Shown here: positions 1 to 64,000 of the stretch, one piece after another
How positions within the stretch are numbered: the first letter of the stretch is position 1
How the letters are laid out: every line of letters starts with the position of its first letter
Assembly (NCBI GenBank): GCA_964645005.1
Contig: CAZXYS010000006.1
Span: forward strand, 4,741-68,740
DNA from: an uncultured Hyphomicrobiales bacterium
GTDB lineage: Bacteria > Bacteroidota > Ignavibacteria > Kapaibacteriales > UBA2268
Reading direction: 5' to 3'
Length of the DNA: 64,000 bases
The notes under the pieces: model-generated
The model's input: only the letters and a program-made list of their open reading frames with translations
The model's database searches: none
Told to the model about the DNA's origin: nothing
Translations under genes and position numbers: made by a program

Positions 1-105
1 TATTATAAGAAAACTATTCTCTTAGAATATTGATTAGGGTGCAATTTACGAAGTGAAATATACTAAATCCTATTATTAAAGAAAGCAAATGAAATTGAAA
101 CTTTA

Positions 106-2157
106 CTAAGTAATTTGTGGTAATATTATTTGTAAATTTAAATTTTTGGTTGGATAGCTGATCATTACCTCATTTGTACCGGAAATTGTATGGTCGATAT
201 CGCCGGAGATAATAAGGTTTTCAACAGACGGTTCTTCACGGATATCAATATCTATCATTTTGTTTCTAACAGGAATGGAACAGTTTGCTTTTTCCATACC
301 TTTTAATAATGACGGCTTTATCAAAATATGATCTTCCTGTGGTCTGAAGCCGATTATGTGATGCATAAACAGCATTATCATTTCTGCCCATATCCACGGT
401 GTTATCCCAACCTGTGGGAAGGGAGGTGATAATTTTTGACCGTACATTTCGAACCACGCAGCGGATTTTCCGCCGGGGAGCGCATTTAGCCAGTTAAGTA
501 TTTCTTCTGCCCGGTCAATTTTTCCGCTTTCAATGCAGGCTCGGGCAATAAATATTGATGGGAAAGTCCAGGCTCCGGGGGAATCCGGCTCGGAACTGAT
601 ATGATAGCGCCCGTAACCACCCGTTTGCCAATCCTGGTTCCAAAGACTTTCCAGACCGAGCAAGGTATTATTCGATAGATCCGAAAGCGGATCTATAAAA
701 TTATATACGATAGGTAGTGCCTGAGATGAATCCGGACAAAGAAAATGTTCCGTATTTTCGAACAAAGGCAGCTTGAATTTTGAGTTTTTAGCCAAAGCCT
801 GAAAGTCTTCGAAAGCCTCTTTATCCGGCTCTATTCTATACTGGATTGCTCCTGATAATTCTCGCCTTTTTATTAATCTATTGTTATTTATCATTGCATA
901 TTTGGGATTTGTCAGCATGTTTTGCTTTAGCTTCTTTGCGAACATTGTCCATCGTTGAGACAATTTATTTTCGGAAAATTTATTTGCAAAAAAAGCTGCT
1001 GCCTGGAGCCCTATCACAGTGAAAATTTGATAAGCCAGTTCAATTCCCGGTTTTATGCCGTGTGCTGAATGACGTTCCCAGAATTCACGGGCGTTGCATA
1101 GCATTCCTGATGGGGCATGATAAAATTCATCCTTCAATGGAAATTCCGCAGCTTTTTTAATAATATCCCAATTTTTTCGGATGATTCCCAAATCCCCTGT
1201 CCAGAGATAATAGGTTTTAAGAGCATATAAGAGTATCCCGTTTTGGTCTAATTCGACATCGTCCGGTTCCCTCTTTACGCCGGAATCGATGGTATCACCG
1301 TCTTTATTTACGAATTCGTTGAGCAGCCTGTTGAGTAGAATAGCAGCTTTTTCGTGGTGTCCGGCTAAAGTCAGCCCCATCGCCATAAAACTGTGATCGC
1401 GGACCCATTCATTGTTATACTGCCAGATGCTGGCGTCGACGATGCCCTTTTGTGATATGGCAGAATATAATTGATGTGATGATGCTCTAAAAAACCTGTT
1501 ACACTTGTCGTCGTGGAGGTCAATTCCGGCGCCTTGTTCCCAGTAGTTTATATAATCTTTGGAAATCTCAGCTTTAAATACCTCAGCTATTTTAACACAT
1601 GTATGTTCTTCATTTAACTTATATTCAAATGTAAATTCTTGCTGACTGTTGGGATGAAACTTTAATTCTCTATGGATAGTATAATCAGTAACGCCGGTCA
1701 TGAGATTAATTTTCACATATTTATCTGCTTTATTATCAATTCTAATATGTCTTATCAAAGCTGCCCCTGTATTATCCCGGCAGTAGAATCTTTCTTCAAA
1801 TTTCAAATTATCATAATTCCAGTTAAGGAGCACTTCGGGATATTCATTTTTGCTCCATTTTGCATTTATTTTTTCAGGAAAGAAGCTTTCATGTCCTTCT
1901 ATGTTGATTGCCAGCATAGTTTTTTCAAAGCCTGAATGAATATCATAGGTAAAAGAATCTCTCTTTTTGGAAAGCTTATCAGGGGGCATTATGATTACAC
2001 CGTACGGGCTGCCTCCTCCCAAGGGGGATATTTGGATAGCTGCTTTGATCAAGCCATTGCCCAGAAAGAAGTAGAAGGCATCTTTAAGTCTCGTGCACGC
2101 ATCGGGATGCCCAACATTCGGATCATCTTCGTAGAAATGTTCGCTTATGTCTATCAT
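106..2157 (-). CDS. Glycoside hydrolase, GH15-like (glucoamylase/trehalase-type (alpha/alpha)6 barrel with N-terminal beta-sandwich)
   Basis: 683 aa ORF. Size and two-domain layout fit bacterial GH15-related proteins. WVRDHSF and GYGRYHISSEPDSPGAWTF regions resemble the GH15 catalytic barrel. Family assignment from memory, not searched. Confidence 0.45.
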   Translation of the reverse strand: MIDISEHFYEDDPNVGHPDACTRLKDAFYFFLGNGLIKAAIQISPLGGGSPYGVIIMPPDKLSKKRDSFTYDIHSGFEKTMLAINIEGHESFFPEKINAKWSKNEYPEVLLNWNYDNLKFEERFYCRDNTGAALIRHIRIDNKADKYVKINLMTGVTDYTIHRELKFHPNSQQEFTFEYKLNEEHTCVKIAEVFKAEISKDYINYWEQGAGIDLHDDKCNRFFRASSHQLYSAISQKGIVDASIWQYNNEWVRDHSFMAMGLTLAGHHEKAAILLNRLLNEFVNKDGDTIDSGVKREPDDVELDQNGILLYALKTYYLWTGDLGIIRKNWDIIKKAAEFPLKDEFYHAPSGMLCNAREFWERHSAHGIKPGIELAYQIFTVIGLQAAAFFANKFSENKLSQRWTMFAKKLKQNMLTNPKYAMINNNRLIKRRELSGAIQYRIEPDKEAFEDFQALAKNSKFKLPLFENTEHFLCPDSSQALPIVYNFIDPLSDLSNNTLLGLESLWNQDWQTGGYGRYHISSEPDSPGAWTFPSIFIARACIESGKIDRAEEILNWLNALPGGKSAAWFEMYGQKLSPPFPQVGITPWIWAEMIMLFMHHIIGFRPQEDHILIKPSLLKGMEKANCSIPVRNKMIDIDIREEPSVENLIISGDIDHTISGTNEVMISYPTKNLNLQIILPQIT

Positions 2158-2297
2158 AATAATTAAATTTGATTAAACTAATTTTAAAAAATTATCGATT
2201 ATTAAATTAATCCTTAAAAGATTAATTTCAATTAGTTATTTTGTAGAATCTATATTATAACAGTATTAAAATAGTAAAACAAAAAAATTTCTTCTAC

Positions 2298-3578
2298 ATG
2301 AAGAAAATAATCAAAAAAATAATGTCTTCGCTGGAAAAGAAATATACGAATTTCATTGAATTCGTGAAACCTTACTCCAAGACAATTTTTATAGACAGCA
2401 CACTTGCAACAATTCTGTGCTTTGCTATAATGTTCGTTTTCCTTAATTTATTTTCTTCAAAATACTTTGAACCGTTCAAAGAAAGTTTCCGTGATTTTCA
2501 GATTACTGATATAACTTATTCGGATTTGAGGGATGATATTAGTGTCCGGGCTGATCCGAATATAGTGCTGATAGACGTCTGGAGATTGAATAAACCGGGG
2601 CTGGCTCAACTGATAAAACGATTGAATGATAACAACCCGGCTGTTGTTGCGATAGATAAGATATTTACAAAAGGGGATAATAAGCTGAATGATCTGGTAT
2701 TAGCTGATGCCCTGAAAAACACCGACAACCTTGTAATGGCATACAGGCTTTCGAATAACTCAGAGGGGGCTAAGTATTATGATGAAATGATAACCAGCGA
2801 TAGCATGTTTATCCAAAATGCCTCTATGGGATATTCAAATCTGATGTTCGGGAAAAACAAGGAAATCTCAACAGTAAGAGAATTTGTACCTAAACATTCT
2901 TTTAAAGGTAAAGAATTATTCTCTTTTGGAGTTCAAACGGCAAAGAATTATAATCCTGCGGTAGTGGAAAATTTATTCAGCAGAAATAAAAACAGAGAAA
3001 TAATAAATTATCGTGCGGATTGGAAGAAATTTACTTTTCTCGAAGGAATCAAAGTCCTCAAGGAAGATGTAGACAGAAATGTTATTGAAGGAAAGATCTT
3101 AATCTTAGGTGATGTAGGCGCTTTCAGAGAATATGAACTCCTCGAGGAATTATATTTCACACCTCTTAACGAGAGAATAGCCGGCAGGACACTGCCGGAT
3201 ATGTCGGGCGTGGAAATACATGCTAATATTGTGTCAATGATAAAAACCGGTGATTATTATGGAGAAATGCCACTTTGGATAGGTTTTTTATTGGCTGTTA
3301 TTTTATGTTATGTAAATATGTGGATTTTTAGTTACATTTGCATTAAGAATAAAACATGGTTCGAGATCAACAGCTTGTTGATCTTTCTCTTGGAATCAGT
3401 AGCATTGTTATATCTTACGGTTCAGATTTTTAACAAATATCATTATCAATGTACTTTTACCATAGCTCTTTTCGCAGTAGCATTATCAGTTTTCATATAC
3501 CAAATTTACAATGAAACATTTAAACCATTTTATCAAAGACTTAGTAATAAATTAAAAAATTCAAAGGTGTCGACATGA
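2298..3578 (+). CDS. CHASE2 extracytoplasmic sensor domain membrane protein without cytoplasmic output domain
   Basis: N-terminal TM, ~300 aa extracytoplasmic domain with the CHASE2-typical GVEIHANIVSMI motif, three C-terminal TM helices and no kinase/cyclase domain. Paralog of 5735-6922. Stop overlaps the next start (ATGA at 3575-3578). Confidence 0.65.
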   Translation: MKKIIKKIMSSLEKKYTNFIEFVKPYSKTIFIDSTLATILCFAIMFVFLNLFSSKYFEPFKESFRDFQITDITYSDLRDDISVRADPNIVLIDVWRLNKPGLAQLIKRLNDNNPAVVAIDKIFTKGDNKLNDLVLADALKNTDNLVMAYRLSNNSEGAKYYDEMITSDSMFIQNASMGYSNLMFGKNKEISTVREFVPKHSFKGKELFSFGVQTAKNYNPAVVENLFSRNKNREIINYRADWKKFTFLEGIKVLKEDVDRNVIEGKILILGDVGAFREYELLEELYFTPLNERIAGRTLPDMSGVEIHANIVSMIKTGDYYGEMPLWIGFLLAVILCYVNMWIFSYICIKNKTWFEINSLLIFLLESVALLYLTVQIFNKYHYQCTFTIALFAVALSVFIYQIYNETFKPFYQRLSNKLKNSKVST

Positions 3579-4561
3579 AAAAATATTTAGTTTTATTTAT
3601 GACAATGTTGTTGACCGCAGCAATAAATATTTTCGCGGCTGAACCTGATTTTAAAGTGCTGGCTTTAAATGGTGAACTTCAAATTAGCAAATCCGGCGGA
3701 AGTTGGGAACCTATTAAATCAAATACGGTGCTGCATGAGAAAGACAAGGTAAAATTGGGAAATAAAGCTTACCTCGGTCTGGTACACTCGAGTGGTAGAA
3801 CAGTGGAATTAAACAAAGAAGGTGTTTTCACCTGCAGGGAATTGAAAAAAATTGCCAATAAAAAAGGCAGTGAATTAACAAAGCGATTAGCAAAGTATGT
3901 CATTGATGAAATCGGCGACGCTGATGATCTCATGGCAACAGATGATTATCATGAATATATGGATGTCACCGGGTCCGTAGAAAGAGGATTGAGCTTAAAT
4001 GAAATTGAAAATATGAAAAAGGAAGCCGATAAAGAGAAAGGTTTCATCCTTGAATCAGGCAGATATATCGTTATGATCTCTCCCAAAAAGACAAGTTTAA
4101 TTGATCCGGAAGCAAGTATTCAGTGGTATGGGATCAAAGGTATAGATGAATATCAAATAACTTTCTACGACAGATTCGAAAGAAAAATTCTATCTGACAC
4201 TATTCAGGATACCGTTTATAATCCGGATATGTCCGGGGATGGTTTTGAACCCAATAAATATTATTTCTATACGGTTGCTGCCGTGAACCATCCAAGTATA
4301 AGATCTGAAGAGTGTGCCTTCACTATTTTAAATGAAGAAGAGCGGGAAATGATTCGCCAGGAACTTCGAAAATTGGAAGAAGAACTGGGTGAAGAAAGAA
4401 CCCCCCTTGAAAATCTTATGATAGCAGCTTTTTATGAGGATCACAAGTTATTTAATAAAGCTGAAAAATATTACCGAAAAGTCGCAATGGAGAATCCTGA
4501 AGTGGATAAATTCCAGGATATCTATAAAGCTTTTAATTATAAAAAAAGTAAAGGATATTGA
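3575..4561 (+). CDS. FecR-like secreted protein with Fn3-like middle and TPR-like C-terminus
   Basis: Signal peptide (MKKYLVLFMTMLLTAAINIFAA). N-terminal region resembles the FecR fold (LALNGELQISKSGGSWEPIKSNTVLHEKDKVKLG...LVHSSGRTVEL). Shares a conserved core with 4610-5689 (KYVIDEIGDADDLM...DYHEYM...GSVER). Confidence 0.5.
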   Translation: MKKYLVLFMTMLLTAAINIFAAEPDFKVLALNGELQISKSGGSWEPIKSNTVLHEKDKVKLGNKAYLGLVHSSGRTVELNKEGVFTCRELKKIANKKGSELTKRLAKYVIDEIGDADDLMATDDYHEYMDVTGSVERGLSLNEIENMKKEADKEKGFILESGRYIVMISPKKTSLIDPEASIQWYGIKGIDEYQITFYDRFERKILSDTIQDTVYNPDMSGDGFEPNKYYFYTVAAVNHPSIRSEECAFTILNEEEREMIRQELRKLEEELGEERTPLENLMIAAFYEDHKLFNKAEKYYRKVAMENPEVDKFQDIYKAFNYKKSKGY

Positions 4562-4609
4562 TCTTTAAACGTAATAATCATATACAAGCAAAAAATATAC
4601 TAAATATTA

Positions 4610-5689
4610 ATGATGCGGGTAAATAAAATGGCTGCAAAATATTTAAAATTAACGATATTTCCGGCTGCAGCAATGGTTTTGTTGATGCTGTTTAACTTAA
4701 GTGATTTAAAAGCTGGGAGTTACGAATTCAGGGCAATTGCTGTGAACGGCGACGTCGATTACAAAACCGGAAGCAGTGGGAACTGGAAAACCCTGAAAGT
4801 CGGTACTGAACTTCAGAAGAGTTACAGTATAAGATTAAAAAGATCATCTTATGCAGGTCTTGTTCATATTTCCGGGAAAACGCGGGAACTTGAAAAGAAT
4901 GGATCATATTCGGTTTCTGAATTGTCAAAACAGGTTTCCGTAAAGGAAAGTGGTCTTAATAAACGATTTACCAAATACGTGATAGACGAAATAAGCGACG
5001 CCGATGATCTAATGAGTTATGGTGATTACCATGATGACATGGGAACTGTCGGTTCGGTGGAAAGAGCGATCGACGAGGACTTCGAAGTTTCCGAAAAAAT
5101 CGGGAAATTAGGGAAAATGGATGATGAGACAAAGTCCTCATTGCGTGATGCCGACAAATTAGTATCATTGAAGAAGGAAATGATCAATATTCGTTTTCCA
5201 AGAAGCAGTTATATTATTGATGAAAAAATAGCTTTTTCGTGGCGTTCACACCCTGAAGTAAAGGAATACAAGTTAGTTATAAAGGATAAGGACAATCATA
5301 CTGTTTTCAGTAAAAAACTCAGAGATACGGCTTTAGCTGTCAATGTTCAGGAAACAGGTATTCAGCCGGGGAAGAATTACTACTGGAAAGTGAAGTCTGA
5401 CAAAATATCATCTTCGGAATACTGTATTTACAGGCACAGTGAAGAAACTTCACCTCAATTATTTGCCGAACTAAAAGAAATGAAAAGTAGTTATGCTACG
5501 GATAGAAGCGCATTGAACAATATAATTATGGCGTCGTTTTACGATGAACACAACATTATGCAGCGAGCTCTGCAATGTTATCAACGCGCTATGAAGTTAT
5601 CCTCCAAAACTAAAGAATATCAGAAGCTATATTCTCTATATTTGGGGCGTATTGGCTTACGTGAAGAAGCAAGAAAATTTGCTCAATGA
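4610..5689 (+). CDS. FecR-like secreted protein, paralog of 3575-4561
   Basis: Signal peptide. KYVIDEISDADDLMSYGDYHDDMGTVGSVER block is shared with the upstream paralog. C-terminal TPR-like helix (MASFYDEHNIMQRALQCYQRAMKL). Confidence 0.5.
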   Translation: MMRVNKMAAKYLKLTIFPAAAMVLLMLFNLSDLKAGSYEFRAIAVNGDVDYKTGSSGNWKTLKVGTELQKSYSIRLKRSSYAGLVHISGKTRELEKNGSYSVSELSKQVSVKESGLNKRFTKYVIDEISDADDLMSYGDYHDDMGTVGSVERAIDEDFEVSEKIGKLGKMDDETKSSLRDADKLVSLKKEMINIRFPRSSYIIDEKIAFSWRSHPEVKEYKLVIKDKDNHTVFSKKLRDTALAVNVQETGIQPGKNYYWKVKSDKISSSEYCIYRHSEETSPQLFAELKEMKSSYATDRSALNNIIMASFYDEHNIMQRALQCYQRAMKLSSKTKEYQKLYSLYLGRIGLREEARKFAQ

Positions 5690-5734
5690 ACTTTATAATC
5701 ATAAATTTCAAAGGGATTTCTAGAATAAACGCTA

Positions 5735-6922
5735 ATGAAGTATATATTTTCATTAAATAACATTATAAGCACTTTATTTGTTTATCTGGTCCTGGCACTT
5801 TTACCGTATTTCTTTGAGATTGATTTCCTCAATCCCATTGAGAATACTCTGGAGTCATTCAGCATTACGGATATGTACTTCTCACAACTGCAAAATCATG
5901 ATGAGATTCCGGTTGATTCGAACATTGTACTTGTTAATATTGGTGATCTTAAGCGTAGAGGTATTGCCAAGCAAATTGAAATAATAAGCCGTTACGATCC
6001 CAAAGTCATTGGCATAGATGCATTTTTCAGAGACGAAAAAGAGCCCATGCAGGATGTTCCTTTAATAAATGCAATTAAAAAATCAGAAAAAATTGTCCTT
6101 GTTACAAAGATAGCCAATTATGATAAGTCCAAGAAAACACATGACACTGTAGAAACATCACATGATAAATTCACCCAATCCGCTTATCAAGGTTACGCAA
6201 ATTTCTACATACCTAAAGATGATTTCCGAACCGTTCGAAAGTTTTCACCCAAAGAAAATCTTCACGATACGCTGCAATATTCATTTGCGGTGGAAGTCGC
6301 CCGTAATTATGATTCCGCTGCAGTTGACAGACTTCTCGAAAGAGATAACGGACTTGAAATAATCAATTTTCGAAGAGGTTACGACAAGTATATTACACTC
6401 AGTACAAAGGATGTTTTCGTTAAAAGAAATGAACTGGATTTTATTAAAGATAAAATTGTGCTGTTGGGATTCATGGGACCGAATCTCATCACACCTACGG
6501 ACGGAGACATATTCTTCACCCCTATGAATGATAATTTTGTCGGCAAAAGCTATCCGGATATGTATGGTGTTGAAGTTCATGCCAATATCATTTCAATGAT
6601 TCTTGACGGCAAATATTTCGAAATGATTCCGGACTGGCTCTCTTTTACTTTAACAATCCTGCTGGTTTATTTCAATATGGCTTTTTTTTCATATTTAAGG
6701 GATAAACGTGAGGGACTATATGAACCAATAAGTATTATTGCGACTTTTGGAGAGTTGATACTTGTATTTCTTTTTATACTCTGGTTCTTTTATTTATTCG
6801 GAATAGAGATAAGAGCCAGCGGAGTGTTTTTCGCTATCATTCTTCTTAAGCAGATCTATGAATTATATAATGATTCGATCAAGCAAATAGCAATAAATTT
6901 TTTCAAGCGAAGATTTCAGTAG
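5735..6922 (+). CDS. CHASE2 sensor domain membrane protein, paralog of 2298-3578, no output domain
   Basis: GVEVHANIISMILDGKYFEMIPDWLSF motif is near-identical to the one in 2298-3578. Same architecture: N-terminal TM, extracytoplasmic domain, C-terminal TM bundle. Confidence 0.65.
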   Translation: MKYIFSLNNIISTLFVYLVLALLPYFFEIDFLNPIENTLESFSITDMYFSQLQNHDEIPVDSNIVLVNIGDLKRRGIAKQIEIISRYDPKVIGIDAFFRDEKEPMQDVPLINAIKKSEKIVLVTKIANYDKSKKTHDTVETSHDKFTQSAYQGYANFYIPKDDFRTVRKFSPKENLHDTLQYSFAVEVARNYDSAAVDRLLERDNGLEIINFRRGYDKYITLSTKDVFVKRNELDFIKDKIVLLGFMGPNLITPTDGDIFFTPMNDNFVGKSYPDMYGVEVHANIISMILDGKYFEMIPDWLSFTLTILLVYFNMAFFSYLRDKREGLYEPISIIATFGELILVFLFILWFFYLFGIEIRASGVFFAIILLKQIYELYNDSIKQIAINFFKRRFQ

Positions 6923-7037
6923 AAGGGGTCTTTTAGAAATATTTTAAAAAAAATCTAATGCCGGTGGAAATAATTCTCTGACTTAATCATTTAGGTAGTA
7001 AAATAAAACACTGATTTTTAAATCAAAGGGTGGTTCT

Positions 7038-7967
7038 ATGGACATTATTGACGGAACATATGTAAGTATTAACAGAAGGCAGCTTTATATCAAACCTGCC
7101 GGCAGAGGCATTCCACCAGTTGTTATCGAACCCGGCTGGGGTAGTCTCTCTGCGGAATGGACATTCCTGCAAAACGATCTTTCGAAATATACATCCGTGA
7201 TCACTTACGATCGCGCGGGCTACGGCGAAAGCGCAGAAGCCAAACAACCAAGAACAAGTGATCAAATAACAGAGGAATTGAATACTCTGCTTGAAAATGC
7301 GCAGGTGCCGATGCCGATAATTTTATTAGGTCATTCGGCAGGTGGTTTCTATGTGCAGCATTTTGCGAGGAAGTATCCTGATAAAGTTGGAGGAGTGGTT
7401 CTGGTGGATTCAATATCGGACAAGGATAAAGAATTTGACAAACTCGATGCGCCAAATTATCAGAAATATGTGTCTGTTCCGGCTCGCATGGAAAATATCA
7501 GGAAATATCTTGATTATGACAAAGATCAATTTGAGCAAATGGCAGCACCGTTTCTTGAGAAACTCTATCCGAACTACCCGGAACCCATCAAAAAGCAACT
7601 TGTCGCTTACCAGACCGATCTGACTTTATATAAAACAATTATAGATGAATATGAAGCTTTTGATGAGAGTATGGAACAGTTACGCAATGCACCGGAATTT
7701 CCTTCAGTTCCTCTGAAAGTATTATCCCGCGATCCGCAGACAATGAAAAAGCTGACTATGGAATTGAATGTACCGGAAGAAGAAGCGCAAAAAGTGGAAG
7801 AACTCTGGCAGAAGCATATAAAAGAGCTTGCTGAGCTGTCTCCCAAGAATGAATTCATCATTGCCGAAGGCACCAGCCATAACATACATCTAGAGAAACC
7901 GGAATTGATAGTTGAGGCGGTTCGTTCGATAATAGATACACATGGAGGAATTTTCGAAATCGGCTAA
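7038..7967 (+). CDS. Alpha/beta-fold hydrolase
   Basis: GHSAGG nucleophile elbow (GxSxG) after an HGG-like oxyanion region. 309 aa. Confidence 0.7.
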   Translation: MDIIDGTYVSINRRQLYIKPAGRGIPPVVIEPGWGSLSAEWTFLQNDLSKYTSVITYDRAGYGESAEAKQPRTSDQITEELNTLLENAQVPMPIILLGHSAGGFYVQHFARKYPDKVGGVVLVDSISDKDKEFDKLDAPNYQKYVSVPARMENIRKYLDYDKDQFEQMAAPFLEKLYPNYPEPIKKQLVAYQTDLTLYKTIIDEYEAFDESMEQLRNAPEFPSVPLKVLSRDPQTMKKLTMELNVPEEEAQKVEELWQKHIKELAELSPKNEFIIAEGTSHNIHLEKPELIVEAVRSIIDTHGGIFEIG

Positions 7968-7990
7968 ATACCGGATACTTGAAAATATAA

Positions 7991-8070
7991 AAAACCCGGG
8001 AACTCAAAAAATCGGTTAGGAATTTTTTAACATAGCGGAATCCACCGATTCACGTCCCGGGTTTTTTATG
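7991..8070. terminator. Bidirectional terminator hairpin between convergent genes
   Basis: aaaaacccggga ... tcccgggtttttt 12-bp stem with flanking A/T runs. The loop has an inner aatcggt/accgatt stem. Lies between the convergent 3' ends at 7967 and 8143. Confidence 0.6.
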
Positions 8071-8142
8071 TACATACTACAAATACACATTACTTTCAAA
8101 AATGTTAGCTTAATTTTTTTATTTTTTTGATATTTTTTCAAT

Positions 8143-9726
8143 TTATTTTTTTAAACAACTCTTTACAATCCTATTTCCCTTGTATTCAAGGGAATAGAAG
8201 TATATTCCATGAGAGATACTCTCGGGTTTCCATGTTTCCACATGCATACCTGCATTTTGAATTCCATCAACGAGAGAATCTATTAATTCTCCGGTTGAAC
8301 TGTATATTTTCAATTTAACATGCGCAGTTTCAGGCAGAGTATATTTAATTGTGGTGAAAGAGTGAAACGGGTTAGGATAGCTTTGGTTCAGTGAAAATTG
8401 TTTCGGTTTTTGTCTGTACTTTACATCAACTACTGAAGTATCTAAATAAGGTGCTGCTATAACAGATGCCCTGCCGCCCAGCAGTGATGTGAAAACCGGA
8501 TATATTCTGCCGTTATAAGCAGCAATGTTATTATAATCACCTAAAAAGATCTGATCTTTAGCCTGGAAGGATTCCTCGCTTATCCTGAAATTTTCAAATG
8601 TTTCTCCGCCGTCGGTCGAGCGTGCAACAAATACATCTGTGTAGTTCTGCATTGACTTGCTATCGGCATAGTAAATAAAGTAAAGAAAACCGGTGTAGGG
8701 ATCGACATCCATCCAGCTCAGGAACTGGTGACCATCGGTTTCTTCGTGGATTATTTTGATATCACTCCACGTATCGCCGCCGTCCGTGGATTTAATAAGA
8801 TAAGCGTCAGTATCATCCGTTCCTTTCCTTTGATCGGTAAAATTGACGTAGATAGTACCTCTGTAGGGTGAATCGCTAATGTCACACTTGATTACCGGCA
8901 TACCGTTACATCTCCGGAAGCCGGGAACGTCGTACCACCAGCCGCCGGGTTGTTTTGCAATTATTTTGTCTTTGCCAAAGGTCTCTCCCCCGTCGGTGGA
9001 CATATCAAAATATAAATTTTCGTGTCCAGCCCAGCAGATATACACTTCTCCATTTATACCGACAACAGATACAGCACCTTCCATAGCTTCGTCGCCGTCC
9101 CTTGGGCTTCCAACCGTATCACTTATAACAATCGGTTCTTTCCAGCTTTTGCCGTGATCATCCGAATATGAGAACAAAATGCGAGTATGATGTGATGGAT
9201 CGGGTGTTTGACCAGGGAAGTAATACTTGTCAAACTCCGTCCAACTTAGATATAATCTGTCACTGAACTTGGAATCCGTCATGTCACATGTTATCCATTC
9301 CTTGTCGTGATCGGTAGATCTATCAGCCCCAATGCCGGTTCCGTCATCCCAGGTTATGCCGCCGTCCGTGGATTTCTGAATGACCATTCTATCTAACCAT
9401 GTTGGTCCGGGGACACCGGATAAATGCGCATAATACAAATTTCCCTTACTGTCGAAGGTAAGACTTGGATCACCCCAAACGCCGTAAGTGCTCTCCAGCT
9501 TTTCCTGTGTCCAGCTTTGTCCGGCGTCAAACGAAAAGAAATAGCCATGCAAGTTGGCGCCTGCTGCTATATTATCCGGGTCGGTGGGATTGACGGCAAC
9601 TGATACTTCATTGCCAAATCCCATGTGGATGTTATTAATCTGGGAATAGATCTGAATTGAATAGATGAAGGTAAGTAATATAACTGAAGTGTATTTAATA
9701 ATTTGATTCATTTTGTTTGTTTCCAC
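8143..9726 (-). CDS. BNR/Asp-box repeat beta-propeller protein (sialidase/glycosidase-like) with T9SS C-terminal sorting domain
   Basis: Five S-x-D-x-G-x-T-W/F Asp-box repeats (STDGGITW, SDDHGKSW, STDGGETF, STDGGDTW, STDGGETF). Signal peptide. C-terminal SYPNPFHSFTTIKYTL...GIYFYSLEY block is typical of Por/T9SS CTDs. Confidence 0.7.
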   Translation of the reverse strand: METNKMNQIIKYTSVILLTFIYSIQIYSQINNIHMGFGNEVSVAVNPTDPDNIAAGANLHGYFFSFDAGQSWTQEKLESTYGVWGDPSLTFDSKGNLYYAHLSGVPGPTWLDRMVIQKSTDGGITWDDGTGIGADRSTDHDKEWITCDMTDSKFSDRLYLSWTEFDKYYFPGQTPDPSHHTRILFSYSDDHGKSWKEPIVISDTVGSPRDGDEAMEGAVSVVGINGEVYICWAGHENLYFDMSTDGGETFGKDKIIAKQPGGWWYDVPGFRRCNGMPVIKCDISDSPYRGTIYVNFTDQRKGTDDTDAYLIKSTDGGDTWSDIKIIHEETDGHQFLSWMDVDPYTGFLYFIYYADSKSMQNYTDVFVARSTDGGETFENFRISEESFQAKDQIFLGDYNNIAAYNGRIYPVFTSLLGGRASVIAAPYLDTSVVDVKYRQKPKQFSLNQSYPNPFHSFTTIKYTLPETAHVKLKIYSSTGELIDSLVDGIQNAGMHVETWKPESISHGIYFYSLEYKGNRIVKSCLKK

Positions 9727-9834
9727 TATAATATTTTTTTAGTCAAAATAATGATATTCTGATAAAAAAGGAAATAAAAAAGCCGGTAGAAATTAATCGC
9801 CGGCTTTAATTCATATAATTTGATTTAATAAAGA

Positions 9835-12800
9835 TTATCTGCTAACAACAAAGCTCCTTGTCAGTACATTATCACCGGCGCTAAGCCTGAAGTAATACAC
9901 GCCGGGAGCTAAATCTTCAGTGTTGACATCTATTCCCAGGTTTCCTTTTCCTGCCAATCCATGCTTCACCATTTTCATGAATTTACCTTCGGCATTGTAT
10001 ATCTCCAAAGAGAATTTGGAAGGTTCAGGCAGATAAATATTTAATTTAGTTGAATTTGCCGCAGGATTGGGACTGTTCTGTTCCATGACCACACCGCCGG
10101 ACATTGTCCTGTCGGGAACTGATGATGGATCAATACCAACTCCGGATAAGTTCATTTCATAATTTTTGCCAGCCACGTCAGTCTTAACAATCAATTTGGC
10201 TTTTCTTATACCTTCTTTTTCAGGAGTGAACTGTAAGCGTACAATCCCCTTTTGATTTGGCTCCACATAATCCGGTTTGCCAAGGAAGAATCCAAATTCG
10301 TTTTCTTCGGTATCTTCCAAAGGTTGAATAGTCAGTTCAGTGAAATGTACATCAATTTCTCCGGTATTCTCAAATTCCACATTTTGCAGATCTTTACTTC
10401 CAATATTCGTGGTGTCGAATTCAACGTTCTCATCTGATAACAACTCGATGTTCTGGTCTGCATCATTAGGAACATATTTAAAATTAAAATTGCTTACCCA
10501 TGAATCAAATTCCCAGACCTTAACTTCAAACCCTGGATTAACAACAACTGCTCCGGACTGAGCTCCGACAGACTGTTCACTTAGCACAGGTGTCCAGCTT
10601 TCGCCCATGTCGTCAGTCCAATAAATTTCACCCCCTGAGCATAGAACGTAAAACTTATCACTTCGGGGCAATGAGAAGAAATGAACCGGCTGAAGGGCGA
10701 AATCAGAGAAATTAAATACGTTCTTTTTCCATGTTTTTCCGCCATTTGTTGTTGATGCTGCCAACTGTTCTCCCTCGTGATCCGATTCAGTATAGATGGC
10801 TATGCCGTTATTTTTATCATAAAAGCCTAATTTTAAAATAAAGCCATTATTATAAACTGTTGACTCATCCCATGAGGCACCTTTATTGCCGGATTTATAG
10901 ACTCTTCCTTTCGACGTTCCGAACCATACATCCGTACCTAAGCGGAAGTGGCTGCCGACAAATCCATTTTCGTCATTCAGCGGGGGAGGAATATTATCGA
11001 CACGTGACCAGTTTTTGCCGCCGTCAGTTGAGCGAGCAACACCCCAATCAGCACCAATAGGATCACCCAAAAACAATCCTTCCCTATCATCAAAAAATAT
11101 TATCTCGTTAATAAAATTAGTAATTCCCTGAATATTATTTACCTGCCAATTGTTCCCGCCATTAGTGGTCTTAAGTACTCTTGCATCGCCGCCGCTTGTC
11201 TTTGATGATACTGCAAAAGCTGTGTTTTTATCAATCGGTGCTATCGAGAAAAATGGATCTCCGTTTAGTGTATTGGTTGAAGAATTTGTACTGGGATTAT
11301 AGCGATAGTATACTGGTAATGTATAATATCCGTAGGCTAAAGCATATCCTGCAGCCCAAACGGAATTATCATCGGTCAATTTCGCTGAGGTCCATCTCAG
11401 GTTCATGTTGTTGGGATATTTGGTGACTGTTGACAAGCGATTGTTGCTGGTCATTAAAATGGGCAAATTTAATATCTCATAATCAACATAGTCGCTGCTT
11501 TCGTACGTTAGAGTAAGTTTAATTTGTCCTCTAAACCATGGATTCATCTCGTTTAGCTGCATCCTGAGTGTAAATTCCTTCGATTTATCTTTAGCCAGGA
11601 AACCAAGATTGAATTCAGTTTTATTGAATTCGACAAAATTATTAACGCTGGATAATTTTACTTTCAGATTCGAAGCATTTGCCAGATAGTTTGTTACTTC
11701 GATATTAACACTTGTTTTTTCGTAATCATTAATAGCATCAGAGCCGACGAATTCTACATTGGTAATAGCTATACCCGGTACATTTTTACCAGGATTATTG
11801 CCGTTATAGTCAAGTGCTTCAAAAGCGTTTATCCTGCCATAAAACAGAGGTTTATAAGCGGGATTGCTGGTCAGTACATCGTCAGATGTACTTCTGATCT
11901 GTTTCATAAGATGAATAGGGCTCCAATTAGGCTTAAAAGATTTCAACAGCGCCATAACCCCCGCTACTACAGGTGATGCCATTGATGTTCCGCTTTGATT
12001 ACCATAGCGGTTATTCATCAAAGTGGAATAAATGTTGTGCCCCGGAGCGTAGATATTAACCGAATTACCAATATTGGAAAAACCTGCCACACCATCATTG
12101 TTTGCGGTAGCTCCAACAGTGAAAACATTGTCATAAGCTGCCGGATACTGAGGATTTGTATCAATATTCTGAAAATTATCATTACCGGCTGCAACCACAA
12201 CTACGGCACCCATATCCATAGCTTGATTTATTACATCCTGCTCGGCAGGGCTGGAACCAGGTCCACCCCAGGAACAGTTAATAACGTCAGCGCCTAATTC
12301 CGCTGCATAGATGATTCCCTGATATCCATGTGTGATAGCCGGTCGTCCGCCCTCATCCCCGGATACTTTGACGGGAACAAATGAACAATTGAATCCCGGA
12401 GAAAGCACCCCGGTACTGTTATCCGTCACAGCAGCGGCACAGCCCGCAACATGAGTTCCATGATTGTTATTTGCGTCATTTGGTTTTACAATCGAGTCAT
12501 TTCTGGCAAGGTCCCATCCATGAACGTCATCCACATAACCGTTTTCATCATCATCTTTGCCATTATTGGGAATTTCGTTTGGATTTGTCCAGAGATTTTC
12601 TTTTAAGTCTTCGTGATCTGTGTCAGTACCTGAATCGACGATCCCTATCAAAATATCTTTGCTGCCTTTGGATATATCCCAGGCTTTTTTCAGTTCGATC
12701 TTGTTTGTCATCCATTGCCTGTTTTGGGATGGATCGTTAGGTGTATATTCAAATGGATATCTCATGAAAACCGGAACGGCATATACAATCTCAGGATTTT

Positions 12801-13287
12801 TCATAAGCTCTTTGCAGGCGTCATAAGCATCCACCGGTGAAGAATATTCCACCTTATATATTCTGCTTATACCGTGCTTGTCCGCCGATTTCAGATCGCC
12901 TTCTCCATATTTTGCGAATGGCTGGCGAATTTCCTTTATGTTAAGATCCTCGATCGAACTCTGCAATATCATCGAGCGAAAGCCTTTATCTTCCTTTGAT
13001 ATTTTATAGTATCCCTTAGTTTTTATATGGATAGTGTTTTCCTGATAATATTCCTTGTCAACTATAGGGATATTGTAGATTTTTGCAGGCTTGTATGTGT
13101 TTGGTCCTGTTTTTACTCCTGGTATTACTATCTTATAGGCAATCTTTTGCCCGTCGCCGGGAATATATTTCGGGGAATCGTTCTTTTTTCCCTGATAACT
13201 TAATGGTGAGAGTGAGAAGAGAGGGATTGTAAGAATAAATCCCATTAATACTGTCAAAGATATAAATATTCGTCTAAAGTCTTTCAT
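9835..13287 (-). CDS. Subtilisin-family (S8) serine peptidase with C-terminal BNR-like propeller and T9SS sorting domain
   Basis: Catalytic triad motifs GIVDSGTD (Asp), HGTHVAG (His), GTSMASPVVAG (Ser). Later Asp-box-like repeats (TTNGGNNWQ, STDGGKNWS, TTNGGKTWK, TDDMGESWT). C-terminus NSPNPAANSTKLNIYL...GVYYFRL matches a T9SS CTD. Confidence 0.85.
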   Translation of the reverse strand: MKDFRRIFISLTVLMGFILTIPLFSLSPLSYQGKKNDSPKYIPGDGQKIAYKIVIPGVKTGPNTYKPAKIYNIPIVDKEYYQENTIHIKTKGYYKISKEDKGFRSMILQSSIEDLNIKEIRQPFAKYGEGDLKSADKHGISRIYKVEYSSPVDAYDACKELMKNPEIVYAVPVFMRYPFEYTPNDPSQNRQWMTNKIELKKAWDISKGSKDILIGIVDSGTDTDHEDLKENLWTNPNEIPNNGKDDDENGYVDDVHGWDLARNDSIVKPNDANNNHGTHVAGCAAAVTDNSTGVLSPGFNCSFVPVKVSGDEGGRPAITHGYQGIIYAAELGADVINCSWGGPGSSPAEQDVINQAMDMGAVVVVAAGNDNFQNIDTNPQYPAAYDNVFTVGATANNDGVAGFSNIGNSVNIYAPGHNIYSTLMNNRYGNQSGTSMASPVVAGVMALLKSFKPNWSPIHLMKQIRSTSDDVLTSNPAYKPLFYGRINAFEALDYNGNNPGKNVPGIAITNVEFVGSDAINDYEKTSVNIEVTNYLANASNLKVKLSSVNNFVEFNKTEFNLGFLAKDKSKEFTLRMQLNEMNPWFRGQIKLTLTYESSDYVDYEILNLPILMTSNNRLSTVTKYPNNMNLRWTSAKLTDDNSVWAAGYALAYGYYTLPVYYRYNPSTNSSTNTLNGDPFFSIAPIDKNTAFAVSSKTSGGDARVLKTTNGGNNWQVNNIQGITNFINEIIFFDDREGLFLGDPIGADWGVARSTDGGKNWSRVDNIPPPLNDENGFVGSHFRLGTDVWFGTSKGRVYKSGNKGASWDESTVYNNGFILKLGFYDKNNGIAIYTESDHEGEQLAASTTNGGKTWKKNVFNFSDFALQPVHFFSLPRSDKFYVLCSGGEIYWTDDMGESWTPVLSEQSVGAQSGAVVVNPGFEVKVWEFDSWVSNFNFKYVPNDADQNIELLSDENVEFDTTNIGSKDLQNVEFENTGEIDVHFTELTIQPLEDTEENEFGFFLGKPDYVEPNQKGIVRLQFTPEKEGIRKAKLIVKTDVAGKNYEMNLSGVGIDPSSVPDRTMSGGVVMEQNSPNPAANSTKLNIYLPEPSKFSLEIYNAEGKFMKMVKHGLAGKGNLGIDVNTEDLAPGVYYFRLSAGDNVLTRSFVVSR

Positions 13288-13603
13288 GCTGTTAAACCCA
13301 TATTTTTTTTAAAAATATTTTTTTCAATATAATTTTGAACTTATCGACGTTATTGCCATAAATCCTATTTTATTATTATAAATAGGTTGTATTAAGTAAA
13401 ATGGCTCAGTTTTTTTCTAACTACTTTATTTAAATAAAAAAACTAATGTTATAATATTTAAAATTATGGTTTTGAGCCATGTATTATTAATGTAAAATTA
13501 TAAAATAACTTTTTTCAATGATTAAAACAATAGTAAGAAATACTAAATACAATTTTTGATGAAAACATTACTATAATCCATTTCAACATCAACAGAAATG
13601 ATT

Positions 13604-13611
13604 ATATTTGT
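13604..13611 (+). promoter_or_regulatory. Possible Bacteroidetes-type -7 element (TAnnTTTG) upstream of ugd
   Basis: tatatttg sits 61 nt upstream of the ugd ATG in a 380-bp AT-rich divergent intergenic region. No clear -33 TTG partner found. Confidence 0.2.
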
Positions 13612-13671
13612 ATCTGTTTAAAAGCGTAAGCATTAAAGAGCTTTTTTTCTTTACTTTACAGCGGGTTAATT

Positions 13672-15021
13672 ATGGCTTATAACATTGCAGTGATTGGAAC
13701 AGGATACGTAGGGCTTGTAACGGGAACTTGCTTTGCAGCAACGGGTAACAATGTATATTGTGTTGACATTGACGAAGAGAAAATTAAACTGCTTCGCGAA
13801 GGCAAAAGCCCTATTTACGAAATCGGCCTGGAGAGAATGATCGAAAGAAATTTGCGTGAAAAAAGACTGCATTTTACGCTCGATTTGAAACAGGCTGTGC
13901 TTAATTCAAAGCTCATATTTCTTTGTTTGCCTACGCCTCCGACAGAGGACGGCTCTGCTGATTTGCAGCATGTGCTGAAAGTCGCCGAAGATATAGCTGA
14001 AATAGCCAAAGAAAATCATGACCCAAACGGTAAAATAGTTGTAAATAAAAGTACTGTTCCAGTTGGAACATCTGAAAAGGTCAGGAATATATTCAAAGAG
14101 AAAGCGCCCAAAGCCAAGCTTGAGGCAGTCAGCAATCCGGAATTCCTTCGCGAGGGCTTTGCTGTGGAGGATGCTATGAAACCGGAACGAATCATTGTCG
14201 GAGCAGATAATGAACAAGTTGTTGAGATCATGCGCGAGCTCTATCAGCCTTTCGTTCGCAGCGGCAATCCGATCTATATAATGGATGAAAAGAGTGCAGA
14301 GATAACCAAGTATGCTGCGAATTCATTCCTCGCTGCGAAGATCTCTTTCATGAACGACCTTTCGGCTTATTGTGAAAATGTCGGAGCGGACATCGAGAAG
14401 ATACGTCTCGGTATTGGCTCGGACAGCCGGATTGGCAAGAGGTTTCTTTTTGCCGGCATAGGTTACGGCGGTTCGTGCTTTCCGAAGGATGTCCGTGCAC
14501 TGATACATTCCACTCAAGAAGCAGGCACTCCCGTTGAAATTGTTGAAGCGGCACACAGGGTGAATTCAAATCAGCTTACCCGCTTCCTTGGAAGAATAAA
14601 TAATAGATTCAACGGCGATCTTAAAGACCGCCGGATCGCTATCTGGGGACTTTCTTTCAAACCCAATACCGATGATACGCGTGAAGCACCTGCTTTCAGA
14701 ATAATCGACTGGCTGCTGGACAAGAACGCCGACGTAAAGGTTTACGACCAGGAAGCCATGGATAATACCCGCAAGCATTTTGGCAGTAAGATAATTTATG
14801 CTGAGGATATGTATGATTGTCTCGATGCGGCTGAAGCACTAATAATTGCTACGGAATGGAATGTCTTCCGCAATCCTTATTTTAACAAAATGAAAGAGCT
14901 TTTGAAGAATCCACTGATCTTTGATGGAAGAAATCTCTTCGATCCGATAGAAATGGCTGAAGAAGGCTTCGAGTACTACTGTATCGGAAGGAAAACTATT
15001 AAACCGGGAAACAAGAAATAA
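13672..15021 (+). CDS. ugd: UDP-glucose 6-dehydrogenase
   Basis: N-terminal NAD Rossmann IAVIGTGYVGLVTG. Catalytic-Cys region GIGYGGSCFPKDV. Length 449 aa. Family-typical C-terminal UDP-binding domain. Confidence 0.85.
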   Translation: MAYNIAVIGTGYVGLVTGTCFAATGNNVYCVDIDEEKIKLLREGKSPIYEIGLERMIERNLREKRLHFTLDLKQAVLNSKLIFLCLPTPPTEDGSADLQHVLKVAEDIAEIAKENHDPNGKIVVNKSTVPVGTSEKVRNIFKEKAPKAKLEAVSNPEFLREGFAVEDAMKPERIIVGADNEQVVEIMRELYQPFVRSGNPIYIMDEKSAEITKYAANSFLAAKISFMNDLSAYCENVGADIEKIRLGIGSDSRIGKRFLFAGIGYGGSCFPKDVRALIHSTQEAGTPVEIVEAAHRVNSNQLTRFLGRINNRFNGDLKDRRIAIWGLSFKPNTDDTREAPAFRIIDWLLDKNADVKVYDQEAMDNTRKHFGSKIIYAEDMYDCLDAAEALIIATEWNVFRNPYFNKMKELLKNPLIFDGRNLFDPIEMAEEGFEYYCIGRKTIKPGNKK

Positions 15022-15065
15022 CATAAGATTTTAGATTTAACCTATTTATTTCATTAGAAAAAATG

Positions 15066-15146
15066 AAAATACACTTAAGTGTCATTGCGAGCAAAGTTGA
15101 GCGAAGCGAAATCCTGCTTTAGCAGGGCAGGAATCTGATAAATACT
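15066..15146. repeat. Short palindromic intergenic repeat (family 2, 'gtcattgcgagcgaagcgaa' type)
   Basis: gtcattgcgagcaaagttgagcgaagcgaaatcctgctttagcagggcaggaatctgat. Related copies at 52985-53105 and 54812-54900. Contains a cctgc/gcagg hairpin. Probably doubles as the ugd terminator. Confidence 0.6.
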
Positions 15147-15373
15147 GGCTGCCTCGCAACGTTAAAAAAGATTTTATTCGGAATGTCGATCTTATGGATC
15201 ACCCTCAATGAAGCCGAAGGCTAAGGGGTGGTTCTGCTAAATTGATAAAATTAATCTGGTTATATAGTAGTTCTATTGTTTAAATTCAATTTTAGTATGC
15301 AAAAATTTAATAAAACACTCAAAAAAGCTATTTTTGTAGGTTTAAATATTGAACGATCAAATTCGGAAAGTAC

Positions 15374-16249
15374 ATGGAGCATATATATAATATTTTCAGG
15401 GGGATGGCAATAGGTATAGCCAATGTTATCCCCGGGGTTTCGGGCGGAACAATGGCTGTTATTCTCGGCATTTACGAAAGGCTGACCGAAGCTGTCGGGA
15501 ATTTCGTTATAGACAAAAAAAACAGGCTCAGGAATATCATTTTACTGGTGACTATAGGAATTGGCGCGGTTATAGGTGTGATACTCTTCGCCAGATTTTT
15601 CTCATTTCTGTTGACAACGGAACTGACTGAACAGGCGACATATCTGTTTTTCGTCGGCTTGATTATAGGCTCAATTCCTTTCATAATCAAGCTTCACAGC
15701 GATATGAAGATTAACGGCACAAGATTGTTTTTAGCTATTATAGCGATAGGATTGATCTTGCTGACAACTTTCTTCGAAGGTTCCGGCGACGTGACAAGTA
15801 ACCTCGAAGTGAAAGACACCTGGCTGGGCTTTATGAAAATAACGGACATTGATCTGCTCTATGGCTTTTGGCTGTCAGTTTGCGGCTTGCTGGGCGCGGG
15901 CTCAATGGTGCTGCCGGGCTTTTCCGGCTCTGCGCTGCTGATAAGTCTTGGCGAGTATAATAATGTTCTCTTTTTCGTAGATCAGAGAATGATTGTCCCT
16001 GTAGGTTTTTTAGTTCTGGGAGTTATACCCGGTATAATTATATTCGCTAAAGTTATAAGTATTTTTCTCAAAAAATTCCCTTCCGAGACCTATTATTTTA
16101 TTATCGGACTATTGATAGCGTCTAATTATCAGATCTACACTGAAATCAAAGATATACTGGATTATTCTTTTTTCGCAATAATTTTGAGTATATTTACCTT
16201 TGTGGCGGGATTCGCTCTTGCGTATTTTTCGAGTAAAATCAACAACTAA
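15374..16249 (+). CDS. DUF368 family membrane protein (PopT-like putative undecaprenyl-phosphate translocase)
   Basis: Internal two-fold repeat with hallmark motifs IPGVSGGTMAVILGIYERL and LPGFSGSALLISLGEY. Polytopic membrane protein. Confidence 0.75.
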   Translation: MEHIYNIFRGMAIGIANVIPGVSGGTMAVILGIYERLTEAVGNFVIDKKNRLRNIILLVTIGIGAVIGVILFARFFSFLLTTELTEQATYLFFVGLIIGSIPFIIKLHSDMKINGTRLFLAIIAIGLILLTTFFEGSGDVTSNLEVKDTWLGFMKITDIDLLYGFWLSVCGLLGAGSMVLPGFSGSALLISLGEYNNVLFFVDQRMIVPVGFLVLGVIPGIIIFAKVISIFLKKFPSETYYFIIGLLIASNYQIYTEIKDILDYSFFAIILSIFTFVAGFALAYFSSKINN

Positions 16250-16252
16250 AAA

Positions 16253-17422
16253 ATGGCTGGGAGCAAGAAAATACTGTACGTTTGGAAAAGCCCTTATCCG
16301 TGGGATGTTCGGATTGAGAAGATCTGCACTTCTCTGGCGGAAAACGGCTGTGAAGTGCATATCTTAGCTCTTCGTGAAGAACGGCAGCCGCAGACGGAGA
16401 AGATCGGCAATTTGAACATCATACGCACCAAGTTCATAAAAGGCAGCAAGAAAAGCATCCCTGTTTCAATGAATCCCTTCTGGAAAACTGAAATCTCAAA
16501 AGCTGCAAGAGAGATACAGGCGGACCTGATAATAGTCCGTGAAATTATGCTCGCAGAACTCTGCTCAAATATTGCTCGTCAGTTGGATATACCGGTGATT
16601 ATGGATATGGCGGAGCACTATCCGGCGGCGATGAAGGATTTTAATAAATACTATAAAAATCTGATCAATAGAGTCTCTGTTCATTATTTGAAACTGCCTG
16701 ATAAAATCGAGAAAAAAAGTACAATAAGAATGGATGGCATTTTATCCGTAAGCAAGGAAAACAGCCTTAGATTAATAAAAAATAACTATTATCCCCCAAA
16801 AAATATAATTGAAGTGCACAATACTCCCAAGCTCGATTGGTTTAGTGATATTCGAAAAGGCTGCCAGAAGTCTCCGGTCGTGTATGCTTATCACGGTCAT
16901 TTCAGTAATGTGAGAAATCTTGATATTTTAATTAAATCTTTTATAATTGCAGCTAAGACCGATAAAAATATTAGATTAGTAATGGCTGGAACAGGTGAGA
17001 ATTTTAAAGAGATTTCAGATATCAGGGAAAATTCCGATGTTAAAGACAGAATTACTCTCACGGGTTTTTATAATCACAAAGATACAAAGAAGTTATATTC
17101 TGAGATGGATATAGGGATTCTTCCATATAAAAATAATGAGTTTATAAATAATATAATCTCTAATAAATTATTTGATTACATGGCTTGCGGAAAACCGGTG
17201 ATTGTTTCAGAGGCTTATCCGATGATACGAATAATGGAAGAAACAAATGCCGGTATAATAACAGACTGCAATAATCCCGATACTTTAGCTCAAAAAATGT
17301 TAGAGATCAAAAATATGGATCTTGAAAGCATGTCCCATAACGGTATAAAAGCTGCAGAGACAAAATATAATTGGACAGTAGATGAGCAAAAAATGATCGA
17401 TTTCTTTAAGAGGTATATATAA
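16253..17422 (+). CDS. Glycosyltransferase family 4 (group 1)
   Basis: C-terminal GT-B donor-binding signature (FINNIISNKLFDYMACGKPVIVSE). 389 aa. Stop overlaps the next start by 1 nt. Confidence 0.7.
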   Translation: MAGSKKILYVWKSPYPWDVRIEKICTSLAENGCEVHILALREERQPQTEKIGNLNIIRTKFIKGSKKSIPVSMNPFWKTEISKAAREIQADLIIVREIMLAELCSNIARQLDIPVIMDMAEHYPAAMKDFNKYYKNLINRVSVHYLKLPDKIEKKSTIRMDGILSVSKENSLRLIKNNYYPPKNIIEVHNTPKLDWFSDIRKGCQKSPVVYAYHGHFSNVRNLDILIKSFIIAAKTDKNIRLVMAGTGENFKEISDIRENSDVKDRITLTGFYNHKDTKKLYSEMDIGILPYKNNEFINNIISNKLFDYMACGKPVIVSEAYPMIRIMEETNAGIITDCNNPDTLAQKMLEIKNMDLESMSHNGIKAAETKYNWTVDEQKMIDFFKRYI

Positions 17423-17910
17423 TGGCGCAATTTGTATCAAATACTGTTCAGGTGCATATTTACGCATTTGATCATGATGATCAGGTATTACATCTGCTGC
17501 TGCAACGTGCTGACGATAATCCGCTTTACCCGTTGTTATGGCAGGCATTGACCGGAACTATTGAAACGGGTGAGACTGCCCTGCAAACCTCAGTCAGAGA
17601 GATCAAAGAAGAGACCTCGCTGTCACCAATAAAAATGTGGACTGTACCTTACATTACTTCATTTTTCGATCCCTATTCTGACAGAGTGAATTTTTCACCT
17701 GTTTTCGGTGCTCTGGTTGAATATCACGAAAACATCATACTTTCAGGAGAACATAAGGACTTTATCTGGTTAAAATATGAAGAAGCTTTAAAAAAACCGG
17801 AGCTGCCAACTCATGTAGAAGGGACAAAAGTTTTTCAAAAATATATTATTGAATCAAAAGGACATAGTAAATTTGAGATTCCCGAAATATATTTCAAACA
17901 ATTGATCTAA
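17422..17910 (+). CDS. NUDIX hydrolase
   Basis: Nudix box GTIETGETALQTSVREIKEETSL (Gx5Ex7REUxEExGU pattern). Confidence 0.75.
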   Translation: MAQFVSNTVQVHIYAFDHDDQVLHLLLQRADDNPLYPLLWQALTGTIETGETALQTSVREIKEETSLSPIKMWTVPYITSFFDPYSDRVNFSPVFGALVEYHENIILSGEHKDFIWLKYEEALKKPELPTHVEGTKVFQKYIIESKGHSKFEIPEIYFKQLI

Positions 17911-17913
17911 ATT

Positions 17914-18777
17914 ATGGATGATTACAAAATAGCAGCGGTTTTAATAACTCACAACAGACTGAATTTCTTAAAAGAGCTTGTTAATGGATTGAAAAATCAG
18001 ACGCGAAAGCCAGACAAGATTTTCGTTATAGATAATGCCAGCACCGACGGTACCGAAGAATGGCTTGTAAATCAGGAAGGTTTGACTGTTATCAGACAGG
18101 ATAATTTGGGCAGTTCGGGAGGTCAATATACTGGGATTAAAAAAGCTTATGAGCAGAATTATGATTGGATCTGGGTGATGGATGATGATGTCGAACCTGA
18201 ACCGGATTGCCTTGAAAAACTGCTCAACGTTAATAACGATAAAGCTTTGGTAAGAGCACCTTTAAGATATACACCCGAGAATAAGCCTTTTTTGTATGAA
18301 GCCATAAGCTATAATCTGACAAATCCTTTTAAGAGTTTTTGGATAGAGATTGTCTCAGAAGAGCATCTCAATTTGGAAGAAATTCCAGCCGCCGGAATTA
18401 CCTTCGAAGGACCATTAATCCATAAAGAAGTTGTCAAAAAGGTTGGCTTGCCGGAAAAGAAATTTTTTATATTCGCTGATGATACGGAATTTTTTATCCG
18501 GGTGATGAAGCAAAATTATAACTCAATAATTGTTAAAAATGCTGTCTTAAGAAGAAAGTTAACTTTTGATGCTTACCCTAAGAATTTCACATGGAAGCAC
18601 TATTACACAATAAGAAATCTGACCGCTATAGATGTATTGCATGGCAGCGCTGCAGTGCGCTTATTGCGCCCTGTCGGTTATCTAATCAAGTGGTTGTTCA
18701 GATGCCGCAAACCGAAAGATATAGCTGTTGTCTTCAAGGCTTTTATAGATGGTTATTTCTATAAGTCTGATAATTGA
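17914..18777 (+). CDS. Glycosyltransferase family 2
   Basis: N-terminal AAVLITHNRLNFLKELVNGL ... IDNASTDGT (GT-A fold with DxD-like WVMDDDVEP). Confidence 0.75.
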   Translation: MDDYKIAAVLITHNRLNFLKELVNGLKNQTRKPDKIFVIDNASTDGTEEWLVNQEGLTVIRQDNLGSSGGQYTGIKKAYEQNYDWIWVMDDDVEPEPDCLEKLLNVNNDKALVRAPLRYTPENKPFLYEAISYNLTNPFKSFWIEIVSEEHLNLEEIPAAGITFEGPLIHKEVVKKVGLPEKKFFIFADDTEFFIRVMKQNYNSIIVKNAVLRRKLTFDAYPKNFTWKHYYTIRNLTAIDVLHGSAAVRLLRPVGYLIKWLFRCRKPKDIAVVFKAFIDGYFYKSDN

Positions 18778-18962
18778 TTATCACTTTTTTTATTCAAAAT
18801 CAAAAATTTTTGCGACAAAAACAAATTTGATGTGTTATTCAGATAAATTTTTATGTTAATTTGTTTTTCTGCATTTGAATATAAATGTTAAGAAAAATTT
18901 CAGAAATATTAACATAATCTTTATATTCGTAAAATTTTTTCAAAAATAAGAGGATTTATTTA

Positions 18963-21476
18963 ATGATGATCACAAAAAAATTAAATTGCTTACTCACTTC
19001 ATTAATATTAATTTTAATTTTCAGTTCAAACGCCTTCTCGGAAAACAAAAATGTAGAGCAATTCCAGTATCTTTCTCCCGTACCTGATGCTGTTTTTGTT
19101 TCACCATTTAATGATCTGATCATTAGATATGGTGAGGAGCTTGATGAATCAACCGTTAGCGCGGATCTTATCGAAGTGACTGCTTCGATTAGCGGCGTCC
19201 ACGATGGAGAAGTTATTTTACTGGAAGATAAGAAAACTATGCTCTTCCAGTTTTTCAACAGTTTCGAATATGATGATACCGTAACAGTATCATTGTTGCC
19301 GGGAATAAAGACTTCAGGCGGAGCTCCCGTACCGGAAATGACTTATACTTATTATGTATCAAGTTTCAGTTATTACTATGGGACACAAGCACCACCCGAT
19401 GATCCGACTGATAATGATATCCCTGATATTATGAAAGCAGGGGATGCAGGTAAAGTCAAAAATGACGAATTACTTTTTGACAAAACGGAATACCTCGAGA
19501 GCAGGCATCTCCCAGATGATTTTCCTCCAATGAAAGTAGATCGATACGGAGAACCCAACCCTGGATATTTGATGCTTACTCCTTTTGCCTGGAAAGATTC
19601 AGTTCTGGGTAATTATATCGTAATGATGGATAATTGGGGAACTCCTGTTTTTTATAAAAGCTATCCTGATTCCGTATTTAGCGCGGAATTCAAAATCCAT
19701 CCTAACGGTTATGTAACTTTTTTTGATGCAACTAAAAGGCACTTCGCTATTTATGACAGTTCCTTCAACAAAATCGGACACATAAAACATAGGAACGGTT
19801 ACCTGAACGATTTTCATGAACTTCTTGTCACTGAAGATAACCATAAATGGGTAATGACCTATGATCACCAGTGGGTGGATTTGACCGATTCACTCGAAGG
19901 GGGAATGCCAAACACCGAATTAGTTGGACTGATTATCCAGGAGCTTGATGAAAATGACAATGTTATCTTCCAATGGAGAAGCTGGGATAACTTTTCTATC
20001 TTTGATGCACATTTGCCAGGTGTGAGATATGATACCAATGCCTCAACTATTGATTATGTCCACGGCAATGCTATAGAAATTGAATCTGACACTGCTGTTC
20101 TTATATCCAGCAGAAATCTATCGGAGATAACAAAAATAGACCGTAGAACCGGGGAGATTATCTGGCGATTCGGTGGAAAGAACAATAGTTTCGATATTCA
20201 AAATGATGACAGAGTTCTTTCCTGGCAGCATGATTGCCGGCGATGGTCCAATGGCAATCTCTCTGCATTTGATAACGGTGTGCACCATGATAATCCTTAC
20301 TCCGGTGCTGTGGAATACAAAATTGATGAAGAAAATATGACGGCAGAATTGATATACAGACATATAATCGATGAAGATCATTTAGCTCGTGTTACGGGAA
20401 GTTCCAGGCACCTTGATAATGGCAATTTACTTGTAAGCTGGGGTTCTGCAAGATTTCCGAATATATCTGAGTATGATTCTCTTGGCAACAGAGTCCTGGA
20501 TGTTTCGTATCCTTCAATAAATTATAGAACTTATAGATATCCCTGGAAGACTACGCTATTCGGAACTGATATCGAGATGATTGATTACCAGAGTTTTGTT
20601 ATCGGCGATCCGGTTAAAAATAATATTACTTTGAGTACTGATTCATCGGATAACATTGAAATTAGCAGCTATCATACTAATTATGATGCTTTCAGTATAA
20701 CTGAAGATATCCCTCTGGATATTCCCGGAGAAGGTTCAACAGAAATTGAACTTATTTTTGATCCGCAGGAAAATGGATATTATGAAGATGTTCTAACCCT
20801 TAACCATGACTATGAGACATCTAGAATTGCCCGGCAGGTACATTTGAAAGCTATTGTTTTCAATAGTATGGATCCGGTAAGTTTAAGCTTCGAACCTCAG
20901 GATAGCTCCGAAAATGTACCGGTTGATAAGAAAATAGTGATTAATTTCTCCGAAGCTGTCCAAACCGAAGAAGGAAATAAATTAACACAATTAAATGCAG
21001 CCGGCTTTATTATGCTTGAAGACAGCGCCACCGGCGAAACTGTGCCTTTCTCCGCAACTATTTCCGGATTGAAAAAGACAATTACTGTTAAGCCTGACAA
21101 TCCTTTTGATAGTGCTTCAACTTATTATGTTGGTATCAAAGATGGATTAATGGATTACAGAGATGAAGCAGTAGTAGTTGACAGCGCTAAGTTTTCCACA
21201 CCGGAATATCCTTCCTCAATTTATGAGGAACCTGTCTCGGAAATAAAGCTTTATCCGAATCCGGCAAATGACCAAATCTATCTGGAAAATGAAAGTAATC
21301 TGCTCATTGAAAAGGTAGACATAGTGAATTCCTTTGGCAAAAAGGTCAGGCAATTACAAAATATAACCGGCACTCTCAATAAGATCGAAATGTCAGGTCA
21401 ATCTCCAGGTTTGTATTTTGTAAGGATTTTCACATTCGACGGCAAAATCTACAGATATAAATTTATCAAAAGGTGA
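18963..21476 (+). CDS. Arylsulfotransferase (ASST)-like beta-propeller protein with Ig-like domains and T9SS C-terminal sorting domain
   Basis: Central region IDRRTGEIIWRFGGKNNSFDIQNDDRVLSWQHDCRRWSNGNLSAFDNGVHH resembles the ASST family (PF05935) propeller. Signal peptide. C-terminal KLYPNPANDQIYLEN...GLYFVRIF matches a T9SS CTD. Confidence 0.55.
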   Translation: MMITKKLNCLLTSLILILIFSSNAFSENKNVEQFQYLSPVPDAVFVSPFNDLIIRYGEELDESTVSADLIEVTASISGVHDGEVILLEDKKTMLFQFFNSFEYDDTVTVSLLPGIKTSGGAPVPEMTYTYYVSSFSYYYGTQAPPDDPTDNDIPDIMKAGDAGKVKNDELLFDKTEYLESRHLPDDFPPMKVDRYGEPNPGYLMLTPFAWKDSVLGNYIVMMDNWGTPVFYKSYPDSVFSAEFKIHPNGYVTFFDATKRHFAIYDSSFNKIGHIKHRNGYLNDFHELLVTEDNHKWVMTYDHQWVDLTDSLEGGMPNTELVGLIIQELDENDNVIFQWRSWDNFSIFDAHLPGVRYDTNASTIDYVHGNAIEIESDTAVLISSRNLSEITKIDRRTGEIIWRFGGKNNSFDIQNDDRVLSWQHDCRRWSNGNLSAFDNGVHHDNPYSGAVEYKIDEENMTAELIYRHIIDEDHLARVTGSSRHLDNGNLLVSWGSARFPNISEYDSLGNRVLDVSYPSINYRTYRYPWKTTLFGTDIEMIDYQSFVIGDPVKNNITLSTDSSDNIEISSYHTNYDAFSITEDIPLDIPGEGSTEIELIFDPQENGYYEDVLTLNHDYETSRIARQVHLKAIVFNSMDPVSLSFEPQDSSENVPVDKKIVINFSEAVQTEEGNKLTQLNAAGFIMLEDSATGETVPFSATISGLKKTITVKPDNPFDSASTYYVGIKDGLMDYRDEAVVVDSAKFSTPEYPSSIYEEPVSEIKLYPNPANDQIYLENESNLLIEKVDIVNSFGKKVRQLQNITGTLNKIEMSGQSPGLYFVRIFTFDGKIYRYKFIKR

Positions 21477-21526
21477 TGAAATTGGAATTTCGGAGCTGTA
21501 AAAAATATTAATCTGCAATTCCTATA

Positions 21527-21665
21527 CATAATCAAACCGGATTTTGCATTAGGACATAAACAATCTCTTGTTCCCCCTCATCACCAGCCCTTCTCCCGCC
21601 GGGAGGAGGGTGTTAGTGATGAGGGAATTCTTATAATGAATTTTCTCATCTAACACTTTTGTAAG
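21527..21665 (+). repeat. MITE-like hairpin repeat, family 1, short copy A
   Basis: aacccggattttgcat...ccccctcatc.ccagcccttctcccgccgggag...gatgagggaattcttataatgaattttc. Related to copies at 24079-24262, 28780-28965 (reverse) and a partial copy at 53262-53320. Confidence 0.7.
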
Positions 21666-21889
21666 CAAAGGTCTCCCATAGGTTTATAAAAATCCATGGA
21701 TTATATAAGAATCCAATCCGCCCTTGCCACGCTTGAGCGTGGTTTCCGCTTGGCTATAACTGCGCTCGGACACCCCTCAAAGAGGGGAATTCAATCAGAT
21801 GTAACATCTGACGGGAAGTTCTGAGGTGAGTTAGCAGCTTTTTGCCACAAATACAATTTTTGTATTGTGAATCCGGGTTAAAAAATCCC

Positions 21890-21948
21890 CCTCTTTCTGC
21901 TTCATGAATTTTTAAAAGAGGGAGATAAAATTTAAAAAATTTTTAGAT
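21890..21948 (-). terminator. Rho-independent terminator of dxs
   Basis: On the minus strand: ctccctctttt...agaaagaggggga hairpin followed by a T-run, immediately 3' of the dxs stop. Confidence 0.45.
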
Positions 21949-23901
21949 TTATTTATAGCTGTGAACTGCTTCCGATTCTACCTTTTCAGGGATATTATAT
22001 AATTTTCTTACGTAAGAAGCTATACCCGCTGCATCCAAACCGAGTTCGTGATGCAGTTCTTCCTGCGTGCCGTGCTGGATTATTTTATCCGGTATGCCAA
22101 GGATATGCACTTCCGGTTTGAACTTCATATTTCTGTTCTGAGCATAATTCTCAAGAACAGCAGAACCGAATCCACCAATAGCCTGGGCATCCTCGACGGT
22201 GATTACTCTGTCAAAACGGACTGCTAATTCATCCAGCATCTTTCCGTCGATCGGTTTTACGAAGCGAGGATTGATCACTTCCGCAGAAACTCCATCTTTT
22301 TCAAGTTCTTCAGCGGCTTTGACTGCCTCATGGAGCATTTTTCCAAGCCCGAGTATAGCAATATCATCTCCCTCGCGGATTTTTTGGGATTTCCCAAGAG
22401 GTATTTCTTTCATTGGACCTTCCTTTACTCCCAAGCCTTCGCCACGAGGATAGCGGATTGCAGCCGGACCGCTTTTATAATGATAAATGGCGGAATAAAG
22501 CATGTCTCTCAATTCCTGTTCATTTGTCGGTGCCATAAGGATCATGCCCTGCACCACACGCAAATATGCAATATCCAGAACTCCGTGGTGTGTAGCTCCG
22601 TCGGCTCCTACAAGCCCGCCTCTGTCCAAGGCAAAGACTACGGGGAGCTTTTGCAGAGCAACATCATGCACGATGTGATCATACGCCCTTTGCAGGAAAG
22701 TTGAATATATGGCACAAACCGGCTTCATGCCCTGTTTTGCAAGCCCTGCTGCAAATGTAACAGCGTGTCCTTCAGCAATTCCTACATCAAATATCCTTTC
22801 AGGGAATTCCTCCTGAACAATATCAAGGCTTGTACCATCCGGCATTGCTGCTGTTATCCCGACAATTTTAGGATTCATTTTGCAAAGCTCGATCATGGCT
22901 TCGCCAAAAACCTTTTGATATTTTTTAGGTTTGTTGTTTTTGCCGGTTGATATTGCCTTACCGGAATCTTTATCGATCTTGCCGATAGCATGAAGAAATT
23001 TCGGGTCTTTCTCTGCCGGTGGATAGCCATAGCCTTTTTTTGTGATAGTGTGTAACAGGATTGGTCCGTTCATTTCTTTGATCAAATTGAACATCCGAAC
23101 CAGCTTCTGCACATTGTTGCCATTGTTGGGACCAAAATATTTAAAGCCGAAAGCTTCAAAAAGCATACCCGGTGTAACAACGGATTTGAAGCCTTTTTCA
23201 AATCTGGAGGCAACAAAGCGTATCCTGTCGCCGAGTTCATCCATCTTTCCGGTTAAATCCCAAATGTTGTCGCGAATTTTCTGTATCGGAGTCGATGCAA
23301 ATACCTCGTTGAAATAATTTGAAAGTGCCGAAACATTAGGTGCGATGGAAGCATCATTGTCATTAAGGACTACAGTCAGATTACGTTTCTGAACGCCGCA
23401 GTTATTCATAGCTTCAAAAGCAAGTCCTCCTGTCATAGCGCCATCGCCGATAACCGAAACCACACGGTAATCGTCTTCCTGTATATCGCGAGCTGCCGCC
23501 ATTCCGAGAGCAGCAGAGATACTTGTGCTTGCGTGACCGGCACCGAAGGTATCATATTCACTTTCGGTCGGTTTTAAAAAGCCGGATAAACCGCCTTTCT
23601 GTCTAATTGTATGTAGTTGATCCCTCCTGCCGGTGATTATCTTATGGGGATAACCCTGATGTCCGACATCCCAGATAAGCTTATCTGCAGGTGTGTCGTA
23701 AACATAGTGCAGAGCAACAGTGAGTTCCACAACTCCCAAACCGGCGCCAAAATGACCTCCGGTTTTAGTAATCGTTTCGATCAAATATTCGCGAACTTCA
23801 TCGCAAACTCTGGGTAACTCTGTAACCGGCAATTCTCTCAGATCTGCCGGTGAATTGATGTCAAACAAATATTTATAGTTGAACTTTTTTAAGTTTGCCA
23901 T
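21949..23901 (-). CDS. dxs: 1-deoxy-D-xylulose-5-phosphate synthase
   Basis: 650 aa. TPP-binding GDGAMTGGLAFEAMNN. N-terminal HxGxxLG-type motif (HFGAGLGVVELTVALHY). Transketolase-like C-terminal domain. Confidence 0.9.
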   Translation of the reverse strand: MANLKKFNYKYLFDINSPADLRELPVTELPRVCDEVREYLIETITKTGGHFGAGLGVVELTVALHYVYDTPADKLIWDVGHQGYPHKIITGRRDQLHTIRQKGGLSGFLKPTESEYDTFGAGHASTSISAALGMAAARDIQEDDYRVVSVIGDGAMTGGLAFEAMNNCGVQKRNLTVVLNDNDASIAPNVSALSNYFNEVFASTPIQKIRDNIWDLTGKMDELGDRIRFVASRFEKGFKSVVTPGMLFEAFGFKYFGPNNGNNVQKLVRMFNLIKEMNGPILLHTITKKGYGYPPAEKDPKFLHAIGKIDKDSGKAISTGKNNKPKKYQKVFGEAMIELCKMNPKIVGITAAMPDGTSLDIVQEEFPERIFDVGIAEGHAVTFAAGLAKQGMKPVCAIYSTFLQRAYDHIVHDVALQKLPVVFALDRGGLVGADGATHHGVLDIAYLRVVQGMILMAPTNEQELRDMLYSAIYHYKSGPAAIRYPRGEGLGVKEGPMKEIPLGKSQKIREGDDIAILGLGKMLHEAVKAAEELEKDGVSAEVINPRFVKPIDGKMLDELAVRFDRVITVEDAQAIGGFGSAVLENYAQNRNMKFKPEVHILGIPDKIIQHGTQEELHHELGLDAAGIASYVRKLYNIPEKVESEAVHSYK

Positions 23902-24078
23902 AGTATCCGTTTTTTAATGAACATATTGTGGTTGACTTAACTTTAGTTTTCTTGTGCCTGTTTCTTTTTAGATCGAACCAACAGTTAATTATACAATTTA
24001 CAAATTTTAGTGACGATTTATATAAGTTATATGTTTTAATGTTTTGTAATTAATTCGGATAACTGAAAAATTATTATG

Positions 24079-24262
24079 AACCCGGATTTTGCATCAGAAC
24101 AAAAACAATCTCTTATTCCCCCTCATCCTCAGCCCTTCTCCCGCCGGGAGGGGTGTAAGAATTTCTTTTTACTCTGAAAGTCCCTTCTCCACTTGGGAGA
24201 AGGGTTTTAGGAATGAGGGAATTCTTATAATGAATTTTCCGGGTTAATGCTATTTTTGTATT
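24079..24262 (+). repeat. MITE-like hairpin repeat, family 1, full-length copy B (~180 bp)
   Basis: Long imperfect palindrome ccctcatcctcagcccttctcccgccgggagg ... cccttctccacttgggagaagggttttaggaatgaggg. Lies in the dxs/pcm divergent intergenic region. Confidence 0.7.
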
Positions 24263-24399
24263 TTGAATTTGGGTTAATTCAAATTCATGCCTTTTGAGAA
24301 AAATAATTTGTATAATAGATCTAATATTTTTATAACTTTATCCTCTTTGTAAATAATTATCAAAAAAATAGTCATATTAATCAGTTCAAATAATGTAAA

Positions 24400-25149
24400 A
24401 TGTATGATATGACCCTATTAGAAAAAATTGGCAGCAAGGCTGTGCTATTCCTGTTTTTTCTGTCGAGTGTAATCAATTGCGGTAAGAGCAACGGCAATGG
24501 CGACAGTAATAGCTTCGAAAAACAGCGAATACAAATGGTGCAGGAGCAAATAAGAGCTCGTGGAATTTATGATGTGAAAATACTCGAAGCGATGCGAAAA
24601 GTTCCTCGTCATTTATTTGTACCGGAATCTTACAGAAACAGAGCCTACGGAGATTCTCCCCTTCCTATTGGAGAGGGACAGACAATATCCCAACCTTATA
24701 TCGTGGCTTTCATGTCGGAAAAGTTGAATCCGAAGAAAAATGAAAAAGTCCTTGAAATCGGCACTGGCTCAGGCTATCAGGCTGCAATTCTTGCCGAACT
24801 GTGCGACAGTGTTTTTTCCATCGAGATCTTTGAATCGCTGGGGAATAAAGCAAGGGGAACGCTCAATGAACTTGGCTGTGACAATGTTTTGGTCAAGATC
24901 GGCGACGGCTACAAAGGCTGGAAAGAACATGCCCCTTTTGATGCAATAATTGTTACCTGCTCGCCTTCTCATATCCCGGAACCTCTCAAGGAGCAGCTTG
25001 CCGAAGGGGGCAGAATGATAATCCCTGTCGGTGAAACATTTACCCAGAAATTAGTCCTGCTCACAAAGGAAGACGGAAAAATTACCAAAAATTCAGTTCT
25101 GCCGGTTCGCTTCGTACCGATGATCGATGACAGAGGTAAAAAATATTGA
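24400..25149 (+). CDS. pcm: Protein-L-isoaspartate O-methyltransferase with N-terminal lipoprotein-type signal
   Basis: MVQEQIRARGIYDVKILEAMRKVPRHLFVP...GEGQTISQPYIVAFM...VLEIGTGSGYQAAILAEL (SAM motif I). N-terminal hydrophobic segment ending in a Cys (LFLFFLSSVINCG). Confidence 0.85.
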   Translation: MYDMTLLEKIGSKAVLFLFFLSSVINCGKSNGNGDSNSFEKQRIQMVQEQIRARGIYDVKILEAMRKVPRHLFVPESYRNRAYGDSPLPIGEGQTISQPYIVAFMSEKLNPKKNEKVLEIGTGSGYQAAILAELCDSVFSIEIFESLGNKARGTLNELGCDNVLVKIGDGYKGWKEHAPFDAIIVTCSPSHIPEPLKEQLAEGGRMIIPVGETFTQKLVLLTKEDGKITKNSVLPVRFVPMIDDRGKKY

Positions 25150-25323
25150 TTTGACAAATATATAAGGTGTTAACATGAAAAAGCTATTGAGTGTTATTAT
25201 CTTATAAACTCTGATCTCCGGTAACAAAGAGTTAACGCAGCCTTAGCGATGATGAAGATACATTAGAAGCACGTGGATATTTAGGTATTTCATTAATCGG
25301 AAGGACGGCATTCCGTACTCGGG

Positions 25324-25701
25324 CTAAGGACTGACATTAGTGAGCCGGATTAGATGAGCCGGACATTCCCGGCAGTCTGAAGAACCAAAACCCTTTACCG
25401 GCACTTCGGAATTTTGTCGATTCAATAATTCTCCGTTTAGTTCACATTCAATCTTCTTTTTTGAGGGGAATTTCTTAATATCAATGATCTCAACATTGTC
25501 ATCAGCAAGTAGAAAGTCTATATGCCAGTGTTGTTTTTTGTCTTTCCGTTGATGACGTTGAACTCTCTTTTCCAGTCCTCTCATTGCACTGCCGGTATAT
25601 ACATATTTACCGGCAGGGAACCGGCATTGACCAAGTGAGCCAATTTTTACCTTGATTTCCTTTTTAATATTAATTATCAACTGATAGGCGCCGGAGTTCA
25701 T
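25324..25701 (-). CDS. DUF123 / GIY-YIG-superfamily small protein
   Basis: GAYQLIINI...GKYVYTGSAMRGLEKRVQRH...HWHIDFLL...GFGSSDCRECPAHL matches the DUF123 hallmark blocks. 4-nt overlap with the upstream SDR gene. Confidence 0.6.
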   Translation of the reverse strand: MNSGAYQLIINIKKEIKVKIGSLGQCRFPAGKYVYTGSAMRGLEKRVQRHQRKDKKQHWHIDFLLADDNVEIIDIKKFPSKKKIECELNGELLNRQNSEVPVKGFGSSDCRECPAHLIRLTNVSP

Positions 25702-26405
25702 TGATCTTTCTCTGGTTTCCAGTTTTTCATAAACAGGTCGAAAAGGAAATTAGGCAGTACCTTTACTAATTTTGTAGAAAAAGCCATGGGAAATGGGAAA
25801 CTGATTACTTGTTTTTTTCTTTGAATACCTTTTGCAATAATTTTTGCTGCCTTATCAGCTTCCATAAGAAAAGGCATGTGGAATTGATTCTTTGCTGTAA
25901 TGTTTGATTTTACAAATCCCGGTCTGATCGTGATAACTCTAATTCCATGTCTTTTCAATTCCACTCTGGCGGATTCCAGAATATATGCTGCGGCTGCTTT
26001 ACTCGCGCTGTAGGTTGACGAGCCTGGGAAGCCTCTGGCATCAGCTAAAGAACCTATACCTGCTATAATTCCTCCGCCTTGCTTTATCATAGCCGGAACT
26101 AAAAATTCCAAAGCGTAAACTATACCGTTAATATTAATATCCATCACTTTATGAAATTGGTCATTATTCCAACTTTGGAATAAATTATAGCCGCCAACTC
26201 CGGCATTGAGTATCGCCAGATCAATCCTTTCCATTATATCGAAAGCCGAATTGATAGTATCCCGAACTGCTTTCCTATCAGTTACATCGCATATTTTGTA
26301 ATGGGCTTTACCACCTTTTGAGCGTATCTTCTCACATACTTCAATGAGTGCTTTCTTGTCTCGGGCAGCCAAGAAAAGCTCGGCTCCCTGCGAGGCATAT
26401 TCCAT
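25698..26405 (-). CDS. Short-chain dehydrogenase/reductase (SDR), probably starting at a non-canonical ATT codon at 26459
   Basis: NAGVGG and YSASKAA (YxxxK) motifs. The cofactor motif TGGSKGIGKALA is encoded in-frame upstream of the first ATG, with no ATG/GTG/TTG between it and an in-frame TAA at 26481-26483. AGGTGG lies 10 nt upstream of the ATT at 26457-26459. Confidence 0.8.
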   Translation of the reverse strand: MEYASQGAELFLAARDKKALIEVCEKIRSKGGKAHYKICDVTDRKAVRDTINSAFDIMERIDLAILNAGVGGYNLFQSWNNDQFHKVMDININGIVYALEFLVPAMIKQGGGIIAGIGSLADARGFPGSSTYSASKAAAAYILESARVELKRHGIRVITIRPGFVKSNITAKNQFHMPFLMEADKAAKIIAKGIQRKKQVISFPFPMAFSTKLVKVLPNFLFDLFMKNWKPEKDQ

Positions 26406-26495
26406 TGCAAGCGCTTTGCCTATTCCTTTGGAACCGCCTGTAATAAAGACTTTTTTAATGTCGATAATTCCACCTAATATTTACCGGGATACTGA

Positions 26496-27707
26496 TTATC
26501 TCTTCTTCAATTTCATGAATTTTCTTTTTCCGACTTTGATCATTTTCTCTTCAGATAGATCAATATTATGACCGGGGTCACTGACTTTTTCCTCATCCAC
26601 GGAAACCGCATTCTGCAACAACAATGTCCGGGCTTGCTTCTTTGATGGCGCTAGACCTGTCTGAACCAGCATATCCGTAATATTGATCTCGTCTGAATCA
26701 ATTTTATACTCGGGGATATCATCAGGAATGCCTTTGTCCTGGAACATACGGTTGAATTCGTCGTGGGCTGATTTTGCGGCTTCTTTATCATAGTATAATT
26801 CAACAATTCGCATGGCTGTTTTGACTTTAGCATCACGTGGGTGGATAGTATTATTTTTCAAGCCGGCTTCCATTTCCGCTATTTCATCCTCGCCTGCGAA
26901 AGCTCCGTATCTGAAATATGGAATTATCAAATTGTCCGGTATAGACATTACTTTGCCGAACATATCTTTTGGCAATTCGGTGAGAGCTATGTAATTATCC
27001 AGAGATTTACTCATCTTCTCGACACCGCTGGTTCCTTCGAGTATAGGCATGGTGAGTATGCACTGGGCATCTTTATCGTATGCCTGTTGGACTTCGCGAG
27101 CCAGCAGGAGATTGAACTTCTGGTCAGTGCCGCCAAGCTCTACATCGGATTCTATTGCTGCGGAATCCATAGCCTGCGCCAGCGGATACAGAAACTCATG
27201 CAGGCTGATAGGCTGCCCTCCCTTATATCTCTTTTCGAAATCGTCACGCTCAAGTAACTGGGCAACCGTAACCTGGGCAGCAAGATTTATAACTTCGGCA
27301 AAGTTCATTTTTGAGAGCCACTCGGAGTTATAGCGTACCTCGAGATTATTTTTTGAAAGCACTGCAGTTGCCTGAGCAAGATAAGTCTCACCGTTGATCT
27401 TTGTTTCTTCCATGGTCAACTGTGGGCGGGTTTTATTCCTGCCGGAGGGGTCGCCGATCATAGCCGTAAAATCACCTATGATAAGCACTGCCTTATGCCC
27501 GAGATCCTGAAATTGCCTCATTTTTTGCAATACAACTGCATGCCCAAGATGTAGATCAGGCTTGCTGGGATCGCAGCCTAATTTTATGATGAGCGGTTTG
27601 TTATTTTTCTTTGAGCGTTCAAGCTTTTTCTCAAGTTCTTCTTCCGGCAGCAATTCAACTACACCGGATTTAATCACATCCATTTGCTCTTTTACCGATG
27701 GAACCAT
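26496..27707 (-). CDS. tyrS: Tyrosine--tRNA ligase
   Basis: Class I HIGH variant (PDLHLGHAVVL). KMSKS present (KMSKSLDNYI). C-terminal S4-like domain. 403 aa. Confidence 0.9.
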   Translation of the reverse strand: MVPSVKEQMDVIKSGVVELLPEEELEKKLERSKKNNKPLIIKLGCDPSKPDLHLGHAVVLQKMRQFQDLGHKAVLIIGDFTAMIGDPSGRNKTRPQLTMEETKINGETYLAQATAVLSKNNLEVRYNSEWLSKMNFAEVINLAAQVTVAQLLERDDFEKRYKGGQPISLHEFLYPLAQAMDSAAIESDVELGGTDQKFNLLLAREVQQAYDKDAQCILTMPILEGTSGVEKMSKSLDNYIALTELPKDMFGKVMSIPDNLIIPYFRYGAFAGEDEIAEMEAGLKNNTIHPRDAKVKTAMRIVELYYDKEAAKSAHDEFNRMFQDKGIPDDIPEYKIDSDEINITDMLVQTGLAPSKKQARTLLLQNAVSVDEEKVSDPGHNIDLSEEKMIKVGKRKFMKLKKR

Positions 27708-27872
27708 TTCTATATCCCAATTTTTAACATCAAAAAAACAAAATTAATAAATTTTCAGTATATTGATGAATTATGATTAGTAGTATTGCAAATAATCTAA
27801 TTTTGTTAAATACATAATTTTTGCAATATTAATAAATCTTAAAATTATTTTTAACAAAATTGGAAAATAACT

Positions 27873-28547
27873 ATGTGTGGTAGATTTGCGCTGTCGCCGC
27901 AGACTGGCGATATAGAGAAGCTGGTGCCCGGATTGCGGGTGGAAGTTGACATTCCGCCGCGGTATAATATTGCGCCGACGCAGGATGCAGCTTCAATTCT
28001 CAATGATGATCAGAAAGCGGTGAGTTACCTGCGCTGGGGGCTTATCCCATTCTGGGCGAAGGATCCGGCAATTGGCAATAGGATGATAAATGCCAGAGCG
28101 GAAACAGTTACGGAGAAACCGGCGTACAAAGGTCCGTTCAAGAAAAAGCGTTGTTTGGTGCTTGCTACGGGCTATTACGAATGGAAGAAAGAAGCGGGCA
28201 GCAAGAGGAAAATTCCTTATTTCATCAGGCTGAAGTCGCAAAAGCCGTTCACTTTTGCGGGGCTGTGGGATAACTGGACTGATGAGAACGGAAAGGATGT
28301 GCAGTCCTGCACCCTGATCACAACGGAAGCGAATGATGTTACGTCTGAAATACATCATCGGATGCCGGTCATTATTTCGCCGGAAGCGAGGATGGATTGG
28401 CTGGACAGCGTCGCTGCTGATGTAGAGAAACTTAGCAGCCTGCTGGTGCCCTACGAGGAGGAGCCGATGGAGGCTTATGAAGTTTCAGCGCTGGTGAATA
28501 ATCCGGGTAATGATACGCCGGAGTGTATCAAGCCGGTGGATGGGTGA
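27873..28547 (+). CDS. SOS response-associated peptidase (SRAP; YedK/HMCES family abasic-site processing protein)
   Basis: Begins MCGRF (catalytic Cys2). 224 aa. Conserved WGLIPFWAKD and ETVTEKPAYK blocks. Confidence 0.85.
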   Translation: MCGRFALSPQTGDIEKLVPGLRVEVDIPPRYNIAPTQDAASILNDDQKAVSYLRWGLIPFWAKDPAIGNRMINARAETVTEKPAYKGPFKKKRCLVLATGYYEWKKEAGSKRKIPYFIRLKSQKPFTFAGLWDNWTDENGKDVQSCTLITTEANDVTSEIHHRMPVIISPEARMDWLDSVAADVEKLSSLLVPYEEEPMEAYEVSALVNNPGNDTPECIKPVDG

Positions 28548-28779
28548 AAGATTAATTGGAGTGGTTCTTAAATCGTTATTGTCTATCCTTCGACATCGCC
28601 CAGCTAAAGCAGGATTTCGCTTCATAAAAAAAGTAGAGACATACCCCTGGTCTGTCACAAAAAAAAGGTTATACTTGGGTGGAGTTGAAGTGCGGCACGA
28701 TTTCCACAATTATGAAACAGCCTCATCTATAACATATTACTTTTTTATAAAAATTTTGGTATTTTTATCCCGGAAAATT

Positions 28780-28965
28780 CATTATAAGAATTCCCTCATC
28801 CCTAAATCCCTTTTCCCAAGTGTAGAAGGGACTTTCAGTGTAATAAGAAATTCTTACACCCTTCTCCCGCCGGGAGAAGGGCTGGGGATGAGGGGGAAAA
28901 GAGATTGTTTATGTTCTAATGCAAAAATCAGGGTTTAATGTAACATCCGGATTAAGATGACGCTT
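28780..28965 (-). repeat. MITE-like hairpin repeat, family 1, full-length copy C (inverted)
   Basis: Its reverse complement aligns along its length with copy B (aatccggatgttacat...ccccctcatccccagcccttctcccgccgggagaagggtgtaagaatttctt...gggatgagggaattcttataatgaattttccgg). Confidence 0.7.
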
Positions 28966-29034
28966 CTGAGACACCATCTTGGGAATAATGGAAATATTCT
29001 TAAATTTTATATAATGAAAAACTACGTCTACGTA

Positions 29035-32000
29035 CTATGGCAAAATAACTATCTTAGCCACAGATTTTCTTGATTGCTTATTTACGGATAAGAAATACAG
29101 CCCCGGCTGTAAATCATTTATTTTGGAAATGTTCACAGTCCTTGTATTTCGCCCTGAATCATAAAACCTGCTGCCGCTTGAATAGATCTCATTACCCATA
29201 GCATCCCTCAGTTTAATGTTAACGTATCCAGCCTCCGGATTTTCAAAAGTGACCATAAATATATCCACCGCCGGATTAGGATAGACTTTGAGATTTAAAT
29301 CTTTAGCGGAACTGTATTCCATCACCCCGGTGTACACCGAATTCTTTCTGCCCGGCGTGCCGTTCATTACGTACGATGCCTGCCACGACTCGGGCAGCGA
29401 ATTGTCCAGCCCCGGGTTCTTCAATTCCATTGTCAATCCGGTTTCAACACAGTTTCCCGGCCAGGGGGAAGAGGGCAGATATTCCACTTTGTCGACAAGC
29501 TCGTCATTGGAATCATATAATCTTACCGCATCATCAGTCCCAAATCCGTAAGTGAAATCCTTAGGATAATGCTCAACATTGGGATGCACACTCTCGAAAT
29601 TATTTATATCCCTGCAAATAACCATGTATTCATCACTTTTGATATTCGTTTCCTGGTCAAAAATGAAGATATGGGAATCATCGTCATCTTTAATCTTCCA
29701 GCCGCTGATATTGATATCGTAATCATCAGCATTGTACAGTTCAATCCAGTCTTTGCTGTCCCTTTCGTCGGGCGGAGACTTATACATTATTTCGTTTATG
29801 ATAATTTTGCCTTCATATTGATGGATTTTATCCTCGAATTCAGCTTTCAATGTGACATTCTCAGGTAAATTAACTTTTAACTGCGGCAAACGTGCTTCCA
29901 TAGTATCGGAGAATATGGAGCGATCGCTGATCCATCGCTTGAATTCCATGCCTTCCGGGGGGGTTGCTTCCAATTCAACCGGCACTCCCTGGAAATAGAT
30001 TCCATTCCACGGAAACTCGTCAATGTTAATTGAATTCACTCTGATCTCACCGCCAGTGTGATTTGCATTTATTTCAAGTTTTGCTGTTCCGGTTAAGTTG
30101 AAATACTCAGCATAATGATCAGGTAAATAATTTAAACGAAGCTCATAGAATTTTTTTATTGACTCAATTTCATCTTCCCAATCAATAGCTGCTGAATCCC
30201 ACCTTTTTCTGTGCCTAATGATTTGTGGTCTGATAATATTTGCCAGACTATCTACTATTGGTACAACATTTTCAGCCTGCAGTACCGTGTTCATTAAATC
30301 CGCACTTTTATTGATGAATTTATGCCTAAACACCATGTTTTCCAAAAACTTACTAAAAATTGTCGGGAACGGCCATTTTTGTTTTAAAGTAAACTTAAGC
30401 ATATTATGGTTAAGCATGTATGCCCGGGAAGTACCGTCAAGATCATTTAGAATCCACCGCCATTTCCCATCTAATGAATCTGAGCGCCAATATTTTAGAT
30501 TTTTATAGGGCCAATCAAGATTTGTATTATAGAATTCAATGATGGCGTATTCCATAATGTTTTCAATATCTACACTTCTATTAATAAATTCATAGGAACC
30601 TGGTTTGTTAAAATCCATAGTTTCAATACTGTCATACATATTAAATAACTTAATTCCATCGCCATGTAATCTACCGTTAGCATCTTCATACAAATCAATT
30701 GTGTTTTTTGGGATGTCATATTTTAGACTGATTTGATCTTCATGTATTCTCTCTCTTATATTTTCGATCCCCCAGTATTCGCCATTCAGGAAAACAATGG
30801 CGGGGCTAAAAGCCATTGCATCAAGATTGTGGAAATCTTCTGCCAAAACAGCACAAATCCCATCTCTTATTATGCTGCTTTTCCATTCCGTACCGCCGTT
30901 ACGAACAATTAGGTGATCATATTTGTCCATTCCTTTATCCCCGAAAAAGGGATAATCAAAATATTTTTCACCGTAAATACTTCGCGCGTATAATCTCACT
31001 GATTTTTGCGGATGATATCTTGATGCATGACCGTGTACTCTCGCCCCCGCCCCCGATTCATACTTTAATTCCTTATCATCTCCCCATAACTCGAAATTGA
31101 CCGGTATTTCAATATCTTTGAATAAGTTATCTTTCACGAAAATGCCGTTCTCCTTGTTCCATAGATCCTCCGGGTCAGCAGACAAAGATATTACCTGCAA
31201 CGGAATGTCTTCATCAATGAAGTAAGTGTTGGATACTATCCTGCCGGGTAAAAGCGCATCATTGAATGCTCTGGCTCTTATAAGTGTCGTCGTATCGATT
31301 GTGATCGTTTCGCCGGTATATCGTATCGAGCCGCTGTCAGGCTCAGAGCCGTCTTTTGTATAATAGATATTAGCTTTATCATCATTGACACTTAATGTTA
31401 CCGTTTTATTCCCTTCGAACCAGCCGCCTTTATTTGAAAATATAGGGTCTGCGGTTCTTCCGGGGCAGCCTTGTAAATTTTCTTTTTCTGGTGTTGGATT
31501 CGGGCAAAATGAAAATTCGCCTTCTCCATCGGGGAATCTACTATAGGAAATATCCGTTATCTGATCGGTAAATATGACTTTATCTATTAATTCACCTCTC
31601 GAATTCCATAGAAATAACGATTCTGATTGTCTGTTAAGTTTAAAATCCGTATGTAATTCTCGTGATAAATAGCTTCTGCCTTCTTCGCCGGCGTTGAATT
31701 CAATGTGTTTGAATTTCTCAGGTGAAAAATCTTCCCCGTTGATTTTCAATTCCGAAACCGTTAGTTTTGACATTTGATCTCTATTACCGCTTCCAAAGGC
31801 TATACCAAGATAGATCGTGCCTTCCGGCATTGGAAGATTAATTTCAGCGCCGCAGTACCAGTGTACTCCGTCAGCATTAATGTATCCAAAAAGAGAATCC
31901 CCCCTGCGCTTTAACTTTATGTAGTAACTTGGATATTCCACTTCGACATTCCAAAAAGGCACTATCTTGGGCCATTCTCTTTCTCTGGTCCTGAAATGGA

Positions 32001-32538
32001 ATTTGTAGCCCTTCATTCGCGGGCTTTCGCATACCATAGCGCCATACCTGCAATCTTCAGTCAATTTCTCCCGTACCATCAGACCTGCTTTTGCATTATC
32101 CGCAGCGAAGCGCATAGCATTGAATTTTGCCTCTATTTCAAAATCCCCCTGAATTTCAATATAGTCAAACCTGATGCCGTCAGTTCCATCATAATATCCA
32201 AAGCCCCAGCCGGAGGACTCCATGATATAATTATCCGTGCCTCTTCTGTCCAGTCCCGAAGCATAAACCATCAATCTCTCACCCGGTTCAACTCTTCTGT
32301 CAGGAATTTCCCATGCTTCCTCAAAATTATTATTATCGCTTACCCTGTATCCCTTTAAATTGACCGGACTATCACCGTTGTTGTATAGCTCAAACCAGTC
32401 AGGGGTCTCCATATTTTCATCATAGTAGCAGCTATGGTTGGAGGCTGCGATTTCGTTGATTTTGATATCGGCTGCTGTACTGTCAATTACAATAACGATC
32501 AATGATAGGAATAGTACAAATCTCCGCTTTAATTTCAT
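29035..32538 (-). CDS. CotH kinase-family protein flanked by lamin-tail domains, with T9SS C-terminal sorting domain (LTD-CotH-LTD-CTD), paralog 1
   Basis: N-terminal LTD (IKINEIAASNHSCYYDENMETPDWFELYNNGDSPVNLKGYRVSDN). Central CotH-like region (LIVRNGGTEW...VFLNGEYWGIENIRE...WRWILNDLDGT). Second LTD (IINEIMYKSPPDERDSKDWIELYNADDYDINISGWKIKDDD). C-terminal KVYPNPAVDIFMVTFEN...GLYFLSV CTD. Confidence 0.7.
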   Translation of the reverse strand: MKLKRRFVLFLSLIVIVIDSTAADIKINEIAASNHSCYYDENMETPDWFELYNNGDSPVNLKGYRVSDNNNFEEAWEIPDRRVEPGERLMVYASGLDRRGTDNYIMESSGWGFGYYDGTDGIRFDYIEIQGDFEIEAKFNAMRFAADNAKAGLMVREKLTEDCRYGAMVCESPRMKGYKFHFRTREREWPKIVPFWNVEVEYPSYYIKLKRRGDSLFGYINADGVHWYCGAEINLPMPEGTIYLGIAFGSGNRDQMSKLTVSELKINGEDFSPEKFKHIEFNAGEEGRSYLSRELHTDFKLNRQSESLFLWNSRGELIDKVIFTDQITDISYSRFPDGEGEFSFCPNPTPEKENLQGCPGRTADPIFSNKGGWFEGNKTVTLSVNDDKANIYYTKDGSEPDSGSIRYTGETITIDTTTLIRARAFNDALLPGRIVSNTYFIDEDIPLQVISLSADPEDLWNKENGIFVKDNLFKDIEIPVNFELWGDDKELKYESGAGARVHGHASRYHPQKSVRLYARSIYGEKYFDYPFFGDKGMDKYDHLIVRNGGTEWKSSIIRDGICAVLAEDFHNLDAMAFSPAIVFLNGEYWGIENIRERIHEDQISLKYDIPKNTIDLYEDANGRLHGDGIKLFNMYDSIETMDFNKPGSYEFINRSVDIENIMEYAIIEFYNTNLDWPYKNLKYWRSDSLDGKWRWILNDLDGTSRAYMLNHNMLKFTLKQKWPFPTIFSKFLENMVFRHKFINKSADLMNTVLQAENVVPIVDSLANIIRPQIIRHRKRWDSAAIDWEDEIESIKKFYELRLNYLPDHYAEYFNLTGTAKLEINANHTGGEIRVNSINIDEFPWNGIYFQGVPVELEATPPEGMEFKRWISDRSIFSDTMEARLPQLKVNLPENVTLKAEFEDKIHQYEGKIIINEIMYKSPPDERDSKDWIELYNADDYDINISGWKIKDDDDSHIFIFDQETNIKSDEYMVICRDINNFESVHPNVEHYPKDFTYGFGTDDAVRLYDSNDELVDKVEYLPSSPWPGNCVETGLTMELKNPGLDNSLPESWQASYVMNGTPGRKNSVYTGVMEYSSAKDLNLKVYPNPAVDIFMVTFENPEAGYVNIKLRDAMGNEIYSSGSRFYDSGRNTRTVNISKINDLQPGLYFLSVNKQSRKSVAKIVILP

Positions 32539-32630
32539 TTCTCTACCCTTATTTTAATAATAACCTATATCTGTTACACCGTATCAAATCGCCATAATTA
32601 TAGTAATATTATTTTTCCTATCCCTTAATG

Positions 32631-35600
32631 TTATGGTAATACAATTATCTTTTTTACTACTTTTTCATGTGCTTTATTTACGGACAAAAAATATGTTCCT
32701 GAATTGTTGGCGGTAATTTTTGAAATATTCATAGAAATATCTGTTATGCCCTTCTTATAAAAGTGTTTTCCTGTGGAATAAATCTTATTGCCCAATACAT
32801 CATGCAACTCGATTACAACATGTCCCGAATTAGGATTTTCTATCGAGATATTTATCCTATCTGTTGCAGGGTTGGGATATATTTCCAAACTCAAACCAGA
32901 TATTGTCCTGTAGTCGAGAATGCCTACATAGACCGAATTCTTTCTGCCCGGCGTGCCGTTCATTACGTACGATGCCTGCCACGACTCGGGCAGCGAATTG
33001 TCCAGCCCCGGGTTCTTCAATTCCATTGTCAATCCGGTTTCAACACAGTTTCCCGGCCAGGGGGAAGAGGGCAGATATTCCACTTTGTCGACAAGCTCGT
33101 CATTGGAATCATATAATCTTACCGCATCATCAGTCCCAAATCCGTAAGTGAAATCCTTAGGATAATGCTCAACATTGGGATGCACACTCTCGAAATTATT
33201 TATATCCCTGCAAATAACCATGTATTCATCACTTTTGATATTCGTTTCCTGGTCAAAAATGAAGATATGGGAATCATCGTCATCTTTAATCTTCCAGCCG
33301 CTGATATTGATATCGTAATCATCAGCATTATACAATTCAATCCAGTCTTTGGAATCATTCTCGCCGGGCGGCGATTTATACATTATTTCGTTTATGACAA
33401 TTTTACCGTCATTTTGAAGCTCTGCTTTCTTGAATTTTGCTTTTAAATTCACAGAGTTTGGCAATGAAACAGTAATTTTGGGCTCAAAAGCATCAAGAGT
33501 ATCTTCGAAAATTGACCTGTCGCAAACCCATTTGTGAAAAATCAAATTATCTGTCGGTTCAGCTTCAATTTGAACGGGCACATCTTGAAAATAAATGCCA
33601 TTCCACGGGAATTCAGATATAGTAATATCATTTATCTTTATTTGCCCGTTTGATGGTTCAGTGTTTATTTTCAAATTTGCTATACCGCTTAATTCGAAGA
33701 AATCTACATAGTGTTTTGGAAAATGTTCTAATCTATGGTTTATATAATATTTAATGGCAAAAATCTCTCCTTCCCAATTAATTGCGGAAGTATCCCATTT
33801 TCTGCGATGCCTTTGTAAATTTGGTTTTATAATATCAACTAAACTGTCAACAATAGGCAATACATTGGTAGGTTGCAAAACCGTGTTTATAAATTCGGCA
33901 GTTTTATTAATAAATTTATTTTTGAATTTAGGATTTTTAAAAAAATTAAGTAAGATATCTGAAAAGGGACATTCTTTATGAGAAAGACGCTTAAAACAAT
34001 CATACTCGGCATTTCCCAAATAACCGAAGGTCCAGTCCAAATCATTTAATATCCATCTCCATTTGCCATCTAATGAATCAGAACGCCAGAATTTGAGATT
34101 TTTATGTGGCCAATCAAAATTGCCGGTATATAATTCCATAATTACATATTCCATGATATTATTGATATCCACATTTCTCTCAATAAAATCATAGGCTTCG
34201 TCCGCCTCAAAGTCAATTATCTTAATGCTATCAAGCAAACTATACAATTCTTTACCGTCCCCATGTAGTAATACGTTCGAATCTTCATACAGATCTATTG
34301 ATTTAGTTGGTATATCATGTTTCAAATGTAAATAATCTTCGTGGACTCTTTCTCTTATCTTTTCGATTCCCCAATACTCTCCATTAATAAACATTATAAC
34401 CGGCGTAACAGCCAATGCATCCAGATTTGAGAAATCATCGGCTAATATCGCGCAAATAGCATCTCTTATCAGGCTCTCTTTCCATTCGTTCCCACCATTA
34501 CGCAGTACAATGTGATTATATTTCTCCAGTCCTTTATCCCCGAAGAAAGGATATGAAAAATACTTGTCACCATAAATATTTCTGGCATATAATCTCATGC
34601 ACTTCTGGGGAAAACTTGTTGAACCTTGTCCATGTAATTTTGCTCCGGCTCGGGTTTCATATTTTAAGCTTTTATCAACTCCCCACAATTCAAAATTCAC
34701 CGGTATCTCTATATCAGCAGATATATTGCTATCATGGAAAATTCCTATTTCTTCATCCCAAAGGTCCTTTGGCTCAACAGCTATGGAAACTGTCGGTAAA
34801 GGAAATTCTTCTTCAATAAAGTAAGTATTCGATACAATGCGGCTGTTTAAAAGTTTATCATTGAAAGCTTTAGCCCTGATACAGGTTGTTGTATCGAGCA
34901 CAATAGTTTCACCTGTGTATTTGCTCGAGTTAATATCCGGTTCTGAGCCGTCTTTGGTATAGTAAATATCTGCATCTTGATCCGGCGAACTTATAGATAT
35001 CGTGGCTTTTCCTTCAAACCATCCGCCTTCATTTGAGAAAACCGGATCGGGGGTTTTTCCGGCAATTCCTTTGTCATTCTCTTTCTCGGGACTGGGTTTT
35101 GTGCAATAAGAGAAGTCTCCGCTGCCGTCAGGAAATCTGCCATAAGAAACATCCGTATACTGTTCCGAGAAAACAACTTTATCGAGCAATTCTCCTTTGG
35201 CATTCCATAAAAATAATGACTCTTTTTCTCTGTTTAGCTTGAAATCTGTATGCAATTCATTCGAATAATAGCTTCTCCCTTTTTTGCCTGTATTGAATTC
35301 TATAGAATGAAAATTTTCAGGTAAAAACTCTTTTCCATTAATTTTCAAATTAGTAACAGTCAATTTTGATATATGATTATAAGCACCACTCGTTAAAGCA
35401 ACTCCTAAATATACAGTATCCTGTTCCATTTGTAATTTTGCCCTTGCATCACAAGTCCAATGTACACCATCAGTACTAATATAGCAGAAAAGTGAATCAC
35501 CTTCCCTTTTAAATCTCATAAGATAGCTTGGATATTCAGCCAGAAAATTCCATAACCGGGATCTAATTGGTAACTTACCTTCATCGCTTCTATAAATAAA

Positions 35601-36188
35601 CCTGTATGCCTTTGTCACTTGGTTTTCACAAACCAGTGCAGCATATTTGCTGTCATCAGTCAATTTCTCTCTTACCATTAAACCGGCTTTGCTTTCGGGC
35701 AATGTTAATCTTAAAGCATCAAATCTTACATGTATCTCAAAATCGCCGCTTATCTTAATATAACTAAATCCAAACCCATCAATTTTATGCTTAAAAGAGA
35801 ATCCCCAGCCGGAGGACTCCATGATATAATTATCCGTGCCTCTTCTGTCCAGTCCCGAAGCATAAACCATCAATCTCTCACCCGGTTCAACTCTTCTGTC
35901 AGGAATTTCCCATGCTTCCTCAAAATTATTATTATCGCTTACCCTGTATCCCTTTAAATTGACCGGACTATCACCGTTGTTGTATAGCTCAAACCAGTCA
36001 GGGGGCTCCATATTTTCATCATAGTAGCAGCTATGGTTGGAGGCTGCTATCTCATTGATTACTATTTCTGCAATTGCACTTGAGCAGCAAATTATGAAAA
36101 AAAGTGTTCCTATTAAAATTTTCCACATTAGATACATAGATCCATTCCTTCTTTTGTTACAATGATCATTATAAACCGTAATAGTCAA
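32631..36188 (-). CDS. CotH kinase-family protein flanked by lamin-tail domains with T9SS C-terminal sorting domain, paralog 2
   Basis: Same architecture as 29035-32538. N- and C-terminal LTDs are nucleotide-identical to paralog 1 over ~265 bp and ~400 bp. The central CotH region and the CTD are diverged. True start is probably an internal Met (MYLMWKILIGTLFFIICCSSAIA signal, near 36137). Confidence 0.7.
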   Translation of the reverse strand: MTITVYNDHCNKRRNGSMYLMWKILIGTLFFIICCSSAIAEIVINEIAASNHSCYYDENMEPPDWFELYNNGDSPVNLKGYRVSDNNNFEEAWEIPDRRVEPGERLMVYASGLDRRGTDNYIMESSGWGFSFKHKIDGFGFSYIKISGDFEIHVRFDALRLTLPESKAGLMVREKLTDDSKYAALVCENQVTKAYRFIYRSDEGKLPIRSRLWNFLAEYPSYLMRFKREGDSLFCYISTDGVHWTCDARAKLQMEQDTVYLGVALTSGAYNHISKLTVTNLKINGKEFLPENFHSIEFNTGKKGRSYYSNELHTDFKLNREKESLFLWNAKGELLDKVVFSEQYTDVSYGRFPDGSGDFSYCTKPSPEKENDKGIAGKTPDPVFSNEGGWFEGKATISISSPDQDADIYYTKDGSEPDINSSKYTGETIVLDTTTCIRAKAFNDKLLNSRIVSNTYFIEEEFPLPTVSIAVEPKDLWDEEIGIFHDSNISADIEIPVNFELWGVDKSLKYETRAGAKLHGQGSTSFPQKCMRLYARNIYGDKYFSYPFFGDKGLEKYNHIVLRNGGNEWKESLIRDAICAILADDFSNLDALAVTPVIMFINGEYWGIEKIRERVHEDYLHLKHDIPTKSIDLYEDSNVLLHGDGKELYSLLDSIKIIDFEADEAYDFIERNVDINNIMEYVIMELYTGNFDWPHKNLKFWRSDSLDGKWRWILNDLDWTFGYLGNAEYDCFKRLSHKECPFSDILLNFFKNPKFKNKFINKTAEFINTVLQPTNVLPIVDSLVDIIKPNLQRHRRKWDTSAINWEGEIFAIKYYINHRLEHFPKHYVDFFELSGIANLKINTEPSNGQIKINDITISEFPWNGIYFQDVPVQIEAEPTDNLIFHKWVCDRSIFEDTLDAFEPKITVSLPNSVNLKAKFKKAELQNDGKIVINEIMYKSPPGENDSKDWIELYNADDYDINISGWKIKDDDDSHIFIFDQETNIKSDEYMVICRDINNFESVHPNVEHYPKDFTYGFGTDDAVRLYDSNDELVDKVEYLPSSPWPGNCVETGLTMELKNPGLDNSLPESWQASYVMNGTPGRKNSVYVGILDYRTISGLSLEIYPNPATDRINISIENPNSGHVVIELHDVLGNKIYSTGKHFYKKGITDISMNISKITANNSGTYFLSVNKAHEKVVKKIIVLP

Positions 36189-36210
36189 GCATGTGTTATT
36201 TTTTATTTAG

Positions 36211-36885
36211 TTAATGCAACTCAAAGCTGTACTTATAATAAAAAGCCAGAATTCTCTCAATATCCGGCTCCTCAATATTGAATTCATTTTCATAGCGGTA
36301 GAAGATATCCAATTCATGACCATTGTCCAGATTAATCTCCACACCGACAGATAATTTGTATTTTAGAAAGCGGTCACCTTCATCCCAATTGAATCTGTAA
36401 AAGGCTTCGCTGCTCAAATACGGATTTACCGGACCTTTGAGATTGTAGTCTATCGCGAACTTATTGCGCCAGAAAACTCGATTATTATCGTCCACGCGAT
36501 ATTCTTTATCATAGCGGGAGCGAAGCTGAAATTCGAATCTATCTATTTCATATTCAAGATAGATTGTAGGTCGCAATTCATGCTGCTTTTTGTCAGTATA
36601 AAGATTATACCTGTAAGCTAAAGCCAGATCAACATATTTATGCAGATCGTATTGAAAACCATAGGATGCAATGCTGTTCTTCATATTTTTGCCGCTGTTT
36701 CGCAATCTTATCTCCTGTTCATATTCAAAATCAAGATCTTTGGATAGTTCAAATTCAATTTGCATTCCCATCCAGAATTCATTTTCATTATCCTGCGACT
36801 GTGCCGTAACAATACTGAAAATTATTAAACAACTGCAAAAAAATACTTTTCTTAAATATATATTCCTGTAATTTATAACATACAT
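36211..36885 (-). CDS. Putative outer-membrane beta-barrel protein (DUF2490-like)
   Basis: Signal peptide, then alternating hydrophobic/aromatic beta-strand-like segments rich in Tyr/Phe/Arg/Glu (YRYNLY, YLEYEIDRFEFQLRSRYDKEYRV). 21-22 bp gaps to both neighbours in the operon. Confidence 0.35.
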   Translation of the reverse strand: MYVINYRNIYLRKVFFCSCLIIFSIVTAQSQDNENEFWMGMQIEFELSKDLDFEYEQEIRLRNSGKNMKNSIASYGFQYDLHKYVDLALAYRYNLYTDKKQHELRPTIYLEYEIDRFEFQLRSRYDKEYRVDDNNRVFWRNKFAIDYNLKGPVNPYLSSEAFYRFNWDEGDRFLKYKLSVGVEINLDNGHELDIFYRYENEFNIEEPDIERILAFYYKYSFELH

Positions 36886-36906
36886 TATAAAATACGCTTT
36901 CTGATT

Positions 36907-37515
36907 TTATTCATAATAAAATATCTTGACATTAGCCGTATCCTGCAGGAAGTCGATCCTGCCGATTTCATATCTGTGAATATTTAACCCTGTACGCTTT
37001 TTCAGATCATCCAGCAAAAGCGCATTATTCTCCGGTTTGATCAGTTCAATTTTCTCATAAGTAATATTCTTGCTAACTTCATTTTTTATCCAGGTCTTCT
37101 CAAGGAATAAAGCAAACGCAGCTATCAATACATTTACAAATAAGATGTTAACCAGCCCGATTTTCTGATTAGCTAAAGCATTGATAATAGCGACGCTTAT
37201 AGAAATAAATAGATAGGTCATTTCCTTGATTGGCACAGTTTCCGTTCTGTACCTGAGTATCGAAAAAATTGCAAACAGCCCGAAAGCAAATCCTATACTC
37301 AGATTGACACTGTTAAGCAGAAAACATACTATAAATACAGCAAGATTGAATAAGACCATCGTAAAGAGATAGTCCCTGTTTTGGGTTATTCTGAAATAGA
37401 TCTGCTTGGTGATGAAATAAACAAATATAAGATTCAGTATAAATCTTGGAATGAATTCCTTAATAAATGAAAATTCAAATAATTCATATTCTGCCATACT
37501 ATTTTGCCCCCACAT
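36907..37515 (-). CDS. DUF4956 family membrane protein
   Basis: Three-to-four TM helices followed by LRYRTETVPIKEMTYLF, which I recall as DUF4956-typical. Overlaps the VTC gene stop. Confidence 0.55.
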   Translation of the reverse strand: MWGQNSMAEYELFEFSFIKEFIPRFILNLIFVYFITKQIYFRITQNRDYLFTMVLFNLAVFIVCFLLNSVNLSIGFAFGLFAIFSILRYRTETVPIKEMTYLFISISVAIINALANQKIGLVNILFVNVLIAAFALFLEKTWIKNEVSKNITYEKIELIKPENNALLLDDLKKRTGLNIHRYEIGRIDFLQDTANVKIFYYE

Positions 37516-38280
37516 TACTTTTACAAATTTTTCGAATAGAAATTAGCTTGGACTTCAATCGATTGTATTTCACCTCGGGAACTGTCAATACCGTTCCAAT
37601 ACAATATTTGCTGAATGAAGCGGGTTTTATACCATATTCTTTCACAATATTGGCAAATCGGGAATTTTGATTCTTTCCCGGAAATTTAACCTCCGCTACT
37701 ACTAATCTCTCTAACCTGTTTTCATTTATTGAGTTTTCGAAATAGAGTTCATAGTCGAGTGTTACTTTTTCAGGGATGTTTTTATGAAGCAATGTAATTC
37801 TGTGATAGCTAACCTTTAGCTTTGAATGCAATCTATCGGTATCAATATTGAAAGTCTCCAAAGCTGTTTTTTTCAAAGCCCCGTTAATTCTCTCATTGAA
37901 CTGACCCTGAGGTTCTCTGTATTTTATAACTCTCTTCTTATTATTTTTATATTTTATCTCGAGGAATGTTCTATTTGACTCAACATAGGTTCTATAACGA
38001 ATCTTAATTCTATTTTGCTTGCCATTCACATGATTAGTGAATAAAAAATGATCTTCGGTATCAAAATAGTGATTTTCTATGGAGAAATGCCTTAAGCCAT
38101 CGATATCCAAAATCATATAGTCTCTTTGTAGGTTGGCAAGCAATTCCGGCAGTAAACTTACATTGAAGAAATACTTTTGCTCATACCTGTTGATAAGCTT
38201 TTGGCATCGAGTTGCTCAAGACTCGTTGGCTTGAAAGCACTTAGCATTCTTTTTGTTTCCCTATTTACCTTATTACCCAT
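37499..38280 (-). CDS. VTC (polyphosphate-polymerase/CYTH-like) domain protein, interrupted by an apparent -1 frameshift at an A4 run (~38199-38206)
   Basis: Downstream frame encodes ...LINRYEQKYFFNVSLLPELLANLQRDYMILDIDGLRHFSIENHYFDTED... (VTC N-terminal block). The only ATG starts (38280, 38247) are in the +1 frame, giving MGNKVNRETKRMLSAFKPTSLEQLDAKS before a TAA. The track ORF 37499-38143 starts at an internal TTG. Confidence 0.6.
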
Positions 38281-38669
38281 TTACTATTATTAACACATTA
38301 ATTCGATTTTTTTCTTTACAAAATACTAAAAAAAATGTGAACAGAAACATAAATTACCTGCTAACACAGTGTGTTTCTGATTTTCGAAAATTATGTCAAA
38401 TAGGATAAATAGGCTCTATATCAAAACCCTGATTCGTTTTGTTGAAAATCAATTCCACAAATACAATTAATACTTTTGTTTATATATTTAAAATTTTTCA
38501 TCAATCATTGCCCTTTTTAAAATTCACTATAAAATCAATATAGTAAATTTTTTACATAAAGCAAAATTATTTTTAGAGTAATTATTCTTTTTTTTGAATG
38601 TGTTAATAAAATGATTATATTTATCATACGTATTAGAAATAAAAAGATGATAATTTATATCATAAAAAG

Positions 38670-38894
38670 GTGGTAAAAATGCGCACTACAATCAACGTAA
38701 GAGATGATATTATCAGTGATATTATTGAATATTATGATGCAAAATCAAAAACCGAAGCCGTAAACAAGGCATTGGAAGATTTTGCTATGGACTTGAAAAG
38801 AAAAAAAATAATTGAGATCAGAGGCAAGATTGATATTGAAGATGATTTGGATGAATTGAAGAAAAAAGAAATCCAGGAGTTGAAAGAATTATGA
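38670..38894 (+). CDS. vapB: Type II antitoxin (VapB-like)
   Basis: 74 aa, charged C-terminus. Directly precedes the PIN toxin gene and overlaps it by 4 nt. Confidence 0.6.
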   Translation: MVKMRTTINVRDDIISDIIEYYDAKSKTEAVNKALEDFAMDLKRKKIIEIRGKIDIEDDLDELKKKEIQELKEL

Positions 38895-39274
38895 ATGAGC
38901 TTGTTATGATTGACTCAAGCTGCTGGATAGAGTATCTAAGAAATAGTGATCAAAAAATTGCTGATACCGTTGTTGATTTAATACAAAATCATCAGGCATG
39001 TATTTGTGGCATTATTGAAATGGAGATCGTACAAGGTATTCGGAATAAAAAACAAGCTGAATTAGTGTCTAATCTCTTCGATATACTCAAATATTATACT
39101 ATTGTTAGAGAAGATTTCATTAATGCCGGGAAAAGAATAATTGAAATGAAGAAAAAAGGTATTATAGTTGCTACTTCCGATTGCCTTATAGCTGAAATCT
39201 GTATAAAAAATAATCTTAAACTCTACACGAAAGATAAAGATTTTAATTACTTTCAAAAACTTAAACTTTATTAA
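38891..39274 (+). CDS. vapC: PIN-domain toxin (VapC family ribonuclease)
   Basis: 127 aa. MIDSSCWIEYL (first acidic residue), EMEIVQG, and ATSDCLIAEICIKNNLKLYTKDKDF (C-terminal acidic residues) match PIN domain topology. Confidence 0.75.
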   Translation: MNELVMIDSSCWIEYLRNSDQKIADTVVDLIQNHQACICGIIEMEIVQGIRNKKQAELVSNLFDILKYYTIVREDFINAGKRIIEMKKKGIIVATSDCLIAEICIKNNLKLYTKDKDFNYFQKLKLY

Positions 39275-39333
39275 ACCCATATTTTGCAATAGAATAAACA
39301 TATATTAGAATAAATAACTTAATCCTAAGAACT

Positions 39334-39389
39334 AAACCACCCCTTCTTTCCCCCGCCTTAGTAAGGAGGGGATACAGGGGTGGTTTTTC
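39334..39389 (+). terminator. Hairpin terminator after vapC
   Basis: aaaccacccc ... ggggtggttttt palindrome followed by a T-run. Confidence 0.5.
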
Positions 39390-39570
39390 TAATTCTTTTA
39401 AAGGCACTATGTTCGTAAAAGTGAGTAGTTATAATGAAATATCCGGGTTTAACTCAATAAATTTATATTCACCATTATGTTACGAATATCGTAATAACAT
39501 TTTCCTTACAAAATATTAAAATTCTACCCCCGTCGAAATATTAAATTTTTCCATAAATACAAGGCATACA

Positions 39571-40533
39571 ATGGAAGAACTACAGATCTATCCCGAAATC
39601 GAACCGTTTAACACAGGCGAATTGAAAGTTTCGGATTTACACACTCTTCACTATGAAGAGGCGGGCAATCCCAACGGCATACCGGCAGTATTCCTGCATG
39701 GCGGTCCAGGCGCCGGACTTAATGATGCTTATCGCAGATTCTTCGATCCGAATGTCTATCATGTTATACTCTTCGACCAGCGCGGCTCGGGTCAAAGTAC
39801 TCCCCACGCCGAGTTGAAAGAAAACACAACCTGGCATCTCGTCGAAGATATGGAAAAGCTCCGCACACATTTTGGCTTTGATAAATGGCTCGTCTTCGGT
39901 GGAAGCTGGGGCAGCACACTTGCTCTCTCTTACGCAGAGAGTCATCCGGAAAATGTATCAGCACTTGTCCTGAGAGGGGTTTTCCTCGGCAGGAAATTTG
40001 AATTAGACTGGCTATATCAGGATGAAGGCGTCGCCCGCCTCTATCCCGACAATTACGAAGAATTTGTCAATTTCATCCCGGAAAACGAACGAGGCGATAT
40101 GATCAATGCCTATTACAAGCGCTTAATTGCCGACGACGAAGATCTCCAGCTAAAAGCGGCAAAGATCTGGAGCATCTGGGAAGCTGGCATATCCAAACTT
40201 GTCCCCGACCAGAATCTCATCGAAGAATTTGGCGATCCGCATACTGCTCTTTCAATAGCAAAAGTGGAATGTCATTATTTTGTAAACAATTTGTTTTTGG
40301 AAACCGAAAACTACCTGCTGGACAATGCTCATAAGATTAAGGATATACCAGCGGTGATAGTTCAGGGGCGTTATGATGTAGTCTGCCCGCCTCGCTCGGC
40401 ATGGGATCTTCATAAAGCACTCCCGAAATCAGATCTGCGGATTATGCAAACCTCAGGCCATTCCCAGCTTGAAGTTGGCATTTCCAATGAACTGGTAAAG
40501 GCTGCTGATGAGTTGAAAACAACATTGCAATAA
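39571..40533 (+). CDS. pip: Proline iminopeptidase (prolyl aminopeptidase, S33)
   Basis: N-terminus YPEIEPFNTGELKVSDLHTLHYEEAGNPNGIPAVFLHGGPGAG is near-canonical for Pip. Nucleophile GGSWGSTLAL. 320 aa. Confidence 0.9.
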   Translation: MEELQIYPEIEPFNTGELKVSDLHTLHYEEAGNPNGIPAVFLHGGPGAGLNDAYRRFFDPNVYHVILFDQRGSGQSTPHAELKENTTWHLVEDMEKLRTHFGFDKWLVFGGSWGSTLALSYAESHPENVSALVLRGVFLGRKFELDWLYQDEGVARLYPDNYEEFVNFIPENERGDMINAYYKRLIADDEDLQLKAAKIWSIWEAGISKLVPDQNLIEEFGDPHTALSIAKVECHYFVNNLFLETENYLLDNAHKIKDIPAVIVQGRYDVVCPPRSAWDLHKALPKSDLRIMQTSGHSQLEVGISNELVKAADELKTTLQ

Positions 40534-40740
40534 AGTGCTAAATGTTTTATCTCGTTAACATTTGTGTTCAAATTTTTTACAACAAATAATGGCAGATTTA
40601 CGTTTATATAAATGAAACTAAATTAAAATCCTGGCTTAAAAAGCAGGTCTGGTTTCAGTAAAAACTTGGGAGTAATGATGTTAGGTGAGACATTAACATA
40701 AAAATTTTCCTTCCTTCCTCCCCCCGAGCAAGGTAAGGCT

Positions 40741-40796
40741 GCATCCGTCCCCCAGCGGATGCGCAAAGGAGGCTTGACCCTGGCCTCCTTTTTTTA
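40741..40796 (+). terminator. Rho-independent terminator after pip
   Basis: gcatccg...cggatgc stem, then aaaggaggc...gcctccttttttt stem with a T-run. Confidence 0.6.
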
Positions 40797-40984
40797 TTTA
40801 AAGAGAAAATTACGAAGTTTTAAAACATCTGCCAAATTAAAATTGATTAATATACATATTTGTGTCTTATGGAAATTCATAAATCCAATAATTTATAAAA
40901 ATTGTTTATAAACTCTTTATAATTGATTTTATCATTAAAAAATCTTAGTTTCCATTCTAAAAATTACAACAAACTCGGGGATCC

Positions 40985-42499
40985 ATGCAGGCAAAACGAA
41001 AGAAATCGCAAATAGCAGGACTGATTGCTGGTCCGGTTTTATTTGTTTCGATAATTTTATGGAATTTTGCACCGGATAATCCCGAAGCCGTACGCACGGC
41101 AGCCTGTGCCGCTTGGATGGCTGCATGGTGGATGACGGAAGCCATCCCGCTGGCAGCTACAGCATTATTTCCCTTGATCTTATTCCCCATCCTGGGCATA
41201 GCAACAGGAAAAACCATTGCCCCCGTTTACTTTAACAGCACCATATTTCTCTTTATCGGTGGATTCCTGATCGCCATCTCTATGGAACGATGGAATTTAC
41301 ACAAGCGTATCTCCCTTCTGATTATAAGATTCATTGGTACGGGGTTGTCCCGTTTGATACTGGGATTTATGATCGCATCGGCATTTTTATCAATGTTCAT
41401 TTCCAATACGGCAACGGCAATAATGATGCTTCCTATCGGCTTGGCTATTATCAGTAAAATGGAAGATGATTACTCTACTGAAAATGTCCATTCATTTGCC
41501 GCAGCCCTGATGCTGGGCATCGCTTATGCTGCATCTGTCGGCGGAGTTGCGACTCTCGTCGGCACTCCGCCAAATCTTGTTTTTCGCCAGATATTCGCAA
41601 ACACTTTTCCGGGCGGTCCCGAGATAAGCTTCGGAACATGGATGATCTTCGGCTTACCGCTGTCCATGGTAATGCTTATCTTTGTTTGGATAATGCTGAC
41701 GAAGGTATTATTCAGATTTTCAAAAGATATTCGTGTTGACCGTTCCGTGGTCGATAAAGAATATAGAGAACTCGGCAAAACGAGCTACGAAGAGAAGGCA
41801 GTGCTCGTAGTATTTGTATTAACAGGCTTACTCTGGATATTCAGAAAAGAGATAGATGCGGGCTTTTTATCAATCCCCGGATGGTCAGGATTACTGGACA
41901 TTGGTGATTTCATCGACGATGGAACTGTTGCCGTCTTTATGGCGGCAGCCCTGTTCCTGATCCCTGCCAAATCAAACAATAACGCCGTTGCAATTCTCGA
42001 CGAAAATGCCTTCGGAAAACTTCCCTGGCACATCATCATTCTCTTTGGCGGAGGTTTTGCTCTGGCGGAAGGCTTTCAATTATCAGGACTATCCCAGGTA
42101 TTGGGAAAACACTTTGCAGCTTTGCAGGGAGTGAATATTTTTATTCTGGTTTTAATCATTACTGCAGTAATAGTACTGTTAACAGAACTAACCTCCAATA
42201 CCGCAACCACGCAAACACTATTGCCGATCCTCGCATCCGTAGCTGTCGGATTGAAACTGAATCCTATGCTATTGATGATACCGGCAACAATAGCGGCTTC
42301 TTATGCCTTTATGCTGCCCGTAGCTACACCGCCGAATGCTATTGTTTTTGGCTCCGGCAGGATAAGAATAGCTGAAATGACCTATGCAGGGGTGCTCATT
42401 AATATTTTCGGTGTGCTTTTAATTACTTTGATGTTTTATTTTCTGGGCAGCTTTGTCTTTAATATCGATCTGACCACCTGCCCCTCGTGGGCGGAATGA
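40985..42499 (+). CDS. DASS/SLC13-family sodium-coupled anion (sulfate/di- or tricarboxylate) symporter
   Basis: 504 aa polytopic protein. Duplicated SNTA(T)T motifs (FISNTATAIMMLPI and TSNTATTQTLLPI) are typical of DASS hairpin loops. Confidence 0.75.
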   Translation: MQAKRKKSQIAGLIAGPVLFVSIILWNFAPDNPEAVRTAACAAWMAAWWMTEAIPLAATALFPLILFPILGIATGKTIAPVYFNSTIFLFIGGFLIAISMERWNLHKRISLLIIRFIGTGLSRLILGFMIASAFLSMFISNTATAIMMLPIGLAIISKMEDDYSTENVHSFAAALMLGIAYAASVGGVATLVGTPPNLVFRQIFANTFPGGPEISFGTWMIFGLPLSMVMLIFVWIMLTKVLFRFSKDIRVDRSVVDKEYRELGKTSYEEKAVLVVFVLTGLLWIFRKEIDAGFLSIPGWSGLLDIGDFIDDGTVAVFMAAALFLIPAKSNNNAVAILDENAFGKLPWHIIILFGGGFALAEGFQLSGLSQVLGKHFAALQGVNIFILVLIITAVIVLLTELTSNTATTQTLLPILASVAVGLKLNPMLLMIPATIAASYAFMLPVATPPNAIVFGSGRIRIAEMTYAGVLINIFGVLLITLMFYFLGSFVFNIDLTTCPSWAE

Positions 42500-42637
42500 T
42501 ATAAAAAGTTCATCTTTTATCCTTTCTGTGATTGAATTTATTTCAAAATTCACAATGAATCATGTAAAAATGTATTTTTTTTACGCTCATTCCTTTCATA
42601 AATTTGTTGATTGTAGTTTTATTAATGATAAAAATCT

Positions 42638-43894
42638 ATGAATGTGAATAAAGCTCTGATCATTGCATATTACTTTCCGCCAATGGGATTGAGCGGAGTG
42701 CAGCGGACTATGAAGTTTGTCAAATATTTGCCGGATTTTGACTGGAATCCTATTGTACTGGCAGCAAATCCGTCTTCATATTATGCTTATGACGATACTC
42801 TACTGACAGAACTTGACAGAGAAGAAATTGAAATTCATTATACAAATAAAAAAGGTGGATCAGGAAAAAAGCAGAAAAAGTTCCCATCATATTTTAAGCA
42901 AAAGTTAGGTAAAGCCGTACTTCAATCCTTACGCCAACCAGACAGTAAAAAAACATGGATGAAAGAAGCATTGGAGCTTGGCAGGAAAATCCTAAAACGA
43001 CAGCGTATCAACGCTATCTTTGCCACTGCTCCTCCTTTTACTGATTTCCTGGTCGCCGGACAATTGGCTAAGGAATTCGGACTGCCATATATTGTGGACT
43101 ACCGGGATATTTGGGTCGATAATCCATTTAATTTTTATCTGACCCCATTCCATAAAAATCATAGCATCAGGCTTGAAGAAGGTATCCTGACACACTCGGA
43201 AAGAGCAATTGTAACTACCAGATTTGCTAAGGAATTGCTTTTAAAAAGATACAGCATACTTTCGCATAACGATATAAAGATAATACCTCAAGGGTATGAC
43301 CCCTCGGATTTTAATGTTGATATTATTGAAAAAAATCCTGAAAAATTCGTAATTACTCATACCGGATTGTTCCAGGATGACCGGACTCCGAAGTATTTTT
43401 TAAAAGCCTTGGAGTCTTTACTTGACAGTGATAAAGAAGCTCGGGATAAGATTGAAATAAGATTTGTAGGGCTTATGCGAACTTCTCATTTAAAAATGTT
43501 CAAAAAGTATAAATATAATGACAATATCAAAACAACCGGCTATGTTAATCATAAATCGGCGGTGAAACAATTACTGGAATCCGACGTCTTATGGCTGATG
43601 TTGAACGACAAATTCCGCTCCCCGGGCAAGATTTACGAGTATTTCGGAGCGGGCAAACCACTTCTGGTAACCGCGCCGGAAGGAGCAATGAGATCAACTG
43701 CTGAACAAAGCGGCGCTGCGATCTGTTGTGACCCTGATGATATTAAAGGGATTAAACTTTCATTGATAGAATTATTTGAAAAATGGAAAAACAATAATTT
43801 ACCTGAGTATAAGGACAATTTCAGAGAAAAATTCGACAGAAAAACACTTACTGGGGACTTGGCAAGAGAATTAGCGTTGATTGCTGAAATTTAA
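42638..43894 (+). CDS. Glycosyltransferase (GT-B, family 4-like)
   Basis: C-terminal KIYEYFGAGKPLLVTAPEGAMRSTAEQSGAAICCDP resembles the GT4 donor-binding end. The N-terminal domain is atypical. Confidence 0.5.
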   Translation: MNVNKALIIAYYFPPMGLSGVQRTMKFVKYLPDFDWNPIVLAANPSSYYAYDDTLLTELDREEIEIHYTNKKGGSGKKQKKFPSYFKQKLGKAVLQSLRQPDSKKTWMKEALELGRKILKRQRINAIFATAPPFTDFLVAGQLAKEFGLPYIVDYRDIWVDNPFNFYLTPFHKNHSIRLEEGILTHSERAIVTTRFAKELLLKRYSILSHNDIKIIPQGYDPSDFNVDIIEKNPEKFVITHTGLFQDDRTPKYFLKALESLLDSDKEARDKIEIRFVGLMRTSHLKMFKKYKYNDNIKTTGYVNHKSAVKQLLESDVLWLMLNDKFRSPGKIYEYFGAGKPLLVTAPEGAMRSTAEQSGAAICCDPDDIKGIKLSLIELFEKWKNNNLPEYKDNFREKFDRKTLTGDLARELALIAEI

Positions 43895-44014
43895 TTTGTT
43901 ATTTTTAATAATAACATTATTTTAGCATTATCTTATTTCTTACAAAAAATAACAAACAATATTAAAGGTCGATCACAACTAATTATATTATTAACCAATA
44001 TTATCGGAGGAGAT

Positions 44015-45208
44015 ATGAAAATCTTCAAAATTATTTCTGTTTTAGCTTTAATGGCATTCTTGCCTTTGTTTTTCAATGGATGCAGCGAGGATACTACCGG
44101 TCCTGTAGGAAATCCCTACATTGCCAGCCTTTCGGATTATATCGCTAATATCGGCGATACAATTACTATCTACGGCGAAGACTTCGGCGAAGAAGGCGAT
44201 GGTCTTGTTGAGTTTAATGGAACTTCAGTTCCGCTTGTAGGGGTAGTAAGTTGGACCCCTACTCAGATTAAAGTCGTGGTACCTAATGGCGCTACTTCCG
44301 GTCCTGTAATAGTCGAAAGGGGACAGGAACAAAGTAACAGCGTAAATTTCATCGTCGGTTCCAAAATACCTCCGACACCGGAAAATGCAAGTGCTCTTTC
44401 GGTAGATGCAAATACCGTAAAGCTATACTGGGATGCACCAACGGTTAATGGCACCAATGTAGAAGATCTCAATAATATCTTTGCCAATTACTTTATTGAA
44501 GTTTACGACGAAAATCAGAATATTGTCGAATCCGCAAGTGCAGCAAGTGCACCTTACGATATAGAAAATCTTACCGAAGGCGAAGTTTACACATTCATGA
44601 TTTACGTTGTTTATGAAAATGGCAACAAATCAGCCCCACCCGCAGAAGTAATGTGGTCACCTGCAACTAGATACGCCGGTCCTTTCAAACTATACGAATC
44701 AGAAACAAGTCAATATGGAAGTGGTTTGGACTTCTTTAACACCACCGAAAATGGTCCGAAAGTTGTAAAAGTTTCGGAGGCTGAAAGTTGGAACATTGGA
44801 ATTTATACTTTCAATGATGTATTAAAATTCGGATCCGCTTCTGAACTTGAATATTCCGCTTTCAGTACTAATCCTCCGCAATCAGCCGACATGAGCGAAG
44901 ACTTCTGGACAGGCGGCGATCTGGACAATGCATTCAGTGAATCAGCTCTTGACGGAGTTAATTTTGGCGAAATGGCATTGGATATGTTGGATTTCTTCGG
45001 TGCTGCTGATACACCCGGAGACGTTATATTCGTTTTCCGCACAATGGAACCCGGAGAATCAGACTATAACTATGTAAGAGTATTGTTAATGTACGACGAT
45101 GCAAACGATACATTCTTCAAAGGACAAGCGCCAGACAGATACGTAGAAGTTAAAATCTCTTATCAGAAGGAAGCTGGCGTACCATACGCCAAGCAGCCAA
45201 ATAGTTAA
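44015..45208 (+). CDS. Lipoprotein with IPT/TIG-like and fibronectin-III-like domains
   Basis: Lipobox LFFNGC. IPT-like segment (IANIGDTITIYGEDFG...GPVIVERG). Fn3-like segment (PENASALSVDANTVKLYWDAP). Confidence 0.4.
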   Translation: MKIFKIISVLALMAFLPLFFNGCSEDTTGPVGNPYIASLSDYIANIGDTITIYGEDFGEEGDGLVEFNGTSVPLVGVVSWTPTQIKVVVPNGATSGPVIVERGQEQSNSVNFIVGSKIPPTPENASALSVDANTVKLYWDAPTVNGTNVEDLNNIFANYFIEVYDENQNIVESASAASAPYDIENLTEGEVYTFMIYVVYENGNKSAPPAEVMWSPATRYAGPFKLYESETSQYGSGLDFFNTTENGPKVVKVSEAESWNIGIYTFNDVLKFGSASELEYSAFSTNPPQSADMSEDFWTGGDLDNAFSESALDGVNFGEMALDMLDFFGAADTPGDVIFVFRTMEPGESDYNYVRVLLMYDDANDTFFKGQAPDRYVEVKISYQKEAGVPYAKQPNS

Positions 45209-45232
45209 AAAATATGTTAAATAATTTTTTCA

Positions 45233-45790
45233 GTGGTAAATATGAAAAAATTAATAGTTTTATTCTCGATTTTAGGCATACTCTTCCTGAGCGAATCAAT
45301 CGCTCAGGAAGAAAAAGCCACAAAAAAGAAGTTGGAAATCCAAAAGAAGGAACAGACTTCTGAAGAAAAGCCTGAAAAGGCAACAAAGAAGAAGTTGGAT
45401 TTCGAATCCATCAAGAAAAAACAAGAAAAAAGCACTGCTAAAAAAGTCACACCAAAACAGCCTTCAGGGAAAGAACCGGTCCTGGAACTCCGCCCCGGTG
45501 CTAAGAAACCTATACCCGGAGAAGTTGTTAGCTTAAAAGCTCTTGTTAGCGAATCTGAAGCTTCGATTAACGAAGGACAAGCCCGTTCACTCGTTAACGA
45601 TGGACAACCGCTGCTATTCAGGGATAAAAACGGCAACATCTACTGGGTTTACAATGTTTACGGTAAAATACCCTATGAAAAGATGATCAGCTATGCCGGT
45701 AAACAGTTTAGCATTGTCGGCGATGTCAGGGAAGTTAACGGAGTCAAAGTTATCGTTGCTTCCAAATACGTTAGCAGTTCGGTACATTAA
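45233..45790 (+). CDS. Secreted hypothetical protein with Lys/Glu-rich low-complexity linker and conserved C-terminal ~70-aa domain
   Basis: Signal peptide. Repeated EKATKKKL units. C-terminal domain is paralogous to 45828-46262 (...NGNIYWVYNVYG...VKVIVASKYV). Confidence 0.4.
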   Translation: MVNMKKLIVLFSILGILFLSESIAQEEKATKKKLEIQKKEQTSEEKPEKATKKKLDFESIKKKQEKSTAKKVTPKQPSGKEPVLELRPGAKKPIPGEVVSLKALVSESEASINEGQARSLVNDGQPLLFRDKNGNIYWVYNVYGKIPYEKMISYAGKQFSIVGDVREVNGVKVIVASKYVSSSVH

Positions 45791-45827
45791 TCAATAAATT
45801 TATTGATAATAAACAGGTGAAATAGTT

Positions 45828-46262
45828 ATGACTAATAAATTATTGATTCTCTTATCAATGATATTTATTCTCTTTGCCTTTACATTCTGCGGAGAAGGAG
45901 AAGAGAAAGAAAAACCGGAAGAACCGCAGACCGAAGAAATGCAGGAGCCTGAAACTTTAGAACCCGCAAAACCTGACTTCACTGAAACACCGCTGAAAGG
46001 AAAGGTTGTCTGTTTAACAAAAATGCTCATCGGCGAGGAAGAAACCGTTGATGTTGAAAAGGCAGTAAATCTGGCAAATAAAGGTTTCCCAGTGGTCGTG
46101 AAATCTCAGGATAACGGTGAGATCTATTTTATTTGTAATCCCGACGGCTCTTTTGCAGCAAAAAAACTTGCCCGGCATGCAGACGAGGAAATAGTTGAAG
46201 TATACGGGGAATACAAAGAAATCAAAGATTTGAAAGTAGTTCTGGCAAGTAAGATTCAGTAA
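45828..46262 (+). CDS. Secreted/lipoprotein hypothetical protein, paralog of 45233-45790 C-terminal domain
   Basis: Signal with Cys (FAFTFCGEG). Acidic linker. C-terminal ...NGEIYFICNPDG...LKVVLASKIQ aligns to the neighbour. Confidence 0.4.
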   Translation: MTNKLLILLSMIFILFAFTFCGEGEEKEKPEEPQTEEMQEPETLEPAKPDFTETPLKGKVVCLTKMLIGEEETVDVEKAVNLANKGFPVVVKSQDNGEIYFICNPDGSFAAKKLARHADEEIVEVYGEYKEIKDLKVVLASKIQ

Positions 46263-46322
46263 ACCTTCGACTCCGCTTAGGATGACCGAACCGTGTCAAA
46301 GTGAGCGGAGTCGAACTGTGAC
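46262..46322. repeat. Short palindromic repeat (family 2b, 'ttcgactccgctcaggatgac' type), left copy flanking GIY-YIG gene
   Basis: cttcgactccgcttaggatgac...gtgagcggagtcgaac. Related copies at 46645-46700, 57062-57125 and 59352-59425. Confidence 0.6.
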
Positions 46323-46342
46323 ATTATCAATTTCAGCAGGTA

Positions 46343-46579
46343 ATGAAAACTTATTGTGTCTATATTCTAATATGTTCAGATAATTTTTATTTTACCGGAG
46401 TTACAAATAATCCGGGAAAAAGAATTAATGAACGCAATTCTGGTTTGAGTGAGGATAAATATACTTTTTCAAGACGACCGGTTAAATTAGTTTTTTCTGA
46501 ATATTTTACGAATATAGATGATGCTATTAGACTCGAGAAGCAAATCAAAGGCTGGTCAAAAAAAAAGAAGCAGTTATAA
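46343..46579 (+). CDS. GIY-YIG nuclease-family small protein (YhbQ/UPF0213-like)
   Basis: 78 aa. CVYILICSDNFYFTGVTNNPGKRINERN (GIY...YIG-like) and RRPVKLVFSEYF...AIRLEKQIKGWSKKKK. Confidence 0.7.
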   Translation: MKTYCVYILICSDNFYFTGVTNNPGKRINERNSGLSEDKYTFSRRPVKLVFSEYFTNIDDAIRLEKQIKGWSKKKKQL

Positions 46580-46644
46580 ACAATGATTTTAAGACTTTAA
46601 AGACAGAATCTAAATGCAAAAATAAAACATATCACAAACATTAT

Positions 46645-46700
46645 AACAAGTAGTCATCCTTCGACTCCGCTCAGGATGACATCCTAAGATTCTGTCCTGG
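46645..46700. repeat. Short palindromic repeat (family 2b), right copy flanking GIY-YIG gene
   Basis: gtcatccttcgactccgctcaggatgac. Same orientation as the copy at 46262-46322. Confidence 0.6.
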
Positions 46701-46738
46701 CAGGATTTATATTATACAATCAGCAATTAGCAGGCACC

Positions 46739-47806
46739 ATGAACGAAAAAAATATTAAAGTAATAAAGAACATCCTCACCGGATTTCTCTTTGTGCTTGT
46801 TATATATCTTATGTCGGAACTGGCATCTATACTTATCCCGCTCGTTCTGGCATTTCTATTTGCAGGATTGTTCATGCCGTTGATAAACTTTTTCAACAAG
46901 AAGAAAGTACCCCGCTTTCTCTTTCTGCCGATCGTTGTTATCATAACGTTAGGCGTTTTGTTTGGCATAGTTCAACTATTCATACAGACCGCATCTCAGA
47001 TTCAAGCGCAGCAGGAATTCCTCATATTTCAGCTAAACAAAAAATTTAACACGGTTTTCGATTGGATCAACGGCATTCTATCAAATAATATCAACTATGA
47101 GCTAAGTTTTGAAGGAGTCACCTCTTTATTGAATCCTGACAGTATCTCAAATTTAGCCAAGAATTTAGCTGTTTCCATAGGCTCTTTTACGGGTTCTTTT
47201 CTTATGTTTTCATTGTATTACATATTTCTACTGGCGAGTCTTGCAAACTACGATAAATTTATTAATTACGTAGCGGGCAGTGGTAACGAACAATTTGTGC
47301 AAAGCTTCGAAAAGATCAAAGACACAATTATTTCTTACATTGGTGTCAAAACATTTGTAAGCATACTTACCGGAGTTTTTGCTTATGTAATACTAATTAT
47401 TTTCGGCGTTAAATTTGCATTTTTCTTTGCCTTTTTGACATTTTTGCTGAATTACATTCCAAGCATTGGTTCCACTGTAGCAGTAGTGTTCCCGGCACTT
47501 ATGGGGATTATCCAGTTTGATTCGATCAATTTAATTCTATTTATGGTCATATTATTAACTGCTGTTCAGGCAAGTCTGGGCAATGTTGTCGAGCCAATCC
47601 TGCAGGGACGAACTATGAAAATGAGTCCCCTCATTATAATTTTCGGACTTGTCTTCTGGGGATATATTTGGGGAGTTACAGGGATGTTTCTGTCAGTTCC
47701 TCTAATGGTGATTTTAAAAATTGTTTTGGAAATGAATCCTTCAACAAGAATCTTCGCAAGAATGATGGAAAAACCGCAAAAGGAGCCTAAATCTGCTAAA
47801 CAATAA
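46739..47806 (+). CDS. AI-2E family transporter (UPF0118/PerM-like)
   Basis: 355 aa polytopic. C-terminal GYIWGVTGMFLSVPLMVILKIV matches the AI-2E family conserved block. Confidence 0.75.
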   Translation: MNEKNIKVIKNILTGFLFVLVIYLMSELASILIPLVLAFLFAGLFMPLINFFNKKKVPRFLFLPIVVIITLGVLFGIVQLFIQTASQIQAQQEFLIFQLNKKFNTVFDWINGILSNNINYELSFEGVTSLLNPDSISNLAKNLAVSIGSFTGSFLMFSLYYIFLLASLANYDKFINYVAGSGNEQFVQSFEKIKDTIISYIGVKTFVSILTGVFAYVILIIFGVKFAFFFAFLTFLLNYIPSIGSTVAVVFPALMGIIQFDSINLILFMVILLTAVQASLGNVVEPILQGRTMKMSPLIIIFGLVFWGYIWGVTGMFLSVPLMVILKIVLEMNPSTRIFARMMEKPQKEPKSAKQ

Positions 47807-48099
47807 CAGCTTGTCTATTTTCTCTACTTTTGGTTATTACCTGTATTGCAGCTATTATTCGAATTATTGTATTATTCATTATAACTTATGGATTTACGTT
47901 AGAATAAACAACTTGACTTAAAGAATTTAACACCCCTCGTAGTGAAGCCGCCGATTTAATAATTAAATTTGTATCTAAATCTTCCGATAACAAAATTATC
48001 AATGAAATTTTTTTCATGTTTTACCATTAATTAGTTAATTTTGAGAATATTTTTGGAACAGAAATTGCAGATTAGTGACAAAATAAACGGGCTTGACTA

Positions 48100-48825
48100 T
48101 TGAGTAAAAGAAAGGATAAGAAAATTGTAGTGTATTGCGATTTCGACGGGACCATAACTAAGAAGGATATAGGTGACGAACTGTTCAAGGTTTATGGCAA
48201 ATTCCAGCCATATAACCAGGAATTAAGAAAAGGTAAGTTTAGCATAACAAAATACTGGCAAATTCAATGCCGGGAGCTTGACCCCGGTATTGATGCGTTT
48301 ACTATAGCGCAATTTGCCCGCGAATGCGAAACAGACCCATATTTCAAGGAGTTCACCCAATACTGTGAAACCAATAACATTGCTCTCTCAATAGTCAGCG
48401 ACGGATTCGAAGAATACATCTATCCAATACTTGAAAAGGAAGGTCTTTCCCATCTGCCCGTTTACTGCAACAGGATGGATTTTACTGAAGATAGGATCAG
48501 ACCTGTCTTTCCCGGGGCGGATGAATCATGCGAGTGCCCCTGCGCTTCCTGCAAGCGTAATGCGGTTTTATCAAATACGCCCCCGGAAAGTATAATTGTC
48601 TTTATCGGCGACGGGCATTCAGACTACTGCGCTGCAGAACACGCGGACATTGTATTCGCTAAGAAAGAGCTTGCAGCTTACTGTAATGACAATCGGATAC
48701 CTCATTATCCGTTCAAGACTTTCTTCGATGTCCTGAGAATTTTTAAAAAAATTGTTAATAATAATGACATTAGAATCAGGCATCAGGCAAAACTCAAAAG
48801 AATTAAAGCATTCGAAATAGAATGA
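48100..48825 (+). CDS. HAD-superfamily subfamily IB phosphatase (MtnX-like)
   Basis: Motif I DFDGTIT near the N-terminus. Motif IV-like GDGHSDYCAA. Cys-rich insert ESCECPCASCKRN. Starts at TTG. Confidence 0.6.
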   Translation: MSKRKDKKIVVYCDFDGTITKKDIGDELFKVYGKFQPYNQELRKGKFSITKYWQIQCRELDPGIDAFTIAQFARECETDPYFKEFTQYCETNNIALSIVSDGFEEYIYPILEKEGLSHLPVYCNRMDFTEDRIRPVFPGADESCECPCASCKRNAVLSNTPPESIIVFIGDGHSDYCAAEHADIVFAKKELAAYCNDNRIPHYPFKTFFDVLRIFKKIVNNNDIRIRHQAKLKRIKAFEIE

Positions 48826-48884
48826 TAAATCAATAAGTTTAGAGAATCTCAGAATTTTATGATTAACGCAAAATCGATCTTTAA

Positions 48885-50471
48885 ATGAAAAAAAGCATAT
48901 ACATAGTTTTAGCAATAATACTCTTATTTTCAACAAATTTTGCTCAGGAGCAAAGCGAAGCGGACTTAAGAAAAACCGTTATCGACTCTGTCTGGGTAAA
49001 TAATGCTTTAATTCCCGAGACAAAATATGACGATATAGTTATGGCGGCGGATGATTCCATAACTTTTCGTTATCATCTCGAAGCCGGCGAGAAACAGAGG
49101 ACCAGACTGCTCTTCAGAATAATTCTTAAGACCGGCAACGATTCTTCAAATCATGTTTACAGACTCAGGACATTCAAATTCAAGAAAATGCCTGAAGATA
49201 AATATACACTAAAGATAAAAGCTTTTGACCCAAGGGGCATCTGGAAAGCTGAACCTGCGTTTTTGCAATTCATTGTTGATAATGAAAAAGCCGAAATGCA
49301 AAGACGCCTGGACAGCTTAGAACGCGAACAGGCAATAAAAGACAGTCTCCTGGCAGAAAGCAAAAAGAAAGAAAATTCAGGCAGAATCTTTGATTTTTCT
49401 TCAACAGAACTTATCATTTTTTCTGTAATTTTGTTTACTTTATTTATATTAATTCTTTTTGTCATTATTTTCTACAAAAGAAGACAAAAAGCGGCACAAA
49501 ACAAAACAAAAAAAGCATTACAAGAACTAGATTCATTAAGAGAGGATGCACAAATGAATCAGGAAGAAAAGAACATCAGTGAAAGCGAACATCAAAAACT
49601 ACTGAAGGAAAATAACGATCTTCAGGCTGAGTTAAAAGCCTTACGTGCGCAAATCGATGGAATGCAGACCCGGGGCGAAGAACTGCAAAATCAAAACAAA
49701 GAACTGCAGGAACAAGTTAAGCGCCTGACAAATATGAAGGAAGAACTCGAAGACCTGCAAAACCAGAAAGATGAGTTATTTGCTGTAATAATCCATGATA
49801 TCAAAAATCCGGCAGCACTCATAAAGAGTCTTGTTGATCTGCTGCGCTCCTATGACCTGACAGCAAATGAGCAGCAGGATATAATGAACGATATCTTCGA
49901 AACAACCACACGAATAGTTGCCTTATCGCAGGAAGTCTCGAAGATTCTTGCCCTCGAAGGAGGCAGGCTGAAAATGGACTTCGAGCAACTACAGGTGAAC
50001 GATATATGCGACCACATTTACCGCACAAATAAATACGCAGCGGATGAAAAAGATATTCAATTATCCCTGGACCTTGATGAAGAACTGCCTGAAGCCGAGG
50101 TCGATGCCCAAAAAGTCGAGGAAGTTCTTGATAATCTGGTTTCTAACGCTGTCAAATTCACCCAAAAAGGGGGTGATGTGCAAATCCGTTCTCACCACAA
50201 AAATGGTGAAATAGTGATTGACGTTAGTGATAACGGACTTGGACTCGCCGAGGAAGATATTAAGGAGGCATTCAAACGCGGAGCTAAACTCAGTGCCCAG
50301 CCTACGGGGGGTGAATCATCCACCGGTCTGGGGTTGTGGATAGTCAAAAAACTCATAGAAGCTCATAAAGGGCGTGTCTGGGTCAAGAGTTCCGTTGGAA
50401 AGGGCTCGACCTTTTCCTTCTCTCTTCCAATAGTCCGTGAAGTAGAAGAAGAAGTGATAGTTGAACCTTGA
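48885..50471 (+). CDS. Sensor histidine kinase (signal peptide, extracytoplasmic domain, 1 TM, coiled coil, HisKA + HATPase_c)
   Basis: H-box AVIIHDIKNP. N/G boxes LVSNAVKFT, DNGLGL, GGESSTGLGLWIVKK. No adjacent response regulator. Confidence 0.85.
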   Translation: MKKSIYIVLAIILLFSTNFAQEQSEADLRKTVIDSVWVNNALIPETKYDDIVMAADDSITFRYHLEAGEKQRTRLLFRIILKTGNDSSNHVYRLRTFKFKKMPEDKYTLKIKAFDPRGIWKAEPAFLQFIVDNEKAEMQRRLDSLEREQAIKDSLLAESKKKENSGRIFDFSSTELIIFSVILFTLFILILFVIIFYKRRQKAAQNKTKKALQELDSLREDAQMNQEEKNISESEHQKLLKENNDLQAELKALRAQIDGMQTRGEELQNQNKELQEQVKRLTNMKEELEDLQNQKDELFAVIIHDIKNPAALIKSLVDLLRSYDLTANEQQDIMNDIFETTTRIVALSQEVSKILALEGGRLKMDFEQLQVNDICDHIYRTNKYAADEKDIQLSLDLDEELPEAEVDAQKVEEVLDNLVSNAVKFTQKGGDVQIRSHHKNGEIVIDVSDNGLGLAEEDIKEAFKRGAKLSAQPTGGESSTGLGLWIVKKLIEAHKGRVWVKSSVGKGSTFSFSLPIVREVEEEVIVEP

Positions 50472-50495
50472 TAAGAAATAACATTATCTTATGAA

Positions 50496-51284
50496 TTAGA
50501 ATCTTACACTCAAATAGATACCATTATTGAATACCGAAAGACTATAAAGTTTGTCTTTTGTGTGATGCAGGTCCGGCACAAAATATCCTATCAGGCTCCC
50601 AATAACCGCCCCGGTCAGGATATCTGAAGGGAAATGCTTCCCTGAAGCGTACCTCAAATACCCAACCAAACCTGCTAATGACAGGCTCGATCCCCATATA
50701 ACATAATTCCATTCCTCATCATCAACATAATCCTGAAATATCTTAGATAAAAATACCGCGCTCGCAAATGATACTGTAACATGCCTTGAAATGAAGGATT
50801 CCTTGGTTTCTCGTCCCTGCTTTGTTAGTAAAGATACTTCATTATTATAGGCATAGGGTCTGATCCTTTGGACTGTTCCTTTGAAAACAAGCGGAATGGA
50901 ACTACTTAGTATAACAGTTTGCATATATATCACTGAAACAGGGATTAGATCCGAGCGAATTTTCTCATTCAAAGTTAATAACACTGGGGCAGCGCCTAAT
51001 CCAAACATAAGATAATCACTGAGCTCAGACAGCTCCGGCGACCAATTATAGCAGGCTGATCTATCAAACCGATTAACATCACTTATATTTAACTCATTTA
51101 TTTCCGGAACTGACAATGGCTCAATATCATTTTCCAAAATCAATCCGGTTATTCCGATTGCAGCGCCTCCTGTAAATATAACTACCTCCTTAAGCGGCTT
51201 TAATTCATAAGGTCCGTTAGAAAATAGAGTATTAATTTGCATCATCATTATTATGATAATGGCGAGGTATCTATAAAATCCCAT
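50496..51284 (-). CDS. PAP2-family membrane phosphatase
   Basis: PAP2 motifs KGTVQRIRP (KxxxxxxRP), SFISRH (PSGH variant), LRYASGKHFPSD (SRxxxxxHxxxD). Confidence 0.7.
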   Translation of the reverse strand: MGFYRYLAIIIIMMMQINTLFSNGPYELKPLKEVVIFTGGAAIGITGLILENDIEPLSVPEINELNISDVNRFDRSACYNWSPELSELSDYLMFGLGAAPVLLTLNEKIRSDLIPVSVIYMQTVILSSSIPLVFKGTVQRIRPYAYNNEVSLLTKQGRETKESFISRHVTVSFASAVFLSKIFQDYVDDEEWNYVIWGSSLSLAGLVGYLRYASGKHFPSDILTGAVIGSLIGYFVPDLHHTKDKLYSLSVFNNGIYLSVRF

Positions 51285-51351
51285 CAGCTTACTTCCATAT
51301 TTTCAATAACTGATATTTAATGAAATTAATTTGTTCGTTCATCGATTTAGC

Positions 51352-52899
51352 TTAAATGAACATCTTAAGTTTTTCCCAGAGTTCATCCAAAGGCAGCTTC
51401 GGATTTGTACAAATGTAAATATTTCGGTTGTTTTCGTAAGGCATACAGTAATCACATTTAAACTCGCCGCTCTTGTAAATCAGCTTGAAATACTGCTTCA
51501 ACTCTTCCTCGTCGCCGCCGAGCACGATGAAAGTCTTCCATACCCTGTCACCATAGCCCCAGAGCCAGTAATTATTATGCGCGGAAATCACTTTGGGCAA
51601 TTCGTATTTATCGCTGTAGTATTCCATAGCGCCGGCTTCACCGTAGTTTTGCGCAAATATCACGCTGCGGCGCTGCGCCGATCGAGGCAATTCCTTATAT
51701 ACTTCCGAAACAGTCTTCGCCATTTTTTCCCAGCCGTGCATATCTGCATAGAATTGATGCAGCTTCTGCGTTTCCTTGCTTTCATGATTTGTAAAAGATA
51801 TGCCAATAGTATTTGAGTAAGCTATAAATTTCTCAACCGGCAGGAACGGCAGTGTGTATGGCGCTAATATCAAGCCAAAGATAATCAGGACCGCCGGCAG
51901 AGCGAATTTTATCCATTTGTACGAGCTTTCTATCAATCCCTCAAATTTCACGGCGCCCGCTGTGAGCAGAATAGGATAAGCCGCGGCTATGTACTCAGGC
52001 TTGCTGTGCCAGTTGATAAACAAAATCACAAACGTAACGGCAAAAATGATCCCCAGCGGCATATATCTCTTATCATTTTTTGTCAGGAAAAGAAAATGCA
52101 GTCCCGCACCTGCGATGATAATATTTATCGGATTCATATATATTATTTGTCCCATGATGAAATCAAAAGCTGTCACACCGCTGTTTTTTATCTGAGTGGC
52201 ATTCCTGATAAATTCGATATGGGCAAAGTCATGACTGATATTCCAGATGATATAAGGCGTGAAGATCGCAATAGCAGCCACAGCACCGAAGTAAAACCAC
52301 TTGTTCTTAAACCATTTTCGCTGGTCGGTCACAGCCAGAGCCGCGATCAAGCCAATTGCAAACCAGACCATGCTGACTTTGTTCATCATCCCCAGACCAA
52401 CGATTATACCCAGATCCAGCCACAGCTTCTGGTCATTTTCCTTTAAAATCACCGTAAACAAATAAGCCGCAGCTATCCAAAATAACACATCAAGGCTATT
52501 AATTGAATAAATTGTATTAAAAGCCAGAAATATCGGCGCCAAAATAACAGCAAGACAAGTAAGAACAACCGCGAATATTTTTCCGCCCATTTTGTAGGTC
52601 AAAAGTCCCGCGAAATAAACGGACATGGCACCAAAGACAGCGGGTATCATCCTGATAATGAACACAGAATCGCCAATAAATGGTTTAAGTCTTGCCAGAA
52701 GATAGACAGACAGCGGCGGCTGATCGACATAGCCCCAGTCGAGCCGGTCGGCACAGGCAAGATAATAAAGCTCATCGCGGAAAATACCGTAACCTGCAAA
52801 AGCATTTGTCAGTAAATGAATTGCCAGTTTTATAAGAGCAAAAATTATTAAGATCAGGATGACATTGGTTGGTTTTAACGAGTTTTTAGTTGCTTTCAT
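51352..52899 (-). CDS. Membrane glycosyltransferase, ArnT/PMT-like (GT83/GT39 family)
   Basis: 515 aa, >10 TM helices. N-terminal loop FRDELYYLACADRLDWGYVDQPPL resembles the DE-containing first periplasmic loop of ArnT/PMT enzymes. Confidence 0.65.
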   Translation of the reverse strand: MKATKNSLKPTNVILILIIFALIKLAIHLLTNAFAGYGIFRDELYYLACADRLDWGYVDQPPLSVYLLARLKPFIGDSVFIIRMIPAVFGAMSVYFAGLLTYKMGGKIFAVVLTCLAVILAPIFLAFNTIYSINSLDVLFWIAAAYLFTVILKENDQKLWLDLGIIVGLGMMNKVSMVWFAIGLIAALAVTDQRKWFKNKWFYFGAVAAIAIFTPYIIWNISHDFAHIEFIRNATQIKNSGVTAFDFIMGQIIYMNPINIIIAGAGLHFLFLTKNDKRYMPLGIIFAVTFVILFINWHSKPEYIAAAYPILLTAGAVKFEGLIESSYKWIKFALPAVLIIFGLILAPYTLPFLPVEKFIAYSNTIGISFTNHESKETQKLHQFYADMHGWEKMAKTVSEVYKELPRSAQRRSVIFAQNYGEAGAMEYYSDKYELPKVISAHNNYWLWGYGDRVWKTFIVLGGDEEELKQYFKLIYKSGEFKCDYCMPYENNRNIYICTNPKLPLDELWEKLKMFI

Positions 52900-52984
52900 A
52901 TCATATTTTTTTAATATGCCCGAATTTTTTTCAAAAATATGAAATTATATATAAATCTACATATTGCTTTAAAAATAAACTATC

Positions 52985-53105
52985 AAATAGATTTGCAAAA
53001 GAGTCATTTCGAGGAGCGAAGTTGAGCTTTGCGAAATCCTGCTTGAGCAGGGCGGCGAAGCAATCCCGAAATTCAAGAGATTGCTTCGCTTCGCTCGCAA
53101 TGCCA
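52985..53105. repeat. Short palindromic repeat (family 2a), tandem/complex copy
   Basis: gagcgaagttgagctttgcgaaatcctgcttgagcagggcggcgaagcaatcc...gattgcttcgcttcgctcgcaatgcc. The perfect gcgaagcaatc/gattgcttcgc hairpin gives the spurious DCFASLAM-type ORF at 52890-53111. Confidence 0.6.
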
Positions 53106-53261
53106 GTTTAATGTCTTTTTAATTGGGAATATTGAAAATCCTATATTAAGTAAATGCTGTTTCACATTGGAAATTAATTCTTTCTTTTGTTAAAAGGTTA
53201 AGTTAAAGCCGGAAATTTCCGGTAAGTTAACCGCTAATTTCTAAACCACAACATTTCAGGT

Positions 53262-53320
53262 ATTTAGACGAACCGCCCTCATTTAGGGATGAGGGAATTC
53301 TTCTAATGAATTTTCAGGGC
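53262..53320 (+). repeat. MITE-like repeat family 1, partial copy D
   Basis: ccctcatttagggatgagggaattcttctaatgaattttcaggg matches the 3' arm of copies A-C. Confidence 0.55.
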
Positions 53321-53368
53321 TTATATGTTTTATTCAGTAAACTGAATCTTAAGATTGACTTCTATTAC

Positions 53369-54727
53369 TTATTCACCTTCATAACCTCGTTTTTTGTCGT
53401 AGGAGCGGACAGCTTTTTGGTAAATTATCAGCGAAACCGCCGATACCGCGCCGATACACGCAAATACGAACCAGAGGTAATAAGAATGCTCGTAATAAGG
53501 GGCAAGCTGCTCCTGTGTTAAGCCGGCAAGTTCCGGTTTATTGGGATTGGGACAGAAAGCGTCCAGCAGGAAGCCCGATATACCGAATCCTATCAGATTG
53601 GCAAAAAACGAGTGGAGGTGGGAGAAGCCCAGATACAGTCCCTCCTCTCCTTTAGGAGCCTGTTTCGAGAAATACTCAAGATATCGCGGACTTATGAAGC
53701 ACTCGGCAAGCCCCTGAAACGCAATTCCGGTGATCATCATCACAACTACCGGATGTAAAGAGAAAAAGCCGAATATTGACATCGAATTGCCTACAGACTG
53801 CTCGAGGAAGTAGCCGGATGACATAAGCAATGCTGATACAGGCATTATAAACATTCCTGCTGTCAGTGATGTTATTGCTCGAAATCTGCTCATAAGATTG
53901 GTAACAAGAACAACAAAGAGCATGACCGTTAGTGGATTGACGTTTGCAACCCATTCCGGGGCAGCCTGCTCTCCTGCAAGCCGCAGTACGTATTTAGGCA
54001 TAGTCGCGTACATCTGATGCTGGATCATCCAGAAACCACTGACTATCAAAATCAAAAACAACAGGCGCGGTTTCGTCATAACGACTACGAATGAGCGCCA
54101 GACATCTTTAAGCGATTTACCTTCTCCCTCCGTATCAATGCTTTTATAAAAAATGATTACCGCAATAAGAGCTAAAAATGTTAGAATCGCAGATACAAAC
54201 ATAACTTCTTTCAAGCCCAGCGCAAGCCTGACAGGATATGCAAATGTCTTGCCTGAAAATGCGCCTATGTTGACTACGAGATAGAATATGGAATAGCCGC
54301 GTGCTCTGTTTTGCGTAGTTGTGCTTTTAGCAACGGTTCCGGTTATAAGTGATTTGATGAAAGCGCCTCCTATCATAAGCAAGACATAAGCCGGCAGAAC
54401 CGTCAGCTTGTATGGAAGGGCTGCCAGAGTGAAATAAGCAATTGTTTGCAATGCAAAAGCCAGGATAATGGCTTTCCTGAATCCCATTTTGTCGGAGTAA
54501 GCGCCAACAAATGTGGGTAGAAAGTATACACCTGCACTGAAGAATGCCCCGATAATACCAGCTAATTCATCACTGTAGCCTACAACTCTCGATAAATACA
54601 GTGATATCGAGATGAACATCGCATAAAATGCTGCCCGCTCGAGTAACTCAGATGCGTTTGCCGTCCAGAAAGTCCGTGGGAAGTGCCATTTGCCTTTCTT
54701 TTCGGATGCTTCTAGATTTTCTGCCAA
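53369..54727 (-). CDS. MFS transporter, POT/PTR2-like (proton-dependent oligopeptide transporter family)
   Basis: 452 aa, 12-14 TM. N-terminal FPRTFWTANASELLERAAFYAM resembles the POT signature (ExxERFxYY-like). Confidence 0.55.
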   Translation of the reverse strand: MAENLEASEKKGKWHFPRTFWTANASELLERAAFYAMFISISLYLSRVVGYSDELAGIIGAFFSAGVYFLPTFVGAYSDKMGFRKAIILAFALQTIAYFTLAALPYKLTVLPAYVLLMIGGAFIKSLITGTVAKSTTTQNRARGYSIFYLVVNIGAFSGKTFAYPVRLALGLKEVMFVSAILTFLALIAVIIFYKSIDTEGEGKSLKDVWRSFVVVMTKPRLLFLILIVSGFWMIQHQMYATMPKYVLRLAGEQAAPEWVANVNPLTVMLFVVLVTNLMSRFRAITSLTAGMFIMPVSALLMSSGYFLEQSVGNSMSIFGFFSLHPVVVMMITGIAFQGLAECFISPRYLEYFSKQAPKGEEGLYLGFSHLHSFFANLIGFGISGFLLDAFCPNPNKPELAGLTQEQLAPYYEHSYYLWFVFACIGAVSAVSLIIYQKAVRSYDKKRGYEGE

Positions 54728-54811
54728 AGTTCTCCTCCGTTTATTTATGGATGATGTTCTATTTAGCCGCTTCTATTGTAGAGGAGCCTGTCTCAAAAGT
54801 TAATTAATGTC

Positions 54812-54900
54812 ATTCCTGCTAATGTCTTTAGATCCTGCTTTAGCAAGGTAGGAATCTGATGAATTCGGGATACTTCGCTGCGCCCAGGATGACGTTACTA
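54812..54900. repeat. Short palindromic repeat (family 2a)
   Basis: gtcattcctgc...atcctgctttagcaaggtaggaatctgat...gcccaggatgac. Confidence 0.55.
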
Positions 54901-54936
54901 AGGTTTTCACACTTTTAGGACAAGCACATATCAAAA

Positions 54937-57036
54937 TCATTCTCCCTTAGTATATTTATCCAAAAACTCGAAGAATTCCTTGCTCCATACGATAAATTCC
55001 TGCGGATGCGCAATGAAATGCGTCTCCTCAGGGAAATAGACCAGCTTCGACGGTATGTCTTTCACCTGCGCAACTGTAAATGCTTCCAGACTTTGAGTAT
55101 ACGGTACGCGGTAATCGTGTTCCCCCGTGCTGATCATTATAGGTGTATCCCATTTATCCGCATAAGTATGGGGTGAATGCTTTACGTATTGCTCTTTGTT
55201 TTTTTCTTTCCAGTAAGGTCCGCCGTATTCCCAGTTGGGGAACCATAATTCTTCGGTAGAGCCGTACATGCTTATGAAATCAAATACCCCGCAATGGGAA
55301 ACGAATGCCTTGAAGCGCCCATCGTGATTTCCAGCCAGCCAGAATACGGCATAACCGCCGGCGCTGGCTCCAACTGCACAGAGTTTTTCTTCGTCAATAT
55401 ATTTTTCTTTTTTCATTTCATCCGTTGCTGCCAGAATGTCCTCCATCGGCTGCCCGCCCCAGTCTAGGCTGATGGCGTCGTTCCATTCCTGCCCAAAGCC
55501 GGGAAGCCCGCGGCGGTTTGGCGCAACAACGACGTAACCATGGGAAGCCATCAAATACAGGTTCCAGCGATAATGGAATCGGGGCGTAATGGTTGACTGC
55601 GGTCCGCCCTGACAATATGTGATCATCGGATATTTTTCAGAGGGATTGAAATTTGGCGGATAGAGTACCCAGCAATGTACTTTCTTTCCGTCAGTGCTTT
55701 CGATCCATTTCTGCTCGACATTGACGGGATACAATTGTGCGAATTCAACTTCATTTATCTGCGTGACGGGTTTAATTTCTTCGGATTCAAGGTTCATCTT
55801 GTAGAATTCCACCGGGCGCTGGAATCGCTGGCGTCCGTAAATGATCTCTTTACCGCCGGGAGTTACGGATAGTCCGCCGCCATGGCGGTAGACACCGTCG
55901 GTGATTTTTTCCCATTTGCCGTCCGTAGTTACATTGTAGATCTGTATAGTACCTTCATCGCCGGCAGTGAAATAAAGTGAATTCCCATCCGGTGCCCAGG
56001 TGAATTCATATACCCATTGGTTGAGTGTTTTGGTCAGGTCGGTGATCTGACCTGTTTCGCGGTCGTAGATCATCAGACGGATCTTGTCAGCTTCAAAGCC
56101 GGCGCGGCGCTGGCTTGTGAAAGCGATGTAATCGCCGTCAGGTGAATAAAGCGGCGCCTTGTCAAAGCCGGGCATATCTTTTGTAATATTTTTAGTTTTA
56201 TTTTTTTCTATATCCACTATGTAAATATCAGAATTGGTGCTTTCGACAAAATTATCGGCTTTTTTGGATGTATAAGCTATTTCTTTGCCGTCGGGAGCCC
56301 AGCAGATCTCTTCTGCGCCGCCCCATGGTTTTAGCGGGGTGTCATATTTTTCATTGGGCATGAGATCTTTAGGTTCGCCGCCGTCAACAGGCTGGATGAA
56401 TAAATGGGAATACTTTTTATCTGTCCATTCGTCCCAGTGGCGCACAGGGAGATCCTCATAAATCCTAATGTTAGCTTTAGGATATTTGGGATATTTTTCG
56501 TCGAGTGATTTTTCGAGCTTGACTTCCGAAGTGAATGAATAATACTTGCCATCGGGAGAAAAGGCGAAGTTAGATATGCCGTTGGGCATGTCGGTGACTT
56601 TTTCAGGCTCGCCGTTGGGAAAATCCATAACGTAAGCCTGAGCATTGTCGCCGCGGGTAGATATAAATGCGATCTTCTTGCTGCCGGGCGACCATCGTGG
56701 ATTATAATCGTAGGCGTCGGATTTGGTGATCTTTTTCATTATACCGCCTTCGATTGGCGATGAGTAAATAAATTTGCTGAAAGAATTTTCCGTTATTTCA
56801 GGATAAGTCTTAACATAAATGATATTTTTCCCGCCGGGTGACAGCTGCAGATCGCTGAGACGGTGCATTGTCATTAAATTGAATGCAGTAAAAAGGTCTT
56901 TTGATATTTTATATTTGGCTGTTCCCGGGGCAGATTCCGTTTTTAATTTCTGGCAAAAAAGATTATTGCCAAAAAAAAAGATAATTGTTATTAAAACAAT
57001 TGCCGATATTTTTATTTTCATCTTTGTCTCCTTCAA
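54937..57036 (-). CDS. S9-family serine peptidase (prolyl oligopeptidase/acylaminoacyl-peptidase-like) with N-terminal beta-propeller
   Basis: Signal peptide. PD40/TolB-like propeller repeats (SPDGK, APDGK). C-terminal alpha/beta hydrolase with nucleophile GASAGGY and HD dyad (GEHDYRVP). Confidence 0.8.
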   Translation of the reverse strand: MKETKMKIKISAIVLITIIFFFGNNLFCQKLKTESAPGTAKYKISKDLFTAFNLMTMHRLSDLQLSPGGKNIIYVKTYPEITENSFSKFIYSSPIEGGIMKKITKSDAYDYNPRWSPGSKKIAFISTRGDNAQAYVMDFPNGEPEKVTDMPNGISNFAFSPDGKYYSFTSEVKLEKSLDEKYPKYPKANIRIYEDLPVRHWDEWTDKKYSHLFIQPVDGGEPKDLMPNEKYDTPLKPWGGAEEICWAPDGKEIAYTSKKADNFVESTNSDIYIVDIEKNKTKNITKDMPGFDKAPLYSPDGDYIAFTSQRRAGFEADKIRLMIYDRETGQITDLTKTLNQWVYEFTWAPDGNSLYFTAGDEGTIQIYNVTTDGKWEKITDGVYRHGGGLSVTPGGKEIIYGRQRFQRPVEFYKMNLESEEIKPVTQINEVEFAQLYPVNVEQKWIESTDGKKVHCWVLYPPNFNPSEKYPMITYCQGGPQSTITPRFHYRWNLYLMASHGYVVVAPNRRGLPGFGQEWNDAISLDWGGQPMEDILAATDEMKKEKYIDEEKLCAVGASAGGYAVFWLAGNHDGRFKAFVSHCGVFDFISMYGSTEELWFPNWEYGGPYWKEKNKEQYVKHSPHTYADKWDTPIMISTGEHDYRVPYTQSLEAFTVAQVKDIPSKLVYFPEETHFIAHPQEFIVWSKEFFEFLDKYTKGE

Positions 57037-57061
57037 TATATTATTTTTAAAAATATTTGCC

Positions 57062-57125
57062 CTTTGTCACAGTTCGACTCCGCTCACTGTAGCAGAGCCA
57101 GCCGCTCTAGGCAGAGTCGAAGGAA
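57062..57125. repeat. Short palindromic repeat (family 2b)
   Basis: gtcacagttcgactccgctcactgt...gagtcgaaggaag. Lies between the two S9 peptidase genes. Confidence 0.55.
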
Positions 57126-57170
57126 GTTATTTCAATTTAAAAACAAAATTTTGATTCTCCCTTAAAATTA

Positions 57171-59237
57171 TCATGATTTATTCTTACAATATAGCTCGAG
57201 AAATCTGAAGAATTCCCTGTACCAGAGAATTTTTTCCTGGGGATGAGTTATCCAGTGGATCTCATCGGGATAAACAATGATACGGGAAGGAACATTGTTC
57301 ATCTGCGCTGCCGTGAAAGCCTCAAGGCTCTGTGTATAAGGCACGCGATAATCCTTTTCGCCGGTAATAATGAGTATTGGAGTATCCCAGTTCTTTACGA
57401 AACGGTGCGGGGAATTCTCGTCGTAGAATCTTTTGTGCTGGCGCTCCCAGTAAGGACCGCCATTATCCCATAGCGGGAACCACATTTCCTCAGTCGAACC
57501 GAATTTACTTTCCATATTGAACATACCGCAGTGTGAGACGAAGGTGCTGTAAAGCCCGTCGTCATTTCCTTCCAGGAAGAAGGCGGCATAGCCGCCTGCG
57601 CTTCCTCCGATGGCAGCGAGTCTTGTCTCATCGACATAAGGTTCTTTTGCGAGAGCTTTAGTGGCTGCCATGATGTCATCCATTGGCTGCCCGCCGTAAT
57701 CCATGCGTATGGAGTCGATCCATTTCTGTCCGAATCCCATGCAGCCGCGGCGGTTCGGAGCCAGCACTATATATCCTTCGGAAGCCATGGTCAGGAAATT
57801 CCAGCCGTAGCTAAAATAAGGAGTGACCGGCATCTGCGGTCCGCCCTGGCAGTAAGTTATCATTGGATATTTTTTGCTGGGATCAAAATTCGGGGGGTAT
57901 ACAACCCAGCAATGAACATTGGCGCTGTCGGTAGAGGTTATCCAGCGTGCTTCCACTTTGCCTATGTCAATGTTTTTATAAGCGTCGTCATTTAAATGAG
58001 TGATTTGTTTCATCGTGCCGGTGGATGTATTCATGGCGTACAACTCAGTCGGGTGCATGTAATCTTCGCGGCTTAAGATGACTGTATTACCGTCGGGGGT
58101 AACCTCAAGAGCTCTTGCGGCATGGTAATAGCTGCCTTTTGTTACCACTTTGGCTGTGCCGCTCCTTGTTATATGCCATAGCTGGGTAGTGCCGTCATTA
58201 TTTCCGGCAGAAAAATACAGTGCATCGCTGCGTGGTGTCCATGCCATAGTTCCGACATGCTGATCTACATCTTTGGAGAGTTCGCCGATTCTGCTGCTGC
58301 TTCTGGTGTGCAGCATTAATCTGACCCGGTCGGATTCATAACCTGCGCGTTTCTGGCTGTGGAATGCTATATAATTACCGTTGGGGGGATATACCGGATA
58401 TTTGTCGAATCCGGGCATTCCCTGAGTGATATTCTTTGCCTTGCCGCCGTAAACCGGTACTACGTATATATCGGAATTGGTACTGGTTTCGAAATCACTA
58501 ACTTTCTTGCAGGTATAAGCGATCTCGGTGCCGTTAGGTGACCAGGCAATCTGTTCATGCCCGCCGAAAGGGACGAGCGGAGTGTCGAATTTTTCCATTT
58601 CCATGAGGTCGCGGGGTTCGCCTCCTTCGGCAGGGATCACGAAAAGATGTCTGTATTTCTCGTCGATGTAGTGGTCCCAGTGTCTGATCGGCAGGTCATC
58701 GTAGATATAAGCATTGACATCCGGCAGATCTTTGTGAGTTTCATGGATAGTCTGCTCGAGTTTTACATCCGAACAGAAAGCAAGATGCTTGCCATCGGGG
58801 GACCATGAAAGAAATGATACGCCATTTTCCATATTGGTTATCTTACGGGGTTCGCCGCCGTCCATATCCATTATGTAAACCTGAGGTTTACCGTCGCGGT
58901 CGGAGATGAACGCAACTTTATCCGCTTTGGGTGACCAGACGGGGTTGTAATTATGGTCACCTGTTCTGGTTAGTTGGATAGCTTCGCCGCCTGAGACGGG
59001 CTGCATAAACACCTGCTTTGTATAAGTATTATTTTCAAAATCGGGGAATGTAACGGTATAAAGGAGTTTCTTCCCGTCCTGCGAGATGTTAACATCACTG
59101 ATCCTTTTGAGAGAAAGTAATTTCTCAGGGGTGAGGATTTCGCTCGTTAATAAGCGAGGCACTATTATTAGCGCTATTACGAATATGAATAATTTTGACT
59201 TCATTGTCCAAATCCTTATAATGTTTAAAATTTTCAA
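57171..59237 (-). CDS. S9-family serine peptidase, tandem paralog of 54937-57036
   Basis: Same architecture. GGSAGGY nucleophile, GEKDYRVP. Long colinear blocks shared with the paralog (YPMITYCQGGPQ, TYVVLAPNRRG-like). Confidence 0.8.
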   Translation of the reverse strand: MKILNIIRIWTMKSKLFIFVIALIIVPRLLTSEILTPEKLLSLKRISDVNISQDGKKLLYTVTFPDFENNTYTKQVFMQPVSGGEAIQLTRTGDHNYNPVWSPKADKVAFISDRDGKPQVYIMDMDGGEPRKITNMENGVSFLSWSPDGKHLAFCSDVKLEQTIHETHKDLPDVNAYIYDDLPIRHWDHYIDEKYRHLFVIPAEGGEPRDLMEMEKFDTPLVPFGGHEQIAWSPNGTEIAYTCKKVSDFETSTNSDIYVVPVYGGKAKNITQGMPGFDKYPVYPPNGNYIAFHSQKRAGYESDRVRLMLHTRSSSRIGELSKDVDQHVGTMAWTPRSDALYFSAGNNDGTTQLWHITRSGTAKVVTKGSYYHAARALEVTPDGNTVILSREDYMHPTELYAMNTSTGTMKQITHLNDDAYKNIDIGKVEARWITSTDSANVHCWVVYPPNFDPSKKYPMITYCQGGPQMPVTPYFSYGWNFLTMASEGYIVLAPNRRGCMGFGQKWIDSIRMDYGGQPMDDIMAATKALAKEPYVDETRLAAIGGSAGGYAAFFLEGNDDGLYSTFVSHCGMFNMESKFGSTEEMWFPLWDNGGPYWERQHKRFYDENSPHRFVKNWDTPILIITGEKDYRVPYTQSLEAFTAAQMNNVPSRIIVYPDEIHWITHPQEKILWYREFFRFLELYCKNKS

Positions 59238-59351
59238 GGATAAGAATTTGGCAAATTAAAAAAAGGGGATAAAAATCCCCAAATTTTTTAGCAAAGCTGT
59301 AAATTAAAGTTTTTATTTGGAAAAAATTAAAAAGGCTTTCCCCGGAAATGG

Positions 59352-59425
59352 GTAGTTATTGTCACACTTCGACTTTGCTAAGTGTGACCTGCTGCTGTTA
59401 TCCTGAGCGAAGTCGAAGGTTGGCA
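59352..59425. repeat. Short palindromic repeat (family 2b)
   Basis: gtcacacttcgactttgctaagtgtgac...tatcctgagcgaagtcgaagg. Confidence 0.55.
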
Positions 59426-59593
59426 AAAGAAAAATAAACAAATATGACTTTTGGGAATATCTTTTTACTCAGCCTCTTGTTGATCAATATACCCCTTAAA
59501 TAAAAATTGCCTCCCAAAGGAGGCATTCTTTATTGCTTTTTTAATTTTTTTCGGAAATATTAATACTTATTAACTTAACCCAGTTAATGATCC

Positions 59594-59716
59594 TTACAGA
59601 AATATTCCGAAAATGACTACTGCGAAAATTACCATTAGGAAAAGTAAAGAAGTCATTATGTCCGTTACATACCGTGCCGGTGTCTTTGTGTTCTTTTTCA
59701 TAGATGCCTCTTTCAT
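59594..59716 (-). CDS. Possible small (40 aa) membrane protein
   Basis: MKEASMKKNTKTPARYVTDIMTSLLFLMVIFAVVIFGIFL. AGGAG lies 9-10 nt upstream of the ATG. Hydrophobic C-terminal helix. Below the ORF-track length cutoff. Confidence 0.3.
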   Translation of the reverse strand: MKEASMKKNTKTPARYVTDIMTSLLFLMVIFAVVIFGIFL

Positions 59717-60067
59717 TTTTTATTACTCCTAACTGAGATGTTTAAAAATTGTTTTTAAAAGCATTTATAATATAACAATGCTGCAAGACAGTTTCAATAG
59801 CATTTTTAATGATTTTAATGTAGTATTTTTTTGATGCTTTGTAGTAATATTACTACATGAAAATTTCTTATTGTAATTACGTATAATTAAATACTGAGTT
59901 TAGTACAAATCTTATACCCAAATTGATCAATTCGCAGACAGAGAAAAAAAATCAATTTTAAATTAAGCTGTAGTAATGGTTTTCGTACAAATTTTATTGA
60001 AAAAAGATTTTTTTAAGTAAATTTGTACGCAGCATAAATTGAATGATTTACATAACGGAATAATTTT

Positions 60068-63000
60068 ATGAAAATTATTAAAACTCTGATAATAATACCC
60101 CTTGCTTTCATTGCAATTATAATTAATTGTTATGGACAGAACTCACTGACAGTTTTCGACTATGATCAATCTAACTATCCAAATATCAGAGCATTGTTTT
60201 ATGCTTTCGATGAAAATTCGGGAATAATAAAGAGTCTATCGGCAGGGGACTTCAATATATCGGATAATGGTGTCTCAGTGCCTGCTGCCAATGTTGAGTG
60301 TCCGGGAACAAATGAGGAGCATGCAAATTCAGTAGTCATTGCTTTCGACCTTGCTCTGAATAATTACGAGGGAGGTACTACCAATTTTAAAGCGGCGCAG
60401 TTGCTAGGGAAAGAGCTCATCGAGCGGCTGGATCTCGATACCTCGGAGTGCGCTGTAACAAGTTTTGATTATATAAGCTATCTGAACCAGGAATTCACAT
60501 CAGATCCGGACATGCTTTTTAGAGCTATAGATTCCCTGCCTTCGGCGAGAGGCTCTTATTTTGATAAAGGATTGCTTTCATTGCCGGCAGGAGCTATACC
60601 TGTTGCTGAGAAAGGTGACGACGAGAAGTCCATTATTCTGATAACCGATGGAATAGGCGCTGTGAATGTGGACAGCGTAGTTGCTCAGGCAGCAAAAAGC
60701 AATGTCAGACTATTTACAATTGGACTGGGAAATGAACTGCCCGATGGTTTAAAAAGTGTCTCAGAACAGAGCGGCGGCAGATGGGTGGAAAACATTCAAC
60801 CGCAGCAGGATATGAGCAGTACCGCGGCGATATTACGTGCGTTTATGCAGGGGAGTCAGCCCTGTGAATTGACGTGGAACAGTCCGCTGGATTGCGATGA
60901 TGAGCATTTTGTTGAAATTGAAATTCCTTCACGATCCGTATCCTCGACATTCACATATTCAGTGCCGGAAGGTAACAAACCATATATAGAAGCCCGCCCG
61001 TCGAACATTGCTTTTAAAGCGATTTTGCATCCGGCGACTGAGGTCAGGAGTGTCTTCATTACCGCGCGTTATGCGGATATACATATTGACAGTATGAAAG
61101 TTACGGATACATCCAATAAATTTTCGATAGTTTCCGGGACAGAATTAGAAGATTATACTCTGAAAAAAGATGCTCAGCATGAAGTAAAAGTGAAATTCAC
61201 ACCGGTAGAAGGTGATTCAGCTCTGATATTTTCAAAATTGATAATTTATTCTAACGCCTGCTTCGGTGAAGAAATTAGAATGACAGCAGGTTTCCCGAAC
61301 CGACCGCCCCGTAATAAGACCATTGAGATTGTGTCGCCCAATGGCGGGGAGACATTGTTCGCTGGTGATACGGCTGCAGTAAAATGGGACGGATTGCTGG
61401 AAAGAGATGTCATTCTTCTTGAATATACTACTGATAATGGTCAGTCATGGGATACGCTCGCCAAAGACGTTAACGGATTAAAATATAATTGGAAAGTGCC
61501 GGATGAATATAGTGATTCATGCTATGTTCGTGCTGTTCAGTTGTGGCCCAACAATGTCGGAAAAACTATGGACCTCAGACATTATCGGGCTGTTAACTCC
61601 GCATTTTTCAATAGTGATCAGAATCTGGTAGTTACATCATGTAAAGATAAAATGGGGCGCCTCTGGAATGCAAATAACGGCAAAGAATTAGTAAGGTATA
61701 AAGGGCACACCGATGAGGTCCTGTGGGCGGAATTCAGTCCGGATGACCAATTAGTTGTAACCGCAAGCTCTGACAGCACTGCAAAGATCTGGAAACGGGA
61801 AACGGGTGAACTGCTATATACATTATCAGGTCATGAAGGGGAAGTCAGATCAGCCTGTTTCAGCCCTGACGGCGAAAAGGTGCTTACCACAAGCGCCGAT
61901 AGGACAGCTATTCTCTGGGATGCGGAAACCGGTGAACAGATCAAAGTTCTGCTGTCTTCCGATAAACCATTGTACTTTGCCTGTTTTGATCCCGCAGGCG
62001 AAAAAGCAGTTATATCCGGTGTTGGAAAGTATGTGAAAGTATTGAAGGTTGAAGATAGTGAAGTTGTCAGCGAATTCGATACCGAATTGGATTTCAATAT
62101 AATGTCCCATGTAAATTACAGCCCTGATGGCAGCAGGTTGGCAGCATCAAGCCAGATAGGACCAACAATTATTTGGGATGTGACAACTGAACAAAAGATA
62201 CTGGAAGTAACCCACTTCGATTCTCTGGGGAATCCTTCGCCTATTTTATTCTCGTCATTTGACCAGACCGGCGATACGTTACTGACTGCCGGCTTTGACA
62301 ACAAGATAAGAATGTGGCATGTCCATCAGAATACGTCCGAACCGATACTGACTTTTGAAGAGCACACAAGCTCTGTAAAGTCCGCAGTGTTCAATTTTGA
62401 CGGGATGCGTGTACTAACGGCAAGTTCGGATTCTACAGCAAAGATTTGGAACAGGGCTCAGCGCGACCTGCAAACTGACAGATCGGACGACAGATTCAGT
62501 ATAGCGAAAGCCGAGGCAATAGCCTTCAATGTGGATTTTGATAAAGTATTGATGGGAGAAGTTGTAGATACTCTTGTAAGTGTATTTGCCGTCAATACAA
62601 CAAAATATCCGTTTATGGTCAGAAATATTGAGATCCAAAGTGATGATACCGGAGATTTTTCAATTCTTGGTGATAATGAACCTTATGTATTGCAGCCTGG
62701 GGACACCTCATCGATTGAACTTCGCTTCGAACCACAACTGGTTGGAACGAGGAATGCACGAATAGTGATAACATATCCCAACGGTACTGCCGAAGCTGAA
62801 TTGACAGGCGAAGGGATTTATCCGGATCTACTTGCAACCAACAAGTATATTTACTTCAGAGAGATTGAACTGGGTGATTTCAAGGATTCTGTTGTCAGCG
62901 CTATTGTACAAAATAAAAGTGGTACAGCTCTACAGGTGACGGAGATCAATATTCTTGGTCCTGATACGGAGCATTTTGACATTATATCAGGCGGTCAAGG

Positions 63001-63841
63001 ATTCACTCTTGCACCAAATGACAGTCATGAAATGACGCTGCGCTTCACACCTGAAAAACTTGGCAGATTGAACAGCCAGCTTCAATTTTTACATACAGGC
63101 AAAGAGAAGGATACACGTGTATTTCTTTTCGGCGAAGGTGTGCCTATGGTAGTCGATACGGCTACGATTGCGATTGATACGCTATTCAAAGCCTATCCCG
63201 GTGACGAAATACAGATGCCTATTTACATTAAGGATATCAGCTCCAGGGGTATACCGCCCAATGTGACAGGCTTTAATGCTGCGCTGAGGTTTAATTCCAC
63301 TTTGCTGGAACCTCTGCAGCCGCTCGATGTAGAAAATGATGAAATTGTAGGTACCGAGAGGATCATTACTATGAATCTGCCTCTTGATGAAGACAATGAT
63401 GGTATCCTGACTACCATTAACTTTAAAGTGGGATTGGGAAATGACACTACATCCCCTATTATTTTGGAGAACATTGCGCCGATCGGCAGCGGCAAAATGA
63501 TAATTTACCGCGAGTTAGGCACTTTCAATCTTCTCGGTGTCTGTCATGAAGGGGGCGCCCGGCTATTTGATTCGGAAGGCAGAATATCCCTAATGCATAA
63601 TTACCCCAATCCATTTGAGGAATCAACGACGATCGAGTTTGAAACTGCCGAGAAGGGCATAACAAAGCTGTATATAACCGATATGATGGGAAATACTGTC
63701 AGAACTATTGTAAACGAGAAGCTTGAACCGGGGCAGCACCGCATCAGCATAGATTCAAGGGGTCTGCCGTCCGGTGTATACTTCTACAACCTAAAGACGC
63801 CGACTGTGGTTATTACCAGAAGGATGCATATAGAGAGGTAG
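60068..63841 (+). CDS. Giant secreted vWA - WD40 propeller - Ig-like repeat protein with T9SS C-terminal sorting domain
   Basis: Signal peptide. vWA-like segment (VVIAFDLALNNY...IILITDGIG). At least 7 WD40 repeats (GHTDEVLWAEFSPDDQLVVTASSDSTAKIW, GHEGEVRSACFSPDGEKVLTTSADRTAILW, ...). C-terminal Ig/ASH-like domains. NYPNPFEESTTIEFE...GVYFYNLK matches a T9SS CTD. Confidence 0.75.
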   Translation: MKIIKTLIIIPLAFIAIIINCYGQNSLTVFDYDQSNYPNIRALFYAFDENSGIIKSLSAGDFNISDNGVSVPAANVECPGTNEEHANSVVIAFDLALNNYEGGTTNFKAAQLLGKELIERLDLDTSECAVTSFDYISYLNQEFTSDPDMLFRAIDSLPSARGSYFDKGLLSLPAGAIPVAEKGDDEKSIILITDGIGAVNVDSVVAQAAKSNVRLFTIGLGNELPDGLKSVSEQSGGRWVENIQPQQDMSSTAAILRAFMQGSQPCELTWNSPLDCDDEHFVEIEIPSRSVSSTFTYSVPEGNKPYIEARPSNIAFKAILHPATEVRSVFITARYADIHIDSMKVTDTSNKFSIVSGTELEDYTLKKDAQHEVKVKFTPVEGDSALIFSKLIIYSNACFGEEIRMTAGFPNRPPRNKTIEIVSPNGGETLFAGDTAAVKWDGLLERDVILLEYTTDNGQSWDTLAKDVNGLKYNWKVPDEYSDSCYVRAVQLWPNNVGKTMDLRHYRAVNSAFFNSDQNLVVTSCKDKMGRLWNANNGKELVRYKGHTDEVLWAEFSPDDQLVVTASSDSTAKIWKRETGELLYTLSGHEGEVRSACFSPDGEKVLTTSADRTAILWDAETGEQIKVLLSSDKPLYFACFDPAGEKAVISGVGKYVKVLKVEDSEVVSEFDTELDFNIMSHVNYSPDGSRLAASSQIGPTIIWDVTTEQKILEVTHFDSLGNPSPILFSSFDQTGDTLLTAGFDNKIRMWHVHQNTSEPILTFEEHTSSVKSAVFNFDGMRVLTASSDSTAKIWNRAQRDLQTDRSDDRFSIAKAEAIAFNVDFDKVLMGEVVDTLVSVFAVNTTKYPFMVRNIEIQSDDTGDFSILGDNEPYVLQPGDTSSIELRFEPQLVGTRNARIVITYPNGTAEAELTGEGIYPDLLATNKYIYFREIELGDFKDSVVSAIVQNKSGTALQVTEINILGPDTEHFDIISGGQGFTLAPNDSHEMTLRFTPEKLGRLNSQLQFLHTGKEKDTRVFLFGEGVPMVVDTATIAIDTLFKAYPGDEIQMPIYIKDISSRGIPPNVTGFNAALRFNSTLLEPLQPLDVENDEIVGTERIITMNLPLDEDNDGILTTINFKVGLGNDTTSPIILENIAPIGSGKMIIYRELGTFNLLGVCHEGGARLFDSEGRISLMHNYPNPFEESTTIEFETAEKGITKLYITDMMGNTVRTIVNEKLEPGQHRISIDSRGLPSGVYFYNLKTPTVVITRRMHIER

Positions 63842-64000
63842 ATGTCGGGTGTGGGCTGTCAGGGAGCCGGATCAGGGATTGGCTGCGAGAATTATGCATA
63901 GCTGCTTTTGGAAATAGGAAAATTATTAGATTCAATGAATTTTAAATTTGAATTAGTCAGTTCCAAATAATGTCAGGATTTTAATAGGATTTTTTCTAAC

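What the first reader, a model, noticed from the sequence alone, without database searches (positions are those of the whole stretch)
26405..26484. SDR gene whose Rossmann motif is encoded upstream of its first ATG: probable ATT initiation
Between the in-frame TAA at 26481-26483 and the first ATG (26403-26405) the frame reads ILGGIIDIKKVFITGGSKGIGKALA. This is the obligatory TGxxxGxG cofactor motif of SDRs, so translation must start there. Yet the stretch contains no ATG, GTG or TTG. An AGGTGG Shine-Dalgarno-like hexamer lies 10 nt before an ATT (26457-26459). ATT initiation there would give a canonical MKKVFITGGSKGIGKALA N-terminus. This implies either genuine non-canonical start-codon use or a point mutation in the start codon. 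Standard gene callers will truncate this protein.
Basis: seen in the sequence. Interest (0 to 1): 0.5.

Follow-up and report, generated by a model that had tools for sequence, protein, structure and literature searches.

The report
Dehydrogenase gene lacking a normal start codon
An otherwise intact short-chain dehydrogenase gene has no ATG, GTG or TTG ahead of its essential cofactor-binding motif, so it must either start at a weak ATT or ATC codon or be a freshly disabled gene; this is a known kind of oddity, of modest interest.

Summary
On the minus strand, the SDR reading frame opens after TAA 26483-26481. It encodes ILGGIIDIKKVFITGGSKGIGKALA before the first canonical start, ATG 26405. Pfam, PDB structures and 119 homologues all need that stretch. 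An independent Logan assembly is 100% identical over 4.6 kb, including the ATT and the A6 run, so assembler error is excluded. As predicted, the database protein is the truncated 235-aa call.

A ribosome-binding context is present: AGGTGG plus A-rich flanks. By this window's own start-site statistics it best fits ATC 26465-26463 or ATT 26468-26466, not the proposed ATT 26459-26457.

Stable near-cognate initiation cannot be told apart from a recent start-codon mutation, because no relative closer than 55% identity exists in any collection searched.

A weaker rival is GTG 26473 joined to the SDR frame by a one-base shift at A_AAA_AAG (26456-26450). Another gene in the window, the VTC gene, carries a real one-base deletion in a poly-A run.

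Verdict: probable new member of a known kind (infC, pcnB, Deinococcus dnaA). Interest is low to moderate.

The parts
25698..26468 (-). Classical SDR (adh_short) gene, stop codon included. The 5' limit is drawn at the most upstream plausible near-cognate start, ATT 26468. The open frame itself runs up to 26480.
   Evidence: Pfam PF00106 scores 164 bits over residues 9-198 of the stop-to-stop ORF. It is 43-52% identical to 18 aligned homologues, and the NNAG, S, Y and K residues are invariant. PDB SDRs align from K9.
26418..26441 (-). TGGSKGIG, the TGxxxGxG cofactor-binding glycine-rich motif. It lies upstream of the first canonical start.
   Evidence: The motif is present in all 119 best homologues.
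26403..26405 (-). First in-frame canonical start (ATG). Gene callers use it, giving the truncated 235-aa product.
   Evidence: Its start context scores -10.4, below every true start in the window.
26470..26475 (-). Shine-Dalgarno-like AGGTGG.
   Evidence: Duplex with a generic anti-SD is -7.1 kcal/mol. That level is reached by 7.75% of random positions and 20% of gene starts in the window. The hexamer occurs only 9 times in 128 kb counting both strands.
26463..26468 (-). ATT ATC, two adjacent in-frame near-cognate codons. These are the best-placed start candidates, giving M(I)DIKKVFITGG.
   Evidence: Spacing from AGGUG is 2 nt and 5 nt. Context scores are 2.6 and 6.6. NCBIfam PRK07024 profile position 1 projects onto ATT 26468.
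26457..26459 (-).
   Evidence: It is in frame and lies 10 nt after AGGTGG. Its context score is -3.9. The Met of homologue P0006 aligns exactly here.
26481..26483 (-). In-frame TAA that closes the frame upstream. It is the second stop after tyrS.
26450..26456 (-). A_AAA_AAG run. It encodes Lys-Lys in the SDR frame and is a slippery heptamer in the frame of GTG 26473.
   Evidence: No significant downstream structure was found.
26471..26473 (-). Out-of-frame GTG. It would give MELSTLKKVFITGG after a -1 shift, or if the A-run had seven A's.
   Evidence: Read from the sequence. Its start context is poor, at -5.4.
26496..27707 (-). tyrS (tyrosyl-tRNA synthetase), immediately upstream and in the same frame. 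Its stop lies 27-36 nt before the candidate starts. It is probably co-transcribed with the SDR gene.
   Evidence: Pfam tRNA-synt_1b. No terminator-like or promoter-like site lies in the spacer.
25324..25701 (-). DUF123 / GIY-YIG-like gene. Its ATG overlaps the SDR stop (ATGA), which suggests translational coupling.

Best explanation
This is a real, intact classical SDR gene. It is co-transcribed behind tyrS and coupled to a downstream DUF123 gene. It has no ATG, GTG or TTG from which a functional protein could be made.

The tyrS-SDR spacer contains a genuine translation-initiation region: AGGUGG with A-rich flanks. That region places the ribosomal P site on the stretch ATT-ATC-GAC-ATT (26468-26457).

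The most likely mechanism is initiation with fMet-tRNA on a near-cognate AUH codon. AUC 26465 or AUU 26468 is more likely than AUU 26459. The product would be a full-length SDR of about 255 aa, made at a few percent of the output of an AUG start.

Shown here: the sequence, the need for the N-terminal stretch, the absence of a canonical start, reproducibility in an independent assembly, and the quality of the initiation context.

Inferred: that initiation actually occurs there, and which codon is used. It remains open whether the weak start is an old, selected feature or a recent ATG-to-ATH mutation that leaves the gene leaky.
For: The sequence and frame were confirmed. Pfam adh_short begins at K9, and the score drops 30 bits without the stretch. 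Eighteen aligned homologues and 119 of 119 best hits carry the glycine-rich motif 7-13 residues from their N-terminus. PDB SDRs align from K9. Logan contig SRR7048219_501336 is an independent assembly seen in 2 samples. It is 100% identical over window 24218-28794. The ORF runs 253 or more codons without a stop in a 39% GC genome, and every conserved catalytic residue is present. The SD-like duplex of -7.1 kcal/mol lies at a spacing typical of the window's SD-bearing genes for ATC 26465. In the context PWM, ATC scores 6.6, reached by 0.5% of 4977 decoys, and ATT 26468 scores 2.6. ATG 26405 scores -10.4 and GTG 26473 scores -5.4. From the literature: AUA, AUC, AUU and CUG initiate at 1-2% (0.02-3%) of AUG in E. 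coli, with Met at the N-terminus (bioRxiv 10.1101/063800). infC and pcnB use AUU. Deinococcus dnaA uses ATC, shown by N-terminal proteomics (PMC2830850).
Against: There is no orthologue close enough to show that the codon is conserved. The best SDR hit is 55% identical and the best tyrS hit 64%. tyrS-SDR synteny is absent in 80 genome loci. No expression or N-terminal data exist. The lineage uses SD sequences sparingly: 20% of starts against an 8% background. Related Bacteroidia ribosomes ignore SD sequences altogether (PMC7797042), which would make a weak start codon even weaker. The PWM rests on only 33 genes. Another gene 12 kb away carries a real disabling lesion, so recent gene decay does occur in this genome. 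AUG-to-AUU switches are extremely rare in evolution, at 1 in 61,358 (PMC5622118).
Confidence: 0.5

Rival explanations
1. Young pseudogene. A point mutation destroyed an ancestral ATG (ATG to ATT or ATC), and the SDR is no longer made in useful amounts. The ORF is still intact only because too little time has passed.
For: The same window holds a real, population-wide disabling lesion in the VTC gene. It is a one-base deletion in the A-run at 38202-38199. It is identical in three Logan runs, while the 67%-identity relative has one more A in frame. SD use in the lineage is low. AUG-to-AUU replacements that persist are very rare (PMC5622118). An ATG-to-ATH change needs a single substitution, and the good initiation context is exactly what a mutated ATG would leave behind.
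Against: The ORF has no second lesion and all catalytic residues are intact. Near-cognate codons behind a good ribosome-binding site still initiate at about 1% or more (bioRxiv 10.1101/063800), so 'dead' and 'leaky' shade into each other. The downstream DUF123 gene is coupled by an ATGA overlap and has no SD of its own, which favours continued translation of the SDR frame.
Confidence: 0.2
2. Translation starts at GTG 26473-26471 in the +1 frame and reaches the SDR frame through the A-run at 26456-26450. One route is that the lineage lost one A (A7 to A6, a real frameshift mutation). The other is that ribosomes slip -1 on the dnaX-type heptamer A_AAA_AAG, helped by the AGGUGG 13 nt upstream. 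The product would be MELSTLKKVFITGG...
For: The GTG frame reads TTA AAA AAG, so the heptamer is in the correct register, and a -1 shift lands on GTC TTT ATT ACA GGC. The SD-like element sits 13 nt 5' of the heptamer, within the 10-14 nt range reported for dnaX-type stimulators (my own knowledge, not checked here). A real one-base poly-A contraction is documented in the VTC gene of this genome. The resulting N-terminal length, with the first Gly at residue 13, is common among homologues (17 of 114).
Against: The GTG has a poor initiation context, at -5.4, a score that 35% of decoys reach. It lies inside the SD-like hexamer, which then could not serve it as a ribosome-binding site. There is no significant downstream stem-loop (z = -0.77; z = 0.39). 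AAAAAAG is common in this AT-rich genome (50 copies in 128 kb counting both strands) and is simply Lys-Lys-Val here, residues that are conserved in the family. An in-register GTG is expected by chance about one time in four.
Confidence: 0.12
3. Sequencing or assembly error: the real codon is ATG, or the real run is A7.
For: It is a single base in a metagenome-assembled genome. Only one of the three Logan runs yields a contig that spans the site.
Against: A different assembler working on run SRR7048219 gives a contig that is 100% identical over 4577 bp, and that contig is seen in two samples. Four ORFs of 1150-1257 aa in the window argue against frequent indel errors. No other frameshifted ORF pairs were found. 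The VTC lesion is identical in three runs.
Confidence: 0.03
4. The annotated 235-aa protein starting at ATG 26405 is the true product.
For: It is the only canonical start, and it is what gene callers report.
Against: It would lack strand beta-1 and the whole glycine-rich loop. None of the 119 best homologues starts there. Its initiation context scores -10.4, below every true start in the window. The 18-25 upstream codons read as a perfect SDR N-terminus.
Confidence: 0.03

Closest known systems
E. coli infC and pcnB (AUU-initiated genes)
   Same: A conserved protein whose only workable start is a near-cognate AUH codon behind a ribosome-binding site, so output is low and presumably sensitive to IF3. 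infC also sits a few nucleotides behind the stop of an aminoacyl-tRNA synthetase gene (thrS), just as this gene follows tyrS (thrS from my own knowledge; the stop-GGU-AUU junction and re-initiation are described in PMC3592434).
   Different: In infC and pcnB the codon is conserved across species and has a demonstrated regulatory role. Here neither conservation nor any role could be tested. The gene is a generic SDR with no obvious reason for such control.
Deinococcus dnaA (ATC start) and other proteomics-proven non-canonical starts (PMC2830850)
   Same: The case was recognised the same way: conserved N-terminal residues lie upstream of the first canonical start and annotation truncates the protein. 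ATC is the best-placed codon here as well.
   Different: The Deinococcus cases have N-terminal peptide evidence and the ATC is conserved in three species. This case has neither.
dnaX / IS911-type programmed -1 frameshifting at A_AAA_AAG
   Same: The same heptamer, in register with an upstream GTG, and an SD-like element 13 nt upstream.
   Different: There is no supported downstream structure and the zero-frame start has a poor context. The site is only 6-7 codons into the ORF, and no conservation could be shown. This is a rival only, not the preferred reading.
Classical short-chain dehydrogenases/reductases (Pfam PF00106; nearest NCBIfam model PRK07024)
   Same: It has TGxxxGxG, NNAG, the S-Y-K catalytic residues and a length near 250 aa. 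It is 43-55% identical to many SDR family NAD(P)-dependent oxidoreductases from Ignavibacteria and Bacteroidota MAGs.
   Different: It scores below the PRK07024 equivalog cut-off (231 against 266 bits). The substrate is unknown.

Membership tests
Classical SDR (Pfam adh_short PF00106) | Score above the Pfam gathering threshold over the full domain | tested here: met
   164.2 bits against a 26.6 cut-off, profile positions 1-190 of 195, when the upstream stretch is included.
Classical SDR (Pfam adh_short PF00106) | N-terminal TGxxxGxG dinucleotide-binding motif | tested here: met
   TGGSKGIG at 26441-26418. G15, S17, G19, I20 and G21 are invariant in alignment A1. The motif is present only if translation starts upstream of ATG 26405.
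Classical SDR (Pfam adh_short PF00106) | NNAG motif and catalytic N-S-Y-K residues | tested here: met
   N92, G94, N116, S144, Y157 and K161 are invariant columns in A1, and all are present in the window protein.
NCBIfam PRK07024 (NF005437) SDR equivalog | Score above the curated cut-off | tested here: not met
   231.1 bits against a cut-off of 266. It is the best-matching model, but the protein is not a member.
Bacterial genes initiated at near-cognate AUU/AUC/AUA (infC, pcnB, Deinococcus dnaA type) | Conserved, structurally required residues encoded upstream of the first in-frame ATG, GTG or TTG, with a stop codon closing the frame further up | tested here: met
Bacterial genes initiated at near-cognate AUU/AUC/AUA (infC, pcnB, Deinococcus dnaA type) | The sequence at the site is genuine, not an assembly artefact | tested here: met
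   The independent Logan contig is identical over 4577 bp.
Bacterial genes initiated at near-cognate AUU/AUC/AUA (infC, pcnB, Deinococcus dnaA type) | A ribosome-binding context placed correctly for the near-cognate codon | tested here: met
AGGUGG lies 4-5 nt before ATC 26465. The context PWM gives 6.6, reached by 0.5% of decoys.
Bacterial genes initiated at near-cognate AUU/AUC/AUA (infC, pcnB, Deinococcus dnaA type) | Conservation of the non-canonical codon in orthologues | not testable with these tools
   The nearest SDR homologue is 55% identical. No syntenic locus was found in the genome or metagenome collections.
Bacterial genes initiated at near-cognate AUU/AUC/AUA (infC, pcnB, Deinococcus dnaA type) | Direct evidence of the N-terminus (peptide or initiating-ribosome footprint) | not testable with these tools
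   The organism is uncultured and known only as a MAG. No such data are available here.
dnaX-type programmed -1 ribosomal frameshift | X_XXY_YYZ slippery heptamer in register with the upstream (zero) frame | tested here: met
   A_AAA_AAG at 26456-26450 is read as TTA AAA AAG in the frame of GTG 26473.
dnaX-type programmed -1 ribosomal frameshift | Stimulatory downstream stem-loop or pseudoknot | tested here: inconclusive
   A hairpin of -14.4 kcal/mol lies 11 nt downstream, but it is not better than shuffles (z = -0.77; 47 of 200 shuffles fold as well).
dnaX-type programmed -1 ribosomal frameshift | A credible start for the zero frame | tested here: not met
   The GTG 26473 context scores -5.4, a score that 35% of internal decoys reach. 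There is no SD upstream of it.

The most novel reading that the evidence does not exclude
The weak start is not an accident but a maintained feature. In this reading, an Ignavibacteria-like bacterium that mostly dispenses with Shine-Dalgarno sequences keeps a strong SD in front of an AUC/AUU codon. That would hold an SDR, and the DUF123 gene coupled to it, at a low and IF3-sensitive level behind tyrS, much as infC sits behind thrS. A rarer variant is that the gene is expressed through a dnaX-like -1 slip at A_AAA_AAG only 6-7 codons after a GTG start.
Probability: 0.2. Interest if true: 0.45.

Novelty: new member of a known kind. Interest (0 to 1): 0.3.

Why it matters
In practice, the deposited 235-aa protein is a mis-annotation. 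It lacks the cofactor-binding loop and should be extended or flagged. This kind of truncation spreads into protein databases; here it sits in both NCBI and Logan.

Biologically, a verified AUC/AUU start in an SD-poor lineage of the FCB (Fibrobacteres-Chlorobi-Bacteroidetes) group would add a data point on how start codons are chosen when SD pairing is weak. That cannot be claimed from sequence alone.

Together with the real frameshift in the nearby VTC gene, the finding also suggests that this population carries fresh 5' lesions. That bears on how MAG completeness and pseudogene load are read.

Tried and rejected
1. Exact look-ups of the truncated SDR (P0001) and of tyrS (P0121) in the contig index returned nothing. 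The locus was reached through the neighbouring DUF123 and SRAP proteins instead.

2. I looked for syntenic relatives with tyrS in genome contigs. The best hit was 64% identical and its contig ends at tyrS. None of the 80 loci has the SDR downstream of tyrS.

3. I scanned metagenome contigs with the SDR. The best hit was 51% identical, which is no help for codon conservation.

4. Rfam found no family anywhere in the window, so there is no T-box or frameshift element. No tRNA genes were found.

5. RNA folding around the start and downstream of the heptamer gave nothing better than shuffles.

6. The sigma-70 promoter and terminator scan found nothing in the tyrS-SDR spacer, and counts matched the shuffles.

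7. I surveyed ten window ORFs with 12 or more open codons upstream for other non-canonical starts. None was found; the one positive, the VTC gene, turned out to be a frameshift.

8. N-terminal length statistics from 114 homologues do not discriminate between the candidate starts.

9. A literature search for SRR7048219 gave no paper.

10. Read-through from tyrS was rejected because two in-frame TAA codons intervene.

Full report
**What is in the sequence**

All coordinates below are minus strand. The tyrosyl-tRNA synthetase gene (27707-26496) ends with TAA at 26498-26496. Fifteen bases on, in the same frame, there is a second TAA at 26483-26481.

The frame then stays open for 260 codons down to TGA 25700-25698. 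It reads ILGGIIDIKKVFITGGSKGIGKALA before reaching the first ATG at 26405-26403. No ATG, GTG or TTG occurs in that frame between 26480 and 26406. AGGTGG lies at 26475-26470, exactly 10 nt before ATT 26459-26457.

- Two more in-frame near-cognate codons, ATT 26468-26466 and ATC 26465-26463.
- A GTG at 26473-26471 in another frame.
- The run AAAAAAG at 26456-26450.

**The upstream stretch is required**

- With the stretch included, Pfam adh_short matches from profile position 1, at the K directly after ATT 26459, with 164 bits. From ATG 26405 the match starts at profile position 19 and scores 134 bits.
- Eighteen aligned homologues (43-52% identity) all carry the TG(A/G)SxGIG motif. G15, S17, G19, I20 and G21 are invariant, as are the NNAG motif and the catalytic S144, Y157 and K161.
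- Among the 119 best database hits, none lacks the glycine-rich motif. Its first glycine sits at residue 7-13 in nearly all of them.
- Solved SDR structures align from K9 onward.
- A protein starting at ATG 26405 would lack strand beta-1 and the cofactor loop. That ATG also has the worst initiation context of all candidates.
The database entry with 100% identity is the 235-aa form, held by NCBI and Logan.

**Is the sequence real?**

The exact proteins of the SDR and tyrS could not be looked up. The neighbouring DUF123 and SRAP proteins led to Logan contigs assembled run by run from SRR7048218, SRR7048219 and SRR7048220.

Contig SRR7048219_501336 is 4577 bp and is recorded in two samples. It equals window 24218-28794 at 100% identity and includes ATT, ATC and the A6 run. 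The contigs from the other two runs stop short of the site.

An assembler-specific error is therefore excluded. Random read error is very unlikely. Read-level allele frequencies remain unchecked.

**Organism and relatives**

The best tyrS match in one-genome-per-species GTDB is 64% identical, an Ignavibacteria MAG whose contig ends at tyrS. The following hits are Ignavibacteria or Bacteroidota MAGs. The best SDR homologues are 50-55% identical.

None of the 80 tyrS loci has this SDR downstream. JGI metagenomes hold nothing closer than 51%. Conservation of the odd start therefore cannot be tested with what is available. This is the main limit of the analysis.

**Which codon?**

The window has 39% GC and uses Shine-Dalgarno sequences sparingly. 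Eight of 40 gene starts have an anti-SD duplex of -7 kcal/mol or better, against 7.75% of random positions.

The spacing from the end of the SD pairing to the start is as follows:

| Gene start or candidate | Spacing |
|---|---|
| The eight SD-bearing genes | 0-7 nt |
| The three GGUG-type genes (from the AGGUG core) | 4-8 nt |
| ATT 26468 | 2 nt from AGGUG |
| ATC 26465 | 5 nt from AGGUG |
| ATT 26459 | 11 nt from AGGUG |

I built a position weight matrix from the flanks of 33 window gene starts (positions -20 to -1 and +4 to +18, start codon excluded). It separates true starts (leave-one-out mean 2.2) from 4977 internal NTG/ATH decoys (mean -7.5). Scores for the candidates were:

| Candidate | Score | Decoys reaching that score |
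|---|---|---|
| ATC 26465 | 6.6 | 0.5% |
| ATT 26468 | 2.6 | 3.2% |
| ATT 26459 | -3.9 | 26% |
| GTG 26473 | -5.4 | 35% |
| ATG 26405 | -10.4 | 70% |

The best NCBIfam model (PRK07024, below its cut-off) aligns profile position 4 to I8. Its position 1 therefore falls on ATT 26468. Homologue N-terminal lengths fit all candidates and do not discriminate.

There is, then, a good initiation region in the spacer. The matrix is small, so this is a preference, not a proof.

**Mechanism**

The most likely reading is initiation with initiator tRNA on a near-cognate AUH codon. This gives M(I)DIKKVFITGG..., or MKKVFITGG... at lower probability.

- In E. coli, AUA, AUC, AUU and CUG initiate at 1-2% (0.02-3%) of the AUG level and still put methionine at the N-terminus (bioRxiv 10.1101/063800).
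- In another reporter, AUU gave six- to eight-fold less output than AUG (PMC3592434).
- infC and pcnB use AUU naturally. Deinococcus dnaA uses ATC, shown by N-terminal proteomics (PMC2830850).
- The SDR lies 27-36 nt behind the tyrS stop, with no terminator-like site between. Ribosomes terminating on tyrS could therefore add re-initiation events (inference; compare PMC3592434).
- The downstream DUF123 gene overlaps the SDR stop (ATGA) and has no SD of its own. This is a weak argument that the SDR frame is still translated.

**Rivals**

1. Recent loss of an ATG by a point mutation, giving a young pseudogene.
   - This cannot be separated from a maintained weak start, because the good context is exactly what a mutated ATG would leave behind.
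   - Persistent AUG-to-AUU switches are very rare, at 1 of 61,358 (PMC5622118).
   - It gains weight from a lesion found in passing. The VTC-domain gene (38247 down to 37499) has its ATG and first 16 codons (MLSAFKPTSLEQLDAK) in one frame and the rest in another.
   - Adding one A to the AAAA run at 38202-38199 gives MLSAFKPTSLEQLDAKKLINRYEQKYFF. That sequence aligns along its length with 11 homologues.
   - The four-A run is identical in three Logan runs. A 67%-identity relative has gcgAAAAAGctc in frame.
   - This population therefore does carry fresh, real 5' lesions.

2. GTG 26473 plus a one-base shift.
   - In the GTG frame the run reads TTA AAA AAG, the dnaX-type heptamer. A -1 slip, or an ancestral A7, leads straight into GTC TTT ATT ACA GGC, with AGGUGG 13 nt upstream.
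   - Against it: the GTG has a poor context and lies inside the SD-like hexamer. The downstream hairpin is no better than shuffles. AAAAAAG occurs 50 times in the window. The two lysines it encodes are conserved family residues.

3. Sequencing error. This is now unlikely.

4. The 235-aa product is real. This is rejected on structural and contextual grounds.

**Comparison and verdict**

The case works like the known near-cognate-initiated bacterial genes, and it was recognised the same way as the Deinococcus cases. Of that group's defining features:
- Four are met: required upstream residues, no canonical start, genuine sequence, and a suitable ribosome-binding context.
- Two could not be tested: conservation in orthologues and a direct N-terminus.

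The protein itself is an ordinary classical SDR of unknown substrate. The finding is real and the annotation is wrong, but the phenomenon is known and its functional status is undecided. I rate it a new member of a known kind, with interest 0.3.

Noticed in passing
window 38247-37499 (minus strand); A-run at 38202-38199: The VTC-domain (polyphosphate-polymerase-like) gene is frameshifted. ATG 38247 and 16 conserved codons are in one frame and the rest of the gene is in another. One extra A in the AAAA run restores an N-terminus that aligns with 11 homologues. The lesion is identical in three independent Logan runs, and a 67%-identity relative has AAAAA in frame. So this is a real one-base deletion in the population, and gene callers report a 205-aa fragment (P0122).
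   Followed up: yes
L170 500-640 (ENA ERZ10759773, NODE_194756, coverage 3.4x): In the closest relative of the VTC gene, the conserved N-terminal region (GDFKATSLDNLEAKKLINRYEQKYYF) is in frame with the gene but has no in-frame ATG, GTG or TTG. The nearby ATG at 531 is one base out of frame and runs into TGA after five codons. Either this is a low-coverage indel error or a second, independent 5' oddity in the same gene family.
   Followed up: partly
window 25701-25698 (minus strand): The SDR stop and the start of the DUF123 / GIY-YIG-like gene (25701-25324) overlap as ATGA. DUF123 has no SD-like sequence, so its translation may depend on ribosomes finishing the SDR frame.
   Followed up: no
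whole window (40 gene starts): Shine-Dalgarno use is low but not absent. 20% of starts have an anti-SD duplex of -7 kcal/mol or better, against about 8% of random positions. The other upstream regions are A/T-rich. This lies between typical SD-using bacteria and the SD-blind Bacteroidia.
   Followed up: partly
window 38643-39274 (plus strand): A VapB antitoxin / PIN-domain (VapC) toxin pair lies divergently next to the frameshifted VTC gene. It is also called on the Logan contigs.
   Followed up: no
window 24218 and 28794: Logan contigs L164 (run SRR7048219) and L165 (run SRR7048220) both end at position 24218, in a 30% GC intergenic stretch. L164 also ends at 28794. These may be strain-variable or repeat boundaries that break the de Bruijn graph.
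   Followed up: no

What the first reader, a model, noticed from the sequence alone, without database searches (positions are those of the whole stretch)
29035..38280. Operon linking a VTC polyphosphate-polymerase-like protein, a DUF4956 membrane protein, an OM beta-barrel and two T9SS-secreted LTD-CotH kinase-family giants
Five minus-strand genes sit with 21-92 bp gaps or overlaps: VTC (37499-38280), DUF4956 (36907-37515), beta-barrel (36211-36885), CotH paralog 2 (32631-36188) and CotH paralog 1 (29035-32538). CotH is an atypical protein kinase fold. I recall the VTC + DUF4956 + CotH neighbourhood as recurrent in Bacteroidota and Clostridia annotations, but no function is assigned to it. Here both CotH proteins carry lamin-tail domains and T9SS sorting signals, so the kinase domains are delivered to the cell surface or exterior, where ATP is scarce. 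In eukaryotes the VTC domain synthesises polyphosphate and translocates it across the membrane. One hypothesis is a coupled system in which a membrane VTC/DUF4956 unit supplies a phosphodonor or modifies a substrate for surface CotH kinases. The beta-barrel could be the outer-membrane conduit.
Basis: partly seen in the sequence, partly recalled or inferred. Interest (0 to 1): 0.85.

Follow-up and report, generated by a model that had tools for sequence, protein, structure and literature searches.

The report
Polyphosphate-polymerase module with exported CotH kinases
A five-gene cluster pairs a yeast-type polyphosphate-polymerase gene (broken here by a one-base deletion), its membrane partner and an outer-membrane barrel with two secreted CotH kinases; the linkage recurs across bacterial phyla, has no known function, and may be a route for getting phosphate polymer to the cell surface.

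Summary
One correction: 37499-38280 is not an ORF. A 1-nt deletion between 38194 and 38195 splits the VTC gene three codons before its first catalytic strand. The same lesion is seen directly in two other assemblies and implied by gene calls in a third.

In 81 species-level loci, VTC and DUF4956 are a near-obligate pair, and their genes usually overlap. DUF2490 joins them in about 60%. CotH joins in only about 17-24%, always as an exported protein and only where the barrel is present. Five annotated replicons from three other phyla hold an intact pair; four place it beside phosphate genes, one beside CotH. A sixth (Pseudoalteromonas) keeps DUF4956 beside an OprO/P porin plus a VTC remnant.

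Best reading (about 0.45): an envelope polyphosphate synthesis and export module, with CotH as an optional surface partner. PolyP as the kinase's phosphodonor is untested (about 0.15). DUF4956 shows no similarity to the eukaryotic VTC channel, and the barrel lumen may be occluded. The association was already noted beside Gram-positive pel operons, so this is a new variant of an uncharacterised kind.

The parts
37499..38280 (-). VTC-type (triphosphate-tunnel) polyphosphate-polymerase-like gene, interrupted by a 1-nt deletion between 38195 and 38194. The upstream piece is 38280-38158 (40 codons). The downstream frame runs 38194-37499.
   Evidence: Frame analysis. Alignment to the intact relative L002:9217-10023. 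The repaired protein hits PF09359 at 1.1e-23. All 25 family-invariant residues are still encoded. The same lesion is present in Logan contigs L001 and L005.
36907..37515 (-). DUF4956 inner-membrane protein: five predicted helices plus a C-terminal ACT-like alpha/beta domain. Its start overlaps the VTC stop by 17 nt.
   Evidence: PF16316 at 9.7e-51. AF2 model with pLDDT 81.6. A positive-inside count places the C-terminal domain in the cytoplasm. The gene overlap is conserved in 53 of 73 loci.
36211..36885 (-). DUF2490 outer-membrane beta-barrel with a signal peptide; small KdgM/NanC-like barrel class.
32631..36137 (-). CotH paralog 2. Domain order: signal peptide, LTD with an inserted DUF1349-like lectin domain, CHB_HEX_C/Fn3_assoc, CotH kinase domain, LTD, T9SS type A C-terminal domain. 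The maximal ORF reaches a TTG at 36188.
   Evidence: Pfam and NCBIfam. The catalytic Asp equivalents are conserved.
29035..32538 (-). CotH paralog 1, with the same architecture plus an InlB B-repeat-like domain (Flg_new_2).
   Evidence: Pfam and NCBIfam. A weak DUF1349 match in residues about 135-290. The CotH profile matches B. cereus CotH 5jd9 at 2.9e-39.
29336..29733 (.). 398-nt tract 100% identical to 32932-33329 (C-terminal LTD of both paralogs): a gene-conversion tract.
   Evidence: The rest of the two genes is about 65% identical at the protein level, with third-codon positions about 40% identical.
32204..32448 (.). 245-nt tract identical, apart from one mismatch, to 35803-36047 (N-terminal LTD of both paralogs): a second gene-conversion tract.
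   Evidence: Logan contig L001 ends at window 36018, inside this repeat.

Best explanation
The locus is a Bacteroidota/FCB-type version of a widespread, uncharacterised envelope module whose invariant core is a cytoplasmic VTC-type triphosphate-tunnel enzyme translationally coupled to the DUF4956 membrane protein.

Proposed mechanism:
1. Inferred from conserved catalytic residues: the VTC protein polymerises polyphosphate from a nucleoside triphosphate at the cytoplasmic face.
2. Inferred from obligate pairing, gene overlap and topology: DUF4956, whose conserved Arg-rich loop and ACT-like domain face the cytoplasm, receives the chain and moves it, or a phosphate species derived from it, across the inner membrane.
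3. Inferred from fold class and from replacement by an OprO/P-type phosphate porin in Pseudoalteromonas: in diderms an outer-membrane barrel (DUF2490 here) handles the outer-membrane step.
4. Speculative: the T9SS-exported, catalytically competent CotH kinases, held at the surface by LTD and lectin-like modules, act on or with the exported polyphosphate. The most attractive version is polyP as phosphodonor where ATP is scarce.

CotH is an optional add-on that was recruited repeatedly.

In this genome the polymerase gene carries a fresh 1-nt deletion. The module is therefore probably inactive or crippled at present, while the duplicated CotH genes remain intact.
For: - Family assignments: all are far above the curated cut-offs.
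- VTC family invariants map onto catalytic residues of yeast Vtc4. K36 aligns with K200, R95 and R97 with R264 and R266, K110 with K281, E197 with E426, and S224-K225 with S457-K458. The R264A/R266A/E426N triple mutant is the inactive Vtc4 used in PMC9911596.
- Pairing: VTC lies directly upstream of DUF4956 in 73 of the 81 survey loci. Several of the other eight are cut off by the contig end just upstream of DUF4956. Stop and start overlap in 53 of 73 loci, median -14 nt.
- DUF2490 sits beside the pair in 46 of 76 loci with room for it.
- CotH is found in 14 of 81 loci, always within 0.7-1.8 kb of DUF4956 and on the same strand in 13 of 14. It occurs only where DUF2490 is present (Fisher p = 3.5e-4). 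About 0.1-0.8 loci would be expected by chance. Every complete adjacent CotH has a T9SS CTD or a lipoprotein signal. The adjacent CotH domains are only 15-31% identical to the window's, with several different architectures and positions, which implies repeated recruitment.
- Reciprocal survey: 7 of 80 metagenomic LTD-CotH loci carry VTC. DUF4956 beside it was confirmed in six of the seven, and an HlyD-like adaptor with Pfam support in one.
- Annotated replicons in other phyla:
  - Deinococcus taeanensis: CotH-VTC-DUF4956, contiguous.
  - Deinococcus sp. QL22: the pair next to an acid phosphatase and phnDCE.
  - Nitratireductor: DUF4956-VTC-PiT-phytase-like.
  - Shinella and Aminobacter: DUF4956-VTC-phytase-like.
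  - Pseudoalteromonas: DUF4956 followed after 1 nt by Porin_O_P (2.4e-47).
- Barrel fold: the DUF2490 model is closest to the acidic-sugar porins KdgM and NanC. At least seven lumen-facing positions are K/R in 78% or more of the family.
- CotH catalytic residues: the invariant D205 and D229 align with the two Asp-containing motifs of B. cereus CotH 5jd9. Their 24-residue spacing matches that of B. subtilis D228 and D251, which are the catalytic residues (PMC7821199).
- Gram-positive loci hold cotH, the polyP polymerase gene and DUF4956, with no barrel reported among the accessory genes, as expected for monoderms (PMC7112168; bioRxiv 10.1101/2024.04.20.589940).
Against: - No biochemical data exist for any bacterial VTC-domain protein, DUF4956 or DUF2490 in the searchable literature.
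- The VTC gene here is frameshifted. Split or truncated VTC genes also occur in L008, L066 and Pseudoalteromonas.
- The invariant E/R/R/E/Y set of DUF2490 is reported as a buried salt-bridge network (relative solvent accessibility 0.04-0.05) in bioRxiv 10.64898/2026.07.29.741452, so the barrel may be plugged. In the window protein, predicted lumen-facing acidic residues outnumber basic ones, 23 to 16.
- About 76-83% of VTC-DUF4956 loci lack a neighbouring CotH, and about 90% of this CotH subfamily lack a neighbouring VTC. D. proteolyticus CotH stands alone.
- The phosphate-uptake neighbours (PiT, Phn, OprO/P, phytase-like) fit an import or storage role as well as an export role.
Confidence: 0.45

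Rival explanations
1. Phosphate homeostasis module, with CotH only a co-regulated neighbour. VTC-DUF4956, with or without a barrel, stores or buffers phosphate. For example, it could act as a polyP sink that drives phosphate uptake, or deposit polyP in the periplasm, much as yeast VTC fills the vacuole. CotH would be an independent T9SS cargo (an adhesin, or a kinase using another donor) that shares regulation but not chemistry with the module.
For: Neighbours in other phyla are phosphate-acquisition genes: a PiT transporter, phnDCE, an acid phosphatase, phytase-like esterases and an OprO/P porin. Most VTC-DUF4956 loci have no CotH. Fungal CotH proteins are described in the literature as acting as invasins or adhesins (own knowledge; titles).
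Against: CotH has been placed directly against the module by several unrelated CotH subfamilies and in at least four phyla (PMC7112168). It occurs only with the barrel-containing version. Its catalytic aspartates are invariant, which argues for an enzymatic role that is selected together with the module.
Confidence: 0.25
2. The VTC-like protein is not a polymerase. It would be a triphosphate-tunnel hydrolase or sensor (tripolyphosphatase- or NTPase-like) that gates or regulates DUF4956, a channel or transporter for some other solute, through its ACT-like domain.
For: Triphosphate-tunnel enzymes catalyse diverse reactions on triphosphate substrates (PMC4641920). DUF4956 resembles no known polyP channel. 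It carries an ACT-like ligand-binding domain (bioRxiv 10.1101/2024.04.20.589940).
Against: The sequence falls in Pfam VTC, not CYTH. It also keeps the residues that define Vtc4 polymerase catalysis, including the S-K pair and R-x-R.
Confidence: 0.12
3. In this genome the cluster is a decaying remnant. The polymerase is dead, and the arrangement with two CotH genes reflects history (tandem duplication and hitch-hiking), not a working system.
For: A 1-nt deletion removes the start and N-terminus from the catalytic frame. The allele is the only one seen in three runs: directly in two, and by gene call in the third. The upstream lipoprotein genes common in other Bacteroidota loci (c0, c1) are absent here.
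Against: All 25 invariant VTC residues are intact, as are DUF4956, DUF2490 and both CotH reading frames (3.5 kb each). The lesion is therefore very recent. The closest relative has the same module intact. Homogenisation of the LTD tracts by gene conversion suggests ongoing selection on the CotH pair.
Confidence: 0.3

Closest known systems
Eukaryotic VTC complex (yeast Vtc4/Vtc3/Vtc1 polyphosphate polymerase-translocase)
   Same: It has the same catalytic domain family (PF09359). The tunnel residues K200, R264, R266, K281, E426 and S457/K458 are conserved as family invariants. The enzyme is obligately partnered with a membrane protein.
   Different: There is no SPX domain. The catalytic domain is not fused to a DUF202-type transmembrane domain. 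The partner, DUF4956, is a separate polypeptide with no detectable structural similarity to the VTC channel. The membrane crossed would be the cell envelope, not a vacuole. The gene is frameshifted in this window.
cotH / polyP-polymerase / DUF4956 / DUF4832 accessory genes of Gram-positive pel operons (Whitfield et al. 2020, PMC7112168; S. intermedius SIR_1594-1592, bioRxiv 10.1101/2024.04.20.589940)
   Same: The same three families (CotH, VTC-like and DUF4956) are contiguous. CotH is predicted to be secreted and to keep its catalytic residues. Function is unknown in both cases.
   Different: Here there are no pel genes and no DUF4832 among the flanking genes scanned with Pfam. An outer-membrane DUF2490 barrel is added. 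CotH is exported by the T9SS and flanked by LTD domains, and it is tandemly duplicated.
Bacillus CotH spore-coat Ser/Thr kinase (PDB 5jd9)
   Same: The kinase domain is homologous (profile E = 2.9e-39). Both catalytic aspartates are conserved (PMC7821199).
   Different: The Bacillus enzyme works on the spore surface inside the mother cell, where ATP is available. These proteins carry signal peptides and T9SS sorting domains and act outside the cell. There are no CotB/CotG-like SKR substrates nearby.
KdgM/NanC family of small porins for acidic oligosaccharides, and the OprO/OprP phosphate/pyrophosphate porins
   Different: There is no sequence-family membership: Pfam gives only DUF2490 and a sub-threshold OMP_b-brl match. 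A preprint reports the conserved charges as a buried network rather than an open ladder.

Membership tests
VTC domain / triphosphate-tunnel polyP polymerase (PF09359) | Sequence match above the curated threshold | tested here: met
   The repaired translation scores 84.4 bits against a cut-off of 23, E = 1.1e-23, covering profile positions 1-231 of 235.
VTC domain / triphosphate-tunnel polyP polymerase (PF09359) | Catalytic tunnel residues equivalent to Vtc4 K200, R264, R266, K281, E426 and S457/K458 | tested here: met
   These are invariant columns K36, R95, R97, K110, E197, S224 and K225 in 39 sequences, and all are encoded in the window gene. The mapping comes from a profile alignment to 3g3q.
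VTC domain / triphosphate-tunnel polyP polymerase (PF09359) | Intact reading frame | tested here: not met
   There is a 1-nt deletion between 38195 and 38194. No ATG, GTG or TTG precedes the RYEQKY strand in the downstream frame.
VTC domain / triphosphate-tunnel polyP polymerase (PF09359) | PolyP synthesis from ATP | not testable with these tools
   This needs an enzyme assay. No bacterial homologue has been assayed in the searched literature.
Eukaryotic VTC complex | SPX sensor domain and a DUF202-type transmembrane channel | tested here: not met
DUF4956 (PF16316) | Sequence match above threshold, multi-pass membrane protein | tested here: met
   172.3 bits against a cut-off of 30.6. The model has five helices plus a C-terminal alpha/beta domain.
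DUF2490 (PF10677) outer-membrane barrel | Sequence match, signal peptide and a transmembrane beta-barrel fold | tested here: met
CotH kinase (PF08757) | Sequence match, and the catalytic and metal-binding aspartates (B. subtilis D228 and D251) | tested here: met
   117 bits for both paralogs. The invariant D205 and D229 align to the two Asp-containing motifs of 5jd9. Their catalytic role is taken from PMC7821199.
CotH kinase (PF08757) | Protein kinase activity and the identity of the phosphodonor | not testable with these tools
   This requires assays with ATP versus polyP.
T9SS type A cargo | N-terminal signal peptide plus a C-terminal TIGR04183/PF18962 sorting domain | tested here: met
   TIGR04183 at 2.4e-9 and 8.6e-11. 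PF18962 at 2e-12 and 6e-12. Hydrophobic N-termini are visible.
T9SS type A cargo | T9SS machinery present in the organism | not tested
   There is indirect evidence only: two further CTD-bearing proteins in the window, at 9835-13287 and 8143-9726.
Gram-positive pel-associated cotH/PPP/DUF4956/DUF4832 cluster | Contiguity with pelDEADAFG and the presence of DUF4832 | tested here: not met
   The flanking genes are dxs, pcm, an SDR, tyrS, SRAP, VapBC, a hydrolase, a symporter and a GT1. None is a pel gene or DUF4832.
KdgM/NanC porin family | Sequence-family membership and an open anion-selective pore | tested here: inconclusive

The most novel reading that the evidence does not exclude
Bacteria possess a third, VTC-type polyphosphate synthase that is coupled to a dedicated envelope export route: DUF4956 in the inner membrane, and DUF2490 or an OprO/P-type barrel in the outer membrane. 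Exported CotH kinases would use the extruded polyphosphate, not ATP, as their phosphodonor to phosphorylate surface or matrix targets. This would answer how secreted kinases are fuelled outside the cell.
Probability: 0.15. Interest if true: 0.9.

Novelty: new variant of a known kind. Interest (0 to 1): 0.62.

Why it matters
Three open problems meet in this locus.

- **Bacterial polyP synthesis.** It is attributed to PPK1 and PPK2. A VTC-type enzyme with all the Vtc4 catalytic residues, present in at least five bacterial phyla, has never been assayed. Its obligate partner DUF4956 spans about 2,100 protein clusters at 50% identity.
- **Extracellular polyP.** How polyP could reach the periplasm or the cell surface is unknown.
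- **Secreted CotH kinases.** They occur in cellulosomes, streptococcal biofilm loci, Bacteroidota T9SS cargo and fungal pathogens, and they have no known phosphodonor supply outside the cell.

The recurring, repeatedly re-invented adjacency of these parts gives a concrete and cheap hypothesis to test in tractable organisms. Bacteroides thetaiotaomicron carries at least the DUF4956-DUF2490 part of the module (BT3498-99).

For this particular window the practical message is narrower. It is a well-preserved example of the Bacteroidota variant, but its polymerase gene has just been knocked out.

Tried and rejected
1. **Contaminated home-made HMMs.** My first CotH HMM was built from full-length ORFs and was contaminated by the T9SS C-terminal domain. 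It reported 45 hits. Pfam showed that many of these were other T9SS cargos. I rebuilt it from domain envelopes and used only that version. The iterated LTD HMM was contaminated in the same way, so LTD counts from it are not used.
2. **Single-sequence phmmer against PDB.** It found nothing for CotH or VTC. Profiles were needed.
3. **Programmed frameshifting at the VTC lesion.** I considered and rejected it. There is no slippery heptamer at the site (sequence), and the closest relative has an uninterrupted gene.
5. **Rosetta-stone fusions.** VTC+DUF4956, DUF4956+CotH and DUF4956+DUF2490 proteins exist in the 1.84-billion-protein library. In the DUF4956+CotH (P0201) and DUF4956+DUF2490 (P0227) proteins that I read, the downstream half keeps its own signal peptide or lipobox. 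P0329 (VTC+DUF4956) has a possible internal start. I therefore treat all of these as probably merged neighbouring genes and count them only as evidence of adjacency.
6. **Sigma-70 promoter and terminator scan.** At chance level and uninformative for this phylum.
7. **Rfam scan of 28000-39600.** No riboswitch or other RNA family.
8. **Organism name.** Cluster look-up returned no names or accessions for this genome.
9. **A structure prediction for VTC itself was not run.** Both jobs went to DUF4956 and DUF2490.
10. **Phosphate porin, PiT, phytase-like and acid phosphatase genes.** I searched for them in the Bacteroidota and metagenome loci. None lies next to the module there.

Full report
**1. 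What is in the window**

Four uninterrupted minus-strand ORFs occupy 29035-32538, 32631-36188, 36211-36885 and 36907-37515.

- *The two large proteins (1167 aa and up to 1185 aa).* They share one architecture: signal peptide, lamin-tail domain (LTD), CHB_HEX_C/Fn3_assoc, CotH kinase domain, a second LTD, and a type A T9SS sorting domain. Scores are CotH 1.2e-33 and 1.7e-33, LTD about 1e-33, Por_Secre_tail about 1e-12, and TIGR04183 2.4e-9 and 8.6e-11. The stretch between the two halves of the first LTD is weakly DUF1349-like, that is, concanavalin-type.
- *The 224-aa protein.* It is DUF2490 (4.4e-23).
- *The 202-aa protein.* It is DUF4956 (9.7e-51).
- *Flanking genes.* They are ordinary housekeeping genes (dxs, pcm, tyrS, SRAP), plus a VapB/PIN pair directly upstream.

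**2. The VTC gene is broken**

The closest relative has an intact 268-aa VTC gene (GCA_964509335.1, locus L002; its DUF4956 is 80% identical). Aligned to it, the window lacks one base in a Leu codon, between positions 38195 and 38194. The site is three codons before the R-x-E-x-K first strand and is not in a homopolymer run.

The downstream frame has no canonical start codon before that strand. Logan assemblies of two other runs are 100% identical across the site (L001 and L005). A third run gives the same truncated 205-aa gene call.

The repaired protein matches Pfam VTC end to end (1.1e-23) and still encodes all 25 residues that are invariant in a 39-sequence family alignment. The lesion is therefore real and recent. 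I rejected programmed frameshifting: there is no slippery site, and the relative's gene is uninterrupted.

**3. Is the linkage conserved?**

*From DUF4956 outwards.* A DUF4956 profile retrieved 80 species-level genome loci, almost all Bacteroidota. I called ORFs and searched them with domain-envelope HMMs.

- VTC is immediately upstream of DUF4956 in 73 of the 81 loci surveyed (80 plus the relative L002). Several of the other eight are cut off by a contig end just upstream of DUF4956. The VTC stop overlaps the DUF4956 start in 53 of 73 loci, median -14 nt.
- DUF2490 sits beside the pair in 46 of 76 loci with room for it.
- CotH is present in 14 of 81 loci, or 8 of 33 when at least 5 kb is available on both sides. 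It is always 0.7-1.8 kb from DUF4956 and on the same strand in 13 of 14.
- CotH occurs only in loci that also have DUF2490 (Fisher p = 3.5e-4). Chance would give fewer than one such locus.
- A Pfam scan of 43 large unlabelled same-strand neighbours found no further CotH.
- The adjacent CotH domains are only 15-31% identical to the window's. They come in several architectures, upstream or downstream of the core. Every complete one carries a T9SS CTD or a lipoprotein signal.

*From CotH outwards.* Of 80 metagenomic loci holding LTD-CotH relatives, 7 have VTC. DUF4956 beside VTC was confirmed in six of the seven: three by my HMM and, in L091 and L131, by Pfam, with L156 judged by sequence motif. 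One locus also has an HlyD-like adaptor with Pfam support.

*Other phyla.* Annotated replicons extend the picture:

| Organism | Arrangement |
|---|---|
| Deinococcus taeanensis | CotH-VTC-DUF4956, contiguous |
| Deinococcus sp. QL22 | the pair beside an acid phosphatase and phnDCE |
| Nitratireductor | DUF4956-VTC-PiT-phytase-like |
| Shinella, Aminobacter | DUF4956-VTC-phytase-like |
| Pseudoalteromonas | VTC remnant, then DUF4956, then (1 nt later) an OprO/P-family phosphate porin (2.4e-47) |

*Published notes.* The literature records cotH, a polyP polymerase and DUF4956 (plus DUF4832) next to Gram-positive pel operons, and in Clostridium perfringens NELoc-2, always without a function.

**4. 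The parts, one by one**

*VTC.* The family invariants align with the Vtc4 catalytic residues: K200, R264/R266, K281, E426 and S457/K458. R264A/R266A/E426N is the dead enzyme used for the VTC cryo-EM structure.

*DUF4956.* The AF2 model (pLDDT 81.6) has five helices and a C-terminal beta-alpha-beta-beta domain.

- Loops 43-47 and 89-97 are K/R-rich and the N-terminus is acidic. This puts the ACT-like domain and the invariant RYRT...IKEMTY loop on the cytoplasmic side.
- The family has about 2,100 clusters at 50% identity.

*DUF2490.* The AF2 model (pLDDT 85) has a signal helix and a barrel in which DSSP counts 11 strands.

- Conserved lumen positions are mostly Arg or Lys.
- However, the invariant E58/R60/R92/R140/E160/Y196 set matches the composition of the buried two-Arg, two-Glu, Tyr network that a 2026 preprint reports for DUF2490. 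An open pore is therefore not shown.

*CotH.* The domain profile matches B. cereus CotH at 2.9e-39. The two invariant aspartates align with the two Asp-containing motifs of 5jd9 and show the same spacing as B. subtilis D228 and D251.

**5. Interpretation**

The conserved unit is VTC-DUF4956. An outer-membrane barrel is added in diderms, and exported CotH is an optional, repeatedly recruited accessory.

Three observations make a polyphosphate or phosphate route across the envelope the best-supported reading:

- the topology of the parts;
- the phosphate-handling neighbours in other phyla;
- the substitution of DUF2490 by a phosphate-selective porin.

The step from that route to polyP as the CotH phosphodonor is inference only. 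The neighbours would fit a phosphate uptake or storage role equally well. In this genome the polymerase has just been inactivated.

**6. Novelty**

The three-family association has been noted before. PGAP already names the parts 'polyphosphate polymerase domain-containing', 'DUF4956' and 'CotH kinase family'.

I found no description of the following in the searched literature: the Bacteroidota form with DUF2490 and T9SS-LTD-CotH, the restriction of CotH to barrel-containing loci, the phosphate-gene contexts, or the OprO/P substitution. I therefore class this as a new variant of a known but uncharacterised kind.

**7. Also seen**

The two CotH paralogs are old duplicates: 65% amino-acid identity, with third-codon positions about 40% identical. 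Even so, both LTD regions are identical at the DNA level (398 nt, and 245 nt with one mismatch), which indicates gene conversion. A Logan contig ends inside one of these tracts.

Noticed in passing
window 29336-29733 = 32932-33329; 32204-32448 = 35803-36047: The two CotH paralogs are old duplicates (65% amino-acid identity, third-codon identity about 40%). Both lamin-tail domains are nevertheless identical at the DNA level (398 nt, and 245 nt with one mismatch). This indicates gene conversion confined to the LTD modules.
   Followed up: yes
window 38679-39274 (+): A VapB antitoxin / PIN toxin pair sits directly upstream of the VTC gene and diverges from it. The closest relative has rpmH-rnpA-yidD-yidC in that position instead, so the four-gene module lies in a different genomic context in the two genomes.
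   Followed up: partly
window 9835-13287 (-), 8143-9726 (-), 60068-63841 (+): There are further large secreted proteins: an S8 subtilase with Sortilin/BNR repeats and a T9SS CTD, a BNR-repeat protein with a CTD, and a 1257-aa WD40 beta-propeller protein with Ig-like (Cep192/ASH) domains.
   Followed up: partly
L006-L085, for example L073:8083-9248 and L019:3755-4162: Two more families recur just upstream of VTC in Bacteroidota: a lipoprotein with a CarboxypepD_reg/transthyretin-like beta-sandwich (31 ORFs in the surveyed loci) and a secreted protein of about 135 aa with no Pfam match (18 ORFs). Both are absent from the window and from its closest relative.
   Followed up: partly
L131:5788-6879; also L091:3476-4540 and L115:236-1315: A divergent VTC-DUF4956 subtype found next to LTD-CotH genes in metagenomes is accompanied by a protein of about 360 aa that resembles an HlyD-type periplasmic adaptor. 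Pfam supports this only for L131 (HlyD_3, 2e-7).
   Followed up: partly
L069:3-4394 and L074 (upstream of VTC): In two related freshwater Bacteroidota MAGs, the gene immediately upstream of VTC-DUF4956 appears to be the T9SS translocon SprA. The pooled Pfam scan found one SprA_N match (1e-159). I assign it to this gene family from sequence and length; the tool did not name the member.
   Followed up: no
L008:1000-1709, L066:2556-3313, L168:6664-6978: VTC is split or truncated in three other loci, at different positions. One is a 104-aa remnant in Pseudoalteromonas, next to an LTD lipoprotein. Either this gene is lost recurrently or MAG sequences carry errors here.
   Followed up: partly
P0329, P0201, P0217, P0227 (protein library): Predicted fusion proteins exist: VTC+DUF4956, DUF4956+CotH and DUF4956+DUF2490. 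In the two I read with a CotH or DUF2490 downstream half (P0201, P0227), that half keeps its own signal peptide, so these look like merged neighbouring genes and not true fusions.
   Followed up: yes
L054:8341-10410 and L084: A Cthe_2159-type beta-helix carbohydrate-binding protein follows the module in two loci.
   Followed up: no
window 28510-28938 (+) and 25324-25701 (-): A 142-aa ORF with no Pfam match overlaps the end of the SRAP gene. A DUF123/GIY-YIG protein lies next to an SDR gene.
   Followed up: no

What the first reader, a model, noticed from the sequence alone, without database searches (positions are those of the whole stretch)
29336..36065. Tandem CotH paralogs with nucleotide-identical terminal LTD segments and diverged cores: gene-conversion mosaic
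Paralog 1 positions ~29336-29735 equal paralog 2 ~32932-33331 (offset 3596). This shows up as identical antisense ORFs 29288-29551/32953-33147 and 29569-29868/33165-33446. The 5' LTD segments ~32200-32465 and ~35800-36065 (offset 3599) are also nearly identical. In between, the CotH cores are only ~55-65% identical in protein, and the T9SS CTDs differ. Concerted evolution is confined to the lamin-tail (adhesion-like) modules while the catalytic core diverges. That pattern suggests selection for distinct kinase specificities on a common surface-anchoring scaffold. In an assembled genome it could instead be a collapse or assembly artefact.
Basis: seen in the sequence. Interest (0 to 1): 0.6.

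Follow-up and report, generated by a model that had tools for sequence, protein, structure and literature searches.

The report
Gene-conversion mosaic in tandem CotH genes
Two old, neighbouring copies of a secreted CotH-kinase gene share two stretches of identical DNA in their lamin-tail domains, a clean but ordinary example of gene conversion between bacterial paralogs.

Summary
Two tandem minus-strand genes encode proteins with the same nine-part architecture: CotH-A at 29035-32538 and CotH-B at 32631-36137. They share a 398-nt exact tract (29336-29733 = 32932-33329). They also share a 245-nt tract with one mismatch (32204-32448 = 35803-36047). Everywhere else they are about 64% identical in DNA. 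There, synonymous sites are saturated and dN is about 0.31, the same distance as to the single-copy ortholog in another genome. The tract edges are razor-sharp. Two independent per-run Logan assemblies end exactly 30 nt (k-1) inside one tract edge, so the repeat exists in the raw reads and is not an assembler product. The best explanation is RecA-type non-reciprocal recombination between old tandem paralogs. It probably keeps the two lamin-tail segments homogenised over the long term, while the lectin-kinase core, signal peptide and T9SS sorting domain have escaped. The same LTD-limited pattern recurs in two paralogs of an Ignavibacteria MAG. This is a new example of a known kind of process, of modest interest.

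The parts
29035..32538 (-). CotH-A, the downstream paralog (1167 aa). Order of parts: signal peptide, split LTD with nested ConA-like/DUF1349-like domain, CHB_HEX_C/Fn3_assoc, CotH kinase, InlB-B-repeat-like domain, LTD, T9SS CTD.
   Evidence: ORF. Pfam CotH 1.2e-33, LTD 1.2e-32, Por_Secre_tail 2.4e-12. AF2 model pLDDT 85.7. Foldseek top hit is B. cereus CotH 5jd9, E 1e-12.
32631..36137 (-). CotH-B, the upstream paralog (1168 aa from ATG 36137; the maximal ORF runs to TTG 36188). Same architecture as CotH-A.
   Evidence: P0001 is identical to the product starting at 36137.
29336..29733 (-). C tract, copy in A: 398 nt identical to 32932-33329. Encodes aa 936-1067 (LTD minus its first strand, plus the linker).
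32932..33329 (-). C tract, copy in B.
32204..32448 (-). N tract, copy in A: 245 nt with 1 mismatch (32406) to 35803-36047. Encodes aa 31-111, the first part of the split N-terminal LTD.
35803..36047 (-). N tract, copy in B. Logan contigs L081 and L082 both stop at 36018, 30 nt inside its upstream edge.
32539..32630 (-). 92-nt spacer between B and A. No terminator-like site was found, so co-transcription is likely (inferred).
36211..36885 (-). DUF2490 gene, immediately upstream in the same operon-like array.
   Evidence: Pfam 4.4e-23. Same order in L001/L002.
36907..37515 (-). DUF4956 gene.
   Evidence: Pfam 9.7e-51.
37499..38143 (-). VTC-domain gene (polyphosphate-polymerase-like). Logan gene call suggests a start at 38116.
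   Evidence: Pfam 9.6e-20. L081 gene table.

Best explanation
CotH-A and CotH-B are old tandem duplicates. Their lectin-kinase cores, signal peptides and T9SS CTDs have diverged as far as orthologs in another genome. Two segments, both inside the lamin-tail domains, are kept identical by non-reciprocal homologous recombination (gene conversion) between the direct-repeat copies, on the same or a sister chromosome.

Shown: the identity, the sharp edges, the saturated divergence elsewhere, and the presence of the repeat edge in raw data.

Inferred: the process is RecA-type conversion. It is probably long-running concerted evolution rather than two one-off events. The single-copy ortholog shares no identical run longer than 16 nt with either paralog. 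Sequences that had once diverged that far would therefore be poor recombination substrates, so the tracts most likely never diverged. Where the core had diverged, conversion stopped, which gives the sharp edges. Composition weakly suggests A as donor and B as recipient.

A consequence, also inferred: the 398- and 245-nt direct repeats 3.6 kb apart make the locus prone to unequal crossing-over, which would produce chimeric single genes or amplification.
For: - Two tracts are 398/398 and 244/245 identical, against 0.635 background identity. The permutation maximum run is 48.
- All four edges are sharp. Synonymous differences begin immediately outside them.
- NG86 dS is undefined (saturated) in every non-tract segment and 0 in the tracts. 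Core dN is 0.306 for A-B, 0.301 for A-ortholog and 0.323 for B-ortholog.
- NJ bootstraps leave the A/B/P0002 trichotomy unresolved in the core, but give 200/200 for A+B in the tracts.
- LTD aa identity is 0.97-1.0 for A-B, against 0.54-0.73 to the best other genome. Core identity is 0.58 against 0.55-0.58.
- The longest A-ortholog and B-ortholog identical runs are only 15-16 nt.
- Logan contigs from two separate runs (SRR7048219, SRR7048218) are 100% identical to the window. Both end at 36018, which is k-1 = 30 nt into the tract that starts at 36047.
- GC3 of B's signal peptide, core and CTD is coherently low (0.27-0.32) and A's is higher (0.38-0.45). This supports the assembled phasing. The tracts (0.51) fit A better than B.
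- A second lineage, UBA7675, shows core 0.41 aa, N-LTD 0.74 and C-LTD 0.92 (nt 85-96%). Both of its contigs end at the same point in the C-LTD.
Against: - Only one of the four tract edges has independent assembly support. Look-ups for the other predicted Logan fragments found nothing.
- No reads, strains or second assembly of this genome were available, so recombination itself is not observed.
- If the contig is short-read based, variants deep inside the 398-nt tract could have been collapsed, and identity could be slightly below 100%.
- Most other same-genome CotH pairs show no LTD homogenisation, so the process is not a general property of the family.
- The choice between long-running and recent conversion rests on an argument from substrate homology, not on data from several strains.
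Confidence: 0.82

Rival explanations
1. Assembly artefact. A repeat node was collapsed or traversed twice, or the metagenome assembler joined strain variants of one gene into a false tandem pair, or it mis-phased which core goes with which flank.
For: The source is evidently a metagenome-derived contig: P0001's longest contig is 133 kb and the relatives are all MAGs. A 398-nt exact repeat exceeds usual k-mer sizes. CotH genes often sit at contig breaks in other MAGs.
Against: - De Bruijn assemblers cannot create identity from 64%-identical DNA.
- The cores are far too diverged to be strain variants.
- Two independent single-run Logan assemblies branch exactly at the predicted tract edge.
- The one mismatch, 42 nt inside the N tract, shows that the copies were resolved separately.
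- GC3 is coherent across the signal peptide, core and CTD of each gene, which argues for correct phasing.
Confidence: 0.05
2. Adaptive homogenisation. Conversion is the mechanism, but selection keeps the identity because both paralogs must present the same LTD surface to a shared partner. Selection also drives the lectin-kinase cores apart toward different substrates.
For: - Both LTD tracts, and only they, are homogenised.
- The same modules are the most similar in the UBA7675 paralog pair.
- Both paralogs keep every residue that is invariant across 17 homologs, including the D675 / N680 / D699 / D701 cluster in the CotH domain. Both therefore look functional.
Against: - There is no test of selection, because dS is saturated and dN/dS is undefined.
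- Tract ends do not respect domain borders.
- In L010 and L062 the homogenised module is the CTD, not the LTDs.
- Flavobacterial tandem pairs show no homogenisation.
- A neutral homology barrier predicts the same picture.
Confidence: 0.2
3. Recent modular origin rather than long-term homogenisation. One whole gene (probably B, whose GC3 is the lowest in the window) arrived by transfer or translocation. Its two LTD segments were then overwritten by A in two recent events. Alternatively, a recent full duplication was followed by replacement of the signal peptide, core and CTD.
For: B without its tracts has GC3 0.31. The window's genes average 0.41 +/- 0.06, and the tracts are at 0.51. A, B and the ortholog are equidistant, so B need not be a local duplicate.
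Against: - At about 60-69% nt identity, with identical runs of at most 16 nt, initiating two separate conversions would be very inefficient.
- The three upstream operon genes have low overall GC like B (0.33-0.35 against 0.365). On that measure B, not A, looks like the resident member.
- The triple-replacement version needs more events.
Confidence: 0.1
4. Programmed cassette variation. The identical LTD flanks are recombination handles that allow the lectin-kinase core to be swapped between copies, or with incoming alleles, to vary a surface protein.
For: The layout of conserved flanks around a variable middle resembles expression-site/cassette systems. The products are T9SS-secreted surface proteins.
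Against: Both copies are complete genes with their own signal peptide and CTD. There are no silent partial cassettes, no further copies in 64 kb, and no recombinase nearby. Swapping two cores in a tandem pair creates no new protein.
Confidence: 0.03

Closest known systems
Segment-limited concerted evolution of Helicobacter pylori outer-membrane paralogs babA/babB and homA/homB (Pride & Blaser 2002, as cited in PMC2795765)
   Same: These are paralogous surface-protein genes in one genome. One segment clusters by strain (concerted evolution through intragenomic gene conversion), while another segment diverges or is allelic.
   Different: Those loci are dispersed, are documented across many strains, and are linked to antigenic and adhesin variation. 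Here the copies are tandem in one operon, there are two separate tracts, only one genome was seen, and the background divergence is far deeper (dS saturated).
[quoted passage not shown]
   Same: Paralogs are more alike within a genome than to their orthologs, and this is maintained by homologous recombination.
   Different: The classical cases homogenise whole genes that encode the same function. Here only about 18% of the gene is homogenised and the remainder has diverged to ortholog-level distance.
VTC (polyphosphate-polymerase-like) / DUF4956 / CotH accessory gene module (Whitfield et al. 2020, PMC7112168; also in C. perfringens NELoc-2, PMC2879425)
   Same: The same three families are adjacent.
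   Different: In those Gram-positive loci CotH is a single short protein next to the Pel genes. Here there are two 1170-aa T9SS-secreted multidomain CotH proteins plus a DUF2490 gene, and no pel genes were seen in the window.
Bacillus CotH spore-coat kinase (PDB 5jd9/5jda; Nguyen et al. 2016, as cited in PMC7821199)
   Same: The Pfam CotH domain is present, and the predicted fold matches 5jd9 (TM 0.75 normalised to the target).
   Different: Identity is 14%. There was no sequence-level hit to the PDB entry. The protein is extracellular, T9SS-exported and multidomain, from a non-sporulating FCB-group bacterium. Substrates are unknown.

Membership tests
Gene-conversion / concerted-evolution mosaic between paralogs | Tract(s) of identity far above the paralog background, with abrupt edges | tested here: met
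   Runs of 398 and 202+42 nt against a permutation maximum of 48. Background identity is 0.635. Edges are sharp.
Gene-conversion / concerted-evolution mosaic between paralogs | Phylogenetic incongruence: paralogs group together in the tract but not, or not clearly, outside it | tested here: met
   In the tracts A+B group in 200/200 bootstraps. In the core, CotH, mid and CTD segments the A/B/P0002 relationship is unresolved, and dN is equal for all three pairs.
Gene-conversion / concerted-evolution mosaic between paralogs | The repeat is real in the DNA and not made by the assembler | tested here: inconclusive
   One of four edges is confirmed by two independent Logan assemblies that end k-1 nt inside it. 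The other edges are not on record. No reads were available.
Gene-conversion / concerted-evolution mosaic between paralogs | Recurrent homogenisation seen across strains or species (concerted evolution in the strict sense) | tested here: inconclusive
   No second strain of this organism was found. An independent lineage, UBA7675, shows the same LTD-limited pattern. Most other pairs do not.
CotH kinase family (PF08757) | Pfam CotH domain above the gathering score in both paralogs | tested here: met
   117.4 and 117.0 bits against a cut-off of 23.8.
CotH kinase family (PF08757) | Atypical kinase fold of Bacillus CotH | tested here: met
   The AF2 model (pLDDT 85.7) has 5jd9/5jda as its top Foldseek hits, with E 1e-12 and TMt 0.73-0.75. 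Only A was modelled.
CotH kinase family (PF08757) | Catalytic aspartates equivalent to B. subtilis D228 and D251 | tested here: inconclusive
   D675, N680, D699 and D701 are invariant in all 17 homologs, including A and B. The spacing is similar to D228/D251 (PMC7821199). No residue-level alignment to Bacillus CotH was obtained.
CotH kinase family (PF08757) | Protein kinase activity | not testable with these tools
   Needs biochemistry.
T9SS cargo with type-A C-terminal sorting domain | Por_Secre_tail CTD at the extreme C terminus, plus an N-terminal signal peptide | tested here: met
   PF18962 scores 47.4 and 46.1 bits against a cut-off of 27. The profile hits solved T9SS CTDs 8glk/8glj. Hydrophobic N-terminal leaders are visible in both sequences.
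T9SS cargo with type-A C-terminal sorting domain | T9SS machinery present in the genome | not tested
   Only a second CTD-bearing protein (subtilase, 9835-13287) was seen in the window.
Cassette-type antigenic variation systems (pilE/pilS, vlsE, msp2 type) | One expression site plus silent, truncated donor cassettes | tested here: not met
   Both copies are full-length ORFs with their own signal peptide and CTD. There are no further LTD or CotH copies in the 64-kb window.
VTC / DUF4956 / CotH gene module | Adjacent genes of the three families | tested here: met
   The same order, with DUF2490, occurs in the ortholog loci L001 and L002. The module is described in PMC7112168.

The most novel reading that the evidence does not exclude
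The two lamin-tail segments are kept nucleotide-identical over evolutionary time in several FCB-group lineages because secreted CotH paralogs must share one LTD-mediated docking or assembly interface. The partner could be the co-encoded DUF2490/DUF4956/VTC products or a cell-surface polymer. The lectin-kinase cores meanwhile specialise. In other words, this would be selection-maintained, domain-targeted concerted evolution that defines a modular 'common handle, different warhead' design for T9SS surface kinases.
Probability: 0.12. Interest if true: 0.6.

Novelty: new member of a known kind. Interest (0 to 1): 0.33.

Why it matters
The case shows very clearly how conversion and divergence can partition a single bacterial gene. 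About 18% of the sequence is held at 100% identity, while the rest has reached ortholog-level divergence, and the borders are only a base or so wide.

It also has practical consequences. Such tracts break short-read assemblies: several CotH contigs in public MAGs end inside these genes. They can mislead phylogenies and ortholog calls for this family. They also create direct repeats that predispose the locus to deletion or amplification.

The biology of the large T9SS-exported CotH / LTD proteins and of the VTC-DUF4956-DUF2490 module is unknown. The finding says which parts of the two paralogs are interchangeable and which are not, and that could guide experiments.

Tried and rejected
- **Source contig.** Look-ups of the source contig for A and for P0001 (= B) found nothing on record. 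The window's own genome seems to be withheld.
- **Genome scan with A alone.** It returned no relatives. The scan with an alignment gave 78 loci, none closer than 57%.
- **Metagenome scan.** An exact scan with 36 nt of the C tract gave 0 hits.
- **Protein search with the C-terminal 287 aa.** Only distant hits (at most 41% identity) came back. No fragments from other assemblies appeared.
- **Predicted Logan partial products.** I looked for the products expected if contigs break k-1 nt inside the other three tract edges. Those edges therefore remain unconfirmed.
NG86 dS is undefined (saturated) everywhere outside the tracts, so the test is uninformative.
- **Promoter and terminator scan.** Counts were no better than in shuffled sequence, and there is no terminator between B and A.
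- **Rfam.** No family was found in the window, so there is no sign of an embedded RNA that could explain nucleotide conservation.
- **Sequence searches of the PDB.** They did not reach Bacillus CotH. Only the fold search did.
- **Literature search for the SRA run and project numbers.** Nothing was found, so the environment is unknown.
- **Antisense ORFs as genes.** Rejected. They lie opposite a conserved 1167-aa gene and are identical only because the DNA is.
- **Database cluster of protein A.** Its 90% cluster has a 41-aa cold-shock fragment as representative. This is a database oddity. It explains why A did not find itself.
Full report
**What is there.** The region holds two tandem genes on the minus strand. 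CotH-A lies at 29035-32538 and encodes 1167 aa. CotH-B lies at 32631-36188 as the maximal ORF. B most likely starts at the ATG at 36137, because database protein P0001 (1168 aa) equals that product exactly.

Both proteins have the same architecture:
- a signal peptide;
- an N-terminal lamin-tail domain (LTD). Pfam covers only profile positions 3-71 of it, followed by a weak DUF1349-like hit. The fold search shows a concanavalin-A-like jelly roll at that position, so this LTD is split by a nested lectin-like domain;
- a CHB_HEX_C/Fn3_assoc domain;
- a CotH kinase domain (Pfam 1e-33; the predicted fold's top PDB hit is B. cereus CotH 5jd9, E 1e-12, TM 0.75);
- an InlB-B-repeat-like domain;
- a second LTD;
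- a type-A T9SS C-terminal sorting domain, which also matches solved T9SS CTDs.

The pair ends an operon-like array VTC - DUF4956 - DUF2490 - CotH-B - CotH-A. The single-copy ortholog loci L001/L002 have the same order. The VTC/DUF4956/CotH association has been noted before as an accessory module next to Gram-positive Pel operons (PMC7112168). All relatives come from Kapabacteria, Ignavibacteria and Bacteroidota-type MAGs.

**Check of the observation.** It holds.
- 29336-29733 equals 32932-33329 exactly (398 nt).
- 32204-32448 equals 35803-36047 (245 nt) except for one non-synonymous mismatch at 32406/36005.
- Outside the three longest runs the codon-aligned genes are 63.5% identical.
- In 5000 column permutations the longest identical run never exceeded 48 nt.
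- All four edges are abrupt. Immediately upstream of the N tract the same amino acids (INEI) are encoded with different synonymous codons.
- The 'identical antisense ORFs' are a trivial by-product.

**How old are the genes and how young the tracts.** Nei-Gojobori dS is undefined (saturated) in every segment outside the tracts and zero inside them. Core dN is 0.306 for A-B, 0.301 for A-ortholog (L002) and 0.323 for B-ortholog. NJ bootstraps do not resolve A, B and P0002 in the core, CotH, mid or CTD segments. In the tracts they unite A and B 200/200 times. The duplication is therefore about as old as the split from the nearest known genome, whereas the tracts are effectively undiverged (1 difference in 643 nt).

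**Real or artefact.** The window's own genome is not searchable, but per-run Logan assemblies of the same organism are.
- Contigs L081 (SRR7048219) and L082 (SRR7048218) are 100% identical to the window. Both terminate at 36018.
- The N tract in B begins at 36047. A k=31 de Bruijn unitig coming from unique sequence must end exactly k-1 = 30 nt into a repeat, and that position is 36018.
- Two independent read sets thus contain two different sequences converging at precisely the predicted base.
- As a control, L080 ends in the same way in an unrelated intergenic repeat.
- The mismatch 42 nt inside the tract shows that the copies were resolved separately.
- GC3 is coherent within each gene: B's signal peptide, core and CTD are 0.27-0.32 and A's are 0.38-0.45. 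This argues that the cores are joined to the right flanks.
- The other three edges could not be checked. With short reads, rare variants deep in the 398-nt tract could have been collapsed.

**Mechanism.** The pattern is the signature of non-reciprocal homologous recombination between direct-repeat paralogs. Two separate tracts are needed, because a heteroduplex cannot span a core that is 36% diverged.

I favour long-running concerted evolution over two isolated recent events. A and B each share no identical run longer than 16 nt with the ortholog. LTDs that had once diverged to that level would therefore offer no usable homology. The tracts most likely never diverged, while the rest of the gene escaped conversion and then diverged freely. 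Divergence itself then sets the sharp borders.

The borders do not follow domain limits. The N tract (aa 31-111) stops where the nested lectin-like domain begins. The C tract (aa 936-1067) begins after the first LTD strand and ends at the disordered linker before the CTD. This fits a homology-driven process better than module shuffling.

Tract GC3 (0.51) is far from B's background (0.31) and nearer to A's (0.39). The window's genes average 0.41 +/- 0.06. This weakly suggests A as the donor, or GC-biased conversion.

**Is it general?** Among the 78 related loci there were about a dozen same-genome CotH pairs.
- None has long exact tracts.
- In the Ignavibacteria MAG UBA7675 the two paralogs (L016, L023) show core 0.41 aa identity, N-LTD 0.74 and C-LTD 0.92 (85-96% nt). 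Their best LTD match in any other genome is only about 0.5. Both contigs stop at the same homologous position inside the C-LTD. That is what a longer identical tract would do to a short-read assembly.
- Contig L040 (Co_bin.282) carries the 3' part of one CotH gene and the 5' part of the next, with identical 127-nt ends. This is another tandem array with identical internal sequence.
- In the L010 and L062 pairs it is the CTD that is more alike than in any other genome.
- Flavobacterial tandem pairs are ordinary, and each copy has its own orthologs.

Segmental homogenisation therefore recurs in this family and often hits the LTDs, but it is neither universal nor exclusive to them.

The gene-conversion mosaic and its restriction to the LTD regions are supported. 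The adaptive gloss is not. The CTD, which in T9SS cargo is the secretion and anchoring signal (established knowledge), is among the most diverged parts. dN/dS cannot be computed. Both paralogs do retain all residues that are invariant in 17 homologs, including a D675/N680/D699/D701 cluster in the kinase domain. Both therefore look functional, but nothing here speaks to different specificities.

**Comparison with known cases.** The closest analogues are the segment-limited concerted evolution of H. pylori babA/babB and homA/homB (PMC2795765), and bacterial gene conversion generally (PMC6053082). The present case differs in four ways: the copies are tandem within one operon, there are two tracts, the background divergence is much deeper, and the gene family has no described instance that I could find. 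It is not a cassette-type variation system, because both copies are complete genes and there are no silent donors.

**Verdict.** This is a confirmed and well-delimited gene-conversion mosaic, and very probably real. It is a new example of a known process in a poorly studied family of secreted CotH proteins. Interest is modest.

Noticed in passing
window 21528-21616, 24073-24247, 28765-28935 (inverted): A family of intergenic repeats, about 170 nt long (one shorter copy, about 90 nt), with nested palindromes (e.g. CCCTTCTCCCGCCGGGAGAAGGG). Copies are 87-92% alike. One lies 100 nt downstream of CotH-A. Logan contig L080 breaks at two of them. No Rfam match.
   Followed up: partly
window 54937-57036 and 57171-59237 (- strand): A second tandem paralog pair: two S9 prolyl-oligopeptidase-type peptidases with beta-propellers. 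They show only ordinary similarity (an 87-nt stretch at 78%) and no identical tracts.
   Followed up: partly
L016 12700-12993 and L023 3400-3694 (Ignavibacteria MAG UBA7675): Two CotH paralogs on different contigs both end at the same homologous position inside the C-terminal LTD. The last ~135 nt are about 93% identical, against about 40-60% in the core. This looks like an assembly break at a shared tract.
   Followed up: partly
L040 1-127 and 3439-3565 (MAG Co_bin.282): A 3565-nt contig with identical 127-nt ends. It runs from mid-CotH through the stop codon into the start of a next CotH gene. This is the signature of a tandem CotH array with identical internal sequence, at very low coverage (1.4x).
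   Followed up: partly
L010 9977-13465 and 13629-17081 (Kapabacteria chromosome OY762428.1): A tandem CotH pair with 37% aa identity overall, but about 85% nt identity in the last 40 codons of the T9SS CTD and 73% in part of the N-LTD. Here the homogenised part is a different module.
   Followed up: partly
window 32631-36137: With the tracts removed, CotH-B has the lowest GC3 of all large genes in the window (0.31, against a mean of 0.41 and sd 0.06). The SRAP gene at 27873-28547 has the highest (0.59). The cause is unknown.
   Followed up: no
window 38891-39274 and the ORF just downstream of it on the + strand (seen as L081 113-708): A VapB/PIN toxin-antitoxin pair sits directly upstream of the VTC-DUF4956-DUF2490-CotH array. 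The ortholog locus L001/L002 instead has rnpA-yidD-yidC there, so the array has a different genomic context in the two genomes.
   Followed up: no
protein database cluster of window:29035-32538:-: CotH-A is filed in a 90%-identity cluster whose representative is an unrelated 41-aa cold-shock-like fragment (P0122). This hides the protein from representative-based searches.
   Followed up: yes
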